This document shows, in pieces, positions 1 to 64,000 of a DNA stretch of 64,000 nucleotides; positions within the stretch are counted from its first letter, which is position 1, and every line of letters begins with the position of its first letter. Below the pieces are notes generated by a model that had not been told where the DNA came from, ran no database searches, and was given only the letters and a program-made list of their open reading frames with translations. The translations under genes and the position numbers were made by a program. The DNA is from Squalus acanthias. Its lineage: Eukaryota. The stretch is taken from assembly GCA_030390025.1 (NCBI GenBank), contig CM059431.1, positions 157,978,001-158,042,000 on the forward strand, written 5' to 3'.

Positions 1-118
1 TCGAAGGGGAAGATAATTCCAAACACAGCGTTTCAACTCAGAGAGTTCACTGTGTCCTTCGAACTGGTGTTTGATGAAAGGAAAATAACAGCGATCTTTG
101 TCCCTTGCTATCTGTGCC

Positions 119-151
119 CTTTTATAGTCCGATAATAAACAGTTTTATTGG
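119..151 (-). promoter_or_regulatory. Putative Pol II core promoter (TATAAAAG with upstream CCAAT) pointing toward the left edge of the window
   Basis: Minus strand reads CCAAT (147-151), then TATAAAAG (119-126) about 20 bp downstream. No associated CDS lies inside the window. Confidence 0.35.
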
Positions 152-2180
152 TGAGCAATAAAATTGAGTTGAGGACACAAAACTGATTCCCGCTGCAGAA
201 ACCGGTTTCTTTGCGGCGTTTTCTGAACTGCAGAGGGAAGAGCTGTGGGAAATATCATCCTTGTTATCACACACAGAATTAATGACTTTGCTAAAACTAT
301 CAGTAATTCATCAGAACATTTCAATGCGAAGGACACCGTGTTTGATTCAGTTCGAACCCTGCACCAGAGAACAGGGCGGGGAGGGACTCTGCTGATCAGA
401 CTGAAGGTCGTGTTTATGACTGTGATGTGTAACTGATCCTTACCCAGGGTGTGTGCATTAACCTGCAGAACACACAACGCTAACTTACCCAGAATCTCTG
501 GAACCAGAATCAGGAGCCGCAGCCCAAAATGTACAGAGCACCATTATTGTGTCTTACTGTACAGGCATGGACCCATTGCCGTTGATTTGTGTAGTTTTTC
601 AATGATTTTAAAAAGTTGTAGGAACCATATTGGATCAGGTAAGGACGGATTGCTTTTATTCAGAAATTAGCTTCCTGCAGGCAGCACAATACAGCAGAGT
701 AAAACTTCCAAATATAAACTACAACGCTAAAGTTCCACTGTTTCAAATAATATTTAAATGTATTACTCGTTTATGACACTGTTACGAATATAAAGTTGGA
801 GGTCGAAACTTTTCAACATAAAACACCGCGACTAAACGTCACCGAAATCCGAAATCTCCAATCAAGGAAACTTCAGTAAGATCCTTTGACTCGCATTGAC
901 CTCATTAAGCTATGATTCCATGGTGCCAAACCGAGTAAAACACTGCCTTGTTGCCGAGCTGAGTGCCGGTTACCTCTTCTGTGGCACTAAACTCGTGCAT
1001 CTGTAAACAAGTCTTTATCCGAGGATTTCAGGCACCACCGAAAACAGCGTCTGTGAGCAGGTTATTGATGACTGAATGTTGTTTGATTAGTCCATCCATT
1101 ACTTTGCTGATCATTGTGAGGTGACTGATAGGGCGGGGATTGGCTGGAATCAGTTTGATGTTGACTTTGTGGTTAGGACACAGCTCTATGGTCTTTATAT
1201 ATTGTCTATCCGATGTCAAATTCAGATGCACTGGAACAGTTTGCCTACGGGAATGGGACAACTAGATCTGGAGTTCAGCTTTTCTGCAGCTAATAGTGGG
1301 ATGTAGTGAAGACCAAAGTCATTCAATAGCAAAATACTGCGGATGCTGTAAAACTGAAATAACAACAGAAAGCGCCGGAAAAACTCAGCAGGCCAGGCAA
1401 CATCCGTGGAGAGAGAAACAGAGTTAAAGTTGCAGGTCGAAGACCCTTCGTCAGAACTGAGAAAAAAGCAGGAAATGAAACAGATGAAAAAGGAAGTTTG
1501 AAGTCTGGGGGAGGGAATAAAAGAACAAAAGAACAACAGCTGACCCTTTCTCCCGCTTCCAGAATTCTTGTTCAACCTGGACCCCTCCATCTGGACTCTT
1601 ACCCTCTCTAGATCTTTTCATTGCTAACTGCCGCCGCGACATCGGCCGTCTCCATGTCTCTGCTCCCCTCACTCACCCCAACCTACCTCCCCCTGAACAT
1701 GCAGCACTCCATTCCCTCAGATCCAACCCCGACATTGTCATTAAACCTGCCGACAAGGGTGGTGCTGTTGTTGTTTGGCGTACCGACCTCTACCTAGCGG
1801 AAGTTGAACGCTAACTCTCCGACACCTCCTCCTACCTCCACCTGGACCATGACCCCACTACCGAACATCAAGCCACCGTTTGCAAGACTGTCACTGATCT
1901 TATCTCCTCTGGAGATCTGCCCCCCACGGCCGCCAACCTCATAGTTCCCCAACCCCGCACAGCCCGCTTCTACCTCCTTCTCAAGATCCACAAACCGGAC
2001 TGCCCTGGTAGATCCATCGTTTCAGCCTATCCTTGCCCCTCGGAACATATCTCTTCCTACCTCGACTCCATTTTCTCTCCCCTTGTCCAGTCTCTTCCCA
2101 CTTACATCCGCAACTCTTCTGATGCCCTCCGCCACTTTAACAGTTTCCAGTTTCCTGGCCCCAACCGCCTCCTTTTCACC

Positions 2181-3491
2181 ATGGACGTACAATCCCTCTA
2201 CACCTCCATCCCCGACCAGGATGGCCTTAGGGCGCTCCGCTTCTTCCTTTATCAGAGGCCCAACCAGTCCCCATCCACCAGCACCCTCCTCCACCTGGCT
2301 GAACATTTTCTCACATTGAACAATTTCTCCTTTGACTCCACTCATTTCCTCCAAATCAAAGGTGTTGCTATGTGTACCCGCATGGGTCCTAGCTATGCCT
2401 GCCTTTTCGTGGGATATGTGGAACACTCTTTGTTCCAGTCCTACTCGGGTCCCCTAACTCACCTCTTTTTCCGGTACATTGATGACTGTATCGGTGCCGT
2501 TTCCTGCTCTCGCCCTGAACTAGACAATTTCATTCACTTTGCCTCCAATTTCCACCCTTCCCTCACCTTCACAAGGTCCGTCTCCGACTCTTCCCTTCCC
2601 TTCCTCGACTTCTCCGTCTCCATCTCTGGGGATAGGTTATTGACCAACATTCACTACAAGCCCACTGACTCCCACAGCTACCTGGACTACACTTCCTCCC
2701 ACCCCGCCTCCTGTAAGGACTCTATACCCTTCTCCCAGTTTCTCCGTCTCCGACGCATCTGCTCCGACGATGCCACCTTACATACCAGTGCTTCCGACAT
2801 GTCTTCCTTTTTCCTCAACCGAGGATTCCCCTCTACCGTAGTTGGCACGGCCCTCGACCGTGTCCGTTCTATCTCCCGCACTTCTGTCCTCACCCCGGCC
2901 CCTCCCTCCCGGAACCACGATAGAGTTCCCCTTGTCCTCACCTTTCACCCCACCAGCCTCCACATTCAACGGATCATCCTCCCTAATTTCCGCCACCTCC
3001 AACGTGATCCCACCACCAAACTTATGTTTCCCTCACCTCTCCTTTCAGCATTCCGTAGTGACCGCTCCCTCCCAGACAACCTAGTCCACTGCTCTTCAAC
3101 CCAGTACCCCTTCACCCTCGCCCGGCACCTTCCCGTGCAAGCGCAGGAGAAGCAACGCCTGCCCTTATACCACCCCCTTCCCGCTCTCCAGTGCCCCAAA
3201 CATCCCTTCCAGGTGAAACAGCGATTTACTTGTACTTCTTGCAATCTAGTATACTGTATTCGCTGCTCACGATGTGGTGTCCTCTACATTGGGGAGACCA
3301 AACGCAGATTGGGTGACCGCTTTGCGGAACACCTCCGTTCAGTCCGTAAGGTTGACCCCGTCGCCTGTCATTTTAACTCACCGCTCCACGCCCACTCAGA
3401 CTTCACCGTCCTCGGCCTCTTGCATTGTTCCACGGAAGCTCAGCGTAAGCTCGAGGAACAGCAGCTCATCTTCCGATTCGGCACTTTATAG
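2181..3491 (+). pseudogene. Penelope RT/GIY-YIG polyprotein, partial and partly frameshifted
   Basis: ORF track, 436 aa. Upstream RT motifs (KPADKGG at ~1743) are separated from it by stops, and the linker before GIY-YIG appears locally frameshifted. Confidence 0.8.
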
Positions 3492-3803
3492 CCTTCCGGA
3501 CTCAATATCGAGTTCAACAATTTCAGATCATAACCTCGGTCCCTACCATTTTTATCCCCCCATTTTGGTTTTTGCCTTTTCCCTTTTTTCTCTCTCTCTC
3601 CCACATGGCAGCTCTCTTTCAACCTGCCAACGCATTTCACACTTCTGAGCCAGCTTTTGTTTCTTAACCTGTCCTATTATCATCTCGTCTCGCTTTGTGT
3701 ATCTCTTAATGTCTCTAATCTCACAGACCTTCCCTTTTGTTCTTTTATTCCCTCCCCCAGCCTCCAAACTTGCTTTCCATCTGTTTCATTTCCTGCTTTT
3801 TTC

Positions 3804-3840
3804 AGTTCTGACGAAGGGTGTTCGTCCTGAAACGTTAACT
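3804..3840 (+). ncRNA. Minimal type I hammerhead ribozyme motif in the Penelope pLTR
   Basis: AGTT-CTGACGA-AGGG(TGTTCG)TCCT-GAAAC-GTT-AACT: intact CUGANGA/GAAA core, stem I AGTT/AACT, stem II, palindromic ACGT stem III. Confidence 0.7.
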
Positions 3841-4292
3841 CTGTTTTTCTCTCCACAGATGTTGCCTGGCCTGCTGAGTTTACCCAGGGCTTTCTGATGT
3901 TATTCCAAAATCATTCAATGTGTTCTGTGCATTCAGCTGCTTGTTAATGTCAAATGGAGTGAACTGAATTTTCGGGACACTGACTCTATTAAGGTGGCAA
4001 ACTCTCGGTGATTCCGAACAGAATCATCCACTTGGCTCTTTCAACCGAAGACACTTTCAGGCCCTTCACTCTTCTCTCTTGAAATCACGTGGTGATGTCC
4101 CACTTATTTGAGGATAGGAATGTTCATGGAGTCCCCTCCTCCTATTAATTGTGCGATTGTCCAGCACCATACTGGTCTGTACGCATGTGGTTAAAAAAGT
4201 GAGCTCTGATCCGTCAGGTCGGTAACCGGTTTTGCTCTGTCTACCGGATTCCGTTATTTTACCTGTGGCTGCTGCGTTAACGTGGAGAAAAT

Positions 4293-4975
4293 GGAGAAGT
4301 TGGAGTTGAAATGCTTAGAGCAGAGAATGTTGACAGGGGATTTGATAGAGGTGTTCAAAATGATGAACGGTATTGATAGACTAAGTAAGGATATATCGTT
4401 TCCAGTGGCATAATATTTGGTTACCAAAGGACACAGATTTAATGTAACTGGCAAAAGAACCAGAGGCGACTTGAGGGAACATTTCTTTACGTAGCGAATT
4501 TTCGTGGTCTGGAATGCACTGTTTGAAAGGGTGGTCGAAGTAAATAAAATAGTAACTTTCAAAAGGGAATAAATACTGGAAAGAACGAATACGGGAAAGG
4601 GCAGAGGGCTGGGACTATTTGGAAAGCTCTGCCACCGTGCCGGCAAAGGGATGATGGGTGGAATGGCCTCTCGTGCTGTTTCATAATATGACTTCATGTC
4701 AACATTGAAGATTTCCCAGGATTTCCACCTCCGAATAAATAATTGGCAAAAGAACTTGAGGAAAAGTCAGGAGAGATTATTTCACACAGAGGGTTGTTAT
4801 GAAAGCATTACCTGTAAGAGTAGTGGAATAAGATTGAAGAGGACTAATTTTCAGGGTCATGTGGAGAAACGCTGGGTTGTTGGATTAAATTGGACAGCTG
4901 TTGCAAGAGCCGACACAAGCACAATGGGCCGAATGGCCTCCAAATGCGCTATATGATTCTACGATTCTATGGCTT
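4293..4975 (+). mobile_element. Two decayed CR1 LINE 3' ends
   Basis: LEQR..GDLIEVFK-like coding remnant and gatgggccgaatggcct 3' UTR motifs followed by microsatellite-like tails. Confidence 0.75.
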
Positions 4976-5039
4976 TAACCTGGGCTCCTGCGATCTGCGC
5001 TTTATCGAGAAGGTAACAGCTAAACATTACCATTGAAAA

Positions 5040-5476
5040 CAAATATTAAAGACATACTTTCATTTATATAGCGCCTTTCACGACCTCATGACGTCCCAAA
5101 GCGCTTTACAGTCAATGAAGTACTTTTGCAGTGTAGTCACTGTTGTAATGTAGGAAACGCGGCAGCCAATTGCGCACAGCAACCCCCCACAAAGAAAAAC
5201 GTGATAATGACCAGATAATCTGTTTTACTTAGCGATATTGATTGAGGGATAGACATTTGTCAGGACACCGGGGATAACTCCCCTGCTCTTTCTCGAAAAA
5301 GTGCCATCGGATCTTTTACGTCCACCCGAGAGAGCAGAGGAGGCTTCGGTTTAACTTCTCATTCGTGCGACGACACATCTGACAGAGCAGCACTGGAGTG
5401 TCAGCTTAGATTTTTGTTCTTTAGAACCTTGTGACTCAGAGGCGGGAGCGCTACTAACTGAACCACGGCTGACACA
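5040..5476 (-). mobile_element. tRNA-derived SINE (Deu-SINE-like)
   Basis: Minus strand starts with an A-box-like tggttcagttag and ends aggcgctatataaatgaaag. Same family at 16390-16865 and 19790-19915. Family name is from recall. Confidence 0.7.
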
Positions 5477-5654
5477 TGAGTTACATGTATCAGAAGTGAA
5501 AATAATATTCAACATTCGGATATCTCCGCAAATGGACTTAATTGAATTGGGCGATATCTAGGATTCGACGTTACGGAGAGTGCGATTCCTTATGTTTTTT
5601 TTTTCTGTGAATGTTATTGTGCGCTTGAATATTGTGCATCTATGGCATAGTATA

Positions 5655-7954
5655 TTTTATTCGCTTATGGGATGTGGACACAGCTGGCAAGGCCAGCATT
5701 TATTTCCATTCCCTAATTGCGCTTCAGAAGGTGATGTTGAGCCGCCTTCTTGAACCGCTGCAGTACGTGTTGTGAAGGTACGCCCAGAGTGCTGTTAGCG
5801 AGGGAGTTCCAGGATTTTGACCCAGCGACGATGCAGGATCGGCGATATAATTCTAAGTCAGTATGGTATGTGTCTTGGAGGTGGTGGTGTTCCCATGCAG
5901 CTGCTGCCCTTGTCCTTCTAGGTAGAAGAGCTCTCGGGTTTTGGAGGTGCTGCCGAAGAAGCCTTGGCGAGTTGCTGCAGTGCATCTTGTAAGTGGTAAA
6001 CTCTGCAGCCACGGTACGCCAGTGGTGGAGGGAGTGAATGTTTAAGGTGGTGGATTGGGTGCCAATGAAGCGGGCTGCTTTGTCCTGGATGGTGTCGAGC
6101 TTCTTTAGTGTTGTTGGAGCTGCACTCATCCAGAAAAGTGGAGAGTATTCCATCACACTCCTTACTTGTGCCTGTAGATGGTGGAACGGTTTTGGGGAGG
6201 CAGGAGGTTAGACACTCGCCACAGAACACTTAGCATCTGACCTGCTCTTGTTGCCATTGTAGTTATGTGGCTAGTGCAGTTAAGTTCCTGATAAAGGGTG
6301 ACCCCCCGGATGTTGATGGTGGGGGATTCGGCGATGGTAATGCTGTTGTATATCAAGGGGCGTTGGTTACACTCTCGCTTGTTGGAGATAGTCATTGCCT
6401 GTCACTTCTGTGGCGCGAATGTTACCTGCAACATATCAGCTCAAGCCTTAACGTCGGCCAGGTCTTGTTGCATGCGGGCATGGACTGCTTCTTTAACTGA
6501 GGAGTTGTGAACGGGTATGGACACTGTGCAGTCATCAACGAACACCCCCATTTCTTACCTTATGTTGAAGGGAAGTTCATTGATGAAGCAGCTGAAATTG
6601 TTTGGGATCGGATACTGCCCTGAGGAACTCATGCAGCGATGCCCTGGGGCTGTGATGATTGACCTTCAACCACCACAACCATCGTCCTTTGTGCAAGGTA
6701 TGACTCCAGCCATTGGAGAGTTTTCCCCGCGATTCCCATTGACTTCAGTTGTACTCGGTCTCCTTGATGCCACATTCGGTCAAATGCTGCCTTGATGTTT
6801 AGGGCAGTCACTCTCACCTCACCTCTGGAATTCAGCTCCTTTGTCCATTTTTGGACCAAGGCTGTAATGAGTTCGGGAGCCGAGTGCTCTTGGCGGAACC
6901 CAAATTGGGCATCAGTGAGCACGTTATTGGTGATTAATTGCCGCTTGATAGCACTGTCAATGACACTTTCAATCAATTTGCTGATGATTGAGAGTAGACT
7001 GATGGGGCGGTAATTGGCCGGATTGGATTTGTCCTGCTTTTTGTGGGCAGTTGTCCACATTGTCGGATAGATACCAGTGTTGTAACTGTACTGCACCGGC
7101 TTGGCTGAGGCGCAACTACTTCTGGAACACAAGTCCACAGAACGATAGCCGGTATGTTGCCGGGGCCCACAGCCTTTGCTCTATCCAGTGCGCCCAGCCG
7201 TTTCTTGATATGACGTGGAGTGAAATCGATTTGGCTGAAGTCTGGCTTCTGTGATGCTGGGAACTTCAGGAGTAAGCCGATATGGAACATCCACTCGGCA
7301 CTTCTGGCTGAAGATGGTGCTGGGCTCCATCATTTTTGAGGATGGGGTTATTCATGGAGCCTCCTCCTCCCGTTAGTTGTGCAATGGTCCACCACCATTC
7401 ACGACTTCATGGCAGGACTGCAGAGCTTTGATGTGATCCGCTAATTGTGGGATTGCTTAACCCTGTCTATAGCATGCTGCTTCCACTATTTAACATGCTA
7501 GTATCCCTGTGTTGAAGCTTCCCCCGTTTGGCAGTACATTGTTAGGTGCTCCTGGTGTTGCTCCTGCTTGTTGTCCCCAGATGCGATGGGAGTCCCTTTG
7601 CCGAGGTCGATGCCGGGTGGTCCGTCCTGTTTCATTCTTATTATTGTGTTTCGTATCGGTACGTTACAATTGAGTGGCTTCAGTGGGAGTTAAGAGTCAA
7701 TCGTATTGCTGTGGGTCTGGAGTTAGATATAGGCCAGACCAGGAAAGGACGGCAGATTACCTTTCCTAAAGGACATTAATGAACCAGATGGGTTTTTTCC
7801 GACAATCCGATAGTTTCATTGTTACCCTTACTGATACTAGCTTTGTATTCCAGATTTAACTTTAAATTCAGTGTGATTTGAACTCAGGTCTCTGATTCAT
7901 TATTCCAGGCTGCTAGTTTACCAGCCCAGCGACTTTACCATTGTGCTACCGTCC
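5655..7954 (-). mobile_element. Internally deleted non-LTR retrotransposon (CR1-group, distinct family) with a tRNA-like 5' head
   Basis: RT fragments NPANYRPISLLSIISK, QFGFR, LNIKAAFDRMWH and MEYSPL.WMSAAPTTLKKLDTIQDKAAR. A-box TAGCACAATGG (7938-7948) and B-box GAGTTCAAATC (7875-7885) on the same strand. Confidence 0.8.
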
Positions 7955-8734
7955 ACCAACCCCTCGGTTACTCCAATTGCATCGCATTATGAGGAAACAC
8001 TGCACGCTGATGCAAAAACTGCCTTCACTTTTGATATTGTTGTTTCAGTTCATAAACTTTAATTATGGTTCCTGATAAATATATAATTACGATACAGACA
8101 AATCCTTTCAAGGATTTGGACATTTGTACAAAACAGATTTACAAAACATGGTCTAATTTATCATACAACAAAGATTAAAATGCAAGATGGAAAGTACTTC
8201 AAGGGTGATTTATGACTGTATTCTGAACGGATTTCAGAGTTTTGAATTTAGTCTGAACTTGTCGGTTCCAGACCGGTGGAGTTCATTTAATGTCCTTTTT
8301 CAGCACGCTGTGCTTTATTCAGAACTCATAAACGCTACGTACTAATTACAACCAAGGAATTTCAACAGCGTTGCAAACTAAACTTTAAGACAAAGTGAAT
8401 ATCCATCACACGGTGTCAGTGGTGCAGTTGGCCTAAAAGTTGTGAACAGCAGCTCCTGGAGACGAATACTCTTCTTTGTTAAAATACCAGTCCAACCTTT
8501 CTGAATAGCTTACTTAGTGAAATTCAGCAAACCGCAACGTCACGTCACAACGTCACTCAAAAAGAAACACGTTGAACACTGAAGCGAATATGCAAAAAAT
8601 AAATTGTAAAAATAATGTTAAAAACCCCGTTGATCTTTTGATCGACGAGTTTTTGAAATTCCACGTATATTACAGACAACACACTAACCTTATCTATTTG
8701 TTCTAGTATTTAAATGATTCAAAGAATCTTGTTT

Positions 8735-9027
8735 TAATATTTCTTTTAACACGTATGCTGGTAAAAAGAAGGCCCTACGCCTGCTTTTACCAGGCATACG
8801 AGTTTTGTTGTCATTCGCTGGGCAGTAGTTGGGCAAATACCCCAACTCTCCGCCAGCGAATGTCCATTTCCAGGAGATGCGGTTGACCTGTGAAGTTGAA
8901 TCTTGATAGATCGCAGGTTCCGAGTTTTCGCACATGCGCATATCATGCGAAAACCTGGAACTTGTAGGGCCCTTACGACCACATACACTGTACGTACGCG
9001 GTCATAGGCCCGGGAAAATCCAGGCCA
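8735..9027. mobile_element. Fragment of a TIR-type non-autonomous element
   Basis: Ends gggaaaatccaggcc and shares cgcacatgcgca..aaacctggaactt motifs with the elements at 15150, 31395 and 38337. Confidence 0.5.
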
Positions 9028-9564
9028 ATATTTCTTCAATTTCATTGTCATTACTTGCAAATTTATTTTGTGCATCCTTTTATGGCTAATCCTTATCATA
9101 ATTTCCATTTTGATATTTATGTGTCGCCTCATTTTTATATTCTTTAGTAATTTTTATTTTGTAATTCCTTTTTGTCTTCTTAATATTTTATAAACTTTTA
9201 TCCTATCCCTTTGTCTTTCCTTTCCAACCTCTTCTTTTTGTCTATGTACTTAGTGTAGACCTTTTTCTTTAGATAAAGTTTAATCCTTACCTCCTTATTG
9301 ATCAAGTGTGCCTCATTATTGGCAAGTACTTGGGTGTTCTTAGCGGATCGAGTAGACTGTTTCTGTGTAGCAACTTCTATGTAATTCAATGCACTCATTT
9401 CCATGTGCCAGAGTGACAAAATTAGTAATCATTATCGAATCTCCACTCAACTCAATGGGCCAATAACTTTGATTGCGATTGAGAGAAAGTGGGATTCACT
9501 ATGATTTCTATCATCTTGTCTGCATTTGTTTATATATGTAACTATTTGTTGCTGTACTTTCGGC

Positions 9565-9990
9565 GCCTCTACATTGTGCGCTTGAATATTATACACCTGT
9601 ACATTCTGTGCGTGTACATTATGCACTTGTACATTGATGCCTGTACATTGTGCGCTTGAACATTGTACACGTGTGCATTCTGTGTTTTTACATTATGCAC
9701 TTGTACATTGTTTGCCTGTACATTGTGCACGTTTAAGTTGTGTGACTGTGCCTTATGCACCCGTTCATTGTGCTCTTATACATTGTGCGCATTTGTATAT
9801 TTCGCCTGTACAGGTTGTGACATTGGATTGTACACCTGTGCATTTAAACCTAAACATTGTCTGCCCATACATTGTACGCCTGTACATTGTGCGCCTGCTA
9901 CCAATGTACCTTTATTGTTATTCCTGCACATTATGCACTTCTATATCGTGCCGGCTGTACATTGTGTACTTGTTTATTTTATGTGAAATT
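9565..9990. repeat. Degenerate 15-bp minisatellite (consensus about CCTGTACATTGTGCG)
   Basis: tacattgtg(c/t) recurs with ~15-bp period and produces the HNVQA / CTLCT pseudo-ORFs. Confidence 0.85.
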
Positions 9991-10349
9991 ACATGGAATA
10001 TTTTAATGGAATTGCACGGCATTCTTCAGGTCAGAAAATAACACAACGACTTAATTCTCTTCCTTGTTTGACCAAAGGTCCGGTAATGAGTGAAATGTCC
10101 CTCTGCCCCGCGTAATCTATTTTGCTTCGAGGCCCCCCGGTGGCGCAGGGACCCGCATAATCTGTCTGATTGTGAAACTCACTTCAATTGGTGAGCCATC
10201 AGTGGCAGCAGCAGAATTGGATTCCAACACAATCTGTAACCACAAGACCCGACGTATCCCGCACACTGACATTACCATCAAGAAAGGGGACCAACACTGG
10301 TTCAGTAACTAATATAGAAGAGCATGCCAGGATCAGCACCAGGCGTACC

Positions 10350-13300
10350 TAACATCCCCACTGTATCTCTTGCCCAAAAACTTAAATCGGTGTCCCCTTG
10401 TCCTTGTACCATCAATTAGTGGGAACAGCCTTTCCCCGTCTAGCCGATCCAAACCCGTCATAATCTTGTACACATCTATCAAATCACCCCGCAACCTCCT
10501 TTGCTCTAATGAAAACAAATCCAGCTTCACCAACCTGTCCTTGTAGCTAAGATACCCGGCCCTGGAACCATTCTGGTAAATCTCCTCTGCACCAAGGGCC
10601 TTCACATCCTTCCTAAACTGTGGTGACCAGACCTGGAAGCAATACTCCAGTTGTGGCTTAACAAGCGCTTTATAAAGGTGCAGATAACTTCTCTACTTTT
10701 GTACTCAATACCTCTATTTATGAAGCCCAAGATCCAATATGCTTTGTTAACCGTTCTCTCAATATGTCCTGCAAACTTCAGGGACCTATGCACAGTAACT
10801 CCCAGGTCAATCCGTCCCTGCACACTCTTTAAAACTGTGCTATTAAGTGAATATTGCCTCTCCCTTTTACGTCTGCCAAAATGCATCACCTCACACTTCT
10901 CAGTATTAAATTACATCTGCCACTTTCCTGCCCATTCTGCTAGCCTTTCTATGTCCTGTTGCAGTCGATTGGTATCATTATCACTGATTCCAACCCCCGC
11001 AAATTTGGTGTCATCGGCAAATTTAGAAATTCTACTTTGCATTCCAATATCCAGGTCATTTATATATATCAAAACAAGCAGTGGCCCCATCACTGACCCT
11101 TGGGGAACACCACTGTCCATCCTGCCCTAGTCTGAAAAGCTGGCATTTACCACAACGGCTTTCTGTCCTTAAGCCAATTCCTTATCCAAGCTGCCAATGA
11201 ACGACCTATTTCACGAGCCTCAATTTTGTTAACCACCCTTCTATGTGGTACTTTGTCATACACCTTCCGAAAATCCATGTAGACATCATCCATTGCAAAC
11301 CCTTCTTCAATCCTCTCTATTACTTCATCAAAAATTCAATTAGGTTAGTCAAACACGATCTGCCTTTTCCAAATCCGTGTTGGCTCCCCTTAATTAGCTT
11401 AAACCTTTACAAATGCCCGTTAATTTTTCCCTTGTTTATTGTTTCAAAAACTTTATCGAGCACTGATGTTAAACTTACCGGCCTGTAGTTTCTAGGATTG
11501 TCCTAACGCTCTTTCTTGTACAATGGTGTTATATTTGCCAATTTCCAATCCTCGATCCCCTCCCCCGCATCTAGGGAAGATTGGCAGAATGATGCAAGCC
11601 CTTCTGCTGTCTCCTCCCCCAATTCCCTTAGCAACCTGGGATGCAAGCCAGCAGGACCAGGCGACTTACCACTTAAAGCATAACCAGCTTTTCTAGTATA
11701 TCCTGTCTATCAATTTTCACCCCTTCCATTGCTTCTACTTTTTCCACTTCTACCGATATTTTGTAGGCATCCACGTCCTTATTAAACACCGATACATAGC
11801 ATTCATTGAGTATTCTAGCCTTGCCCTGCGTCTCTAAGCGTATTTCACCTTCTTTGTCTCTAATAGGCCCCACTCCACCTCTTAATACCCACTTACTGTT
11901 TACATGCCAGTAGAAGATTTATCGGTCCCCTTTTATGTTATCCGCCATTCTACTCTCATATTCTCTCTTTGCCAATCTCACTTTCATCTTCACTTCCCCG
12001 CTCAACTTAATGTATTTGGTCTGGTTCTCCATTGAAGAATTCACCTGACATGCATCATACACACTCTTTTTTTGTTTCATCATCTTCTCTATCTCCCTCT
12101 TCATCCAAGGAGACCTTGCTTTGGTTCCCTTACCCTTCCCTCATGTTGGAATATACTGAGCCTGTACTTGGAACATCTCCTCCTTAAAGATCACCCATTG
12201 TTCCATTACAGTTTTTCCTGTCAATCTTTGGTTCAATTTTACCCTTGGTAGACCCTTTCGCATCTCACTGAATTTGGCCCTTTCCAGTTTAGAAGTTCCA
12301 CTCTAGATTGTTCCCTGCTCCTCTTCATTACTAATCTAAATCTTATGATACGATGATCATTCGGACCCAAATGTTCTCCCACAGACACTTGGTCGACCTG
12401 GCCCACCTCATTCCCCAGCAGCAGATCCAGCAATGCCTCCTTGCTAGTTGGCCCAAGAAAATACTCGTCAAGGAAATTCTCCTGAACAAATTTCAGAAAT
12501 TCTTCCCCTTCCTTTCCGTTTACCCTAGTATTATCCCAATCGATATTTGGGTAATTAAAATCCGGCAATATAACCACAATAAAGTTCTTGCATATCTCTG
12601 CGATTTCCCTGCAGATTTGCTCCTCTAACTCCCTCTCACCATTTGGAGGCCTATAGAATACCCGCAATTGCGTGATCATACCCTTATTGCTTCTCAACTC
12701 TAACCAAATGCATTCTGTCCTTGTCCCCTCAAGAACATCCTCCCTTTCCAAAAATACAATGTCTTCCTTAATCAGCACTGCCACCCAACCTCACGTTTTT
12801 GATTCCCTATCTTTTCTGAACAATTTGTACCCTTGAATATTAAGTGCCCAGTCTTCACCGTTTTTAAGCCACGTTTCCATTATTGCCACAACATCATATT
12901 GCCACATAGCTAATTGGGCTTGTAGCTCACCAATCTTATTCACCACACTTTGTGTATTTATGTACATGCATTCTAAACCCATTTTTGAATTATTCGTTAT
13001 CTTTCTTAGTCTGCTCCTATCTAATATGATATTACTTCCGCCTCCAGTACTAATTTCTTCTCTAGTACTATCCAACAGAGTCACTCATTTATGCACCTTA
13101 TTCCTCTGTTTTACTCCTATATGCTGTTGCCCATCCTCCTGCCAAGCTAGTTCAAACCCTCACCAACAGCACTAGCAACACTGCCGCGAAAATATTGGTC
13201 CCGGCTCTGTTGAGGTTTAATCCGTCCGGCTTGTACAGGTCCCACCTTCCCCAGAAAGGGTCCAAAAGCCTCAGGAATCTAAAGCCCTCCCTCCTGCACC

Positions 13301-13495
13301 ATCTCTCCAGCCACGCATTCATCTGTTATATCCTCTATCCCTGTACTCACTAGCCCGTGACACCGGGAATAATCTGAAGATTACTACCTCTGAGGTGCTG
13401 ATTTTTACCTCTCTCCTAGCTCCCTAAACTCTGCCTGCAGTACCTCATCCCTCTTTCTGCCGAAATCATTTAAACCGAAATGGACAACGATCTCT
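10350..13495 (-). mobile_element. Decayed CR1 LINE (ORF1 3' part, endonuclease, RT)
   Basis: Fragments [58 protein letters not shown] and LEQRRLRGDLI, with many stops and frameshifts. Confidence 0.9.
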
Positions 13496-13499
13496 GATG

Positions 13500-14170
13500 T
13501 TGCGTTGTCGTGTGTCTCGAAGGCCGCCTTGGTGAACGCTTACCTGAAGATCGAGGCTGAATGTCCTTGACTTCTGAAGTGTTCCCCGACTGGGAGAGAA
13601 CACTCCTGCCTGGCGATTGTTGTGCGGTGTCCATTCATACGATGTCGCAGTGTCTGCATGGTCACGCCGAAGTAGACACACAGCAACGCAAAATCGTCGT
13701 GCAGAAACTGATAGCCAAGTTTCGCACCCATGTGGACGGCCTCAACCGGGATCTTGGGTTCATGTCACGCTACAGGTAACGCCACCTGACGTAGAGTCAT
13801 CCAGATTCGAGTCGTCATTGGCTTGTTCTCTCTACACAGATGTGGCCGCTCCTGCTGTGATTCCCAGCAAAAAAGGTTTTTGTTTTCCATACAGACCCCA
13901 GCATCTGCCACATTTGACCCCTTGTGACCACACCTCATTGTCTTTGATGTAATGTTTTCCTGACTGACCTGTTTGGACACCATCCACACCTTTGATTGCC
14001 GTGATTATCTCTCTGCCGAGGTGTGATAAAGGGCAGTTGGAAAGATTAACCGTAATCATCTGGCAGTGTTCTCTGACTATATATGCTGTGCCTATATGCA
14101 TCTCTTCACTTCACCTTACGAAGGAGCAGCGCTCCGAAAGCTTGTGATTTCAAATAAAGCTGTTGGACTA
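13500..14170. mobile_element. Rearranged Penelope 3' fragment (GIY-YIG end, internal inversion, pLTR with degenerate hammerhead)
   Basis: Minus strand RHRMNGHR..ECSLPVGEHF; plus strand QKLIAKFRTHVDGLNRDLGF. At 14111-14146, tcac-CTTACGA-aGGAGCagcGCTCC-GAAAG-cttgtga has a mutated core. Confidence 0.7.
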
Positions 14171-14464
14171 TAACCTAAGGATAAGGAGTAAGACATTTAG
14201 GACAGAGATGAGGAGGAATTTCTTCACCCAAAGAGTGGTGAACCTGTGGAATTCTCTACCACAGAAGGCAGTTGAGGCCAATTCATTAAGTATATTCAAG
14301 AAGGAATTAGATATATATCTTAAGGCTAAAGGGATCAAGGGTTATGGGGAGAAGGCAGGGACTGGGTAACGAATTTGGATGATAAGCCATGATCTCATTG
14401 AATGGCGGAGCAGGCTCGAGGGGCAAATGGCCTACTCCTGCTCCTATCTTCTATGATTCTATGA
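14171..14464 (+). mobile_element. CR1 LINE 3' end
   Basis: RRNFFTQRVVNLWNSLPQ..IKGYGEKAG, then 3' UTR and a (ctatgatt) tail. Confidence 0.85.
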
Positions 14465-15130
14465 TCTTTGTCCCTTGTTATCTGTGGACTTTTATCGTCC
14501 GATAATAAAGAGCTTTTATGATGAGCAATAAACTCGAATTGAGGAACCGGAACTGATTCCGCCTGCAGAACCAGGTTATGATGTGAGGTCTTCTGCATCG
14601 CAGATTGAGGTTTCGGTGGAAATGTAACTATAATTACCTCACAAACGTTCAACGATTTTGTATAAAAGATCAATAATTGATCATACCATTTAAATTTGAA
14701 GAGGCCGTGTAAGATTCAGATCGAGTCCTGCATGGAGATCAGGGCGGGGAGGGATTGCACTTTTCAGACTTAAGGCCGTCTTTATGACTGTGACGTGTAA
14801 CTGATCTTTACCCAGGGTGTGTTCATTAAACTGCTGCACCCACAACGCTAACTTATCCAGTCTCTCTGGAACCAGCATCAGGAACAGCAGCTCAAGGTAA
14901 TGACCCGGAATTTACCGAGCACTATTTCTTTTTAGAAATTAACTCATGAGCAATATCGTCTTTTAATAGTATAAACCGTGTAAATTTAACCTCAGACGAA
15001 AAAATACTTCTATGTCGAGTACATTTGAAATATATTGGTTATTTACGACGTATTTGTATAGAGTTAGAGGTCGAGAATTTTCAAAATATAACACAGCCCC
15101 AAATTAACAAATACATCCAATATTTCCAGC
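14463..15130. repeat. Low-copy duplicated block, copy 2 (truncated)
   Basis: Starts gatctttgtcccttgttatctgtg, matching position 93. The TATA equivalent has decayed to GATAAAAG. Confidence 0.8.
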
Positions 15131-15149
15131 CACTGGTAGCTTACCCATT

Positions 15150-15836
15150 GATACTGGAAGATATTTCCAAACACAACCGGCCGTTTTTAGCGACCCCGAC
15201 GGGTGCGTACGAGGTGCCCTTAGGTGCCGCGCAAGTTCCGGGTTTAGGCATGCGAAGCGCATGCTCTAAAAGCCGGAACTCGCGGTCTGTCAGCAATCCT
15301 CCGCATCCGCGGGAGAAGGGTCTCCGCGGATGCAGAGTTGTCCATATTTCCCCAAATTCCGCCCGCTGAATGCCAGCATAACAGTTGTAATAAAAATAGA
15401 AAAAATAAATGTTATCACTGATTTATACATTAAAAACCCTGTCCAATAATGTAAGTTTATTTTTAGCCCCGTTAAAACATATAAAAATAATTTTTCAAAA
15501 AATGAAATTTTCGTGTAAAACACTTAATTAAATGACCTTAATTAATTTTAAATATGTAATGTTATGTTTTATTTATTTCATGTGTTCGTGTATTTTTAAA
15601 GTGACCCCCATTCATACTTATGGGTTTTCAGTACGTACGGAACTCCCATAGATATGAATGGGGATTCCCTTCTTTTACTGGTACGGCCGGCCCACGTGAT
15701 CCCTAAGGCGCTTGTGAACCGCATGCGCTCCATGGGAAAGTGGGCCTCTGTCCGTGCCTATCCGCAGAGGCCCAAGACCGCAAGCATCCATACTTCCCGC
15801 CCACGGGAAGCTTCCGATCGTAGATTGAGGGCCGAC
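15150..15836. mobile_element. Non-autonomous element with GC-rich arms, AT-rich core and an internal hairpin
   Basis: Architecture like 31395-32156. Hairpin ccccattcata..tatgaatgggg at ~15605-15664. Terminal repeats are poorly preserved. Confidence 0.5.
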
Positions 15837-15934
15837 GGTTGTTGTGTCATTGCTACTGCTGTTTCATAACATGAATCTAACAGCGATCGATCAATGACTA
15901 TTGCTACCTGTACCCATTTATCATCCGGTAATTA

Positions 15935-18900
15935 CATAGACTTAATAGAATTAAACACAAGAGAAACAGTCTATTCTGCGCAAGAAGTCTATATCAGCGT
16001 TTATGCCCCACTCGAGCCTCCTCCCATACTTCCTATTCTAAATATATTAGCATAAACCTCAAATCCCTAGCCCGCATATGCTTATCTTGCTTCCCTTAAA
16101 CGCATCTACACTATTCTCCTCCACTAGTCCCTCTGGTAGCGAGTTCCACATTCTCACCACTTTCTAGTTAAATAGTTTCTTCTGAATTTCCTATTTGTTT
16201 TCTTTTTGAGTATCTTATATTGCTGACCTCTAGTTTTGCTCTTCCACACAAGTGCAAACACGCTCTGTGTCCACACTATCAAAAGTTTTCATAATTTTAA
16301 AGAAATACGAACGTAAGAACATAAGAAATAGAAGCAGGAGTCGACCACATGGCCCCTCGAGTCTGCTCCGCCATTCAATAAGATGATGAAGAAAAGAAAG
16401 AAATAGTTACATTTCTACAGTGCCTCTCACAACCCTCTCTCTTAGGCAGCCACCGCACGTCCAAAAGCGCTTTACAGCCAATTATGTTATTTTTGAACTG
16501 TTGTCACTGTTGTAATGTAGGAAACGTAGCAGAAAATCTTTGCAAAGCAATCTCGCACAAACAGCAATGTGACTAAATCAGATAATCTGTTTTCGTGATG
16601 TTGATTGAGGCATAAATATTGAGCCACAGGACACCGCTCTTTTCGACATAGAGCCATGGGATCTTTTAGGACCTCCTAAGAAGGCAGACGTGGCCTCACA
16701 TTAATGTCTCATCCGAAAGACGGCACCTGCGATAGGGCAGCGCTCCCTCACTACTGCACTGGACTTTCAGCCTAGAGTTTTGTGTTCAAATCCCTGGAGT
16801 GGGATTTAAATCCACCACCTTTTTCCCTCAGAGGCGAGTGTGGCAACAACAGAGCCACAGCTTACTCTGACACTGAAACAGCTGAACATCATGGCTGATA
16901 TTCGACCACAACTCCACTGTCCCGTTCTATCCCTATCTCCCTGGAATCCACGAGAGTCAAAAAATCTATCTATCCCAACCTTGAGTATATTCAACAACTC
17001 AGCATCCACATACATCTGTTGTAGAGAATTCCAAATATTCACAACCCTCTGAGTGAAAAAAATCCTACTCATCTTAGACTTAAATAGCGGACGCCTGATC
17101 CTGAGACTATGCCCTTTAGTTCAAGACTCTCCAGCCAAGGGAAACAACTCCTTAGCATCTACCCTGTTTAACCCCTCATAATCTTATATGTTTCAATTAG
17201 ATCACCTCTTATTCTTCTAAACTCCAGAGATCACAAGCCCAAACTACTCAATCTCTCCTCATAGGACAACTCTCTGATCCCAGGAATCAATTTAGCGAGC
17301 CTTCATTGCAAAGCCTCCAAGGATAACGAGACCAACACTGTGCACAATACTCCAGGTGTGGTCTTACCAAAGCCCTGTATAATTGTAGCAAAACTTCCTT
17401 AATCTTGTACTCCAAACCCCTTGCAATAAAGGCCAACGTGCCATTTGCCTTCCTAATTGCTTGCTGTGCCTGCATGCTAACTTTCTATGTTTCTTGTACG
17501 AGGACAGCTAAATCTCTCAGAACACCAACCTTCTCAACTTTCTCACTATTTAAAAAATATTCCGTTTATGCATTCTTCCTTCCAAAGTGAATAACCTCAC
17601 ATATCCCCCCAGTATACTCTCTAGCTGCCAACTTATACCCCACTCACTTAAACTGTCTAAATCGCTTTGCAGCCTTGTTGTGTCCTCCTCACATCTTATT
17701 GTCCCACCTAGCATTGTTTAGCAAACTTGGTCACATTACACTCTGTCCCTTCATCTTAGATTGTAAATAGCTGATGCGCCAGCACTGATCGTTGCGTCAC
17801 CCCACTAGGTACAGACTGCCAACATGAAAATGACCGGTTTCTCCGTACTCTCTGTTTTCTGTCCGTTAACCAATCCTCTATCCATGCTAACATATTTTAT
17901 ACTTAAACATAAGGTATGCTAATATTTAGATTACCTCTGATAGGTATAACCTCACAATTCTGCTACCCTCCTTGTAAATCTTCTTTGCACCCTCTCCTGT
18001 GCCTCCATACTATTTTTATAACATGGCGACGACAGCTGTACATGAACTACACGTGATGTCGAACCATGTTTCCTTACAATTCAGCATAACTTGTTAATTT
18101 TTCAATTCTTTCCCTCTAGAAATAAACTCTACTGCTTGGTTTAACTTTTTGTGGAATTATTAACCTGCGTCGCATTGTTTACTGATTTTGTGAATTTGCA
18201 CTCCCAGATCTCCTTGCCCCGCTACCTCATTTAGATTCTTACTTTCCAAATAATATGTGACCTCCTTACTTTTCTTTCCAAATGTAACACTTATCTGTGT
18301 TGAATTGCAGTTGCCCATCATATTACCTTTCTGCAAGTTAATTAATCTCTTCTTGTAATTTGTTGCCGTCGTCCTTAGTATTGAATCCCCCCCCCCTAAA
18401 TTTGGTGTCGTTCGCAAATTTAGAAATCGTCCTTTTGATTCCAAAGTCTAAATCGTTAATATAAATTGTGAACAGCAGTGGTCCCAGCACTGATCCTTGT
18501 GGGCCTCCACTTCCCATCTTCTGACACTGTGAATAGCTATCGTTTACCCCCACGCCTGCTTTCTGTCTTGCAACTTGCTAGCTATCCATTCTGCTACTTG
18601 TTTACCTACTCCGCATGCTTGGACCTGTTTCATTAGTCTATTATGCGGTACCTTATCAAAGGCCTGTTATAATACTGCATATATTCCGTCGAATGTATTA
18701 TATTTGTCTGCTCCATCTGTTACCTTATCGAAGGATTCATTGAGGTTGATCGAGCAAGACTTTTCAGTTAGAAATCTATGATTACTATTCATTGTTATAG
18801 TTTTTGTTCCTGGATGTTTTTCTGTTTTCAACTTTAGTTTGGTTTCCTTTATTTTTCCTACCACCGATATTAAGCTGATTGGTCTATAATTCCCTGAACA

Positions 18901-19790
18901 TGTACTATCGCCCTTCTTCAATATAGACACATCTTTAGCTATCACCGGTCCTCCAGCAGTACACGTTGTTCTGAAGAATTATTAAATAAGTGTCAAGTGC
19001 CTTTGTTATCTTATCTAGATTCTTTTATAATGCACGGATGCAATCCGTTCAGACTAAGGGTTGTTATCATCTTTGAGTCTGAATATTTTATTTAATATTG
19101 CTCCTCTTTATTTATTTTAAATGCGGTTATGTAATTTCTAATTTCATCTTCCGATATCATGTCCACCCGACCCGTTTCCCTAGTAAATACTGAAGCAAAG
19201 TAATTATTTATTATATCTGCCATTTCGCTATCGCTGCCGGTGATTTTATCCTTTCCGTCCCTTCTAGGCCTTTTCACATCCCGATTTTCCATTTTTTTAT
19301 TTGTGTGTCTGTAGATTTTTTTTTTTACTATTTTGTTCTATGAACCTTGATAATTTAATTTAATAGTTCCTGTTTGCATGTTTTCTTTTTTACTTCTCTC
19401 CTAATCTCTTCTTATTCTCCATTGGCACAATCTCCGCTGCTGTCCATGTACTTCGTTTATGCCGCTTTTCTTACCTCAATTTTCTCCCAATACCTGCATT
19501 CATCCATGGCGTCTTATTAGTGCTTAGTTTGTTCTTGTTTTTTTGCTGAATATGTTTTTCATGGACTCTGCTGACGAATTTTTTTAATGTTTCCAAGTGC
19601 TGTTCTACCTCATTGTTTCACAATATTGCTCTCCACGTTATGTCCCAAGTTCTATTCTCAACCCCTCAAAATCAGCGTTGGTGCAAAATACTAACCTCGT
19701 CTTTGTTTTTCATTAGTCCTTCTCAATTATTATCTTAAACGGTATTATACTCTGATCACTATAGCCAAGATATTTCCTCCTTTTAGAAAC
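15935..19790 (-). mobile_element. Nested decayed CR1 LINE fragments
   Basis: [47 protein letters not shown] and EMADIINNYFASVFT on the minus strand. A younger CR1 (16310-17890) and a SINE are inserted within. Confidence 0.85.
16390..16865 (-). mobile_element. tRNA-derived SINE (same family as 5040-5476) inserted in a CR1 3' UTR
   Basis: Shares aagcgctttacagccaat and gtcactgttgtaatgtaggaaacg with the 5040 copy. It splits the CR1 tail ccattcaataagat(16385)/catcatggctgat(16888). Confidence 0.75.
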
Positions 19791-19914
19791 ATAGAGAAAA
19801 GAAAGAATTACAATAATATAGCGTTTCAAGGACGTTCCAAAGCGCTTCACAGGCAATTAATTACTTTTTTAAGGTGTAGTCACTGTTTTGATCTAGGAAA
19901 CGCGGCGGCCAAGT

Positions 19915-21440
19915 TGACGCTCTAAAAGCCCAAAATCACAGAATAATCTGACCCGCTTTAGGCCCAATACACGAGAGTATTCTTACCCTCTACCACGGCG
20001 CTCAAGCCCTCTGCAAATCCCAGGGTAATATGAGCCTCTACAATGCCAATAACTCTGGTTACTCTTACCCTCTGCATTGGCAAGGTGCTCTTACCCTCTA
20101 TAGGAACATCGCCTCGAGTAATTTGACATTCTGAAGCCCAATAGATCAGGGTATCCTGTCCTTCTTTATAGGTCAGGTAATCTGAACCTTTCCGGGCTCA
20201 ATAGCCGCAGTACAGACTTTGTAAAGACTCAGTACCTGAGGGAAATTAGAGAATCTAAAGGCCCAATTTCCCAGGTCCTCTGACCCTCTAAATGTCCAAT
20301 ATCCTAACGTAATTTTACCTTCTGTAATGCCCAGGGTACTCGGACCCTTTGCAGACCTAATGGACCACAGTATTCTGAACCTATACAAGCCCAATAGCCC
20401 AGGATATTCTGTCACTCTGCAGACTCAATAGCTCAGGCATTCTGAGCCTATCCAGACTCAATAGCTCATGTTTCTCCGACAAATACACAGCCGAGTGTAC
20501 TCGGTCCCTCTACAGATTCAATAGCCCTGGTATTCTGACCTGCTAAAGACTCAGTAGCGCAGACATTCTAACCATTTACACGCCCAATAGCCATTTTAGA
20601 CTGACCCTCTTTATACGTCAGTGTACTCTGATCCTTTACAGGCCAAATAGCTCAGGTACCCTAACTTTCCCTAGGCTGATAGCTGAGGGAACTCAGATCC
20701 TGGAACGCACCAATTTTCAAGATTATCTGATCCTCTAAATGCCAAATATCCCAGCATAATCTTATCGTTTGTTTACCCAGGTGCTCTGCCCTCTTCATAG
20801 CCGAGGGTACATTGACCTTTTAGTGATCCAGTAACCCAGGTTGCTTTGACCGTCTGCACACCCAATGAACCAGCATACTCTGAACATCTAAAGGCCCAAT
20901 AGCCACAAACGTCTGAATCTCTTTATACGCAGTGTACTCTGATCCTTTACAGGCGCAACAGCTTAGGTATTCTGACATAACATCGGTTGAAAGTTGAAGG
21001 AACCCTGACCCTCTAAAGTCCTAATATCGCAGCTTACTCTGACCTTCTAAATGTCCAATGGCCCAGGGTACACTGGTCTTCTACCAACATCAGGGCACGA
21101 AATATATTTGGACGCCCTAAAGACCCGGGTACTCTTAATGTTTACAAGGCCAATTGCCCTGGGTACACTTAGTCTCTGCAGACTCAATAGCCCAGGTACG
21201 CTGATCCTCTACATATTCAGTAGACCAGCATACATGACCTTCTTCGTAACCCAATGCACATTGACTCTCGGGAAATCTCAAGCTACTCTGAAACTCAACT
21301 GGGTAAATATCTCAGTTTACTCTAACATTCTGCATAGACAAAGGTGCTCTGGTACTCTTCAGGCCCAATAGAAAATGTTATCTTAAACTATGTACAGCCC
21401 AGGGTAAGCTAACCCTCCACTGTTTCGATAGCACAGGAGC
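19915..21440. repeat. Degenerate satellite, unit about CTGACCCTCTACAGGCCCAATAGCCCAGGGTACT (~34 bp, with ~26-bp variants), left part
   Basis: ctgaccctcta / caatagcccagggtact recurs throughout. Confidence 0.85.
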
Positions 21441-24320
21441 AATACGACTTTCTGTGCTGTCCAGGGTGAGTCAAGGAGATGGGTGAGGAGTGGAAAGAGG
21501 AGATCCCTTGCTTCGCCTTTGCTTTTCCTAACTTTTCACCCTGTAGGAATTGGTTCTTACTTTACACCTTGGAAAGAGTCCGAGAGCGGGAGCAGTCATA
21601 CAACAACATTTGCGAAACGGCTAAAGTGACGTCAAAACTAGGGAAGGAGCTGATTGATAAATAGGACTGTTGAGTTCTTCTACAGTCCAGTCGTTAAAGT
21701 GAAAGTAAGGTCTTTAGTTTAGAGTAAGTAGTGTTTAAAGGGAAGTAAGGTCCCTAGTGTATTTAATATTCTTTAATTTAAAGGAAGTAAAGGGAATACA
21801 TTAAGGGTTGGACATGGCAGGGCAGCTCGGCACCGTGGACTGCTCCTCCTCTGCTATGTGGGAAGCCAGGGACACTTTCGGTGTCCAGGGCGAACACAAG
21901 TGCAGGAACTGTCTCGAGCTGCAGCTACTCGAATCCGCGTTTCGGAGCTGGAGCTGCGGCTGGAGTCACTGTGGAGCATCCGCAAAGCTGAGATCTTCGG
22001 GGATAGCACGTTTATCGAGGTGGTCACATCGCAGGTAAAGAGTGCACAGGCAGACAGGAAATGGGTGACCGCCAGACAGAGTAAAAGAAATAGGTTTGTA
22101 CTGCAGGAGTCCCCTGGGTCCATCTCCCTCTCCGACTGATTTTCCGTTTTGGATATTGCTGGGGGAGATGGTTTCTCGGGGGAATGCAGCAAGAGCCAAG
22201 TCCGTGGCACTACGAGTGGCTGAGCTGCACAGGAGGCGATGAAAAAGAGTGGGAGAGCAATAGTGATAGGGGATTGTATCGTAAGGGGAAGAGATAGACG
22301 TTTCTGTGGCCGCAAATGTGACTCCAGGATGGTATGTTGCCTCCCTGGTACCAGGGTCAAGGAAGTTACTGAACGGCTGCAGGGCATTCTGAAGGGGGAG
22401 GGCGAGCTGTCAGAGGTCGTGGTTCACATTGGTACTAACGACATGTGTAGAACGAAGGCTGAGGTCCTGCAACAAGAATTTAGGGATCTAGGTAGCAGAT
22501 TAAAAAGCAGGACCTCAAAGGTTGTAAGCTCTGGATTACTCCTGGTGCCACGTGCTAGTGAGAATAGGAATAGGAGAGAGCAGATAATTGCGTGGCTAAA
22601 GAGTTGATGCAGGAGGGAGGGCTTTAGTTTCCTGGATCACTGGGTCTGCTTCTGGGGAAGCTGGGACCTTTACAATTCGGAAGGTTTGCACCTGAACCGG
22701 AGCGGGACCAACATCCTTGCGGGGAGGTTTGCTAGTACATTTGGGGGAGTGGGGGGGGGGGGGGTTAAAATTACTTGACAGGGTGATGGGATACGGAGTG
22801 GAGCTATAGTAGGGAGTGATGCACAGCCAAATATAGAGGAAAAAGCAAGTCAGCCTGGAAGGCAGAGCAAATATGTAACGGCACAATGTAGTATGGCAAG
22901 GCTGGTTGGCATTTATTTTAATGCAAGGAGTCTTGCGAGTAAGGCAGATGAATTGAAGATGTTGATGAACACATGGGAGTATGATATTTTTGCTATCACA
23001 AAGACATGGTTGAGGGAGGGGCAGGACTTGCAGCTCAATATTTCGTGATATAGAATCTTCAGGCGAGAAAGAGTGGGGTGTAAAAGGGGAGTGGTGTCGC
23101 AATATTAATCAAGGAGTCAATTACTGCTGTAAGGAGGGATGATATCTTAGCAGGTTCCTCTAATGAGGCCATATGGGTGGAACTTAAAAACAAAAAGGGG
23201 GCAAGCACTTTGCTGGGAGTATACTATAGGCCGCTAAACAGTCAGGGGGAGATAGAGGAATAGCTATGTCGGCAAATCTCAGAGAAATGTAGAAATAATA
23301 GGGTAATAATAGCAGGGGATTTCAACTTCCCCAATGTTAACTGTGATAGTCAGAGTGTGAAAGGCTTTGAGGTGCGGAATTCTTAAAGTGCATCCAGGAG
23401 AGCTATCTGAGTGAGATTGTCGGAAGTCCTACAAGAGTGGGGGCGGTACAGGACTTAATTCTCGGGAATGTAGCGGACAAGTTGTAGAAGTGTCAGTCGG
23501 AGAGCATTTTGGTGACAGTGACCATAATTCGGTGGTATAAAGATGGACCGAATTAAAGGTCCTAAATTGGGGGAAGGCCGATTTTTAATATTATATGGGT
23601 GGATCTGGCCAAAGTGGACTGGCATTAGCTACTTGTAGGAAAACCACATTAGGTACAGTGGGAGTCTTTCAGAAAGGAAATAGAGAGTGCACAACGCCAA
23701 TATGTTCCCGTTAAGATCAAGGGTGGGACCAGCAAACCGAGGGCAACCTGGATGTCAAGGGATATACAAGAATGTATTAGGAACAAAAGGGAAGCTTCTG
23801 GCAGATACAAAGGACTAAAAACAGTGGAAGCCCAAGAGGAGTATAGAAAGTGCAGGGAGCTATGAAAAAATAAATGAGGAGAGTGAAGAGGGGCATGAAA
23901 AAGCACTGGCATGCAAAATAAAGGAAAATCCCAAGGGGTTTTATAAGTATATTAAGGGCAAGGGGGTAACCATGGAAACAGTAGGGCCCATTAGGGACCA
24001 AAGTAGCAACCTGTGAGTAGAGCCGGAAGAAGTAGGTGAGGTTTTAAATTAATATTTTGCATCTGTGTTCACTATGGAGTAGGACGATGTAGCCATATAA
24101 ATTAGGCAGGGGGATTGCGATATACTTGAACAAATTAGTATTGAGAGGGAGGAGGTACTAGCGGTTTTAGCGGGCTAAAAAGTAGATAAATCCCCAGGCC
24201 CTGACAAGATGTATCCCAGGCTGCTGTGTGAGGCATGGGAGGAGATTTCTGTGCCTCTTACACAAATTTTCAGAACATATCTGTCCACAGGGGAGGTACC
24301 GGAGAACTGGAGAACAGCTA

Positions 24321-25804
24321 ACATAGAAACATAGAAACATAGAAAATAGGTACAGGAGTAGACCATTCGGTCCTTCGAGCCTGCACCGCCATTCAATGCG
24401 TTCATGGCTGAACATGCTACCTCAGTACCCCATTCCTGCTTTCTCGCCATACCCCTTGATCCCCCTAGTTGTGAGTGTTATATCTAACTCCCTTTTGAAT
24501 ATATTTAGCGAACTGGCCTCAACAACCTTCTGTGGAAGAGAATTCCATAGATTCACCACTCTCTGGGTGAAGAAGTTCCTCCTCAGCTCAGTCCGAAATG
24601 GCTTCCCCTTAATCCTTAGACTGTGACCCCTGGTTCTAGTTTTCCCTACCATTGGGAACATTCTGCCCGCATCTAATTTGTCTAAACCAGTCAGGATTTT
24701 AAATGTCTCTATAAGATTCCCCCTCATTCTTCTGAACTCCAGAGGATACAAGTTCAGTTGACCCAATCTTTCTTGATATGTCAGTCCGGCCATCCCAGGA
24801 ATCAATCTAGTGAACCTTCGCTGCACTCCCTCAATAGCAAGAATGTCCTTCCTTAAGTTAGGAGACCAAAACTGCGCACAATACTCCAGGTGCGGCCTCT
24901 CCAAGGTCCTGTACAACTGCAGCATCACCTCCCTACTCCTGTACTCAAATCCCCTTACTATGAAGGCCATCATTCCGTTTGCTTTCTTGACTGCCTGCTG
25001 CACTTGCATTCCCACCTTCATTGACTGATGTACCATGATGCCCAGGTCTCGTTGCACCTCCCCTTTCCCTAATCTGCCACCATTCAGGTAATAGTCCGCC
25101 TCTCTATTTTTACCACCAAAGTGGATAACCTCACATTTATCCACATTGTACTTCATCTGCCATACATTTGCCCATTCACCCAACCTGTCCAAGTCACTCT
25201 GTAGCCTCCTAGCATCCTCCTCATTGTTCACACTGCCTCCCAATTTAGTGTCATCCGCAAATTTGGAGATATTACATTTAATCCCTTCGTCCAAATCATT
25301 AATATATAATGTAAACAGCTGGGGTCCCAGCACCGAACCCTGCGGTACCCCGCTGGTCACTGCCTGCCATTCTGAAAAGTACCCATTTACTCCTACTCTT
25401 TGTTTCCTGTGTGCCAACCAGTTCTCAATCCACGTCAACACATTACCCCCAATCCCATGTGCTTTAACTTTGCTCACCAATCTCTTGTGTGGAACCTTGT
25501 CGAAGGCCTTCTGAAAGTCCAAATACACCACATCTACTGGTTCCCCCCTGTCCATCCTATTGGAAACATCCTCAAAAAATTCCAGAAGATTTGTCAAGCT
25601 TGATTTCCCTTTCACAAATCCATGCTGACTTGGACCTATCAAGTCGCCACTTTCCAAATGGTCTGTTATGACATCTTTAATAATTGCTTCCATCATTTTA
25701 CCCACAACCGATGTCAGGCTGACCGGTATATAATTCCCTGCTTTCTCCCTCCCTCCTTTTTTAAAAAGAGGGGTTACATTGGCCACCCTCCACTCCATCG
25801 GAAC
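24321..25804 (-). mobile_element. Young 5'-truncated CR1 inserted antisense in the older CR1
   Basis: Open 458-aa RT/C-terminal ORF (24422-25798) and (catagaaa)n tail. Near-identical to 35054-36534. The host reads gagaacagctaac|gtagtac across the insertion. Confidence 0.93.
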
Positions 25805-27193
25805 GTAGTACTATCATTCAAGAAGGGTAGTAGGGATAAACCAGGGAATTACAGGCCAGTGAGCCTAACATCCGTGATAGGGAAATTATTGGAAAACATT
25901 CTGAGGGACAGAATTAGTTTCCACTTGGAGAGGCAAGGATAAATCAAGAATAGTCACCAGGGCTTTGTCAGGGGGAGATCATGTCTAACCAATTTGATTG
26001 AATTTTCCGAGGGGGTGACTAGGTGTGTGAATGAGGGTAGTGCACTTGATGTAGTCTACATGGACTTCAGTAAGGCTTTTGACAAAGTCCCATATGGGAG
26101 TGGTCAAGAATCTAAGATGCCATGGGCGCCACGGTAATTTGGAATATTGGATCCAAAATTGGCTTAGTGGCAGGAGGCAGAGAGTGATGGTCGAAGGTTG
26201 TTTTTGTGACTGGAAGCCTGTGTCCAGTGGTGTACCGCAGGGATCGGTGCTGGGTCCTTTGCTGTTTGTAGTGTACATTAATGATTTAGATATGAATGTA
26301 GCAGGTATGATCAGTAAGTTCGCAGATGACACGGAAATTGGTGGAATGGTTAATAGTGAGGAGGGAAGCCTCAGGCTACAGGACGATATAGTAATGTTGG
26401 TTAGATGGGCAGAACAGTGGCAAATGGAATTTAACCCTGAAAAGTGTTAGGTGATGCATTGTGGGAGGAATAATAAGGCAAGGGATTACACAATGAATGG
26501 AAGGATCCTGGGAAGGACAGAGGAGCTGGGGGACCTTGGTGTGCATTTACATAGATTCCTGAAGGCAGCAGGAAAGTTAGATAAGGTGGTTAAAAAGGCA
26601 TATGGGAATCTTGCCTTAATTAGCCGAGGCATAGAATATAAGAGAAGGGAGGTTATGTTGGAGCTTTACAAAACGCTAGTTAGGCCACAGCTGGAATACT
26701 GTGTGCAGTTCTGGTTGCCACACTATAGGAACGATGCGATTGCATTGGAGAGGGTGCAGAGCAGATTCACCAGGATGTTACCTGGGCTGGAGCTCTTCAG
26801 CTATGAAGAGAGACTGGACAGGCTGGGGTTGTTTTCCTTAGAGCAGAGAAGACTGAGGGGGGACCTGATTGAGGTGTACAAAATTTTGAGGGGCATAGAT
26901 AGGGTAGATAGAAAGGAACGTTGTCCCTTAGTAGAGGGGTCAATAACCAGGGTGCGTAATTTCAAGTTAAGGGGCAGGAGGTTAAGAGGGGATTTGAGGA
27001 AAAACGTTTTCACAAAGAGTGTGATTGGAATCTGGAACTCACTACCTAACAGGGTGGTAGTGACAGGAACCCTCACAACATTCAAGAAGCATTTAGATGA
27101 GCACTTGAAACGCCATAGCAAACAAGGCTACGGACCAAGTGCTGGGAAATGGGATTAAAATAGACAGGGCTTGATGGTCGGCGCGGACAGGAT

Positions 27194-27635
27194 GGGCAAC
27201 ACGGTGGCATAGTGGTGAGCACTGGTGCCTCACAGCGCCAGAGACCCGGGTTCGAATCTGGCCTCGGGTGACTGTCTGTGTAGAGTTTGCACATTCTCCC
27301 CGTGTCTGCGTGGGTTTCCTCCGGGTGCTCCGGTTTCCTCCCACAGTCCAAAAATGTGCGGGTTAGGTTGATTTGGCTATGATAAATTGACCCTTAGTGT
27401 TAGGGGAAGATTAAATATGTGGGGTTACAGGGATAGGATGGGATATGTTAGGGGGAATTAAATACGCGGGGATAGGGTGGGATATGTGTCGGTGCAGGCT
27501 CGATGGGGATTCTGTGTGAGAAAGCAGGGACAGGGTACTGGATTTGGATGATCAGCCATGATCGTATTGAATGGTGGAGCAGGCTCGACGGGCCGAATGG
27601 CCTACTCCTGCTCCTAGTTTCTATGTTTCTATGAA
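27194..27635 (+). mobile_element. V-SINE (HE1-like) with CR1-type tail
   Basis: tRNA head ggtggcatagtggt..gggttcgaatc, followed by the V-domain gtttgcacattctccccgtgtctgcgtgggtttcctccgggtgctccggtttcctcccacagtccaaa. Confidence 0.85.
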
Positions 27636-27689
27636 ATTCCTCTTTCTGTGCTGTGTAACTGTATGACTCTGTGAACCTATGACTCTATG

Positions 27690-28215
27690 ATCCTCTGCTG
27701 GATGAATAGCCCAGGGTACTCTAAACATTTGCATAGCACAGGTTACTCTGCCATTTTACAGGACGTATATCTAAGGGTTATTTGAAACTTTACAAGCCCA
27801 GCAGCTCAACTACTCTGACTACCAACTGGTTCAATAGTTGTGGGACCTCAGACAATCTAAAGGCCCAAGATCACAGGGTTTCTAATGTTCGAAACCGCCA
27901 CTATCCCAGCATAATCGTAACTTCTGTATATTCCAGAGTACTCTGACACTCTGCATAGCCGAGTGTACGCTGACCCGTTACTGGACGAATAGCCCAGATG
28001 GCTCTGACCTTCCAAAGGCCGAATTCTGAAAATATACAGATTCAATCTCCCAGGGTAATCCGAAATTCCATATAGCCAGCCTCCCCTGACCCTCTTCAGA
28101 CTCAATAGCCCAGGAACTCTGACCATCTACGGATTCATTAGCCAAGTGTACTGCCGGAGTAGAGCAGGTTCTCTGACATTCTGCAGGTCTAATAGAAAAT
28201 TTACTCTGTCCTACT
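27690..28215. repeat. Same satellite as 19915-21440, right part
   Basis: aatagcccagggtactct and ctgaccctcttcagactcaatagcccagg units resume directly after the CR1 tail. Confidence 0.8.
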
Positions 28216-28224
28216 GTTTTTTTT

Positions 28225-29158
28225 TAATTAATTCATTGGATGTGTGCGTCGCTGGCAAGGTCAACATTTTTTGCCCATCCGCAATTGCCCTTGAGAAGCT
28301 GGTGGTGAGCCGCCTTCTTGAACCGCTTCAGTCCATGTGGTGAGGGTACTCCCACAGTGAGGTCAGGGACGGAGTTCCAGGATTGTGATCAAGCGAGGAT
28401 GAAGGATCGGCTATATACTTCCAAGTCAGGATCGTGTGTGACTTTGAGGGGAACTTGGAGGTGGTGGTGTTCTCATGCGCCTGCTGCCCTTGTCCTTCTA
28501 GCTGATAGAGGTCGCGGATTTTGGCGGTGCTGTTGAAGATGCCTTTGCGAGTCGCTGCAGTGCATCTTGTAGATGGTATACACTGCAGCCACGGTACGCC
28601 GGTGGTGGAGGAAGTGAATGTTTAAGATGGTGGATGGGGTGCCAATCATGAGTGATGCATTGTCCTGACTGGTATCGAGCTTATTGAGTGTTGTTGGAGC
28701 TGCACTCATCCGTGCAAGTGGAGAGTATTCCATCACACTCCTGACTTTTGCCGTGTAGATGGTGGACAGCCTTTGGGAGTCAGGAGGTGAGACACTCCTC
28801 GCAGAATACCTAGCCTGTGAACTGCTCTTGTTGTAACAGTATTTATATGCCGATAAGTGAAAAGTAACATTTGCGTCACAAAAGTGCCAGGAACTCACAA
28901 TCCACAACAAGAAAGTGTCAAACCACCTCCCCTTGACATTCAACGGCATTACGATTGCCGAATCCCCCACCATTAACATCCAGGGTGTCACCATAGTCCG
29001 AAGCTTTAGTGGACCAGCCACATAAATACCGTGGCAACAAGAGCAGATCAGAGGCTGGTTGGTCTGCGATGAGTGTCTCACCTTCTTACTCCCCAAGGGA
29101 AATCAGCAATGGGCAATAAATGCTGGCCTTACCAACGACGCCAACATCCAGTTAATGG
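28225..29158. mobile_element. Two head-to-head 3' fragments of the LINE family seen at 5655-7954
   Basis: Minus 28225-28850 (VRSVMEYSPLARMSAAPTT) and plus 28851-29158 ending gggcaataaatgctggcc. Confidence 0.75.
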
Positions 29159-29159
29159 A

Positions 29160-32100
29160 TTCGGCCCAACCAGTCTTTGCTGGTGTTTATGCTCCACTCA
29201 AACGTCCACCCATATTTCCTTATCTAACTCCAGCAGCAAACCCTCAATTCCCTTCTCCCTCCCATGCTTATCTAGCTTCCGCTTTAAAACATCTATACTA
29301 CTTGCCTCAACCACTCCCTGAGTTAGTGAGTTCAACATTCTCACCACTCTCTAGGTGAATACCTTTCTTTTGAATTTCCCTTTTTGATTTCTTGTTGGCC
29401 ATCTTATATTGATGCCTCTACTTTTTGTCTTCCTTACAAGTGGACGCACTCTCTCTGTATCTACTCTATCAAAACCTTTCCTAATTTTAAAGAACACTAT
29501 TAGGTTATTCCTCCGCCTTCTCGTTTCAATAGAAAAGAAACACAGCCTGTTCATACTTTCCTGATAGGTATATCTAGTATCATCCTTTTAAATCTCTGTG
29601 GTCCCCCTCATGTGCCTCTATATCTTTTTTTATAAAATGGCAACCAGATTTGTGCACAGTACTCAAGTGTGGTATAACTACGGTTCGATACAAGTTTAAC
29701 ATAACTTCTCTACAATTCTATCCCTCTAGAAATAACCCCTAATACGTGGTTTTATTTTTAAGGCATTATTAACCTGGGTCGCTACTTTTAAATGATTTGT
29801 GTATTTTCATTCCCAGATCCCTTTGCAGCTCTGCCGGGTTCAGATTATATTTCCCAAGTAATATGTGACCGCCTTATTTTGCTTTTCAACATTTAATACC
29901 TCGCACTTTTTCTGTTGTAATTAATTGGCCAATTATATGTCCAGTCTGCAAGTTTATTAATGTCTTCTTATAATTTATTGCACTGCTCCTGAGCTTTGAT
30001 TATCCCCACCCACCAATTTGTTGTTCCCAAATTTAGAAATGTTGTTTTAGATTCCAAAGTCCAAATCGCCAATATAAATTTTGAAAACCGTGGTGCCAGC
30101 ACTGATCTGTGGGGTCCGACTTCCCACCTTCTGCAACGCTGAATATTTAACTTTTACCCCATTGTCTGCTTTCTATCTTGCAGTCAGCTAGCTATAAATT
30201 GAGCTACTTCTCCCCTGACTCCACATGCTCTAACATTATTCATTATTTTATTACGTGGTTCCTTAACGAAAGCCTTTTGGAAAACTAGATATATTACATG
30301 TACTGACTTACCTTTATCTACGCTCTCTGTTACCTTTTCAAAATATTTCATGAGGTTGGTCAAGCAAGACTTTCCCTTTAGAAATCTATGCTGAGTATTT
30401 ATCATTATATATTTGCTTTAAAGATGTTTTTCTATTTTCATTTTTAACATGGATTCCATTATATTTCCTACCACCAATGTTAAGCTGATTGGTCTATAGT
30501 TCCCTGGACATGTTCTATCTCCCTTCTTAAATAGAGGTATAACGTTAGCTAACCACGCGTCCTGTGGAACTACATCTTTTCCTAACGAATTACTTACTAT
30601 GTGTAATAGTGCCTCTTCTATCTCTTCTCTTGATTATGTCTCCCTGTAAATACTGACGCAAAGTAATTATTTAATATTTCTGCCATTTCGCTGTCGCTGC
30701 ATTTGAGTTTAACCAGCCAGCCTTTGATGGCTCTATTCCCATCCCAACATTCCTTTTTTAAATTTACATGCCTGGAGTATATTTTGCTTTTATATGTTCC
30801 TTTATAATTTAGTTTGAAAGTTCCTCTTTGCCATTCTGATTGTTTTTTGATTTCTCCCAATTTTTTTCGTATTTCGCTTGTCATGCTCTCTACTGCTGTC
30901 CATGTAATTAGAGTATGCTTCTTTCCTTAACCTCACTTGTTCCCTTCGTCATTATTCATCCATGGTGTATCATTACTGTTTATTTGGTTCTTGTTTTTTA
31001 GCGAAATATATTTTTCCTGGATTGAGCAGAACGACTTTTAAATGCTTCCCATTAATGTACTATATTTTTGTTTGCCAATACTGTTGTCCATTTTATTTTC
31101 CAAGCTGAGCCGCTCAAAATCAGCTTTTCTTCATTCTATTGCTTATGATCTTCTCAATTATTATCTTAAAATATATTATGTTATGGCCACGATTGTCTCG
31201 ATGTTCCCCTACTTTTACTTAGCTTATTTGCTCTGGTTCAATCCAGTAGCGAATCCTCCCTTGTTGGACTTCTTACATAATGGTTTTAATGGAATCCTAT
31301 GCACATTGTCGGGATTCCATTCATTTATCCCATTTATCTCCCTCATCTGGCCCATTAATTTCGGTGTAGTTGAAATCCCCCATGATTATTATTCTAGGCC
31401 AGAAATTCGGTTCCCTGGCTTCCCGCGGGTGCAAGGATCGCGCGCGCACCTACCTACCGCGATGCCGTTGACCTCTTGCCCGACGGGGACTTCGGCTCCT
31501 GGGCCTCCTCCAACTGCCGGCGAACAGGGCTTGTGTATCCCAGGGGCGTAGTTAGTGCGATGCGTCCCCTGGGATCACGTGGGCCATGGAGAGCCAATGG
31601 CAGCAGACCATCTTTCATTCACAGATTTGACAGGAAGAGCTGTCAAATCTATGAATACAGATCGGCTCCAAAACATCCCTAAAACTACAAATAAATAAAA
31701 AAAACATAACATTTTTAAAATAACTATAAATTAAATTTATTAAATATTTTAAACAAAAATTTTAATTTTTGAAAAAATTAATTAATTTTTTACGGGGCTA
31801 AAACTAAACTGACATTTCTTTAAAGTAATTAAAAAAGATAAATCTGTGAAAAAAATGATTAAATTTTAATAAAATCAACACTTACCTTATTAAAAGAAGG
31901 CCTTGCACCTCCATTTTAAAAGTGTATCTTCTCCGTGCTTAACTTCATGGAGGAACCTGTAAAAAAAAAACGATGTGCGAGGTAAACGCACTGGCCCTCT
32001 GGCGTGCGCGTTCGACCTCTGAACCCCATCCTTCAGGGGAACGGAAGTGCCGGTTTCCCGCGCATGCGCAGTGCATGCAAGAAACCGTCACTTTCGTTGG

Positions 32101-32462
32101 GCCTACGGGTGAGTACATAGTGCGTCCTCACCGGACAACAGCCGAATTTCTGCCCCTCTATCTTTTCACTCATTTCCCTAATGTATTTGCATATTTCTTT
32201 CACCTTCTCCCTTCCACTATTAGGTGGTTTGTACGCTACCCCTATTAATGTGACTGATCCTTTATTATATTTTATCTCTATCCAAATTGATTCATTTTAT
32301 CTCTTACTGATGGCTACGTCACTTTTTCTACTACCATTAATATATCTCCAATAAGTACAGGTACTCCACCTCCACTTTTCCCTCTCTATCTTTTCTATAT
32401 ATGTTGCACAAGGCAATGGTTAATTCCCAGTCATGAATATTGCTGTAGCCACGTCTCAGTAA
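29160..32462 (-). mobile_element. Old decayed CR1 ORF2, interrupted by a TIR element
   Basis: [32 protein letters not shown] and ETWLQ remnants. Confidence 0.8.
31395..32156. mobile_element. Non-autonomous DNA transposon (MITE-like, possibly PIF/Harbinger)
   Basis: TIR aggccagaaattcgg / ccgaatttctgcccc, flanked by tct on both sides. Internal hairpin at 31617-31656. Confidence 0.75.
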
Positions 32463-32469
32463 TCTCTCA

Positions 32470-33810
32470 ATAACAGTTTAAATGGTGAGAAATAAAGTCG
32501 AATCGAGGACACGAAACTGAATCCAGATAGATAAACCGATTTCCCTGCAAAGTATTCAGAATCGCAGAGTAACCATTGTTATCACACACAGAATTTATGA
32601 CTTTAATGAAAATAATCGTAATTTATCAGAACACTTTAATCCCAATGAGACTGTGTTTAATTCAGATCGAAACTTGCTCCAGAGAAAAGGCAGGAAGGGA
32701 TTGTACTGATCAGACTGAATCCCGGGTTTATGACTGTGTGTGCAACTGACCTTTAGCCAGGGTGTGTTCATTATCCTGCAGAACGCACAACGCTAATTTA
32801 GCCAGACTCTCGGGAACCAGAATCAGGATACGCAACACATATGAATGGACATATCGCCGTTGAATTCTGTCGATCTTCGATGATAGTGAAACTTTATATT
32901 ATATATAGGGGATGGGGTAAGAAAGGATTGCTTTTTTCAGAAATCAGTTTGCTGGAAGCAGGGGCATTAAACGGAGTAAAACTTCCAAATACATACACAG
33001 CCGCTGACGTTCTGCGGTTGTAAATAATATTTAAATAATTACTCTTCTATGACAACGTTACGACGAACAATTTAGAGGTCGAGACTTTTGAACACAAAAC
33101 GTAACTACTAACTTTCACCGAGTACCAAAGTTTCAAGCTATGGGTGTTTTGCCGTTTCACTCTCATTGAAATCAGGATACAAAACCGGGTGAAATGCAGT
33201 CTTTGTTCTCGAGGTGAGGTACGGTCTCCTGTTCTCCGGCATTCAAATCTTGCATCAGTGAAAAAATCCAGAAACGGTCATTTCTGGCACCACCCGAACT
33301 GAATATCGGAAAGCAGGTTATTGATGAGTGAATGTTGTTTGATGGCTCTATCGATTAGTCCATCCATCGCTTTGCTGATCATTATAAGGCAGCTGATACG
33401 TCAGTAATTGGCAGGATACAGTCTGATGTTGAATTTTTGGTTAGGACACAGCTGGTCATCCTTGTATATTATCCATCAGATGCCATGTCAGATGCACTAG
33501 ATTAGCTTGGCTTGGGGTGGGGAGAGCTAGTTATGAAGTTGAGCCCTTCTACAGCTAATGGTGGTATGTAGTCAAAACCAAAAGTATTCACTGTGTTCTG
33601 TGCATTTTTCTGCTTCTTAACATCAAGTGGATGGAACTAATATTTCAGGTAATGACTGTATGAGTGATGCAAAATCTCGATGATTCCCAATAGAATCATC
33701 CAATTGGCCATTTTGGCTGAAGACACTGTCACGCACTTCACTCTTCTCTCTTGAAATCACGTGCTGTTGTTACACTTATTTCAAGATAGAAACGTTCATA
33801 GAGTCGCATG
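32470..33810. repeat. Low-copy duplicated block, copy 3 (carries the empty Penelope site)
   Basis: Colinear with 136-1327 joined to 3920-4140. A single ccaaaagtattcact at 33578-33592 stands where copy 1 has the TSD pair. Confidence 0.85.
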
Positions 33811-33814
33811 CTCC

Positions 33815-34440
33815 AGGGAAATGGCAGAGAATTTGAACAAATATTTTTTTTATCGGTCTTCACGCTAGAAAACAATAAAAGCATCCCAATAATAATTGAT
33901 AATCAAGGGGTTATAGGGATGAAGGAACATAAACCAATCACTATCAGTAGAGAAAAAAAGTTCCAGGAAAACGAATAGGACTAACGGCTAACAAGTCCAT
34001 TGGACCCGATGGCCTGCATTCTTGGGTCTTAACATAAGTGGCTGCAGAGATAGTGGATGCATTGATTGTAATCTAACAAAATTCCCTGGATTCTGGACAG
34101 GTCCCAACGGATTGGAGAACCACAAATGTAACTCCCTTATTCAAGAAAGGAGGGAGACAGAAAGCTGGAAATTATAGGCCAGTTAGTATAAGATCTGTCA
34201 TTGGAAAAATGCTGGAATCCATTACTAAGGAAGACATAGCAGGACTTTTAGAAAATCATAATACAATGAGGCAGTCAACATGGTTTTATGAAAGGGAAAC
34301 CGTGTTTGACAAATTGACTAGAGTTCTTTGAGGATGTCACGAGCAGGATGGAAAAAAGGGGAAACAGGAGATGTAGTGTATTTGGATCTCCAGAAGGCAT
34401 TCGATAAGGTGCCACATAAAAGGTTACTGCACAAGATAAG
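33815..34440 (+). mobile_element. CR1 RT fragment
   Basis: [31 protein letters not shown] and [15 protein letters not shown] remnants. Confidence 0.8.
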
Positions 34441-35154
34441 AATAGAAGCATAGAAGCATAGAAGGTAGGAGCAGGTGTAGGCCATTCGGCCCCTCGAGCC
34501 AGCTCCGCCATTTAATAAGATCATGGCTGATCATCCAAATTCAGTACCCTGTCCCTGCTTTCTCCCCATATACCTTGATCCCTTTAACCTTAAGAAATAT
34601 ATGTATGTCCTTCCTGAATATATTTAATGAATTGGCCTCAACTGCCTTCTGTGGCAGAGAATTCCACAGGTTCATCACTCTCTGGGTGAAGAAATTCCTC
34701 CTCATCTCAGTCATAAATGGCTTACCCCTTATCCTTCGACTGTGACCTCTGGTTCTGGACTCCCCCTTCCTGCATCTAGTCTGCCTAGTGCTGTTCGGAT
34801 TGTATAAGTTTCAATGAGATCCCCTCTCATTCTTCTAAACTCTAGCGAATATAAGCCTAATCGACCCAATCTCTGTTCATACGTCAATCCTGCCATCCCA
34901 GGTATCAGTCCGGTAAATCTTTGCTACACTCCCTTCATGGCAAGAACATCTTTCCTCAGATAAGGCGACCAAAACTGCACACAATACTCAAGGTGTGGTC
35001 TTACCAAAGCCTTGTACAACTACAACAAGACATCCTTGCTCCTGTACTCGAATACATAGAAACATAGAAACATAGAAAATAGGTACAGGAGTAGACCATT
35101 CGGTCCTTCGAGCCTGCACCGCCATTCAATGCGTTCATGGCTGAACATGCTACC

Positions 35155-38010
35155 TCAGTACCCCATTCCTGCTTTCTCGCCATACCCCTTGATCACCCTA
35201 GTTGTGAGTGTTATATCTAACTCCCTTTTGAATATATTTAGCGAACTGGCCTCAACAACCTTCTGTGAAAGAGAATTCCATAGATTCACCACTCTCTGGG
35301 TGAAGAAGTTCCTCCTCAGCTCAGTCCTAAATGGCTTCCCCTTAATCCTTAGACTGTGACCCCTGGTTCTAGTTTTCCCTACCATTGGGAACATTCTGCC
35401 CGCATCTAATTTGTCTAAACCAGTCAGGATTTCAAATGTCTCTATAAGATCCCCCCTCATTCTTCTGAACTCCAGAGGATACAAGTTCAGTTGACCCAAT
35501 CTTTCTTGATATGTCAGTCCGGCCATCCCAGGAATCAATCTAGTGAACCTTCGCTGCACTCCCTCAATAGCAAGAATGTCCTTCCTTAAGTTAGGAGACC
35601 AAAACTGCGCACAATACTCCAGGTGTGGCCTCACCAAGGCCCTGTACAACTGCAGCATCACCTCCCTACTCCTGTACTCAAATCCCCTTACTATGAAGGC
35701 CATCATTCCGTTTGCTTTCTTGACTGCCTGCTGCACTTGCATTCCCACCTTCAATGACTGATGTACCATGATGCCCAGGTCTCGTTGCACCTCCCCTTTC
35801 CCTAATCTGCCACCATTCAGGTAATAGTCCGCCTCTCTATTTTTACCACCAAAGTGGATAACCTCACATTTATCCACATTGTACTTCATCTGCCATACAT
35901 TTGCCCATTCACCCAACCTGTCCAAGTCACTCTGTAGCCTCCTAGCATCCTCCTCATTGTTCACACTGCCTCCCAATTTAGTGTCATCCGCAAATTTGGA
36001 GATATTACATTTAATCCCTTCGTCCAAATCATTAATATATAATGTAAACAGCTGGGGTCCCAGCACCGAACCCTGCGGTACCCCGCTGGTCACTGCCTGC
36101 CATTCTGAAAAGTACCCATTTACTCCTACTCTTTGTTTCCTGTGTGCCAACCAGTTCTCAATCCACGTCAACACATTACCCCCAATCCCATGTGCTTTAA
36201 CTTTGCTCACCAATCTCTTGTGTGGAACCTTGTCGAAGGCCTTCTGAAAGTCCAAATACACCACATCTACTGGTTCCCCCCTGTCCACCCTATTGGAAAC
36301 ATCCTCAAGAAATTCCAGAAGATTTGTCAAGCATGATTTCCCTTTCACAAATCCATGCTGACTTGGACCTATCATGTCGCCACTTTCCAAATGGTCTGTT
36401 ATGACATCTTTAATAATTGCTTCCATCATTTTACCCACAACCGATGTCAGGCTGACCGGTCTATAATTCCCTGCTTTCTCCCTCCCTCCTTTTTTAAAAA
36501 GAGGGGTTACATTGGCCACCCTCCACTCCATCGGAACTGATCCAGAGTCTAAGGAATGTTGGAAAATGATCGTCATTGAATCCACTATTTCCAAGACCAC
36601 CTCCTTAAGTACTCTGGGATGCAGACCATCAGGCCCCGGGGATTTTTCAGCCTTCAGTCCCATCAATTTTCCCAATACCTTTTCCCGACTAATAAGGATT
36701 TCCTTCAGCTCCTCCCTCTTACCAGATCCTCTGACCCCTTTTATTTCCGGCAGGTTGTGTGTGTCCTCCACAGTAAACACCGAACCAAAGTACTTGTTCA
36801 ATTGATCTGTCATTTCCTTGTTCCCCATTACGACTTCCCCTGTTTCCGACTGCAGGGGACCTACGTTTGTTTTTACTAACCTCTTTCTTTTTATATATTT
36901 ATAGAAGCTTTTGCTGTCCATTTTAATGTTCTCTGCAAGCTTCCTTTCATATTTTATTTTCCCTGCCCTAATCAAACCCTTCGTCCTCCTCTGCTGAGTT
37001 TTGAAGTTCTCCCATTCCCCGTGTTTGCTGCTACTTCTGGCCAATTTGTATGCAACTTCCTTGGTTTTAATACTATCCCTGATTTCCCTTGTTAGCCATG
37101 GTTGAGCCACCTTCCCTTTTTTATTTTTACGCCAGACCGGGATGTACAATTGTTGTAGTTCATCCATGCGATCTCTAAATGTCTGCCATTGCCCTTCCAC
37201 TGATAGCCCCTTAAATATCGCTTGCCAATTTAACCTCGCCAATTCACGCCTCATACCCTCAAAGTTGCCCTTATTTAAGTTCTGGACCATGGTCTCTGAC
37301 TTAACTGTTTCCTTCTCCATCCTAATGTAGAACTCCACCATACTATGGTCACTCTTCCCCAGGGGGCCTCGTACCACAAGATTGCTGATTAGTCCTTCCT
37401 CATTACACAACACCCAGTCCAGGATGGCCTCCCCTCGAGTTGGTTCCTCAACATATTGGTTTAGGAAACCATCCCTTAAACACTCCAGGAAATGCTCCTC
37501 CACCGTATTGCTTCCAGTTTGAGTAGCCCAATCTATATGCATATTAAAGTCACCCATGATAACTGCCGTGCCTTTTTTGCACGCACCTCTGATTTCCTGT
37601 TTCATACCCTCCCCCACCTCACTACTGCTGTTTGGAGGTCTGTACACAACTCCCACTAACGTTTTCTGCCCTTTGGTGTTCTGCAGCTCAACCCATATTG
37701 ATTCCACATCCTCCAAGCTGATGTCCTTCCTAGCTATTGCATTAATCTCCTCTTTAACCAGCAATGCTACCCCACCCCCTTTTCCTTTTATTCTATCCTT
37801 TCTGAATGTTGAATACCCCTGGATGTTCAGTTCCCAGCCTTGATTGTTCTGGAGCCACGTCTCTGTAATCCCAATCACATCGTATCCGTTAACATTTATT
37901 TGCACAGTCAATTCATCCACCTTATTACGGATACTCCTTGCATTAAGACACAGAGCCTTTAGGCTTGTTTTATTAACATCCTTTGTCCTTTTAGACTTAT
38001 GATTTAGCAT
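35155..38010 (-). CDS. Uninterrupted CR1 ORF2 (AP endonuclease + reverse transcriptase), 951 aa, in a young element spanning ~35054-38013
   Basis: LNARS, ITETW, YRPPN, MGDFN, SDH (endonuclease); [32 protein letters not shown] (RT). No stops. ORF1 and 5' UTR are absent. Confidence 0.93.
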   Translation of the reverse strand: MLNHKSKRTKDVNKTSLKALCLNARSIRNKVDELTVQINVNGYDVIGITETWLQNNQGWELNIQGYSTFRKDRIKGKGGGVALLVKEEINAIARKDISLEDVESIWVELQNTKGQKTLVGVVYRPPNSSSEVGEGMKQEIRGACKKGTAVIMGDFNMHIDWATQTGSNTVEEHFLECLRDGFLNQYVEEPTRGEAILDWVLCNEEGLISNLVVRGPLGKSDHSMVEFYIRMEKETVKSETMVQNLNKGNFEGMRRELARLNWQAIFKGLSVEGQWQTFRDRMDELQQLYIPVWRKNKKGKVAQPWLTREIRDSIKTKEVAYKLARSSSKHGEWENFKTQQRRTKGLIRAGKIKYERKLAENIKMDSKSFYKYIKRKRLVKTNVGPLQSETGEVVMGNKEMTDQLNKYFGSVFTVEDTHNLPEIKGVRGSGKREELKEILISREKVLGKLMGLKAEKSPGPDGLHPRVLKEVVLEIVDSMTIIFQHSLDSGSVPMEWRVANVTPLFKKGGREKAGNYRPVSLTSVVGKMMEAIIKDVITDHLESGDMIGPSQHGFVKGKSCLTNLLEFLEDVSNRVDRGEPVDVVYLDFQKAFDKVPHKRLVSKVKAHGIGGNVLTWIENWLAHRKQRVGVNGYFSEWQAVTSGVPQGSVLGPQLFTLYINDLDEGIKCNISKFADDTKLGGSVNNEEDARRLQSDLDRLGEWANVWQMKYNVDKCEVIHFGGKNREADYYLNGGRLGKGEVQRDLGIMVHQSLKVGMQVQQAVKKANGMMAFIVRGFEYRSREVMLQLYRALVRPHLEYCAQFWSPNLRKDILAIEGVQRRFTRLIPGMAGLTYQERLGQLNLYPLEFRRMRGDLIETFEILTGLDKLDAGRMFPMVGKTRTRGHSLRIKGKPFRTELRRNFFTQRVVNLWNSLSQKVVEASSLNIFKRELDITLTTRVIKGYGEKAGMGY

Positions 38011-38336
38011 GGCTCTCTCGCTATGAAGCTCAACATACCATTTGCCTTCTTAACCGACTGTTGCACATACATGCTTACCTTCAGCGACTGGTGCACATGG
38101 ACTCCCAGATCTCGTTACACTTCCCCTTTTCCCAATCTATTGCGGTTCAGATAATAATCTGTCTTCCTGTTTTTGCCACCAAAGTGGATAACCTCGCATT
38201 TATCCACATTATACTGCATCTGCCATGCATCTGCCCAATCATACAACCTGTTCAAATCATACTGGAGTTTCTCTGCATTCTCCTCAAAGCACACACGCTC
38301 ACCCAGCTTTGTGTCGTCTGCAAACTTAGAGATTTT

Positions 38337-39096
38337 GGGTCGGAAATTCGGCTTTCCGGCTTCCTGCGAGTGCAAGCATCATGCGCATACATGCCTACCG
38401 CATCTGCGGTTGTGCTTTGGGCCCACGAGGACTTCGGAACCTGGCCCTCCTGCAGCTGCTGGCGTGCAGTGCTTGCGTATCCCAGGGGCGCAGTTAGTTC
38501 GAAGTGTCCCCTGTGATCACGTGGGCCATGGAGACCCAATCCTAACAGGGCATTTTCAATCATAGATTTGACAGGTAGACCTGTCAAATCTATGAATAGA
38601 GATCGGCCCCAAAAGCACACATAAACTTCAAATATTTTTTTTTAAATGACGTTTTTAAAATAACTATAAGTTTCTAAAATTAACTACTTACACAAAAATA
38701 TAAATTTTTGAATAAATTATTTATACTTTTTAACGGTGCAAAAATAAACTTACCTTTCTTTAAAGTATCTAAAAAAGGTAAACCTGTTGAAAAAATGTTT
38801 AAATTGTAATTAATTAACCACTTACCTTGTAAAAAACAGGATTTGCGCCTCCTATTTAAAAGTGCAGCTTCTCCATACTTACCCTCCCGGATAAACCTGA
38901 AAAAAAAAGCGAAGTTCGCTGCGTGCATGCAGCCTCTCCCGCGCACGCGTTCCACCTCTGAACCCCTTTATTTCAGGGCAACGGAAGTTCCGGTTTGCCG
39001 CGCATGCGCAGTGCATGCAGGAAACCGGCACTTCAGTTGGCCTTACGGGTGAGTACATAGCACGTACTCACCCGACAAGAGCCGAATTTCTGGCCC
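38337..39096. mobile_element. Non-autonomous DNA transposon, same family as 31395-32156
   Basis: TIR gggtcggaaattcggct / agccgaatttctggccc; colinear with the 31395 copy; perfect internal palindrome at 38560-38595. Confidence 0.8.
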
Positions 39097-39225
39097 ATTA
39101 CATCTAGTTCCCTCGTCTAGATCATCAATATATATTGTGAATAGCTGGGATCCTAGCACCGATCCCTGCGGTACCCCACTAGCCACTGCCTGCCGTGCGG
39201 AAAAAGAACCGTTTATTCCAACTCT

Positions 39226-39595
39226 GGGGGCGGTTCCTCGGTGAACTTGAGGCAGCGCGCGCGCAGCACACTTAGGTTTTTTTTCAGGTTTCAACGCGAG
39301 GGTAAGTATGGAAGATTTTACACAAGTAAAAAGGAGGCGTAAGACCCCTTTTGAACAAGGTAAGTAGTTAATTAAGTATAATTTTAATTTTTTTTCTACA
39401 GTTTTATCTTTTTTAGAGACTTTAAGGAAAGGTAAGTTTATTTTTATAACTTTTAAAAAGAATTTAAATTTTTTCAAAAACTTTTGTTTAAAGTGGTTAA
39501 TTTATTTAACTATAGATATTTTATTAATGTGATGGGCTTTTTTAAATTTATTTGAGGTTTAGCTGTCTTTTGTGGCCGATTTAAATTCTTATGTT
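39226..39595. mobile_element. Inverted internal fragment of the same TIR-element family
   Basis: ttttttcaggttt..gagggtaagtatggaag..acaaggtaagt is reverse-complementary to ~38600-38965. Confidence 0.7.
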
Positions 39596-39899
39596 ATTCC
39601 GTTAGTTGTATGATTGGTCAGTACCACACTGGACTGGAAGCAAATGATTACAATTGTGGGCTGTGGTCCGTCATTTTGGTAAACTCTTTTGCTCTATCAT
39701 TTTCCGCTTTTGATGTTTAGATTACAGTAAGCCGTATGATCACTGAGTGATTTCGAATTCTAACGTTTACCTGAGGCTTATAGATTTCCCATTGTACTAG
39801 AGTTTATTTATTGCCTTGAAAGTGACGAAGGGCTGAAGGATGTTCCGAGCTGTAAGGTTATAAATAATGGGGTGTACCTGGTGATCAGCAGAAGGTTTC

Positions 39900-41270
39900 T
39901 TTGGCAGTACTCAAAATAGAACAGTCATCTCGTCCAGAGGCAATGTTTCCTAGATCACTGAAGAAAGTAAGGGTGTAAATTGAGGAGGCTCTGGCCAGAA
40001 TCCTACCATACTCCTTAGATAAAGAGGCTTTGCCAGATGGGTCGTTACACAAATGTAACACAAATGTTCAAAACAGTGGAGAGGATATATCTAGCAATAC
40101 AGGCAAGTCAACGTGAAGTGGCCGGTGGGAAACTTTTAGAGACAATAATCAGGGGAAAAATAATTGACTCTCCGAAAGTTACGGGCTGATAAATGAAAGT
40201 CAGAAAGGACTTGTAAAAAGAAAATTGTGTTTCAATATCTTGATTAAGTTTTTTGCTCAAATTATGGAGAGGGTTGATGAGGCTAGTGCGGTTGATGTAG
40301 TGAATATTAATTTTCAAAAGGCATTTTATCAAGTTCCACATCATAGATTTGTTACAAAAAATTAGGAACACTGCAATTTTAATATATGTTAATGAACTGG
40401 AATTGGGTCTACAGGATATAATTACATAGATAGCAGATTACACGTAACTCCGAAATGTAGTAAACATTATGAAGGATATTAATAGACTCCCAGAGGAGAG
40501 CAACATATTTTGGATTGGCAGAAACATGGAAGATGAAATTTCACGCATAGAATTGTGAAGTGAGATATTTTGGTAGGACGAATGAGGAGAGGCAAAATAA
40601 ACTAAATGGTACCATTTCAAAGACGCTGCAGAAAAAGATAGACCTAGGGGTCGTATGTACGTAAACAATTGATTATGGCAGAGTAAGTTGAGAAGGCTGC
40701 TAGAAATGCACATGGTATCCTTGACTATATTAACAGAGACGCAGAGTACAAAAGCAAGGAAGTTACGTTAAATCTTTATGAAACATTGGTTACGCCTCAA
40801 CTTCAATATTTTTTCAATTCTGGGCACCACACTTTAGGAAAGCTGCAAAGTTTTTAGTGGGGGTGCAGAAGCGATTTACTAGAATGGGACCAGGGATGAG
40901 GGAATCATTAATTTGCAGAGAATGGAGAAGCTGAGATTGATCTCCTTGGAGCAGAGGAGGTTGAGTGGTCATTTGATAGGGGTGTTCAAAATCATGAATG
41001 GTTTTCATAGATTAGATAAGGAGAAGCTGTTACAGTGGAAGAAGCGTAGATAACCGGAGTGAACAGATACAAAAATAATAATAATTAGAGGGGCAATGAG
41101 GAGAAGTTATTTCACAAAGATTGTTGTTTTGATCTGGAACACATTACCTGAAAGCGTGGTTGAATCAGACTTCACATGAACTTTCAAAATGTAATTGAAT
41201 AAGTACTTCAAGGAATAAAACAGGGTTATGGGGAAAGGACAAGGAAGTGGGACTAACTTGGATAGGTTGT
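39900..41270 (+). mobile_element. Old decayed CR1 RT/3' end
   Basis: FQKAFYQVPH, ttctgggcaccacactttagg and ggagcagaggaggttgag remnants. Confidence 0.75.
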
Positions 41271-43954
41271 TGTGGGGAGCACTGTGAGAACAGTGAGGAG
41301 TTGGATTAATGAGATCCAGTTCTAAAGGGCGGGGATGAGAGCAAGAACGTGATCCAGATGAGAAGATGGATCTCGTTCTCCCAGTGTTGGGCCTGGATTA
41401 GGCCGCTCATGCAATAATTTGAATGAGTCGCGCAGCCCTTAAAGGAGCCGCGCCCCCCAAAATGGCGGGTACATTGATGGGCTCATGGTCCATCAACACC
41501 TTGATTTCAAAAAGTTCATCCTCAAGTTGAATTCCATTCATGTCCTCACCCCTTGCTAGCTCGTAACCTGGGAGGGTAAGAACTGCTTGTTCTCTGAAAG
41601 CAGTAGTGTTAGCATTGTGAACTCTGGAGCCTGGCTGTCAAAATGAATGGATCAAATAAATATTACAAAGATATTGATTACTCAGGCAGGCAGGATCTAA
41701 TTACACATTGCAGAGAAACTGCTGGGTGAGTCTTGTCCTCCAAGTTGACAAATCAGAAATATTATCTTGACCTCCAATAGTCCAATCAGAAATTTGGTGT
41801 TGCAAATGGACACATCCTAATTTTAAACATGAGTTCGATAGATTTTTGCTAGTGAATCATATTAATGGAAACGGACAAAAGGTGATTTGATGGAGTTAAG
41901 ATACAGATAAGCAATTGTCTCATTGAATGGCGGAACATGATCAAGGTTCTGAACTGCCTGCTCCTTTTACAAAAATGACGGTAAAAAATCGATGGATAGC
42001 AACTTAATATCGGAGGCCTCCATTCGACCCATATTTCCTGTGCTGGCGGACAGGAAGAGCTAGACAATTAGTTCCACTCTCCTGCTATTTCGCCACATGC
42101 ATGAAATGAAGGTACTAATACAATTCTGCCGTTTACTATATTTGTACCTACAGTTCCAGAACCAAAACACCAGGTTAGAGAATCTGGAAACCGAGGCCGA
42201 GGAATAACAGAGCCTCTCCGTGAATGCTACATCATTAACATAGCTTTGAAATTCTACTAAGCTACATATTGATACATGGCGAAGTCTCTAAGGACGCATT
42301 TTCAACATCCCCTGTGAATTCTGATAACGGGAAGAATCCATCCATAACTATTGGGGTCAAGTTAAGCTTTTGGCGCCAATGTAAAATGGACGATATGCGA
42401 TATCGAGAGGTTTATCTCCGAGCCACTATCGCCCGTCTAACAGTATCAGGAAAAGCAAAAATTACTCCAAGTGGGTGCTGGAACAGTCCACTCCCTATTA
42501 GAAGGCCACAGTCAAGCGGGTACATGATCAAATCCAATTTCTGTTTGAGCAAATGATTAGCGGAAACGTGGGAATAAATTTCCAGTGTATATCGGCTCAT
42601 GATGCGGACAGGTTTAGGCTGGATAAGTTCGCAATCCAACTTGCTATACCTCTTGGTCATTCATTTAGATGTTAAATTGTTTTTCTTTCATTTTAGCCAC
42701 CTGCTTGATCTTGGCGCTAAGGGGAACTAATTGCTTAGAAATTTGTTAGGTGGTGGTTATTGATTCGGCCGCCACAGTAGACGGCCCCTGCAACATTCCT
42801 GTCAATAAAGGGAAGGGATTACTTTTAGTAGTTGACAAATTACATTCAGATAAATCACAGAAGAATCCCGATGAAGTGAGGAACTTAAAGAGGAGGCATC
42901 GGTGCCGATGGGGAGAAAGGATGGTAAAGCAACAGCAATGTGAATTATAAGAAGGAAGTGAAGCATGGAATGTCAAAAAGGAAAAAAGATGAAGGGGCCA
43001 GTAAACTGCAGGAAGTAGCGTATGGAAGTAAAGCGAAGTATGAAAGAAGATGGCGTAGATCCGCTGGTAGCTGGGCTTAAAATACAAACGGAATAATGAG
43101 GAGCGTTGTTTATTGCAGAACACCTGAGTGGTGAAAAAGGTACTGAAGCATGAACGGAGTGACTGAATAACCTCGCCAGCGGTAGAAGCCTAATGTGGTC
43201 TCTGATCGCAAAGGATGCTACTTTCTTTATTCTGCTTCAGGCAATAAGTAACAATGAGAAATTCCAATAAGTACCAGGCACGGCAAAGTAATTTAAATCT
43301 GATTCATATCTGCAACATTTATTCTTCATTGTGGAGTGTTTATCTGCAACGTATTCTAAAGCTCATCTTCAGCTTCCAGCCATTTGGAGTAAAAGTATTC
43401 CCCTACCCCTCCATTAGTCTAATCCCGTTACTTTATGGTAAGCTTGATTCCTCTGTTGACAGGATCGGCTTTGATTGTTGTGATAACGTTTGAATTCGTA
43501 TATTTGAAACACGGCTATTGATTCATAAGTAGTAGGGAAATCGAATGAACAAAGTTTAGCCGCCTGAACAGTTCGTAAAAATGCCGGTAAAGCCGCGGAT
43601 TTAAAAGTAATAGTATATTTAGTCACAAAATAACAATGTACAATTAAAGCACGAACGATTGCTAATTATACATTTAAAAGACTTCAAGTGTCACTGAAGA
43701 GACTTCAACTTAATAGCGGATTTCATAACGCTTCCGGTTCATTCAGTATTTTAATCAATGGTTCATATATTTCTAACAGCAGTTATATAATAAAAGTTAA
43801 TTAGAATGAGTGGGTATTTGGTGGGGAATCAAGAGCAAGCGCATATCTCTAAAAGTACATCCAACTCTTGTCGGCAAATAACTTGGGAAAATGCAGCTCC
43901 TGCCTCTAAGCAGACCAATCTTGTAGCAGAAGCAAGCAGCTGCAGCAGTGAATT

Positions 43955-43965
43955 GTTTCGATTTC
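43955..43965 (-). promoter_or_regulatory. ISRE/IRF-element-like motif upstream of the CARD-array gene
   Basis: gtttcgatttc reads GAAATCGAAAC on the minus strand (GAAANNGAAA consensus). CCAAT motifs lie nearby at ~43915 and ~44001. Confidence 0.3.
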
Positions 43966-44422
43966 AATGATAACAGGAACATCTCAAACGAGTCAGAACC
44001 CAATAGGAGAACTAAATGGCGATATCCGAATAAGTATTCGTTCGTATATATTACAGATTCTTTATTGCTGTGTGAGAATAATGCTAACTTTTGAACTAAT
44101 AGATGAAAATAAGTGCAGAGTCAACCCAGCCACAGTTCGCATTCTTCTCTGATAAACCTCTAGGTGAACACCTTATAAACCCGTTAATTAGGCAAAGTGT
44201 AGAAATGCACAAGATTCCGATTACCTGACAAAGAAAAACCGTGAAAACAGTAGAAGATATTAAAAAGTAAACTGAACAATGCGCTACGCAAACGATGAAC
44301 CGAAGTTAATGCGTCTGGAGCTTTTATAACTGGTTTAGATTGTTTAGATTGTCAATGAATCCGTGAGTAACAACAGCTCAACAGTTGTTCTTTAATTTAC
44401 AGTGATTGACGATATTGCAAGA

Positions 44423-44630
44423 ATGTTCCGACGATACAGTATATTTTTTGTAATACTGCTGGGACTATTAAGAGACGTTTTGCCTGATTCTTCGATAAAG
44501 CAGACACATGATCTCAGAAATGATGACAACCCGCTGGGTAAGGAAAACAATGCGTGTACTTCTCCGGGCATTAATGATGCAGGAAATACAAATAGTGAAG
44601 AAGAGAGTTACATTTCCGATGGAAAAAGAG
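44423..44630 (+). CDS. Leader exon of the CARD-array gene (MFRRYSIFFVILLGLLRDVLPDSS...ISDGKR), hydrophobic N-terminus plus hydrophilic linker
   Basis: Acceptor tttaatttacAG ends at 44402; ATG at 44423 with A at -3; donor AGAG|GTACAT after 44630 is phase 1 and matches the next exon. An alternative phase-1 donor CTGG|GTAAGG follows 44537. Confidence 0.55.
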
Positions 44631-47600
44631 GTACATGCCTCGCACCCTGTTATTCCCTCCCTAAATACCTACGCCTCTACATCTCGGTTAATCACTTAAG
44701 CGTCTGCTTAATTCTCCCTTTTTTGAAAACAATTAATGTAAATCTTCCTGACCCCTTACAATCTCTTTCTTCGGCCAGGATGTGTGTATTCATGCCTCAT
44801 TAAAACTTCCTTGAGGCGCCTTGGAGTACTTTATATCACGTTAATGTTGTTTTTGTTGTTGTTGATGAGGTATTGTCTTTTTTTAGTAGAGCTACCTCTC
44901 ACGACTTTCTCCAAAATGCTCCCCGCCCCATCCTTTTGATGATTTATGCTCGGGCACATTTAATTGTTGAACAGTACTCGCTACAGTCATGTCCAAGCTA
45001 AAGTATTTGTCTTTGTGTGATTATTTTCTATTGATAATGAAAACTATTTCCCAAAACTTTGTTTCCTGAACTCGGTGTATAGATATTCGTAAAGTTTAGT
45101 GTGACTGCCGGTTGTCTTCAAAATATTTCCATTTCACAGTTCCTGTTTCACAATTTAGTCTTCCTTAAAATAAAGAAGGAAAAATGGAAGCACGAATTGA
45201 TTTGCATTTAGTGTTTCATGCTATTAATCTCTGTATGTTATGTATTAGCTCTTCAGGCAAACATGTGAAAGTCACGGCTATGTCTAATTGCTCAACAGCA
45301 TCTGCTGATTCCAAACATTAAATCTAACCTGGAGTCTCAGATCACCGTCAGGAACAATTATTGGTTATTTTTCTGATCATGCCTTTCTATATTAATATTT
45401 GCTGGTACTTTATCTATGCTTTTGTGAGTTTTAGTCTCGATTCCTCAAACGACCTTTGGGCCTAGCCCGTCATGACCTAGAATCTATCTATATCTCTATT
45501 GCTTAAATTCAAATTCACCCATAGATCCGTAAACCACTTGCTCACTAACTTATATTAAATTCTTATCCCAAATTGATCATGTGTGAAATGGTCCTACTGA
45601 TCCTCACCCAAATCTACGGCCCCACCCACCTTATCCCTACAGTCTTCTTGACATCCGCTCTGTTACACAACTCTCCCTCGTTGTGGTCTCTAGTGTATCG
45701 GTTCTTCTGCTCCGCAACATCGGTAATGTGACCTCATTTCGAAACGATAAATCGGAAAAAAATTAACAGTTACTTGGAAAAGAGCTTGATTTATTAAAGA
45801 ATGTCAGCACGGATTTTTCAAAGGCAAATCGTGTTTAACTAACTAGATTTATTTTTTTGATGCGTTAACAGAGATGGTGGGGCGAGGGTGCGGTGAGGCC
45901 AATGTGGTTGACGTGGTGTACATGGACTTCCAAAAGACGTTTGATAAAGTGCCACTTAATAGGCTTGACAGCAAAGTTGAAACCCATGGATTAAAAGGGA
46001 CAGTGGCAGCTTCGATACGAAATTGGCTAAGTGACAATAAACAGATAGTATAGGGGAACGGTTGTCTTTCGAAGTGGAGGAAGGTGTTCCCCTGATGTCC
46101 GTACTAGGATCACTGTTTTTCTGGATATATAGTTATGATTTGGACTTGGGTGTTCCGGGTACAATTTCAAAATTTGTAGCTCACACAATACTTCGTAGTA
46201 TAGTGAACAGTGAGAAGAAAAGTGATAGTCTTCAAGAGGACATAGACAGGCTGGTGGAATGGACGGACACGTGGCAGAAGAAATTTAATGCAGAAACGTG
46301 CGAAATGATATATTTATGGAGGAAGAACGAGGAGAGGCAATATTAACTAAAGGGTACAATTCTAAACGGGCTGCTTGATCAGAGAGACCTTGGGGTATAT
46401 GTGAACAAATCGTTGAAGGTATCACGGCTGTTTGAGAAAGTGGTTAACAAGCTTACGGGAGACTGTGCCTTATAAATAGCGGAATTGAGTAAAAAAACAA
46501 GGAAGTTATAATGAACCTTTATTAAACACTGCCTCGACCTCAACTGGAGTATTGTGCCCAATTCTGGGTATTGCACTTTAGGAAAAATGTGAAGACCTTA
46601 GAGAGAGTGCAGAAAAGATTTACAAGAATGGTTCCAGGAATGAAGGACTTTGTTTAGGTGGATTGACTGGAGAAGCTGTTTGGGTTCTGCTTAGAGCAGA
46701 GAAGGTTGAGTGGACATTTAATTATGGAAATGTACTAGATACAGTCATGTCTAAGCTAAAGCATTTGCCTTTGTGTGATTTTTTTTTCTATTGATAATGA
46801 AATCTATTTTCCAAAAGCTTTGTTTCCAGTACTCGGTGTATTGATATTCGTAAAGTTTAGTGTGACTGCCTGTTGGCTGCACAATATTTCCATTTCTCAG
46901 TTCACGTTTCACAATTTAGTCTTCCTTAAAATAAAGCAGGAAAAATGGAAGCACGAATGAAGTTGCATTTAGTGTTTTATACTATTAATCTCTGTATGCT
47001 ATTTATTAGCTATTCAGGCAAATGTGAAAGTCACGACTATGTCTAATTGCTCCAAAGCATCTGCTGATTCCAAGGCATTAAATCCTACCTGGAGTCTCAG
47101 ATCACCGCCAGGAACAAGTATAGGTTATTTTCTGGACATGCACTTCCATACGAATATTTGCTTGAACGTGATCCATGCTTTTGTGAGCTTTAGACTTGAT
47201 TCCTCACACGACATTTGGGCTTTGCCCGTCATAAACTCCAGCTTTTCTACAGCTCTTTAGCTTCAATTCAAATTCACTCTCAATTCCATAAACCACTTGG
47301 TCACTGACTTACATTCACTTCTTATCCCAAATTGATCATGTGTGAAATGATCCTACTCAACTTACAATAAATGTACAGCCCCAACCACCTTATCCCTACA
47401 GTCTTCTCTCCATCCCCTCTGTTACACACCTCTCCCTCGCGGTGATTTCTAGTGTATCGTTTTTTCTGCTCCGCACTCCAGTTAAAGATATCAATCGCAC
47501 TGACTCTGTTCCTAAGGATCCTCCGCTTTCTACTTCTTACTAACTTTAACCAGCCTCCGAATGTTGCAAGGACTGAGTCATTCCTCCTAACAATACCAAA

Positions 47601-47773
47601 AGGAGACAGCTTTAATTCTTAATACCTCCTCTGTGAGTCGCCACTTGCGGTATCACTGCTTGAAAGGCTTTAAAAAACGCTGTTGCTATATCAGTTGGTG
47701 CAGAGTATTCTTTGTTTTATGGCGGGCTCAGTATTTTAATATGTTCTCATTTACACCTTGACATTATATTCAG

Positions 47774-47934
47774 ATAATAAAACGTTACGGATGCTGAGGA
47801 GCTACACGGATTTGCAGCTGCGGAGAATTATCGAGTGCCACCGTCAGATTCTGGAACATTCAATTCAAGAATTCGTGGAGACTGTTAGTCAGTCGCTTTT
47901 TGATGTAAAACTATTTACTGAAGCAGATCATGAG
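47774..47934 (+). CDS. CARD-like module 1, exon A (DNKTLRMLRSYTDLQLRRIIECHRQILEHSIQEFVETVSQSLFDVKLFTEADHE)
   Basis: ttcAG| ... GAG|GTATGC; 161 bp; phase 1 to 0; open; length and splice sites conserved in three copies. Confidence 0.85.
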
Positions 47935-50900
47935 GTATGCAATATATATGGTGGAATCTCATGGTGTTAAATGAGTCATGAGTCAGAGTTAGATTAATTG
48001 TATTCCGTGCAAACAACGATATAAGCAGTAATCTATAATGACTCTGAAATTGAGTGCGTTTCCAATGAAAACAGCATTTTAAGTGCTCCTCTGAGATATA
48101 TCTCTGGTAAATTAATTTGTTCTTTAATCTTCAATTAATGCATTAAATAATGAGTGAAAAGCATCTCTTGGTTTAACTATGTTCGCTTCATGCAGCGTTC
48201 GAGACCCAACTATCTCTAATTGCTTCTTTAATGGCCATTCCTCATGCGGTCAGAATTGGGGCTAGTCACTGATAATTCAGTGTTCAGCTCCATTTGCAAT
48301 TCCTCCTTTAATGAATTCGTCCATCCCCATATGAAGCTGGACCTGGACAGTATCCAGGTTTGGCCGGTTTTTGTGTCAAGACACATTCTTGTAACTCAAG
48401 TTCCAGGCAATGACCATCTCCACCAACAGAGAGTCACATCATCTCTCCCTGATATTTCATGGAATTAACATCGGCGCATCCGCCACCATCAACATCCTGG
48501 AGGACAGGTCTAAAACCAGCTCTTTGAATTCACTGTGAAACGTGCGGCTGTTAAGGTAATTCCAGTGGCCGCATTTCTGCAGGGAATGGATTAACTCCAG
48601 TTTCTGAAAGCGGAAATAGAGGGCGTCCTAGCAATTGATCAGTTACCCCAAATTACAGGATTGTACGGGCCAAGCCCTGATGAATCGAAATTAATTATTT
48701 AATAAGACATCACTAGCAGAACTGCCATCATGCGTTCTCAGCATAGCCCTAGTGGAAAATCTAGAGAACGATAAAATTTGTAATAGCGACATACTTCTAA
48801 CATTGGATGAAGAAATTAACTGACATTTAAATGCTAAGCTGTCGGAATTAAAGGCCGTGAGTTTCCGTCCATTCTCTATCAAAGGAGCCCTGTTTATTCA
48901 GTGAACCATCTAATTGGTTTTATCCATTGCCGGTGGCTCGAATCTCGAGAAACTTGTAGTGAACGTTTCTAAATCGTTGCTTCGATTTCTCTGCTCCTTT
49001 GCACTTCACAGCATGTCTGCCTCTCTCTGCCTTTATAATACCTTCCCTGCCACAATTTTTACATCGAACTAACACTTTCTTAATTTCTAAACTCACACAA
49101 CCTGCATTATCTCACGTATCACCGAGCTCTCGCAAAATTCATCCGGTCTATGGGATATGCAACCTACCGCCTTGATTCCTGGTCAGCTCAGGTCATTCCC
49201 ATTCTTCGGCTCACCACTCAATGTCGTCACTAATACTGACCCCTCCTGAGTCATCATTCTCTGACGACAAGAATGCTATGATGACACATTACATAAAAAC
49301 AATCTCTGGACTCATCTATAATGTCCACATGTTCGCTTTTCCGAATATTTCCTACCTTTACCTAACACATGTATATACATATCATTCCGAATATAGCTGG
49401 TTAGTTGCCGGCACAGATTGTCTGGGGATATTCTACAAATTATGATGTGGTGACATTAATAGTTTATCTGGCTTAGGTAAGGACAGAATTAGGAGGGAGA
49501 AGGTATTATTAAAAGATACAATTGCAGCACGGGATCTCATGACTGATATAAACAATGCTTCGCCAAATTAAACCATAAGTTTAGGGTTTCAGAATAATAA
49601 AGGAGCGGTTATCATTCATCGAATAGTGGTAAATGGATAGAAGAAGATCAATGGAGAAACATTGAGAAAGTGCAGCAATAAATGTAACATGGTTATTGGC
49701 GACTTTAAATATCCAAAGAATAGAAGTAACATAAGTGCGGGAAAAACTGCATGGTATTTGCAGCCTGTCCGGTTCGTTGTTTATATTGATATGGCTTTAG
49801 GAAAACAAGAAAGGAATCAGTATTGGATCCATTTCTAGAAACGGGGAGGGACTCTTAGGTCATCTAAGGGTAGTGGAACATCCAGGAAAATATGATATCA
49901 TTAGGATTCATATGAAGCGTAAAAGAAAACGGATCAATGAAAGCAATATACATTTTACAGGAATAAATCAAATTTGAACGAAACTAAAATACTAGCCCGA
50001 ATATATTCGCACGTTAATGAGCAGAAAAAGCCGCGTAGAAGCAATGAGAATCGGCCGAATAGGAGAAGATTGCCATAGAAGATACACAAAGTACACGAGA
50101 ATAAAAGAGTCGCAGCATAAACGAGAATTGCTTGGACCTGCATAGAAAATAAGCCAAAATTGAAATTTTAAAATAAATATAACTTAGAAGGGCTGATTAA
50201 TAAAACAAATCAAGGAAACATGGATAATATAAAATAGAAGCGAAAACATTCAAAATTCATGAAACGAATGAGTGGCAGGTGTCAGAATTAGAGACAATTA
50301 TCATATTTCATAAAATCCTCAAAAACAATTAATCAAAGAACAGAGCTGTTTAGAGATGAAAACTGCAATGTTCATAAAGAGCATGAAGAAGTGACTAATA
50401 AGCTGTTGCTGCTGTTGCGATGATTGAAGGTGATATTTGGAATGAATGAAAGGCTCATTGAAGTAAATAGAATTAAACTCGGATGCGGCGTAAAGAGGGC
50501 CACCTATTGGCTTTCAGCCCCTTTCATACTACTGAACAACAGAAAAATCACACACATTGTTATGTTTTTCAATTTCTGCAATTTGAATTTCTGAAAGCAC
50601 GTTGTGAGCTTCCCAAAATATTACTGTTACTATCAACCATTAATGCTTGATTTCATCGAATCCTATTCCTGCAAAACTAACTTTCCCCCTTTTATTCAGC
50701 ACATTATCCTTTTCCATCTATTAGCTGAGAATTTAGAGTTTCCCTGAAAGACTCAACGATGCTCCTCTCTGTCTCTGCAACACTCCGTGATCTCTGTGTT
50801 CATCCAATTCTGGGCATTTGCTCTTCTCCGATTTTCTTCGCCTCACCATTGGCAGCAGAGCCTTCAGATGTCTCGGCTCGAAGCTCTGAAATTCCTCAGC

Positions 50901-51072
50901 TGATCATCTCCTTTAAGAAGCTCCTTCAATCTTAACCCTTGACCAAGCTTCTGGTCATCTGATTGTGAGATTTTCTATTCATTCATCTCATAATGAGAGG
51001 GAGAAAAATAAAATACGTTTTTATCTGGTTATTGAGTTACTTGGCTCAATATGAATGACATTTTTTTTTTAG

Positions 51073-51271
51073 AAAATCAAACATCTCGCTGAAAGTCAGC
51101 GCAAATACGACGCTTCCAGACACATTTTCGATATCGTGCTGGAAAAGGGAGCTCGGGGAAGAAGAACAATCTGGAACATATTTCTTCAACTGCAGAACGA
51201 CGAAGCCTATCTGAAGGAGATAATTTCAGAGATACAGAACAGAGATACATGGTTAGAAAATAATCTGGAAG
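51073..51271 (+). CDS. CARD-like module 1, exon B (KIKHLAESQRKYDASRHIFDIVLEKGARGRRTIWNIFLQLQNDEAYLKEIISEIQNRDTWLENNLE)
   Basis: Poly-T AG| ... GAAG|GTATGT; 199 bp; phase 0 to 1; CARD-like A.R..FD.VLEKG motif. Not listed in the ORF track. Confidence 0.85.
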
Positions 51272-54134
51272 GTATGTAGTGCCCAATTATAACTTGCAAA
51301 AGATCGTGCTTAATGTTAGAGTAAAAAGGTTCTTTATTTATGGCGAGGACATTATTTTAAGTTTGGGTGTGAGGATGACATTCTACATGGGCGGGTAAAC
51401 AAAACAGGCGGATTTGCATTTGCCGACCTTTATAAAACACGCCTCGTATTCAATTCTATTCAAGGTTATTCGGGCGCAGTGTGCAAAAGGAGATCGATGA
51501 ATACCGCCTGCAGAACAACTTCGACAAAAACGGGCGTAATCGCCTCTGAACATAGAAATTTAAGAGGGGACGTGAAAAGGAAAATAAAGGGGGCAAAGAT
51601 GAAGCATGAGAATAGATTGGCAACTAAAATAAATATGAATCCAAAAGATTCTATAGGCATATAAATAACAAACAGTTAGTAAGAGAAGGGTTGGGCCCGA
51701 CTAGGGACCAAAAAGAGACCTACGCACGCAGCCAGAGGGCATGGCTCAGATACTAAATGTGTACTTTGCATCTAACTTTCCAAGGAAGAAAATGCTGTAA
51801 AGGTCAAAGTGAAAGAGGAGGTAGTCGCAATTACTGGATGGGATATAAATTGAGAAAGAGGAGGTAGTAGAAAGGCTTGCTGACCGGCTGGTATGAATCC
51901 TTGGATGCTGAGGGAGGTAAGGGTGAAAATTGAGCAGGTACTGGCCATAATCTTCCAATCCTACTTTGAAACGGTGTAGGTGCCAGTGGACTGGAAAATT
52001 TGAAAAGTTGCACATTTGTTCAAAGGAACGTGTACGTTTAAATCGAGCAACTACAAACCAGTCAGCTAACCTCTTTAATGATTAAGCTTTTAGAAGCGAT
52101 AAATCTTTTCAAAATTAACAGCTACTTCGACAAGTGTGAATTGATTATGGAAAATCAACACTGATTTTAGAAAAGCAAATCCTGTTTAACTAAATTGATT
52201 CATTTTTCTGATGCGGTAACAGAGAAACGTGGGGGCTGGATGGGTTGGGCTGGTGAGGGGATTGCGGTTTTCGTCGTGTAAATGGTTTTCCAAAAGCCGT
52301 TTGGTAAATTGCCGCTTAATAGGCTTGACAGCAAAGTTGAAACTCATGGAATAAAAGGGAAAGTGTCAGCATCGATACCAAATTGGCTTAATTACAGGAA
52401 ACAGATAGTATTGGGGAACGGTTGTCTTTCGGACTGGAGGAAGGTCTTCCCCTTGTGTCGGTACAAGGGCCACTGAGTTTCTGGATATATAGTTAAGATT
52501 TGGACTTGGGTGTTCCGGACACAAGTTAAAAAATTTGAAGATCACATAATACTTGGAAGCTATAGTGAAAAGTGAAAAGAAAAGTGATAGACTTTAATAG
52601 GACATAGACTGGCCGGTGGAATAGGCGGACACGTGGCAGAAACAAATTAACGCAGAAACGTGCGAAATGATACATTTAGGCAGGAAGAACGAGGAGAGGC
52701 AATATAAAATAAAGGTAACAATTCTAAAAGGGCTGCATGATCAGAGAGACCTGAGGGTATATTTGCACAAATCGTTGAAGCTATCAGGGCTGTTTGAGAA
52801 AGAGGCTAAAAAGCTTATGGGAGACTGGGCTTCATAAATAGAGAAATAGAGGACAAAAGCAAGGTCGTTATAAAGAATATTTATTAAACACTGCCTCGAT
52901 CTGAACTGGTGCATTTTGTCCAATTCTGGGACCGCACTTTAGAAAGAATATGAAGGCGTTAGAGAGAGTGCAGAAAAGATTTACAAGAATGGTTCCAGGG
53001 ATGATGGACTTTGGTTATTTGCTCTCCTGGAGAAGCTGGTTGCGTTCTCCTTAGAGCAGAGAAGGTTGAGAGGAGATTTAATTGTCGAACTGTACTAGCT
53101 ACAGTCATGTCTAAGCTAAATTATGTCTCTTTGTGCTATTATTTTCGATTGATAATAAAAACTATTTCCCCAAAGATAGATTCCTGTACTCGGTGTATTG
53201 ATATCCGTAAAGTTTAGGGTGACTGCCTGTTGGCTTCACAATATTTCCATTTCTCAGTTCCTGTTTCACAATTTAGTCTTCCTTGGAATAATGAAGGAAA
53301 AATTAGAAGAACAAATGAAGTTATGTTTAATTTTTCATACTATTAATCTCTGTATGTTATTTATTAGCTCTTCAGACAAAAATGTGAAAGGCACGACTAT
53401 GTCTAATTGTTCAACAGCATCTGTTGATTCCAAGGCATTAAATCTAACCTGGAGTCTCAGATCATCGTCAGGAACAATTATAAGTTAATATTCTGGACAT
53501 GCACTTCCATATGAATATTTCCTGGTACTTTATCCATGCTGTTGTGAGCTTCAGATTCGTTTCCTCAAACGGTCTTTGGGCCTAGGCCGTCATTAACTCC
53601 AGCTTGTCCAAAGCTCTATTGCTTCAATTCAAATTCACCCTCAGTTCCCTAAACCAATTAGTCACTGACTTACGTTCACTTCTTATCCCAAGTAGATCAT
53701 GTGTGAAATGGTCATACACATCTTCAACTAAATCTACGGCCGCACCCAGCTTATCCCTGCGACTTCGTAACATCCCCTCTGTTACACACCTCTCCCTCGC
53801 TGTGGTCTACAGTGTATCGGTTCTTCTGCTCTGCCCTCCAGGCAAAGATGTCAATCCCACTGACTCCGTTCCTAAGGGACCTCCTCTTTCTACTTCTTCC
53901 TTACTTGAACCAGCCTTCGAATTTTGCAAGGACTGGGTCTTTCTTCCTAACTATACCAAAAAGATATAACATTAAAACCTAATTGCTCCGCTGTGAGGCT
54001 CCACTGACGGTTTCACTGCCTGAAAGGCTTTTATAAAACGCTGTTGCTATATCATTTGGTCCAGAGTATTGATTGTTTTATAGCGGGCACAGTATTTTAA
54101 TCTGTTCTCATTTACATCTTGACATTATATTCAG

Positions 54135-54295
54135 ATACTAAAACTTTACTGATGCTGAAGAACTACACGGATATCCAGCTGCGGAGAATTATCGAGTGCT
54201 ACCGTCAGAGACTAGAACATTCAATTGAAGAATTCGTGGAGTCTGTCAGTCAGAATCTTTTTGAAGTAAAAGTGTTTACTGAAACAGATCATGAG
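54135..54295 (+). CDS. CARD-like module 2, exon A (DTKTLLMLKNYTDIQLRRIIECYRQRLEHSIEEFVESVSQNLFEVKVFTETDHE)
   Basis: ttcAG| ... GAG|GTATGC; 161 bp; open. Confidence 0.85.
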
Positions 54296-56122
54296 GTATG
54301 CAATAAATATGGTGAAATTTCATAGTGTTAAATGAGTCATGAGTCAGAGTTAGATTATCTTTATTCCGTACAACCCAGCGATGTAAGCAGTACTCAATAG
54401 TGACATTGAGATTGAGTCCGCTGTCAATGAAACAACATTTTAAGTGCTCCTCTGAGATATATATCTGGTAAGTTTATTTGTTCTTGAATCTTCAATTAAT
54501 GCATTAAATAATGAGAAAACAGCATCTCATGGTTGAACTATGTTTGCTTCATGGCAGCGTCCGAGATCCAAATATCGTTAAGTGCTTCTTCAATGGCCAT
54601 CCTTCATGTGGTCAGCATTGGGGCTAGTCACTGATGATTGCACAGTGTTCAGCTCCATTTGCAATTCCCCCAATAATGAAGTAGTCGATCCCCGTATGAA
54701 GCTAGACTTGGACAACATCCAGGTTTCTCCGGATAAGTTACTAGTAACATTTGCGCAACTCAAGTTCCAGGGAATGACCATCTCCGCAAAGAGATAGTCA
54801 CTTCATCTCTCCCTGATATTTAATGGAATTACCATTGGCGAATCGTTCAGCATCAACATCCTGGAGTACAAGAGAAAAAACAGCTCTGTGAATTCACTGT
54901 GAAACGCACAGCTGTTAAGGTAATTCCAGTGTCCACATTTCTGCAGTGGATGGATTTACTCCAGTTTCTGAAAGTGGACATACAGGGCGTCCTATCAATT
55001 GATCAATTACCCTAAATTAATGGATTGCAAGGGCCAAGCCCAGACGAATCGAAATTAATATTTTAAGAAGAGATCACTAGAAGCACTACCATCATGCGTC
55101 CTCAGCATAGCCCCAGTGGAAAACATGGAGCAAGTTGAAACTTCCAATAGCGACATACTTCTAATATCACATGATAAATTTACTGATGTTTAAAAGCTAA
55201 GCTGTCGGAATTAAACACCATGAGTTTCCGTCCATTCTCTATCAAAGGAACCCTGTTTTTCCAGTGAGCCATCTGATTGGCTTTAGCCATGCCGGTGGTG
55301 CGGATGTCTAGAAATTTGCAGTGAACGTATCTAAATCTTTGCTTCGATTTCTCTGCTCCTTTGCAATTCACAGCATGGCTGCCTCTCTCTGCCTTTCTAA
55401 TACCTTCCCTGCCACAATTTTTACATCGAACTAACCACTTTCTTATTTTTAATCTCAAACAATCTGCATTATCTCATGAATCACCAAGGAGTCGCAACAT
55501 TCTTCCAGTGTATGGGATATGCAACCTACTGCCTTGACTCCTGGTTAGCTCAGGTCATACCCCTTTTTGGACTCACTGCTCAGCGTTGTCACTAATACTG
55601 GCCTCTCCTCAGTCTTCATCCTCTGACGTAAAGACTGCCATAATGACCAATTCCATTAAAAAAAAATCTCTGGACTCATCTATAATGATCACATGCTCGG
55701 TTTTCCGAATATCTCCTACAATTACCTAACACATGTACATACAAAGCATTCCGAATATAGCTGGTTAGTTGAAGGCACAGATTGTCAGGGGATATGCTAT
55801 AAATTATGATGTACAGACATTAATAGTTTATCTGGCTTAGGTAAGGACAGGATTAGGAGGGAGGGAGAAGGTAGTATTAAAACATAAAATTACAGCACGG
55901 GAACTCATGGCCGATGTAAACAATGCTTCGCCAAATTAACCCATAAATTTGAGGTTTCAAACTAATAAAGGATATATTATTATGCATCGAATAGTGGGAA
56001 ATGGATAGAGGAACAGTTATAGAGAAAATGTGAGAAAGTGCAGCAATAACAGTAACATGGTTATTGGTTATTTTAATATCCAAAGGATAGAAGTAAAATA
56101 AGTGTTGGAAAACGGCATGTTA

Positions 56123-58528
56123 CATAGATACATAGATACATAGACAATAGGAGCAGGAGTAGGCCATCCGGCCCTTCGAGCCTGCTCCGCCATTTAATGA
56201 GATCATGGCTGATCCTCCAATTCAGTATCCCGTCACCGCCTTCTCTCCGTAACCCTTAACCCCTTTTGCCTGTAGAAATATATCTAATTCCCTCTTAAAT
56301 ATATTTAATGAGCTGGCGTACACTGCCCTCTGTGGCAATGAGTTCCACAGGTTCACCACCCTCTGAGTGAAGAAATTCCCCCTCATTTCTGTCCTAAATG
56401 GTTTAGCCCTTATCCTTAAATTATGTCCTCATGTCTGTTCTCACCCGCCAAGGGAAACATTCCTTCTGCATCTAGTCTGTCTAGACCTGTCAGAATTTTA
56501 TACACTTCTATGAGGTCCCCTCTCAATCTTCTAAACTCCAGTGTGTACATCCCTAAACTACATAGTCTCTCCTCATAGGTCAATCCCGCCATTCCTGGTA
56601 TCAGCCTGGTGAATCGCCGCTGCACCCCCTCCATGGCAAGAACATCTTTCCTCAGATGAGGCGACCAAAACTGTACACAGTACTCGAGGTGTGGTCTCAC
56701 CAGTGCCCTGTACAGCTGCAGCAAGGTATCCCTGTTCCTGTATTCCAACCCTTTTGCTATGAAGGCCAGCATACCGTTTGCCTTCTTGACCGCCTGTTGC
56801 ACCTGCATGCTCGCCTTCAGTGACTGGTGTACAAGAACACCCAGGTCTCTCTGTACTTCCCCCTCTCCCAATTTATTGCCATTTAAATAATAATTTGCCC
56901 TCCCGTTCCTGCACCCAAGGTGGATAACTTCGCACTTGTCCACATTATAGTGCATCTGCCATTTATCCACCCAATCACCCAGTCTGTCCAAATCGCTCTG
57001 GAGCTTCCTGGTCTCCCCCTCTGAGCCCACCCCCCCCGCCCCCCCCCTCCTAGTTTAGTGTCGTCTGCAAATTTGGAAATGCTGCATCCGACTCCCTGAT
57101 CCAGGTCATTAATGTAAATTGTGAACAGCTGGGGACCCAGGACAGATCCCTGTGGTACCCCACTTGTTACTGCCTGCCATTCAGAAAATGAGCCGTTTAT
57201 TCCAACTCTCTGTTTTCTATCTGACAGCCAGTTCTCTATCCACGTCAATACTTTCCCCTTTATCCCATGAGCTTCAATTTTCCATGCTAATCTTTTATGT
57301 GGGACCTTATCGAAGGCCTTTTGGAAGTCCAGGTACACCACATCTACTGGCTCTCCCCCATCTATTTTACCAGTTACTCCCTCAAAAAATTCCAATAGAT
57401 TAGTCAAGCACGATTTACCCTTTGTAAATCCATGTTGACTCTGTCCTATCCTGTCCCCATTTGCTAAGTGCTCCGCTATTTCATCCTTAATGATGGACTC
57501 CAGCATTTTGCCCACAACTGATGTAAGGCTTACAGGTCTGTAATTACCTGCTTTTTCCCTACCCCCCTTTTTGAATAGTGGGGTAACGTTAGCTACCCTC
57601 CAATCCATGGGCACTGTTCCCGAGTCTAATGAATTCTGAAAAATCATACTTAGTGGATCCGCTATCTCTAGGGCCACCTCCTTCAGTACCCTAGGATGCA
57701 TGTTATCAGGCCCTGGGGATTTGTCCACCTTCAATCCCTTTAACTTCCTTAACACCATATCCTTAGAGATATTGATTTGCGTCAGTTCCTCCTTTGCCAA
57801 TGTCCCTATTTTTCCCGATATCCCAGGGAGGTTTTTTGTGTCTTCCTTCGTAAAGACTGACCCAAAGTATGCATTTAGTTGGTCTGCCATTTCCTTATTT
57901 CCCGTTATATATTCCCCCGTATCTGACTGCAATGGACCAACTTTGGTTTTCACCAGTCTTTTCCTCTTGATATACTTATGAAAGCTTTTGGAGTTAGTTT
58001 TTATATTTTCCGCCAGCTTGCTTTCGTAAGCTATTTTGCCCCTCTTGATTAAGCCCTTTGTCCTCCTTTGCTCTATCTTAAACTGTTCCCAATCTTCCGC
58101 TCTGGCGCTTTTTTTGGCTATTTTATACGCCCTATCTTTGGATTTTATGCTGCCTCTAATTTCCCCTGTTATCCACGGTTGAGTCACCTTTTTAGATTTA
58201 CTTTTATGCCAGATTGGTATAAACAATTTTTGCAATTTTGTCATTCTATCTTTAAATGCTTGCCATTGTTTATCTACCTCCAGTCCTCCCAGGAACGTTG
58301 TCCAATCAGACCTACTCAGTTCCCGTCTAATTGCATCATAATTCCCCTTGTTTAAATTCAGGACCTTAGTCTCTGAGTCAATTTCTTCGCTCTCCATTTC
58401 GAGTGAGAAATCGATCATGTTATGATCGCTCTGACCCAAGGGTCCCCGTACAACAAGATTACTAATTAGTCCCTTCTCATTGCACAGTACCCAGTCCAAT
58501 ATAGCCTGTTCCCGAGTTGGTTCCTCGA
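56123..58528 (-). mobile_element. 5'-truncated CR1 inserted in the A-B intron of unit 2, with 7-bp TSD catgtta
   Basis: ORFs 56883-58499 and 56416-57030, frameshifted at a C/G run near 57030-57050. TSD at 56116-56122 and 58529-58535. Unit 1 has the empty site (gcatggtatttgcagcc, ~49749). Confidence 0.92.
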
Positions 58529-59848
58529 CATGTTATTCGCAGCCTGTCCGTTACGTTGTTTAGATTGATATGGTTTTATGAAAAAAAGGAAGGAATGATT
58601 ATTGGATCCATTTCAAGAAACGGGGAGGGCATTGTAGGTGATGTACGGGTAGTGGAAAATCCAGGAAAATATATCATCGGGATTCATATGAATCGTAAAA
58701 GCTAACGGGACAGTCAAAGCAATATTCATTTTACAGGAATAAAATTAATTTTAACGAAACTAAAATACTAGAAATTATTGGCACGTTAATGATCAGAAAA
58801 AGCAGCGGCGAAGCAATACGAAACTGGCAAATAATAGAAGATTGCCATAGCTGACACACAAATTACACGAGAATAAAAGAGTCGCAGCACAGACGAGAAC
58901 AGCTTGGACGAGCATAGAAAATCATCCAAAAATGAGATTTTAAAATAATTAAAGGGTAGTAGGGCTGATTATGTAAAACAAATCAAGGAAACATGGAGAA
59001 TATGAAATAGACGCAAAAACGTTCAGAATTTATGAAAGGAATGTGTGGCAAGTACCACAATTGGAGACAATTATCATATTTCATAAACTTCTCAAAAGTA
59101 CTTAAACAAAGGACAGAGCTGTCTGGAGATGAAAATTACATGGTTCATATAGAGCATGAAGAAGTTACTGATAAGCTTTTGCTACTGTTTCGATGAATGA
59201 AGGTGATACTTGGAATGAATGAAAGGCTCATTGAAGTACATAGCATGAAAATCGGACGCGGCATAAAGTGGGCCACTGATCCCCTTTCAGCGCCTTTCGT
59301 GCAACTGGCCAACAAAAAATTTCTCACACATTTTTATATTTTTCAATTTCTGCAATTTGAGTTTCTGAAACCACGTTGTGAGCTTATGGAAAATTAGTGT
59401 TACTATCAACCAATAATGCTTGATTTTGGTTGAATCCTAATGCTGCAAACTTAACTTTTCCCATTCTCTTCAGCACTTTATCCTTTTCCTTCTATTAGCT
59501 GAGAATTTAGAATTGCCCTGGATGGCTCAACGATGCTCCTCTCTATCTCTGCAACTCTCCCTGATCACTGTGCTCATCCGATTCTGGGCATTTGCTCATC
59601 CCCGATTTTCTTCACCTCACAATTGGCAGCAGATCCTTCAGCAGTCGTGGCCCTAAGCTCTGAAATTCCTTCGCTAATCCTTTCCTGTAAGAAGCTCCTT
59701 AAATCTTACCACATTGACCAAGCTTCTGCTCACCCGATTGTGAGATTTTCTATTCATTCATTTCATAAAGAGAGGGAGAAATAGAAAAGACGTTTAAATA
59801 TCTGATATTATATTATTTGGCTCAATATGATTGCAATTTTTTTTTTAG

Positions 59849-60047
59849 AAAATCAGATCTCTCGCTGAAAGTCAGCGCAGAAACGACGCTTCCAGATACA
59901 TTTTCAATACCGTGCTGGAAAAGGGAGCTCGGGGAAAAAGGAGAATGTGGAACATATTTCTTCAGCTTCAGAACACCAAACCCCAGCTGAAAGCAATACT
60001 TTCAGAGATACCGAACAATGATACATGGTTAGAAAATAATCTGGAAG
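59849..60047 (+). CDS. CARD-like module 2, exon B (KIRSLAESQRRNDASRYIFNTVLEKGARGKRRMWNIFLQLQNTKPQLKAILSEIPNNDTWLENNLE)
   Basis: Poly-T AG| ... GAAG|GTATGT; 199 bp; open. Confidence 0.85.
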
Positions 60048-62894
60048 GTATGTGGTGTCCAAATCTAACTTGCAAAAGACCGTGTTTACTGACAGAGTAA
60101 CAACGTTTATTATTTATGGCGAGGACCTTATTTTAAGTTATTTTGTGAGGACGAAATTCTACATGTGCGGGTGAACACAACAGGCGGATTCGCATATGTC
60201 GAACACTTTAAAGCACGCCCGGTATTCAGTTTTATTCAAGGTTATTCGTGCGCAGTGTACAATAGGCGATCTATGCAATACCGCCTGACGTATAGCTTCG
60301 CCGAAAACGGGCGATAACGCATTTGAACATAGAAATTTAAGAGGGGAAGTGAAAAAGTAAATAAATATGGCAAAGAGAGAATTTGAGAATAGACTGGCAG
60401 CTAACAAAGAAAGGAATCCAAAAGTCTTATATAGGCATACAAATAATAAAGAGGTAGTAAGAGAAGGGTTGGGGCCGACGAGTGAACAAAAAGGAGATCT
60501 ACGTATACAGGCAGAAGGCATGGCTGAGTTAATAAATGAGCACATTGCATCTGACTTTACCAAGGAAGAAGATGCTGTCAACGTTACAGAGAAAGAGGAG
60601 GTAGTTGCAATACTGAATGGGATAAACAATGATAAAGAGCTGGTACTACAAATGCCGGCTGACTGGATGGGAGAATTCCTCGGATGCTGAGGGAGGTAAT
60701 GGTAAATATGCGAAGTTACTGGCCATAATCTTCCTTTCATCCTTCGATACGGGGAAGTTGCCAGGGGACTGCAGCATTGCAAATGTTACATCCTTTTTCA
60801 AAAGTGGGTGTAAATATAAACGAAGCATCTACAGAACAGTCATTTTAACCACGGCAAAGGGGAAGCCTTTAGAAGTGACAAATCGGGACAAAATTAACAG
60901 TCGCTTCGACAAGTGTGGATTGTTTAATGAAAGTCAACACGGATTTTTCAAATGTAAATCGTGTGAAACTAATGTTATTGATTTTTTTGATGCGGTAACA
61001 TAGACGGTGGGGTGGTGAGGGCCATGCGGTTGACGTGGGGTACAAGGAATTCCAAAATACTTTTCATAAAGGGCCACTTAATAGGCTTGACAGCAAAGTT
61101 GAAACCAATGGAATAAAAGGGACAGTGGCAGTATCGATGCGAAATTCGCTCAGTGGCAGGAAACAGATAGTATTGGGGAACGGTTGTTTTTCGGACAGGA
61201 GGAAGGTGTTCCCCTGGGGGACGGTACTAGGACCACTGCTTTCCTGGATATATAGTTATGATGTGGACTTGGGTGTACCGGGCACAATTTCAAAATTTGC
61301 AGCTCGCACAATACTTGGAAGTATAGTGAACAGTGAGAAGGAAAGTGATAGACTTCAAGAGGACATAGAAAGGCTGTTGGAATGGGCGGACACGTGGCAG
61401 AATAAATTTAACGCAGAAATGTGCGAAATTATATATTTTTCTGTAGGAAGAACGAGGAGAGGCAATATAAAATAAAGGGTACAATTCTAAATGGAATGCA
61501 TCAGCAGAGAGCGGGGGTACATGTGCACAAATCGTTGAAGGTATCAGATCTGATTGAAGAAGTGGTTAAAAAGCATACGGGAAACTGAGGTTCATAACTA
61601 GAGGAATAGAGTACAAAAGCAGGGAAGTTATAATGATCCTTAATTAAACACTGCCTCGACCTCAACTGGAATATTGTGTCCAATTCTGGGCACTGCACTT
61701 TAGGGAGAATGTGAAGTCCTTAGAGAGAGTGCAGAAAAGATTTAAAATAATTATTCCAGGGATGAGGGACTTTGGTTATGTGGATTGACTGGGCAAGCTG
61801 GTTGTTTTCTCTTTAGTGCCTGATGTTTGAGAGGAGATTTAATTGTGGAACTTTACTAGCTACAATCATGTCTATGCTAAAATATTTGTCTTTGTGTGAT
61901 TATTTTCGATTGATAATTAAATCTATTTTCCCTAAATTTTATTTCCTGTACTCAGTGTACTGATATCCGTAAAGATTAGTGTGACTACCTGTTGGCCTCA
62001 CGATATTTCCATTTCTCAGTTCCTGTTTCACAATTTAGTCATCCTTAAAATAAAGAAGGAAAAATGGAAGCACGAATGCAGTTGCATTTAATGTTTCATA
62101 CTATGAAACTCTGTATGTTATTTATTAGCTCTTCAGGCAAACATGTGAAAGTCACGAGTATGTCAAATTGCTCAACAGCATCAGCTGATTCCAAGAATTT
62201 AAATCAAACCTGCAGTCTCAGATCACCGTCAGGAACAACTATAGGTTATATTTCTGGACATGCACTTCCATGTGAATATATGCTTGTACTTTATCCATGC
62301 TTTTGTGAGCTTTAGACGAGATTCCTCAAACAATTTTTGAGCCTAGCTCATCATAAACTGTAGATTGTCCACAGCTCTATTGCTTCAATTCAAATTCACC
62401 CTCAGTTTTGTAAACCGCTTGATCACTGACTTACATTCACTTCTAATCCCAAATTGATCCTGTGTGAAATGGTCCTACTCATCTTCAACTACATCTACGG
62501 TCCCACCCACCTCATCCCTACAGTCTTCTTAACATCCCCTCTGTTGCACACCTCTCCCTCCCTGTGGTCTCCAGTGTATCGGTTCTTCTGCTCCGCACTC
62601 CAGGCAAATAAGTCAATCCCACTGTCTCCGTTCCTAAGGAACCCCTCTTTCTACTTCTTACTTACTTGAACCAGCCTCCGAATTTTGAAAGGACTTGATC
62701 GTTCCTCCTAACTATACCAAAAAGAGACAACATTCATTCTTAATTCCACCTCTGTGAGGCGCCACTGGCGGTATGACTGCTTGAAAAGCTTTAATTAACG
62801 CTGTTGCTATATCAGTTGGTCCAGAGTATTCATTGTTTTTTAGCGGGCTAAGTATTTTAATCTGTTCTCATTGACACCTTGACGTTAAATTCAG

Positions 62895-63055
62895 ATACTA
62901 AAACATTACTGATGCTGAAGAGCTACACGGATATCCAGCTGCGGAGAATTATGAAGCACCACCGTCAGATTCTAGAACATTCAATTGAAGAATTCGTGGA
63001 GACTGTTAGTCAGACGCTTTTTGATGTAAAAGTATTTACTGAAACTGATTATGAG
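62895..63055 (+). CDS. CARD-like module 3, exon A (DTKTLLMLKSYTDIQLRRIMKHHRQILEHSIEEFVETVSQTLFDVKVFTETDYE)
   Basis: ttcAG| ... GAG|GTATGC; 161 bp; open. The partner exon B is expected beyond the window end. Confidence 0.85.
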
Positions 63056-64000
63056 GTATGCAAAAAATAGGGTGGAATTTCATTGTCTTAATTGAGTCAT
63101 GAGTCAGAGTTAGATTAACTCTATTCCGTGAAACGCAACTATATAAGCATTACTCAATAGTGACTCTGAAATTGAGTCCTTTGCCAATGAAATGAACATT
63201 TTAAGTGCTCCTCTGAGATATATCTCTGGTAAGTTAAATTGTTCCTTAATCTTGAATTATTGCATTAAATAATGAGAGAACAGCATCTCATGGTTCAACT
63301 ATGTTTGCTTCCTGGCAGCGTCCTAGGCCCAAATATCGTTAAGTGCTTCTTCAATGGCCATCCCTCAAGATATCAGAATTGGGGCTAGTCACTGATGATT
63401 GCCCTGTGTTCAGCTCCATTTGCAATTCCCCCAACAATGAAGTAGTACTTCCTCAATTGAAGCTAGACATGGAGAACATACAGGTTTGCCAGGAAAAGTG
63501 ACAATTAAAATTCGCGCAACTCAAGTTCCAGGGAATGACTATCTCCACAAAGAGAGAGTCACATCATCTCTCCCTGATATTTAATGGAATTACCATCGGC
63601 GAATCGGCCACCATCAACATCCTGGAGGACAGGACTAAAACCAGCTCTGTGAATTCACTGTGAAACATGCGGCTGTTAAGGTAATTCCAAAGGCCGCATT
63701 TTTGCAGGGAATGGATTTAGTCCAGTTTCTGAAAGGGCGTCCTATCAAATGATCAATTGCCCCAAATTACAGGATTGCACGGGCCAAACCCAGACGAATC
63801 GAAATTAATATTTTAGTAAGAGACCACTAGCAGAACTACCATCATGCGTCCTCAGCATAGCCCCAGTGGAAAACCTGGAGATAGATAAAACTTGTAATAG
63901 CGACATACTTCTAATATCACATGAAGAAATTAAATGACGTTTAAAAGCTAAGCTGCCGCAATTAAAGTCCATGAATTTCCGTCCATTCTCTATCAAAGGA

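Follow-up and report, generated by a model that had tools for sequence, protein, structure and literature searches.

MAVS carries one CARD and a C-terminal anchor and resides in the mitochondrial outer membrane. CARD19/BinCARD is described as combining a CARD with a mitochondrial anchor (PMC8997538). Among NLRs, anthozoan proteins with 3-5 N-terminal TMs have been reported (PMC5094078), and sea cucumber AjNLRC4 is presented as a TM-bearing NLR (PMC8699970). The sections of PMC8455134 drawn on here treat NLRs as intracellular and leave TM, signal and poly-CARD forms unmentioned. Searches of the open-access literature, in its main texts, brought up no single-pass membrane NLR of vertebrates and no description of shark NLRs that are membrane-anchored, secreted or poly-CARD.

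The locus compared here with these systems lies in a stretch of 64,000 nucleotides of Squalus acanthias (the window; C7:157,978,001-158,042,000 within a 3.7-Gb genome). It belongs to a cluster of shark-type NLR/CARD genes, many members of which are broken. The exon of interest, E0, encodes a short hydrophobic stretch and has the following parts.

44403..44537, + strand: exon E0, type I, 135 nt, phase 1-1, ending at the conserved donor G|GTAAGG; the frame is open to the 44537 donor in all five type I copies
44423..44425, + strand: candidate start ATG with A in position -3; it corresponds by homology to the family TM exon's Met
44441..44470, + strand: hydrophobic core of 10 residues, what is left of a TM helix that measures 18-25 residues in types II/III
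44538..44630, + strand: possible exon extension up to a weaker donor, GAG|GTACAT, the one that type II copies retain; in type I this part is likely intronic

The acceptor TTTACAG has its last base at 44402, and the exon begins at 44403 in phase 1 with the reading frame already open from this acceptor. The E0 peptide includes 12 uncharged residues; over 10 residues its highest Kyte-Doolittle mean is 3.36, and over 19 residues its best hydropathy is 1.65, versus 1.9-3.1 in types II/III. The N-side charge is +3, amino terminus counted, ahead of the 10-residue core. The usual signal-peptide h-region is given in the relevant part of PMC8584900 as 7-15 residues, and the window E0 has both the basic n-region and an h-region of that length, as in a cleavable ER signal peptide. 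A rule-based scan for the -3/-1 small-residue cleavage site, with the rule as in that part of PMC8584900, found none within 12 residues past the core of the window E0. By the same scan one of the five type I copies has such a site, the window copy being among the four without it. The earlier note had described a signal-like peptide with a cleavage site that is not textbook; the latter caveat holds, and the quoted peptide, the acceptor at 44403, the frame open from it and the phase fit to the next exon were all confirmed in the sequence.

The donors after 44537 and 44630 are both in phase 1 and both fit the phase-1 acceptor of the first CARD exon, A1, at 47774. The earlier note had ended the exon at 44630 and named 44537 as the other possible donor; conservation favours 44537. 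The 44537-type donor G|GTAAG is kept in 16 of the 20 copies examined (5/5 of type I) and scores 3.9 versus 1.2 for 44630 on a crude weight matrix. In its 3' part the long exon diverges near the intron level (16% versus 11-13%), and the frameshift of one type I copy falls entirely past the early donor. Because 44537 is conserved and higher-scoring, and the frameshift lies only past it, 44403-44537 is the likelier exon and 44630 is not the preferred donor. Of the earlier exon end, the phase fit to 47774 stands, but the conserved, stronger donor is the one at 44537.

The start codon was weighed against chance. Among the ATGs in 956 kb of scanned strand (counting both strands of the window gene region and of one paralogue region), three have a strong hydrophobic stretch and a phase-1 donor, and only the one at 44423 also has an acceptor and a purine at -3. 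The E0 ATG is, however, the Met codon common to the paralogues, even to copies where this Met would be internal, and as an inherited Met it is therefore in itself no evidence for a start.

A 20-nt pattern finds 21 E0-type copies, all in C7:154.0-159.3 Mb or on contig C2044, with no control matches. Twenty of them were analysed jointly and the last was seen separately. The 20 copies fall into three clades: type III (n=11), type II (n=4) and type I (n=5, including the window copy). The type I copies form one clade with a support of 0.999, and the five therefore count as one event. Type III exons encode an 18-24-residue helix, mostly with a Cys-Cys end, followed by a basic cluster, and sit 5' or 3' of CARD arrays. 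One gene has both, flanking five CARDs; its 3' copy occupies the position expected for an A exon, which suggests a later duplication. The idea that type III copies are terminal exons only was dropped, as the conserved phase-1 donor and the 5' copies contradict it. Type III TM exons were observed on both sides of CARD arrays at C7:155,216,221-155,300,300 and in three similar pairs, and no NACHT was found within 100 kb downstream of the examined doubly flanked array (five CARDs).

Type II exons encode an 18-25-residue helix and lie either between CARD units or right after a type I exon, with the last CARD unit(s) still to follow; in 3/4 a NACHT is found downstream. The type I exon, with its core of 10-13 residues, is always the most 5' coding exon found (5/5). 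The phase-1 donor G|GTAAG is present in 5/5 type I and 11/11 type III copies and absent from type II, whose only remaining site is the equivalent of 44630, and even this has been lost from one type II copy. Homology reaches into the intron.

43883..44305, + strand: intron block homologous to sequence upstream of type II and 5'-type III copies, 69-74% identity, no exon-like pattern

Judged by these alignments, the window E0 arose from the family TM exon by duplication, shortening and charge reversal. Both deletions in one type I copy are in frame (3 and 9 nt), and intron gaps around CARD exons are out of frame in 33/38. Considering substitutions only, the retained frame of E0 does not reach significance (P0=0.10). 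Among type I copies pN (0.098) exceeds pS (0.062), for which relaxed selection could be an alternative source. Downstream parts are broken or missing in 3/5 type I genes, and the window gene's are as well.

The types differ most plainly in charge and core length. Flanking charge, taken as C minus N, ranges from -2 to -5 across the five type I copies (-4 in the window copy) and from 0 to +5 across the 15 copies of types II/III, and the core measures 10-13 residues in the former (5/5) and 18-25 in the latter (15/15). According to the part of PMC2139883 used here, long helices favour N-terminal translocation and short ones C-terminal translocation, with flanking charges adding to the effect. Types II/III are read as anchors holding the CARDs cytosolic. 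With its short core and positive N-side, type I is predicted by the same rule (PMC2139883) to favour C-terminal translocation, and would be a signal translocating whatever follows. An N-out/C-in signal anchor (type III in the topological sense) has a long helix and a more positive C-side, and the window copy has neither. The signal-like N-terminus proposed earlier is thus supported by the short core and basic N-side, as far as that source goes (PMC2139883), but its origin from a full-length TM exon had been missed. Because the -3/-1 site is absent from the window copy, an uncleaved type II anchor would be as likely as secretion for its product.

The reversal was accompanied by accelerated change. 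Types I and II differ at 33/91 sites in the segment that reaches from the Met through the whole polar region versus 65/574 in the flanking introns (P=2e-8). When polarised with type III, the type I branch carries 17/90 changes versus 24/565 intronic ones (P=5e-6), and the type II branch is not significant (P=0.22). Per pair, 18-26 codons have an amino-acid change versus 0-3 with silent changes only, and the type I excess is mostly in the polar region past the core (11/17). Local conversion from an unseen paralogue, or misalignment near the deletion, could have inflated the excess divergence.

Nine A+B exon pairs lie behind E0, the later pairs outside the window.

47774..47934, + strand: exon A1, first part of CARD unit 1, phase 1-0, holding an in-frame Met
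51073..51271, + strand: exon B1, second part of CARD unit 1, phase 0-1
54135..54295, + strand: exon A2
59849..60047, + strand: exon B2
62895..63055, + strand: exon A3
past the window: exons B3 to B9, reaching about 47.5 kb past its end

All 18 CARD exons have AG/GT sites, without a frameshift or a stop. For at least 103 substitutions, about 8.8 disablers (some 3.5 frameshifts and 5.3 stops) would be expected under neutral drift, and none was observed (P about 1.5e-4, rough). The pooled dN/dS of the CARD exons is 0.98; together with the intact frames, this indicates that the frame is kept while residues change freely. The script-spliced frame measures 1,149 residues to B9 with the 44630 donor and 31 fewer with 44537. 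Only 3 N-glycosylation sequons occur in the 1,149 residues, which was counted against the lumenal or secreted reading. The Met in A1 is in frame, lies upstream of the portion that folds as a CARD in a relative, and has C at -3; exon skipping or leaky scanning would from there give a cytosolic form. A pattern search found a single E0 in the window gene and no second copy after B9, and the gene's layout is not that of tail-anchored CARD proteins, with a TM C-terminal to the CARD.

The fold was judged on a relative, Cetorhinus XP_078390056.1. In its AlphaFold model, residues 158-262 match the CARDs of SP100 (Z 12.4, rmsd 1.9, 96 aligned), ARC (11.9), NLRC4 (11.7) and NOD1 (11.2), and Foldseek gives a probability of 0.99 to the NOD1 and ARC CARDs, but with E-values of 0.9-1.3. 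On this model of the relative, as opposed to the spliced product of the window, the A/B unit is a CARD with the six-helix fold. Pfam PF00619 gave no match for the half-domain exons A1 and B1, and profiles of these half-domain exons found no CARD among PDB sequences. Relatives score 30.3 bits with PF00619 (P0004; cut-off 23.9), 22.9 (P0005, which is XP_078390056.1) and 23.4 (P0003). Both the CARD-like nature of the downstream domains and the poly-CARD architecture, as first proposed, are borne out by the fold of the units in this relative and by the intact array of nine pairs.

An unseen coding exon upstream of E0 had been raised as a caveat, and none was found. No A/B exon occurs in the 174 kb upstream of E0, and the previous gene upstream is a broken NACHT-LRR ending about 138 kb before it. 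A scan for ATG, hydrophobic stretch and donor revealed no other signal-like exon between E0 and an upstream element, U, in three genes. No Ig or ectodomain exon was detected upstream by ORF listing, by cross-paralogue blast of type I against type III upstream regions, or by genome search, and the genome search with the Mustelus N-terminal part gave a best E of 3.3, on another contig.

14460..14896, + strand: element U, candidate promoter plus putative non-coding first exon, with the donor AAG|GTAATG

Conservation of U falls off at an aligned CAAG|GT donor, present in 12/14 aligned copies, and its indels in these 14 copies are not multiples of three, which gives it a non-coding look. It lies 17-49 kb upstream of 5/5 type I E0 genes, and upstream of all four 5'-type III copies checked (4 of 7 were checked). 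There are 298 U candidates genome-wide, many on C29, C30 and C7:137-143 Mb, and the window itself holds U-type copies at 85-527, 14460-14896 and 32472-33590. At three sampled clusters on C29/C30 no CARD or NACHT was found within 30 kb of U. The element may serve another gene family too, and its role as an NLR-specific first exon is only partly borne out; Rfam left it unmatched. The region also contains a LINE ORF2-like open frame of 964 residues (35155-38049, minus strand), with a near-identical part at 24321-25804; LINE copies nearby are 95-99% identical, suggesting a recently active retroelement.

Neither E0 nor U was found in the 40-50 kb around the presumed starts of three other CARD arrays of the cluster, whose true 5' ends possibly lie farther away. 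The TM exon thus appears not to be carried by every array. At C7:153,798,500 a long CARD array is immediately followed by an open NACHT, and the 50 kb ahead of its first observed B exon yielded neither E0 nor U. In the window, E0 is likely the first coding exon of a NACHT-less nine-CARD gene.

The NACHT-LRR sequences downstream are dead.

61-62.5 kb past the window end, inverted: broken NACHT
about 84-88 kb past the window end, + strand: broken NACHT-LRR

The + strand NACHT, 36 kb behind B9, contains 5 frameshifts and 4 stops, and one of the two LRR exons behind it has a stop. The inverted duplicate of this dead segment is 5.9% diverged and has five disabling changes in common with it; the NACHT therefore died early. 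This broken NACHT may not be the window gene's own. If B9 were spliced to its exon, a stop would follow after 34 codons, upstream of the LRR exons, and the transcript would likely be an NMD target. An intact NACHT and in-frame C-terminal LRRs are both absent from the product, which, having no intact NACHT, is not an NLR by membership, although it appears to derive from the shark-expanded NLRs. A neighbouring NLR on the minus strand, 120-138 kb past the window end, has a NACHT frame that is open over 587 residues, together with two B-like CARD exons that are divergent; one of these gives a weak match to the Pfam CARD (E 0.0034).

A sister gene on contig C2044, about 95% identical to the window in the upstream region, is apparently intact.

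C2044:261,778-288,800: sister gene, candidate type I membrane NLR with two copies of one TM exon (short signal-like, then full TM)

It runs from U through the type I exon and the type II TM exon to a single CARD, a NACHT in an open frame (PF05729 E 7.5e-33) and a pair of LRR exons free of stops. The predicted product, with a signal-like stretch, a short acidic loop, a TM and a cytosolic CARD-NACHT-LRR part, is a candidate for a coherent type I topology. In the three remaining type I genes, which are partly decayed, CARD exons separate the type I exon from the type II exon. One minus-strand gene, C7:157,363,496-157,340,300, consists of a type I exon, two CARD units and a type II TM exon without a donor, which reads through to a stop. 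Its CARDs would be lumenal if the first exon is a signal.

The preferred reading, held tentatively and at a little under an even chance, is that E0 acts as an ER signal sequence and that the nine-CARD chain is lumenal or secreted, either as an uncleaved type II anchor or through poor cleavage and secretion. A possible history begins with duplication of a unit of TM exon and CARD in a TM-CARD-NACHT-LRR receptor. The upstream TM copy would then have been remodelled into a signal for the downstream TM, giving the type I topology of C2044, and in the window lineage the second TM exon and the NACHT would have disappeared, with amplification of the CARD. The conversion from anchor to signal probably served a downstream TM first and was inherited by the window gene after that loss. 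In the present gene, U would be spliced to E0 (donor 44537) and then to A1, with translation from 44423; SRP would recognise the short core and the chain would be oriented N-in/C-out. The tandem CARDs, about 1,120 residues in all, would then lie outside the cytosol and could form a non-signalling CARD scaffold or decoy.

Other readings compete with an ER signal. E0 might be translated and yet be too weak or mis-oriented to translocate, serving as a membrane tether of a cytosolic nine-CARD chain or having no effect, so that the product, like its TM-anchored relatives, works in the cytosol as a CARD scaffold or decoy. The cytosol is where CARDs act, the ancestral exon of types II/III holds them there, the 19-residue hydropathy falls below the range of those types, and E0 has no cleavage site. 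Against these points stand the strong hydrophobicity of the 10-residue core, inside the h-region range of the cited part of PMC8584900, and charges that oppose N-out/C-in; this account is judged unlikely, though not strongly so. That E0 is a vestige, skipped or scanned through, with a soluble cytosolic poly-CARD protein starting at the A1 Met, would suit the symmetric phase 1-1, the position of that Met upstream of the CARD-folding part and the non-significant frame retention. It is an improbable account, given the accelerated amino-acid change, the deletions confined to in-frame ones up to the early donor, the splice sites kept in 5/5 copies and the C at -3 of the A1 Met.

There are two further accounts. 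A decaying NLR pseudogene, in which E0 and the CARD array are intact only through recent copying, would be in keeping with the damaged NACHT and LRR exon, the many broken cluster members and a CARD dN/dS of about 1. Since the NACHT died early, yet the 18 CARD exons took their substitutions without a disabler, this is considered rather improbable. E0 might instead be internal, behind an unseen coding exon with a true signal peptide or ectodomain as in Mustelus, and its stretch an eroded internal TM. The frame open from the phase-1 acceptor points that way, as do a B exon about 2 kb upstream in 4/11 type III copies, a B exon as the nearest upstream coding exon found in 3/4 type II copies, and the Mustelus model, where about 55 signal and ectodomain residues precede the TM. 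The exon scan, the upstream comparison of types I and III and the genome search described above all failed to find such an exon, and this account is regarded as very doubtful.

Should the nine-CARD product prove lumenal or secreted, an extracellular CARD protein would, to our knowledge, be described for the first time. One genome preserves graded states of one exon, namely a long anchor before or after CARDs, an internal anchor and a short signal-like form, and these states make both the conversion of an anchor to a signal and the flip of a domain across the membrane testable. In its widest form, the preferred reading would describe a shark extracellular CARD class, in which an anchor exon was converted under positive selection to a signal, giving type I membrane NLRs (C2044), lumenal-CARD receptors (sister genes) and a secreted or lumenal nine-CARD chain that binds released CARD filaments or acts as a decoy; taken as a whole, this is doubtful. 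If the product is neither lumenal nor secreted, the locus still documents shuffling of TM, CARD and NACHT modules in shark NLR genes.

A profile search returned 80 proteins, including some spurious repeats, and the ten relatives checked by name all belong to sharks, rays or a chimaera. Of 82 proteins compared, two have an N-terminal stretch that is strongly hydrophobic, Mustelus XP_078087540.1 and Cetorhinus XP_078390056.1, both automatic gene models. Against the type II/III exon profile, the TMs of these two rank first once self-matches are set aside, but the matches are weak (E 0.017 and 0.014, respectively). Word-indexed protein searches with E0 and with B1 gave no match, and the one with the Mustelus N-terminal region retrieved only the Mustelus protein itself. 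The ESM Atlas had no usable match for residues 30-255 of XP_078087540.1 or for XP_078390056.1, and no printed description of the Mustelus protein was found. A myristoylation-like N-terminus (MG..S/T) was seen in 6/82 proteins (P0004, P0032, P0039, P0047, P0048, P0054), a possible second membrane-attachment route in shark and ray NLRs.

Mustelus asterias XP_078087540.1 ('NLRP3-like') has three A/B CARD-like units, 51-53% and 38-39% identical to A1 and B1, respectively, and, like the TM-exon family, a TM with Cys-Cys and a basic cluster directly ahead of the CARDs. Unlike the window gene, in which the shortened exon is accompanied only by nine CARDs and a dead NACHT, it has a full TM, NACHT, LRR and a separate signal-like stretch with a short ectodomain. 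The predicted type I topology of the C2044 sister resembles this protein. Cetorhinus maximus XP_078390056.1 (uncharacterized) is similar in its short N-terminal hydrophobic stretch, tandem CARDs and lack of a NACHT, and its second CARD unit is 52% and 44% identical to A1 and B1. It differs in having two CARDs and a C-terminal TM (E0 profile E 0.014), and its N-terminus gave no alignment to E0. Its layout is that of the C7:157,363,496-157,340,300 gene.

Among described systems, the whale shark NLRP-related expansion, in the part of PMC8455134 used, is likewise a shark-expanded NLR family and probably the same broad group, a placement made without a tree test. The invertebrate TM NLRs, as portrayed in the relevant parts of PMC5094078 and PMC8699970, are also NLR-family proteins fixed to membranes, but they are multi-pass or have an Ig ectodomain, and those parts describe no single TM exon before CARDs and no NACHT-less poly-CARD protein. 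MAVS and CARD19 join a CARD to an anchor without a NACHT and in this match the 3' type III paralogues; from the window gene they differ, on the CARD19 account cited at the outset, by one CARD and a C-terminal anchor versus a short N-terminal hydrophobic part. Osteoprotegerin, going by the portion of PMC2684955 consulted, shares with the preferred reading of the window gene death-fold domains in a secreted, signal-peptide protein; its two death domains stand behind TNFR cysteine-rich repeats, it has no CARDs, and its origin is unrelated.

Follow-up and report, generated by a model that had tools for sequence, protein, structure and literature searches.

Exon structure in the window

The window analyzed was a 64-kb stretch (64,000 nt) of Squalus acanthias contig CM059431.1. 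On its plus strand it carries six exons of a repeated coding unit, each followed by GT and preceded by AG, or by ATG as its start in the case of the first exon. The features of the window are as follows.

44423..44630, plus strand: leader exon, ATG, 69 codons plus 1 base; open frame, GT donor
44958..47637, plus strand: leader-to-B1 intron, homologous to the array's A-to-B introns (self-BLAST, 84 to 85% identity)
47774..47934, plus strand: B exon of module 1, 161 nt, phase 1 to 0, AG/GT borders
51073..51271, plus strand: A exon of module 1, 199 nt, phase 0 to 1, AG/GT borders
54135..54295, plus strand: B exon of module 2, AG/GT borders, open frame
56886..58532, minus strand: LINE reverse-transcriptase open reading frame within the B2-A2 intron (Pfam RVT_1, E 1.6e-26)
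59849..60047, plus strand: A exon of module 2, AG/GT borders, open frame
62895..63055, plus strand: B exon of module 3, AG/GT borders; the A exon of module 3 lies beyond the window end

The exon lengths are 208, 161, 199, 161, 199, and 161 nt with phases 1, 0, 1, 0, 1, and 0. The preliminary description had reported six exons with canonical AG/GT sites in one frame, and its positions, lengths and phases proved exact. Joined, the exons give one open frame of 363 codons, composed of a 69-aa leader and 2.45 modules of 120 aa. The B exon of module 1 encodes an extra helix alpha-0, the caspase recruitment domain (CARD) helices H1a/H1b and H2, and the start of H3, and aligns to residues ~145 to 200 of the Cetorhinus protein P0008; the A exon encodes helices H3 to H6 and a linker. 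The array exons are paralogous copies (87 to 100% nucleotide identity) and the spliced module aligns to annotated shark proteins across both exon junctions (45 to 49% identity, E 1e-21 to 3e-25), so the exon pattern is not due to chance. By its similarity to the A-to-B introns, the leader-to-B1 intron forms the 5' boundary of the unit that was duplicated. The B2-A2 intron is 5.5 kb long, compared to ~3.1 kb usual in the array, because a LINE was inserted there.

The leader begins at the first ATG following an in-frame TAA, with a possible acceptor at 44401-44402, and its N terminus contains a short hydrophobic stretch (residues 6 to 20, mean Kyte-Doolittle 2.19). This leader resembles a signal peptide; as such it would direct the CARDs to the wrong compartment. 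Six paralogous copies of the leader are present in the genome (47 to 86% amino acid identity), several of them 3 to 10 kb upstream of B-A modules, and leader paralogues precede B-A(-NACHT) units, for example, on C2044. No exon coding for a transmembrane segment was found in the leader-B1 intron, where the scan returned T-rich, simple-sequence stretches that were rejected. In the 224-kb region, tblastn gave no credible match to either terminal part (N or C) of P0008 or to the N terminus of the Mustelus asterias protein P0004 (XP_078087540.1).

Extent of the array

The extent of the array was read from 160 kb of DNA downstream of the window. The preliminary description had counted at least 2.5 modules; the repetition stood, and the count was incomplete.

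G000:C7:158022423-158089491, plus strand: array, leader plus nine B/A cassettes

The whole array comprises the leader and nine modules of B (161 nt) plus A (199 nt), that is, 19 exons over 67 kb, the number nine being as assembled, as a tandem-array count depends on assembly accuracy. Modules 4 to 9 lie past the window end and reach G000:C7:158089491, so the six exons of the window are the 5' third of the array. The 19-exon joined frame has 1149 codons and zero stops; all 18 CARD exons are open and their acceptor and donor sites are conserved. Nucleotide identity among the nine copies ranges from 87 to 99.7%, with modules 5 and 6 differing by 0.3% and modules 7 and 9 by 2.5%. The cassette of 360 nt is phase-symmetric (1 to 0 to 1), and therefore any number or subset of cassettes stays in frame. 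In its layout the array is transcription-unit-like, and we infer its transcription, every splice junction, the choice of cassettes spliced together, its 3' end and any binding by its CARDs. AATAAA-like hexamers occur downstream of A9 and are uninformative as poly(A) evidence.

Fold of the repeated module

By profile comparison and by modeling of relatives, the module is a divergent CARD of the death fold, to which an additional N-terminal helix and a short linker are attached, in agreement with the CARD-type pattern recognized earlier. An alignment of 96 modules (9 from the array and 87 from database proteins) was compared by hhalign with 30 teleost Pfam-verified CARDs and matched with 96.0% probability, E 4.2e-9 and 18% identity. 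Among the relatives, Pfam CARD (PF00619) scored 30.3 bits on P0003, above the 23.9-bit cutoff, and just under it on P0002 (23.4) and P0008 (22.9). The death-fold profile, AlphaFold and Foldseek comparisons that had been proposed thus returned CARD matches for the family modules and the relatives, while single window exons stayed sub-threshold; a CARD match was obtained for one of the six, the B exon of module 2, which is a half-domain (E 0.016, 15.6 bits, cutoff 23.9).

The fold models were those of the shark relatives P0010 and P0008 rather than of the window's own spliced module, and CARD structures stood atop the matches of both. The AF2 model of P0010 reached pLDDT 95 to 98 over residues 30 to 130, with helices at 36-45/47-56 (H1a/b), 58-67, 73-84, 88-102, 104-117, and 122-149; its top Foldseek matches were nearly all CARDs (ARC TM 0.82, CARD8 0.81), and the ICEBERG structure 1dgn was among the Foldseek matches. 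Module 2 of P0008 was modeled with pLDDT 91 to 97 from an alignment in which 28 of 31 rows, all on module 2, were exon translations from the present genome (18 from the array). Compared with 48,161 chains, it matched CARD structures in 34 of the top 35 places (Z 12.0 to 7.9), with RIG-I, MDA5 and NOD1 CARDs among the structural matches (Z 10.2 to 11.2), and DD and DED ranked below the CARDs (Z 7.8 or less). The six-helix bundle with a broken helix 1 (H1a/H1b) is present in the modeled relatives.

The exon-A profile matched 94 proteins. Those that were named (20) or Pfam-scanned (42) include NLRs of sharks and rays as well as teleost proteins bearing 2 to 8 Pfam CARDs. Against PDB sequences, the same profile found no CARD chain, its best match being an unrelated chain (E 0.12). 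In a word-limited search for homologous proteins nothing scored with exon A, and residues 130 to 500 of P0004 returned P0004 alone. No single-exon CARD was seen in the family; at all 14 loci examined the domain is divided in this way, the A part having an exon to itself.

Chondrichthyan relatives and sister arrays

As judged from its matches, the module family is chondrichthyan. The relatives had been expected to be N-terminal domains of chondrichthyan NACHT-LRR proteins, which was borne out by the matched shark and ray proteins; the expectation that the domain occurs there as a single copy was not, as among the 82 database proteins with a module match those of sharks and rays carry 1 to 4 copies, some with NACHT-LRR. 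Three other sharks have annotated proteins in which B runs on into A, and A into the next B, without interruption at the junctions. CARD-only models also exist in other sharks, namely, P0008 (leader, two modules and a C-terminal hydrophobic helix) and P0001. The C terminus of P0001 matches a repeated intronic element, and P0001 is probably a faulty model because it ends in intron-derived sequence.

In the present genome, at least 111 A and at least 116 B exons alternate strictly over 5.5 Mb (C7:153.7-159.2 Mb). Sister arrays, read from match tables and one 2.5-kb locus, show the same B/A alternation in at least 10 other runs of at least 4 modules on the contig. Three arrays on the same contig, with 17, 12.5, and 8 modules, are followed by intact NACHT exons ~2 to 5 kb past their last A exon: in the first, 34 of 34 exons are open and an intact 614-codon NACHT frame lies 2 kb further; 24 of 25 and 16 of 16 exons are open in the other two, respectively, with NACHT intact. 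Intact sister genes are located at C7:154.57-154.72 Mb and 155.45-155.52 Mb. At locus L061, the phases would allow the donor of the last A exon to be joined to the NACHT acceptor. Read from this exon order, the subfamily has the general architecture (hydrophobic leader)-(CARD module)n-NACHT-LRR, where n ranges from 1 to 17 in the present genome. Since intact NACHT exons follow so closely behind sister arrays, what is repeated here is the effector region of an NLR, in amplified form. Shark annotations, with no more than 4 modules per protein among those examined, probably under-call such genes. Descriptions of such CARD arrays were not found in the full-text literature searched, a coverage outside which most subscription journals fall.

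Downstream NACHT-LRR pseudogene

The window contains no NACHT, as described initially; a same-strand NACHT-LRR was found 36 kb past the last module and is a pseudogene. Following the downstream genome for further units and for NACHT or LRR exons, as had been suggested, thus yielded nine units and a broken NACHT with LRR-like exons.

G000:C7:158125966-158127560, plus strand: pseudogene NACHT, the sole same-strand NACHT within 112 kb downstream

The pseudogene NACHT contains at least 5 stops, runs through three reading frames and has a garbled Walker-B region. It is followed by two LRR-like exons (52 to 67% identical to P0004), one with a stop, and preceded, 1.4 kb upstream, by a sequence resembling the A-to-B introns. 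The 36-kb gap to the last CARD exon is occupied by LINEs and an inverted NACHT-LRR duplicate, 94.4% identical to the same-strand copy, with one stop common to both. As the two pseudogene NACHTs are 5.6% diverged and have a stop in common, the death of NACHT predates some of the module duplications. No intact domain was found downstream of the array. Splicing of A9 into the pseudogene NACHT exon would, from the sequence, meet a stop after ~33 codons and might trigger nonsense-mediated decay. With its same-strand NACHT-LRR pseudogenized, the locus may now be CARD-only or dying; it can still encode a NACHT-less leader with up to nine CARDs.

Selection on the array exons

Both fates were weighed against the exons. 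In the first, the array was kept by selection after the loss of NACHT-LRR as a scaffold, decoy or filament cap and is expressed alone. We regard such a stand-alone poly-CARD gene as a realistic possibility, held somewhat short of even. The 18 CARD exons and the leader are open beside a NACHT with stops and frameshifts, NACHT died before modules 5/6 and 7/9 were duplicated, and P0008 and P0001 offer CARD-only precedents, the latter weakened by its probably faulty model. No stop is present in the array where 5.4 were expected from 118 substitutions (P 0.004), a test weaker than its P value because part of the substitutions may predate the death of NACHT. The 360 exon columns are free of indels, compared to 40 gap blocks across 1673 columns of flanking intron; 4.5 to 8.6 indels would be expected in the exons (P 0.001 to 0.01). 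Against this fate, neither a terminal exon nor a poly(A) site was identified after A9 in the downstream DNA, and dN/dS is 0.94 among the nine modules and 1.31 for the A exons alone. Of the family-conserved positions, 13 of 35 are variable among the copies, compared to 33 of 71 other positions (Fisher p 0.41), and the avoidance of conserved positions by replacements is weak (Spearman rho 0.22, p 0.03). At the amino acid level, the copies look nearly unconstrained.

The same ratios and the lack of significant avoidance of conserved positions (by the Fisher test) count in favor of the second fate, a young pseudogene remnant, in which the loss of NACHT took the entire gene with it and the CARD exons either are still free of disabling mutations or were recently duplicated. 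Its partner NACHT-LRR is dead and was displaced by 36 kb through the inverted duplication and LINEs, and other NACHT-less arrays on the contig contain stop-bearing exons (B at 158334202 and 158368293; also 159212329 and 158580551). The missing stops and indels speak against it, however, as do the exon identity of 91.2%, compared to 68 to 87% in the flanks, and the openness of 147 of 150 A and 113 of 121 B matches across the family despite dS of up to 0.34 between arrays. We consider a remnant rather unlikely.

Interpretation of the locus

In our judgment, the array most probably is the amplified N-terminal CARD region of a chondrichthyan NLR, whose NACHT-LRR was pseudogenized at this locus, leaving a NACHT-less leader with up to nine CARDs. 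The suggestion of an NLR with an amplified effector region thus fits the family architecture, as seen in the sister arrays before intact NACHT exons; at the present locus NACHT is broken. CARD signaling proceeds by nucleated helical polymerization, in which valency sets the threshold. In the intact sisters, oligomerization of NACHT would gather many CARDs into a high-valency seed for an adaptor or caspase CARD filament. The NACHT-less copy could act as a constitutive multivalent CARD platform, cap or decoy, by analogy with CARD-only proteins derived from caspase-1.

Not all cassettes need enter the same transcript. The array could be a cassette reservoir from which each mRNA takes one or a few modules, giving a variable number and choice of CARDs; this is compatible with either functional reading, and we hold it to be possible but doubtful. 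Any subset of cassettes being in frame accords with it, and annotated shark proteins stop at 4 modules, compared to genomic arrays of up to 17, although the shortness of database models may come simply from the poor handling of repeats by gene prediction. One A exon in an array with an intact NACHT has a TAA and would need skipping. A parallel comes from pipefish poly-CARD RefSeq isoforms, in which one CARD cassette is alternatively included: they differ by exactly one 88-aa CARD, with 926 of 927 other aligned residues identical.

Beyond the preferred reading of an amplified NLR effector region, a bolder and, to us, improbable proposal is that the signaling end of this shark NLR subfamily is encoded in arrays holding as many as 17 phase-symmetric CARD cassettes, which stay open while evolving at a dN/dS of 1 or more. 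Their variable or combinatorial inclusion would yield diversified platforms of tunable valency, and the window locus would be a NACHT-less derivative kept as a nine-CARD seed, cap or decoy for CARD filaments. If true, an innate receptor would gain diversity through somatic splicing, and would gain it in the effector part instead of the sensor part. To our knowledge, a sensor has no more than one or two CARDs and becomes highly multivalent through oligomerization. A gene with 8 to 17 CARDs, hard-wired or splice-chosen, would be a natural experiment on CARD number versus nucleation, and would also address effector-domain diversification in host-pathogen conflict and the origin of CARD-only regulators from receptor genes.

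Comparison with known systems

The 'NLRP3-like' protein P0004, an automatic gene model, shares with the array a hydrophobic N terminus and tandem ~120-aa CARD-like modules, followed there by NACHT-WH-HD2-LRR. Its modules are 44 to 46% identical to module 1 of the array, and its NACHT region is 50 to 54% identical to the two broken NACHTs and 50 to 51% to the intact NACHTs behind the 8- to 17-module arrays. In contrast to the present locus, P0004 has three near-identical modules (the array has 9, its sisters as many as 17), an intact NACHT, and a predicted transmembrane segment after the leader, which the window locus lacks.

Serial N-terminal CARDs on an oligomerizing sensor are also found in NOD2, RIG-I, and MDA5 (2CARD), where the CARD pair seeds filament growth of a CARD protein acting downstream. 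Those are two in number, ancient, diverged and structurally coupled, whereas the arrays hold 9 to 17 recent near-identical cassettes. The human proteins CARD16/COP, CARD17/INCA, and CARD18/ICEBERG regulate CARD assemblies and resemble the locus in that CARD exons were duplicated away from the parent, with neither a catalytic nor a sensor part. They have one CARD each and derive from caspase-1, unlike the array with its nine.

Three uncharacterized teleost poly-CARD models, Arctogadus CAL8349490.1, Entelurus XP_061898864.1, and Dunckerocampus LOC129189636, have 6 to 8 serial CARDs in one predicted protein and were matched by the exon-A profile (E 1.7e-23 to 6.5e-4). Unlike the shark modules, theirs are canonical Pfam CARDs that repeat every 88 to 91 aa, and the domains attached to them are Death or FIIND-UPA (NLRP1/CARD8-like) instead of NACHT. 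The teleost poly-CARD proteins arose independently of the shark arrays.

Zebrafish NLR-B30.2 genes form a lineage-specific, hugely expanded family (Howe et al. 2016, PMC4852459); ahead of the NACHT exon, their N-terminal repeats have been 'extensively duplicated'. In the passages of that paper dealing with these repeats, the repeat is a peptide motif restricted to those NLRs, and a death-fold domain is not the repeat described (PMC4852459). Set against that description, the repeated unit of the shark array is the death-fold domain itself, laid out over two exons.

Exon structure and extent of the array

All six exons of the preliminary description (208, 161, 199, 161, 199, and 161 nt; phases 1, 0, 1, 0, 1, and 0) were recovered, with AG before each (ATG at the start of exon 1) and GT after each, and on joining they gave the single open frame that had been claimed, in which a 69-aa leader precedes the units of 120 aa. 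The start codon at window position 44423 is the first in-frame ATG past a TAA and has an A at -3. The window was placed in the 3.7-Gb assembly (contig CM059431.1, here C7, positions 157978001-158042000) and the next 160 kb downstream were also read, with the window numbering carried on as extended positions. Nine B exons (161 nt) and nine A exons (199 nt) were detected in strict alternation on the forward strand by tblastn with the exon translations.

Window 47774 to extended position 111491 (C7:158089491), + strand, run of B and A exons (tblastn)

Acceptor and donor sites are conserved in 18/18 of these exons, and the join of all 19 exons, which encodes the leader and nine units of 120 aa, is stop-free over its 1149 codons. 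The array, first counted as at least 2.5 modules, thus extends far beyond the window and holds nine, which both confirms the six-exon observation and enlarges it. Its units are tandem duplicates in the genome (unit-to-next alignment over exons and introns, 83-85% identity), and the B2-A2 intron is longer because a LINE reverse transcriptase (RT) open frame sits inside it.

The spliced module aligned end to end with the database relatives P0008 (Cetorhinus), P0001, and P0004 (Mustelus asterias) at 45-49% identity (E 1e-21 to 3e-25), and the residues flanking the B|A and A|next-B junctions are contiguous in these annotated proteins, which are automatic gene models, not transcripts; both junctions are predicted to be used at this locus.

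The 44 kb 5' of the array consist mostly of retroelement debris, and a conserved intronic element that translates as LRPHP.YPY.L lies some 400 nt 5' of B exons. The same element matches the C-terminal tail of the Scyliorhinus torazame model GCB66031.1, which suggests that this model runs into an intron.

Elements around and within the array

Window 1815-3488, + strand, 558-aa open frame without a Pfam match at E 0.001, in which a YIDD-type RT motif and, close to the end, a GIY-YIG-like "YIGET" motif were recognized by eye; probably a Penelope-like retroelement
Window 6632-7180, 12242-12790, and 24425-25810, further RT/endonuclease fragments
Window 35158-38049, - strand, intact 964-aa LINE ORF2 with endonuclease and reverse transcriptase domains
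Window 45602-45646 and 53734-53757, and 5132-5176 of the downstream piece L031, examples of the LRPHP.YPY.L element
C7:158148352-158151163 (L041:6352-9163), - strand, long ORFs that overlap one another in several reading frames and match GETHR-type pentapeptide repeats; probably a simple-sequence tandem repeat

Identity of the module

Single window exons are half-domains and gave weak Pfam matches (CARD in one of six, E 0.016). A profile of 28 exon-A translations matched no PDB chain by sequence; among 1.84 billion representative proteins it matched 94, for 20 of which names were looked up and 42 of which were run against Pfam. Two sets are conspicuous, proteins from sharks and rays, many of them with NACHT, NOD2_WH, NLRC4_HD2, and LRR domains, and teleost proteins with two to eight bona fide Pfam CARDs.

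Matches of the exon-A profile

Scyliorhinus torazame GCB66031.1, UniRef name CARD domain-containing protein
Mustelus asterias XP_078087540.1 (P0004)
Cetorhinus maximus XP_078390056.1
Pristis, Hemitrygon, Hypanus, and Mobula, further shark and ray models
Arctogadus CAL8349490.1, teleost, 8 CARDs and Death
Entelurus XP_061898864.1, teleost, 7 CARDs and FIIND-UPA

Against the Pfam CARD cut-off of 23.9 bits, the relative P0003 scored above at 30.3, and P0002 and P0008 slightly below. A module profile, built from the nine modules spliced by coordinates and 87 modules from database proteins, was aligned by hhalign with 30 teleost CARD repeats over helices 2-5 (probability 96.0%, E 4.2e-9). AlphaFold2 folded the Mustelus relative P0010 from a 64-row alignment with pLDDT 95-98 over residues 30-130, predicting H1a/H1b, H2, H3, H4, H5, and a long H6 behind an additional N-terminal helix. 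Its best Foldseek matches in the PDB were almost all CARDs (ARC, TM 0.82; CARD8, 0.81; caspase-1, 0.78; NOD1; ICEBERG), at E-values that are weak (≥0.14) because the domain is small. In the 31-row alignment used for P0008, 28 rows were exon translations of this genome (18 from this array), all placed on its second module at 47-53% identity, and this module was modeled with pLDDT 91-97. Of the 35 best-ranked rows in a structural search of P0008 against 48,161 chains, 34 were CARD structures (Z 12.0-7.9) and one, ranked ninth, was a de novo design; Death and DED domains came lower. The CARD-like assignment made from the sequence pattern is borne out by the profile-profile match, Pfam on P0003, and the models of relatives, which support the module as a divergent CARD, the folded proteins being these relatives and not the window's own spliced protein.

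Sister arrays and family architecture

In the genome search, 147 of at least 150 scored exon-A matches (433 candidates) and 113/121 exon-B matches were stop-free, and nearly all fell on C7:153.7-159.2 Mb, where the merged coordinates form strictly alternating BABA runs. This 5.5-Mb cluster contains at least 111 A and at least 116 B exons.

Runs of B+A modules on C7 (merged exon matches)

154573331-154710490, + strand, 17 modules
153719776-153796380, + strand, 12.5 modules
158835169-158902242, - strand, 9 modules
This array, + strand, 9 modules
155454232-155512750, + strand, 8 modules
Several other runs, both strands, 6.5, 6.5, 5, and 5 modules
Many single B-A pairs, both strands, 1 module

The match listings showed stop-free exons throughout the 17-module (34/34) and 8-module (16/16) arrays. 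The arrays at 153.72-153.80 and 154.63-154.71 Mb resemble segmental duplicates, since their paired matches have identical E-values and a constant offset. A search with the Mustelus NLR placed P0004-type NACHT exons (47-51% identity) directly after arrays, and many single B-A pairs are followed by a similar exon.

NACHT exons after arrays on C7

154712648-154714372, 614-aa open frame without a stop, 2 kb past the 17th A exon
153798536-153800260, intact, 2 kb past the 12.5-module array
155517705-155519429, intact, 4.8 kb past the 8-module array

In the fetched piece L061, AG and GT flank the last A exon, whose end is in phase 1, and a candidate acceptor at the NACHT exon keeps the frame. Six leader-exon paralogues (47-86% identity) were found, four of them upstream of B-A units, and contig C2044 has the order leader, B, A, NACHT. 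Leader paralogues, arrays, and NACHT placement therefore give a subfamily plan of leader-(CARD)n-NACHT-LRR with n = 1-17. For this array, the architecture of its sister loci supports one of the two origins proposed earlier, that of an effector region amplified within an NLR gene, here a shark one. Another NLR family, which is dispersed and has at least 693 NACHT candidates, carries a more distant CARD-like exon, its A part 33-41% identical and again a separate exon.

Downstream NACHT-LRR remnant

No intact same-strand NACHT was found within 112 kb downstream of A9. A broken copy has at least five in-frame stops, three reading frames, and a scrambled Walker-B region, and is followed by two LRR-like exons, one with a stop. 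An inverted NACHT-LRR copy at 122.5-126.5 kb matches it at 94.4% identity across 4.2 kb and has one stop of the NACHT exon in common with it; this stop is therefore older than the inverted duplication.

Features downstream of A9

Extended 147966-149560 (C7:158125966-158127560), + strand, broken P0004-type NACHT
C7:158100495-158104526, - strand, and 158125966-158129894, + strand, inverted duplicate units of the dead NACHT-LRR (L036-L037, L039)
C7:158162209-158163969 (L043:209-1969), - strand, intact 587-aa NACHT-WH-HD2 exon of a separate NLR, phase-1 acceptor tttttaag|AT
L044:3059-3229 and 7758-7940 (to C7:158179940), - strand, two divergent A-like CARD exons of the separate NLR, 11 and 16 kb upstream of its NACHT exon; one has no GT donor right behind the aligned part

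Homology to the A-to-B intron runs about 1.8 kb past A9 and recurs 1.4 kb upstream of the broken NACHT, which fits a last intron that was once ordinary and has grown to 36 kb through LINEs and the inverted duplication. This copy has no working NACHT-LRR.

Tests of selection on the nine modules

The nine-module tree carries 118 substitutions and, with 4.6% of possible substitutions creating a stop, 5.4 stops were expected and none was seen (P 0.004). The 360 exon columns are free of indels, compared to 40 gap blocks (34 not multiples of three) in 1673 columns of four 400-nt intron flanks; 4.5-8.6 were expected in the exons (P ~0.0002-0.01 for none). Mean identity was 91.2% in exons versus 68-87% in flanks. 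All this speaks for selection. Against it stand the dN/dS of 0.94 over 36 module pairs (1.31 in A exons alone), the dN/dS between arrays (0.57-0.78 versus this array and 1.1-2.3 among the others), and replacements that avoid family-conserved positions only weakly. Our reading is that the frames are held open while the surface of the protein is free to vary or varies adaptively, a pattern shared with other immune gene families. The gene may nevertheless have died recently, and some of the counted substitutions may be older than the NACHT loss.

Possible function and leader

CARDs signal via nucleated helical polymerisation, and the tandem CARDs of RIG-I and MDA5 are the seed for MAVS. A sensor with many CARDs per chain could reach seeding valency with fewer protomers, and this valency would be tunable through inclusion of fewer cassettes, any subset of which is in frame because the cassettes are phase-symmetric. 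RefSeq isoforms of a pipefish poly-CARD gene differ by exactly one 88-aa CARD. A NACHT-less nine-CARD chain might seed, cap, or sequester CARD filaments.

The hydrophobic stretch of the leader (~12-15 residues) looks like a signal peptide, which is puzzling. The Mustelus model has an extra transmembrane segment that would leave the CARDs in the cytosol; a search of this locus yielded none. A short hydrophobic N-terminus recurs in the subfamily in three species (window 44423-44490; N-termini of P0008 and P0004), and the Cetorhinus model has a hydrophobic helix at its C-terminus. These CARD proteins may be attached to membranes.

Comparison with known systems

A full-text literature search (main texts) retrieved no description of arrays of more than two CARDs in fish NLRs. 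Among 82 database proteins with a module match in the local search, the top count was four modules, in P0001, and long arrays therefore appear unannotated among these proteins. The whale-shark genome has an expanded NLR family related to NLRPs, for which the part of that article drawn on here does not mention repeated N-terminal CARDs (PMC8455134). Zebrafish NLRs carry duplicated N-terminal peptide repeats, but in the account excerpted here the repeated unit is not the death-fold domain (PMC4852459).
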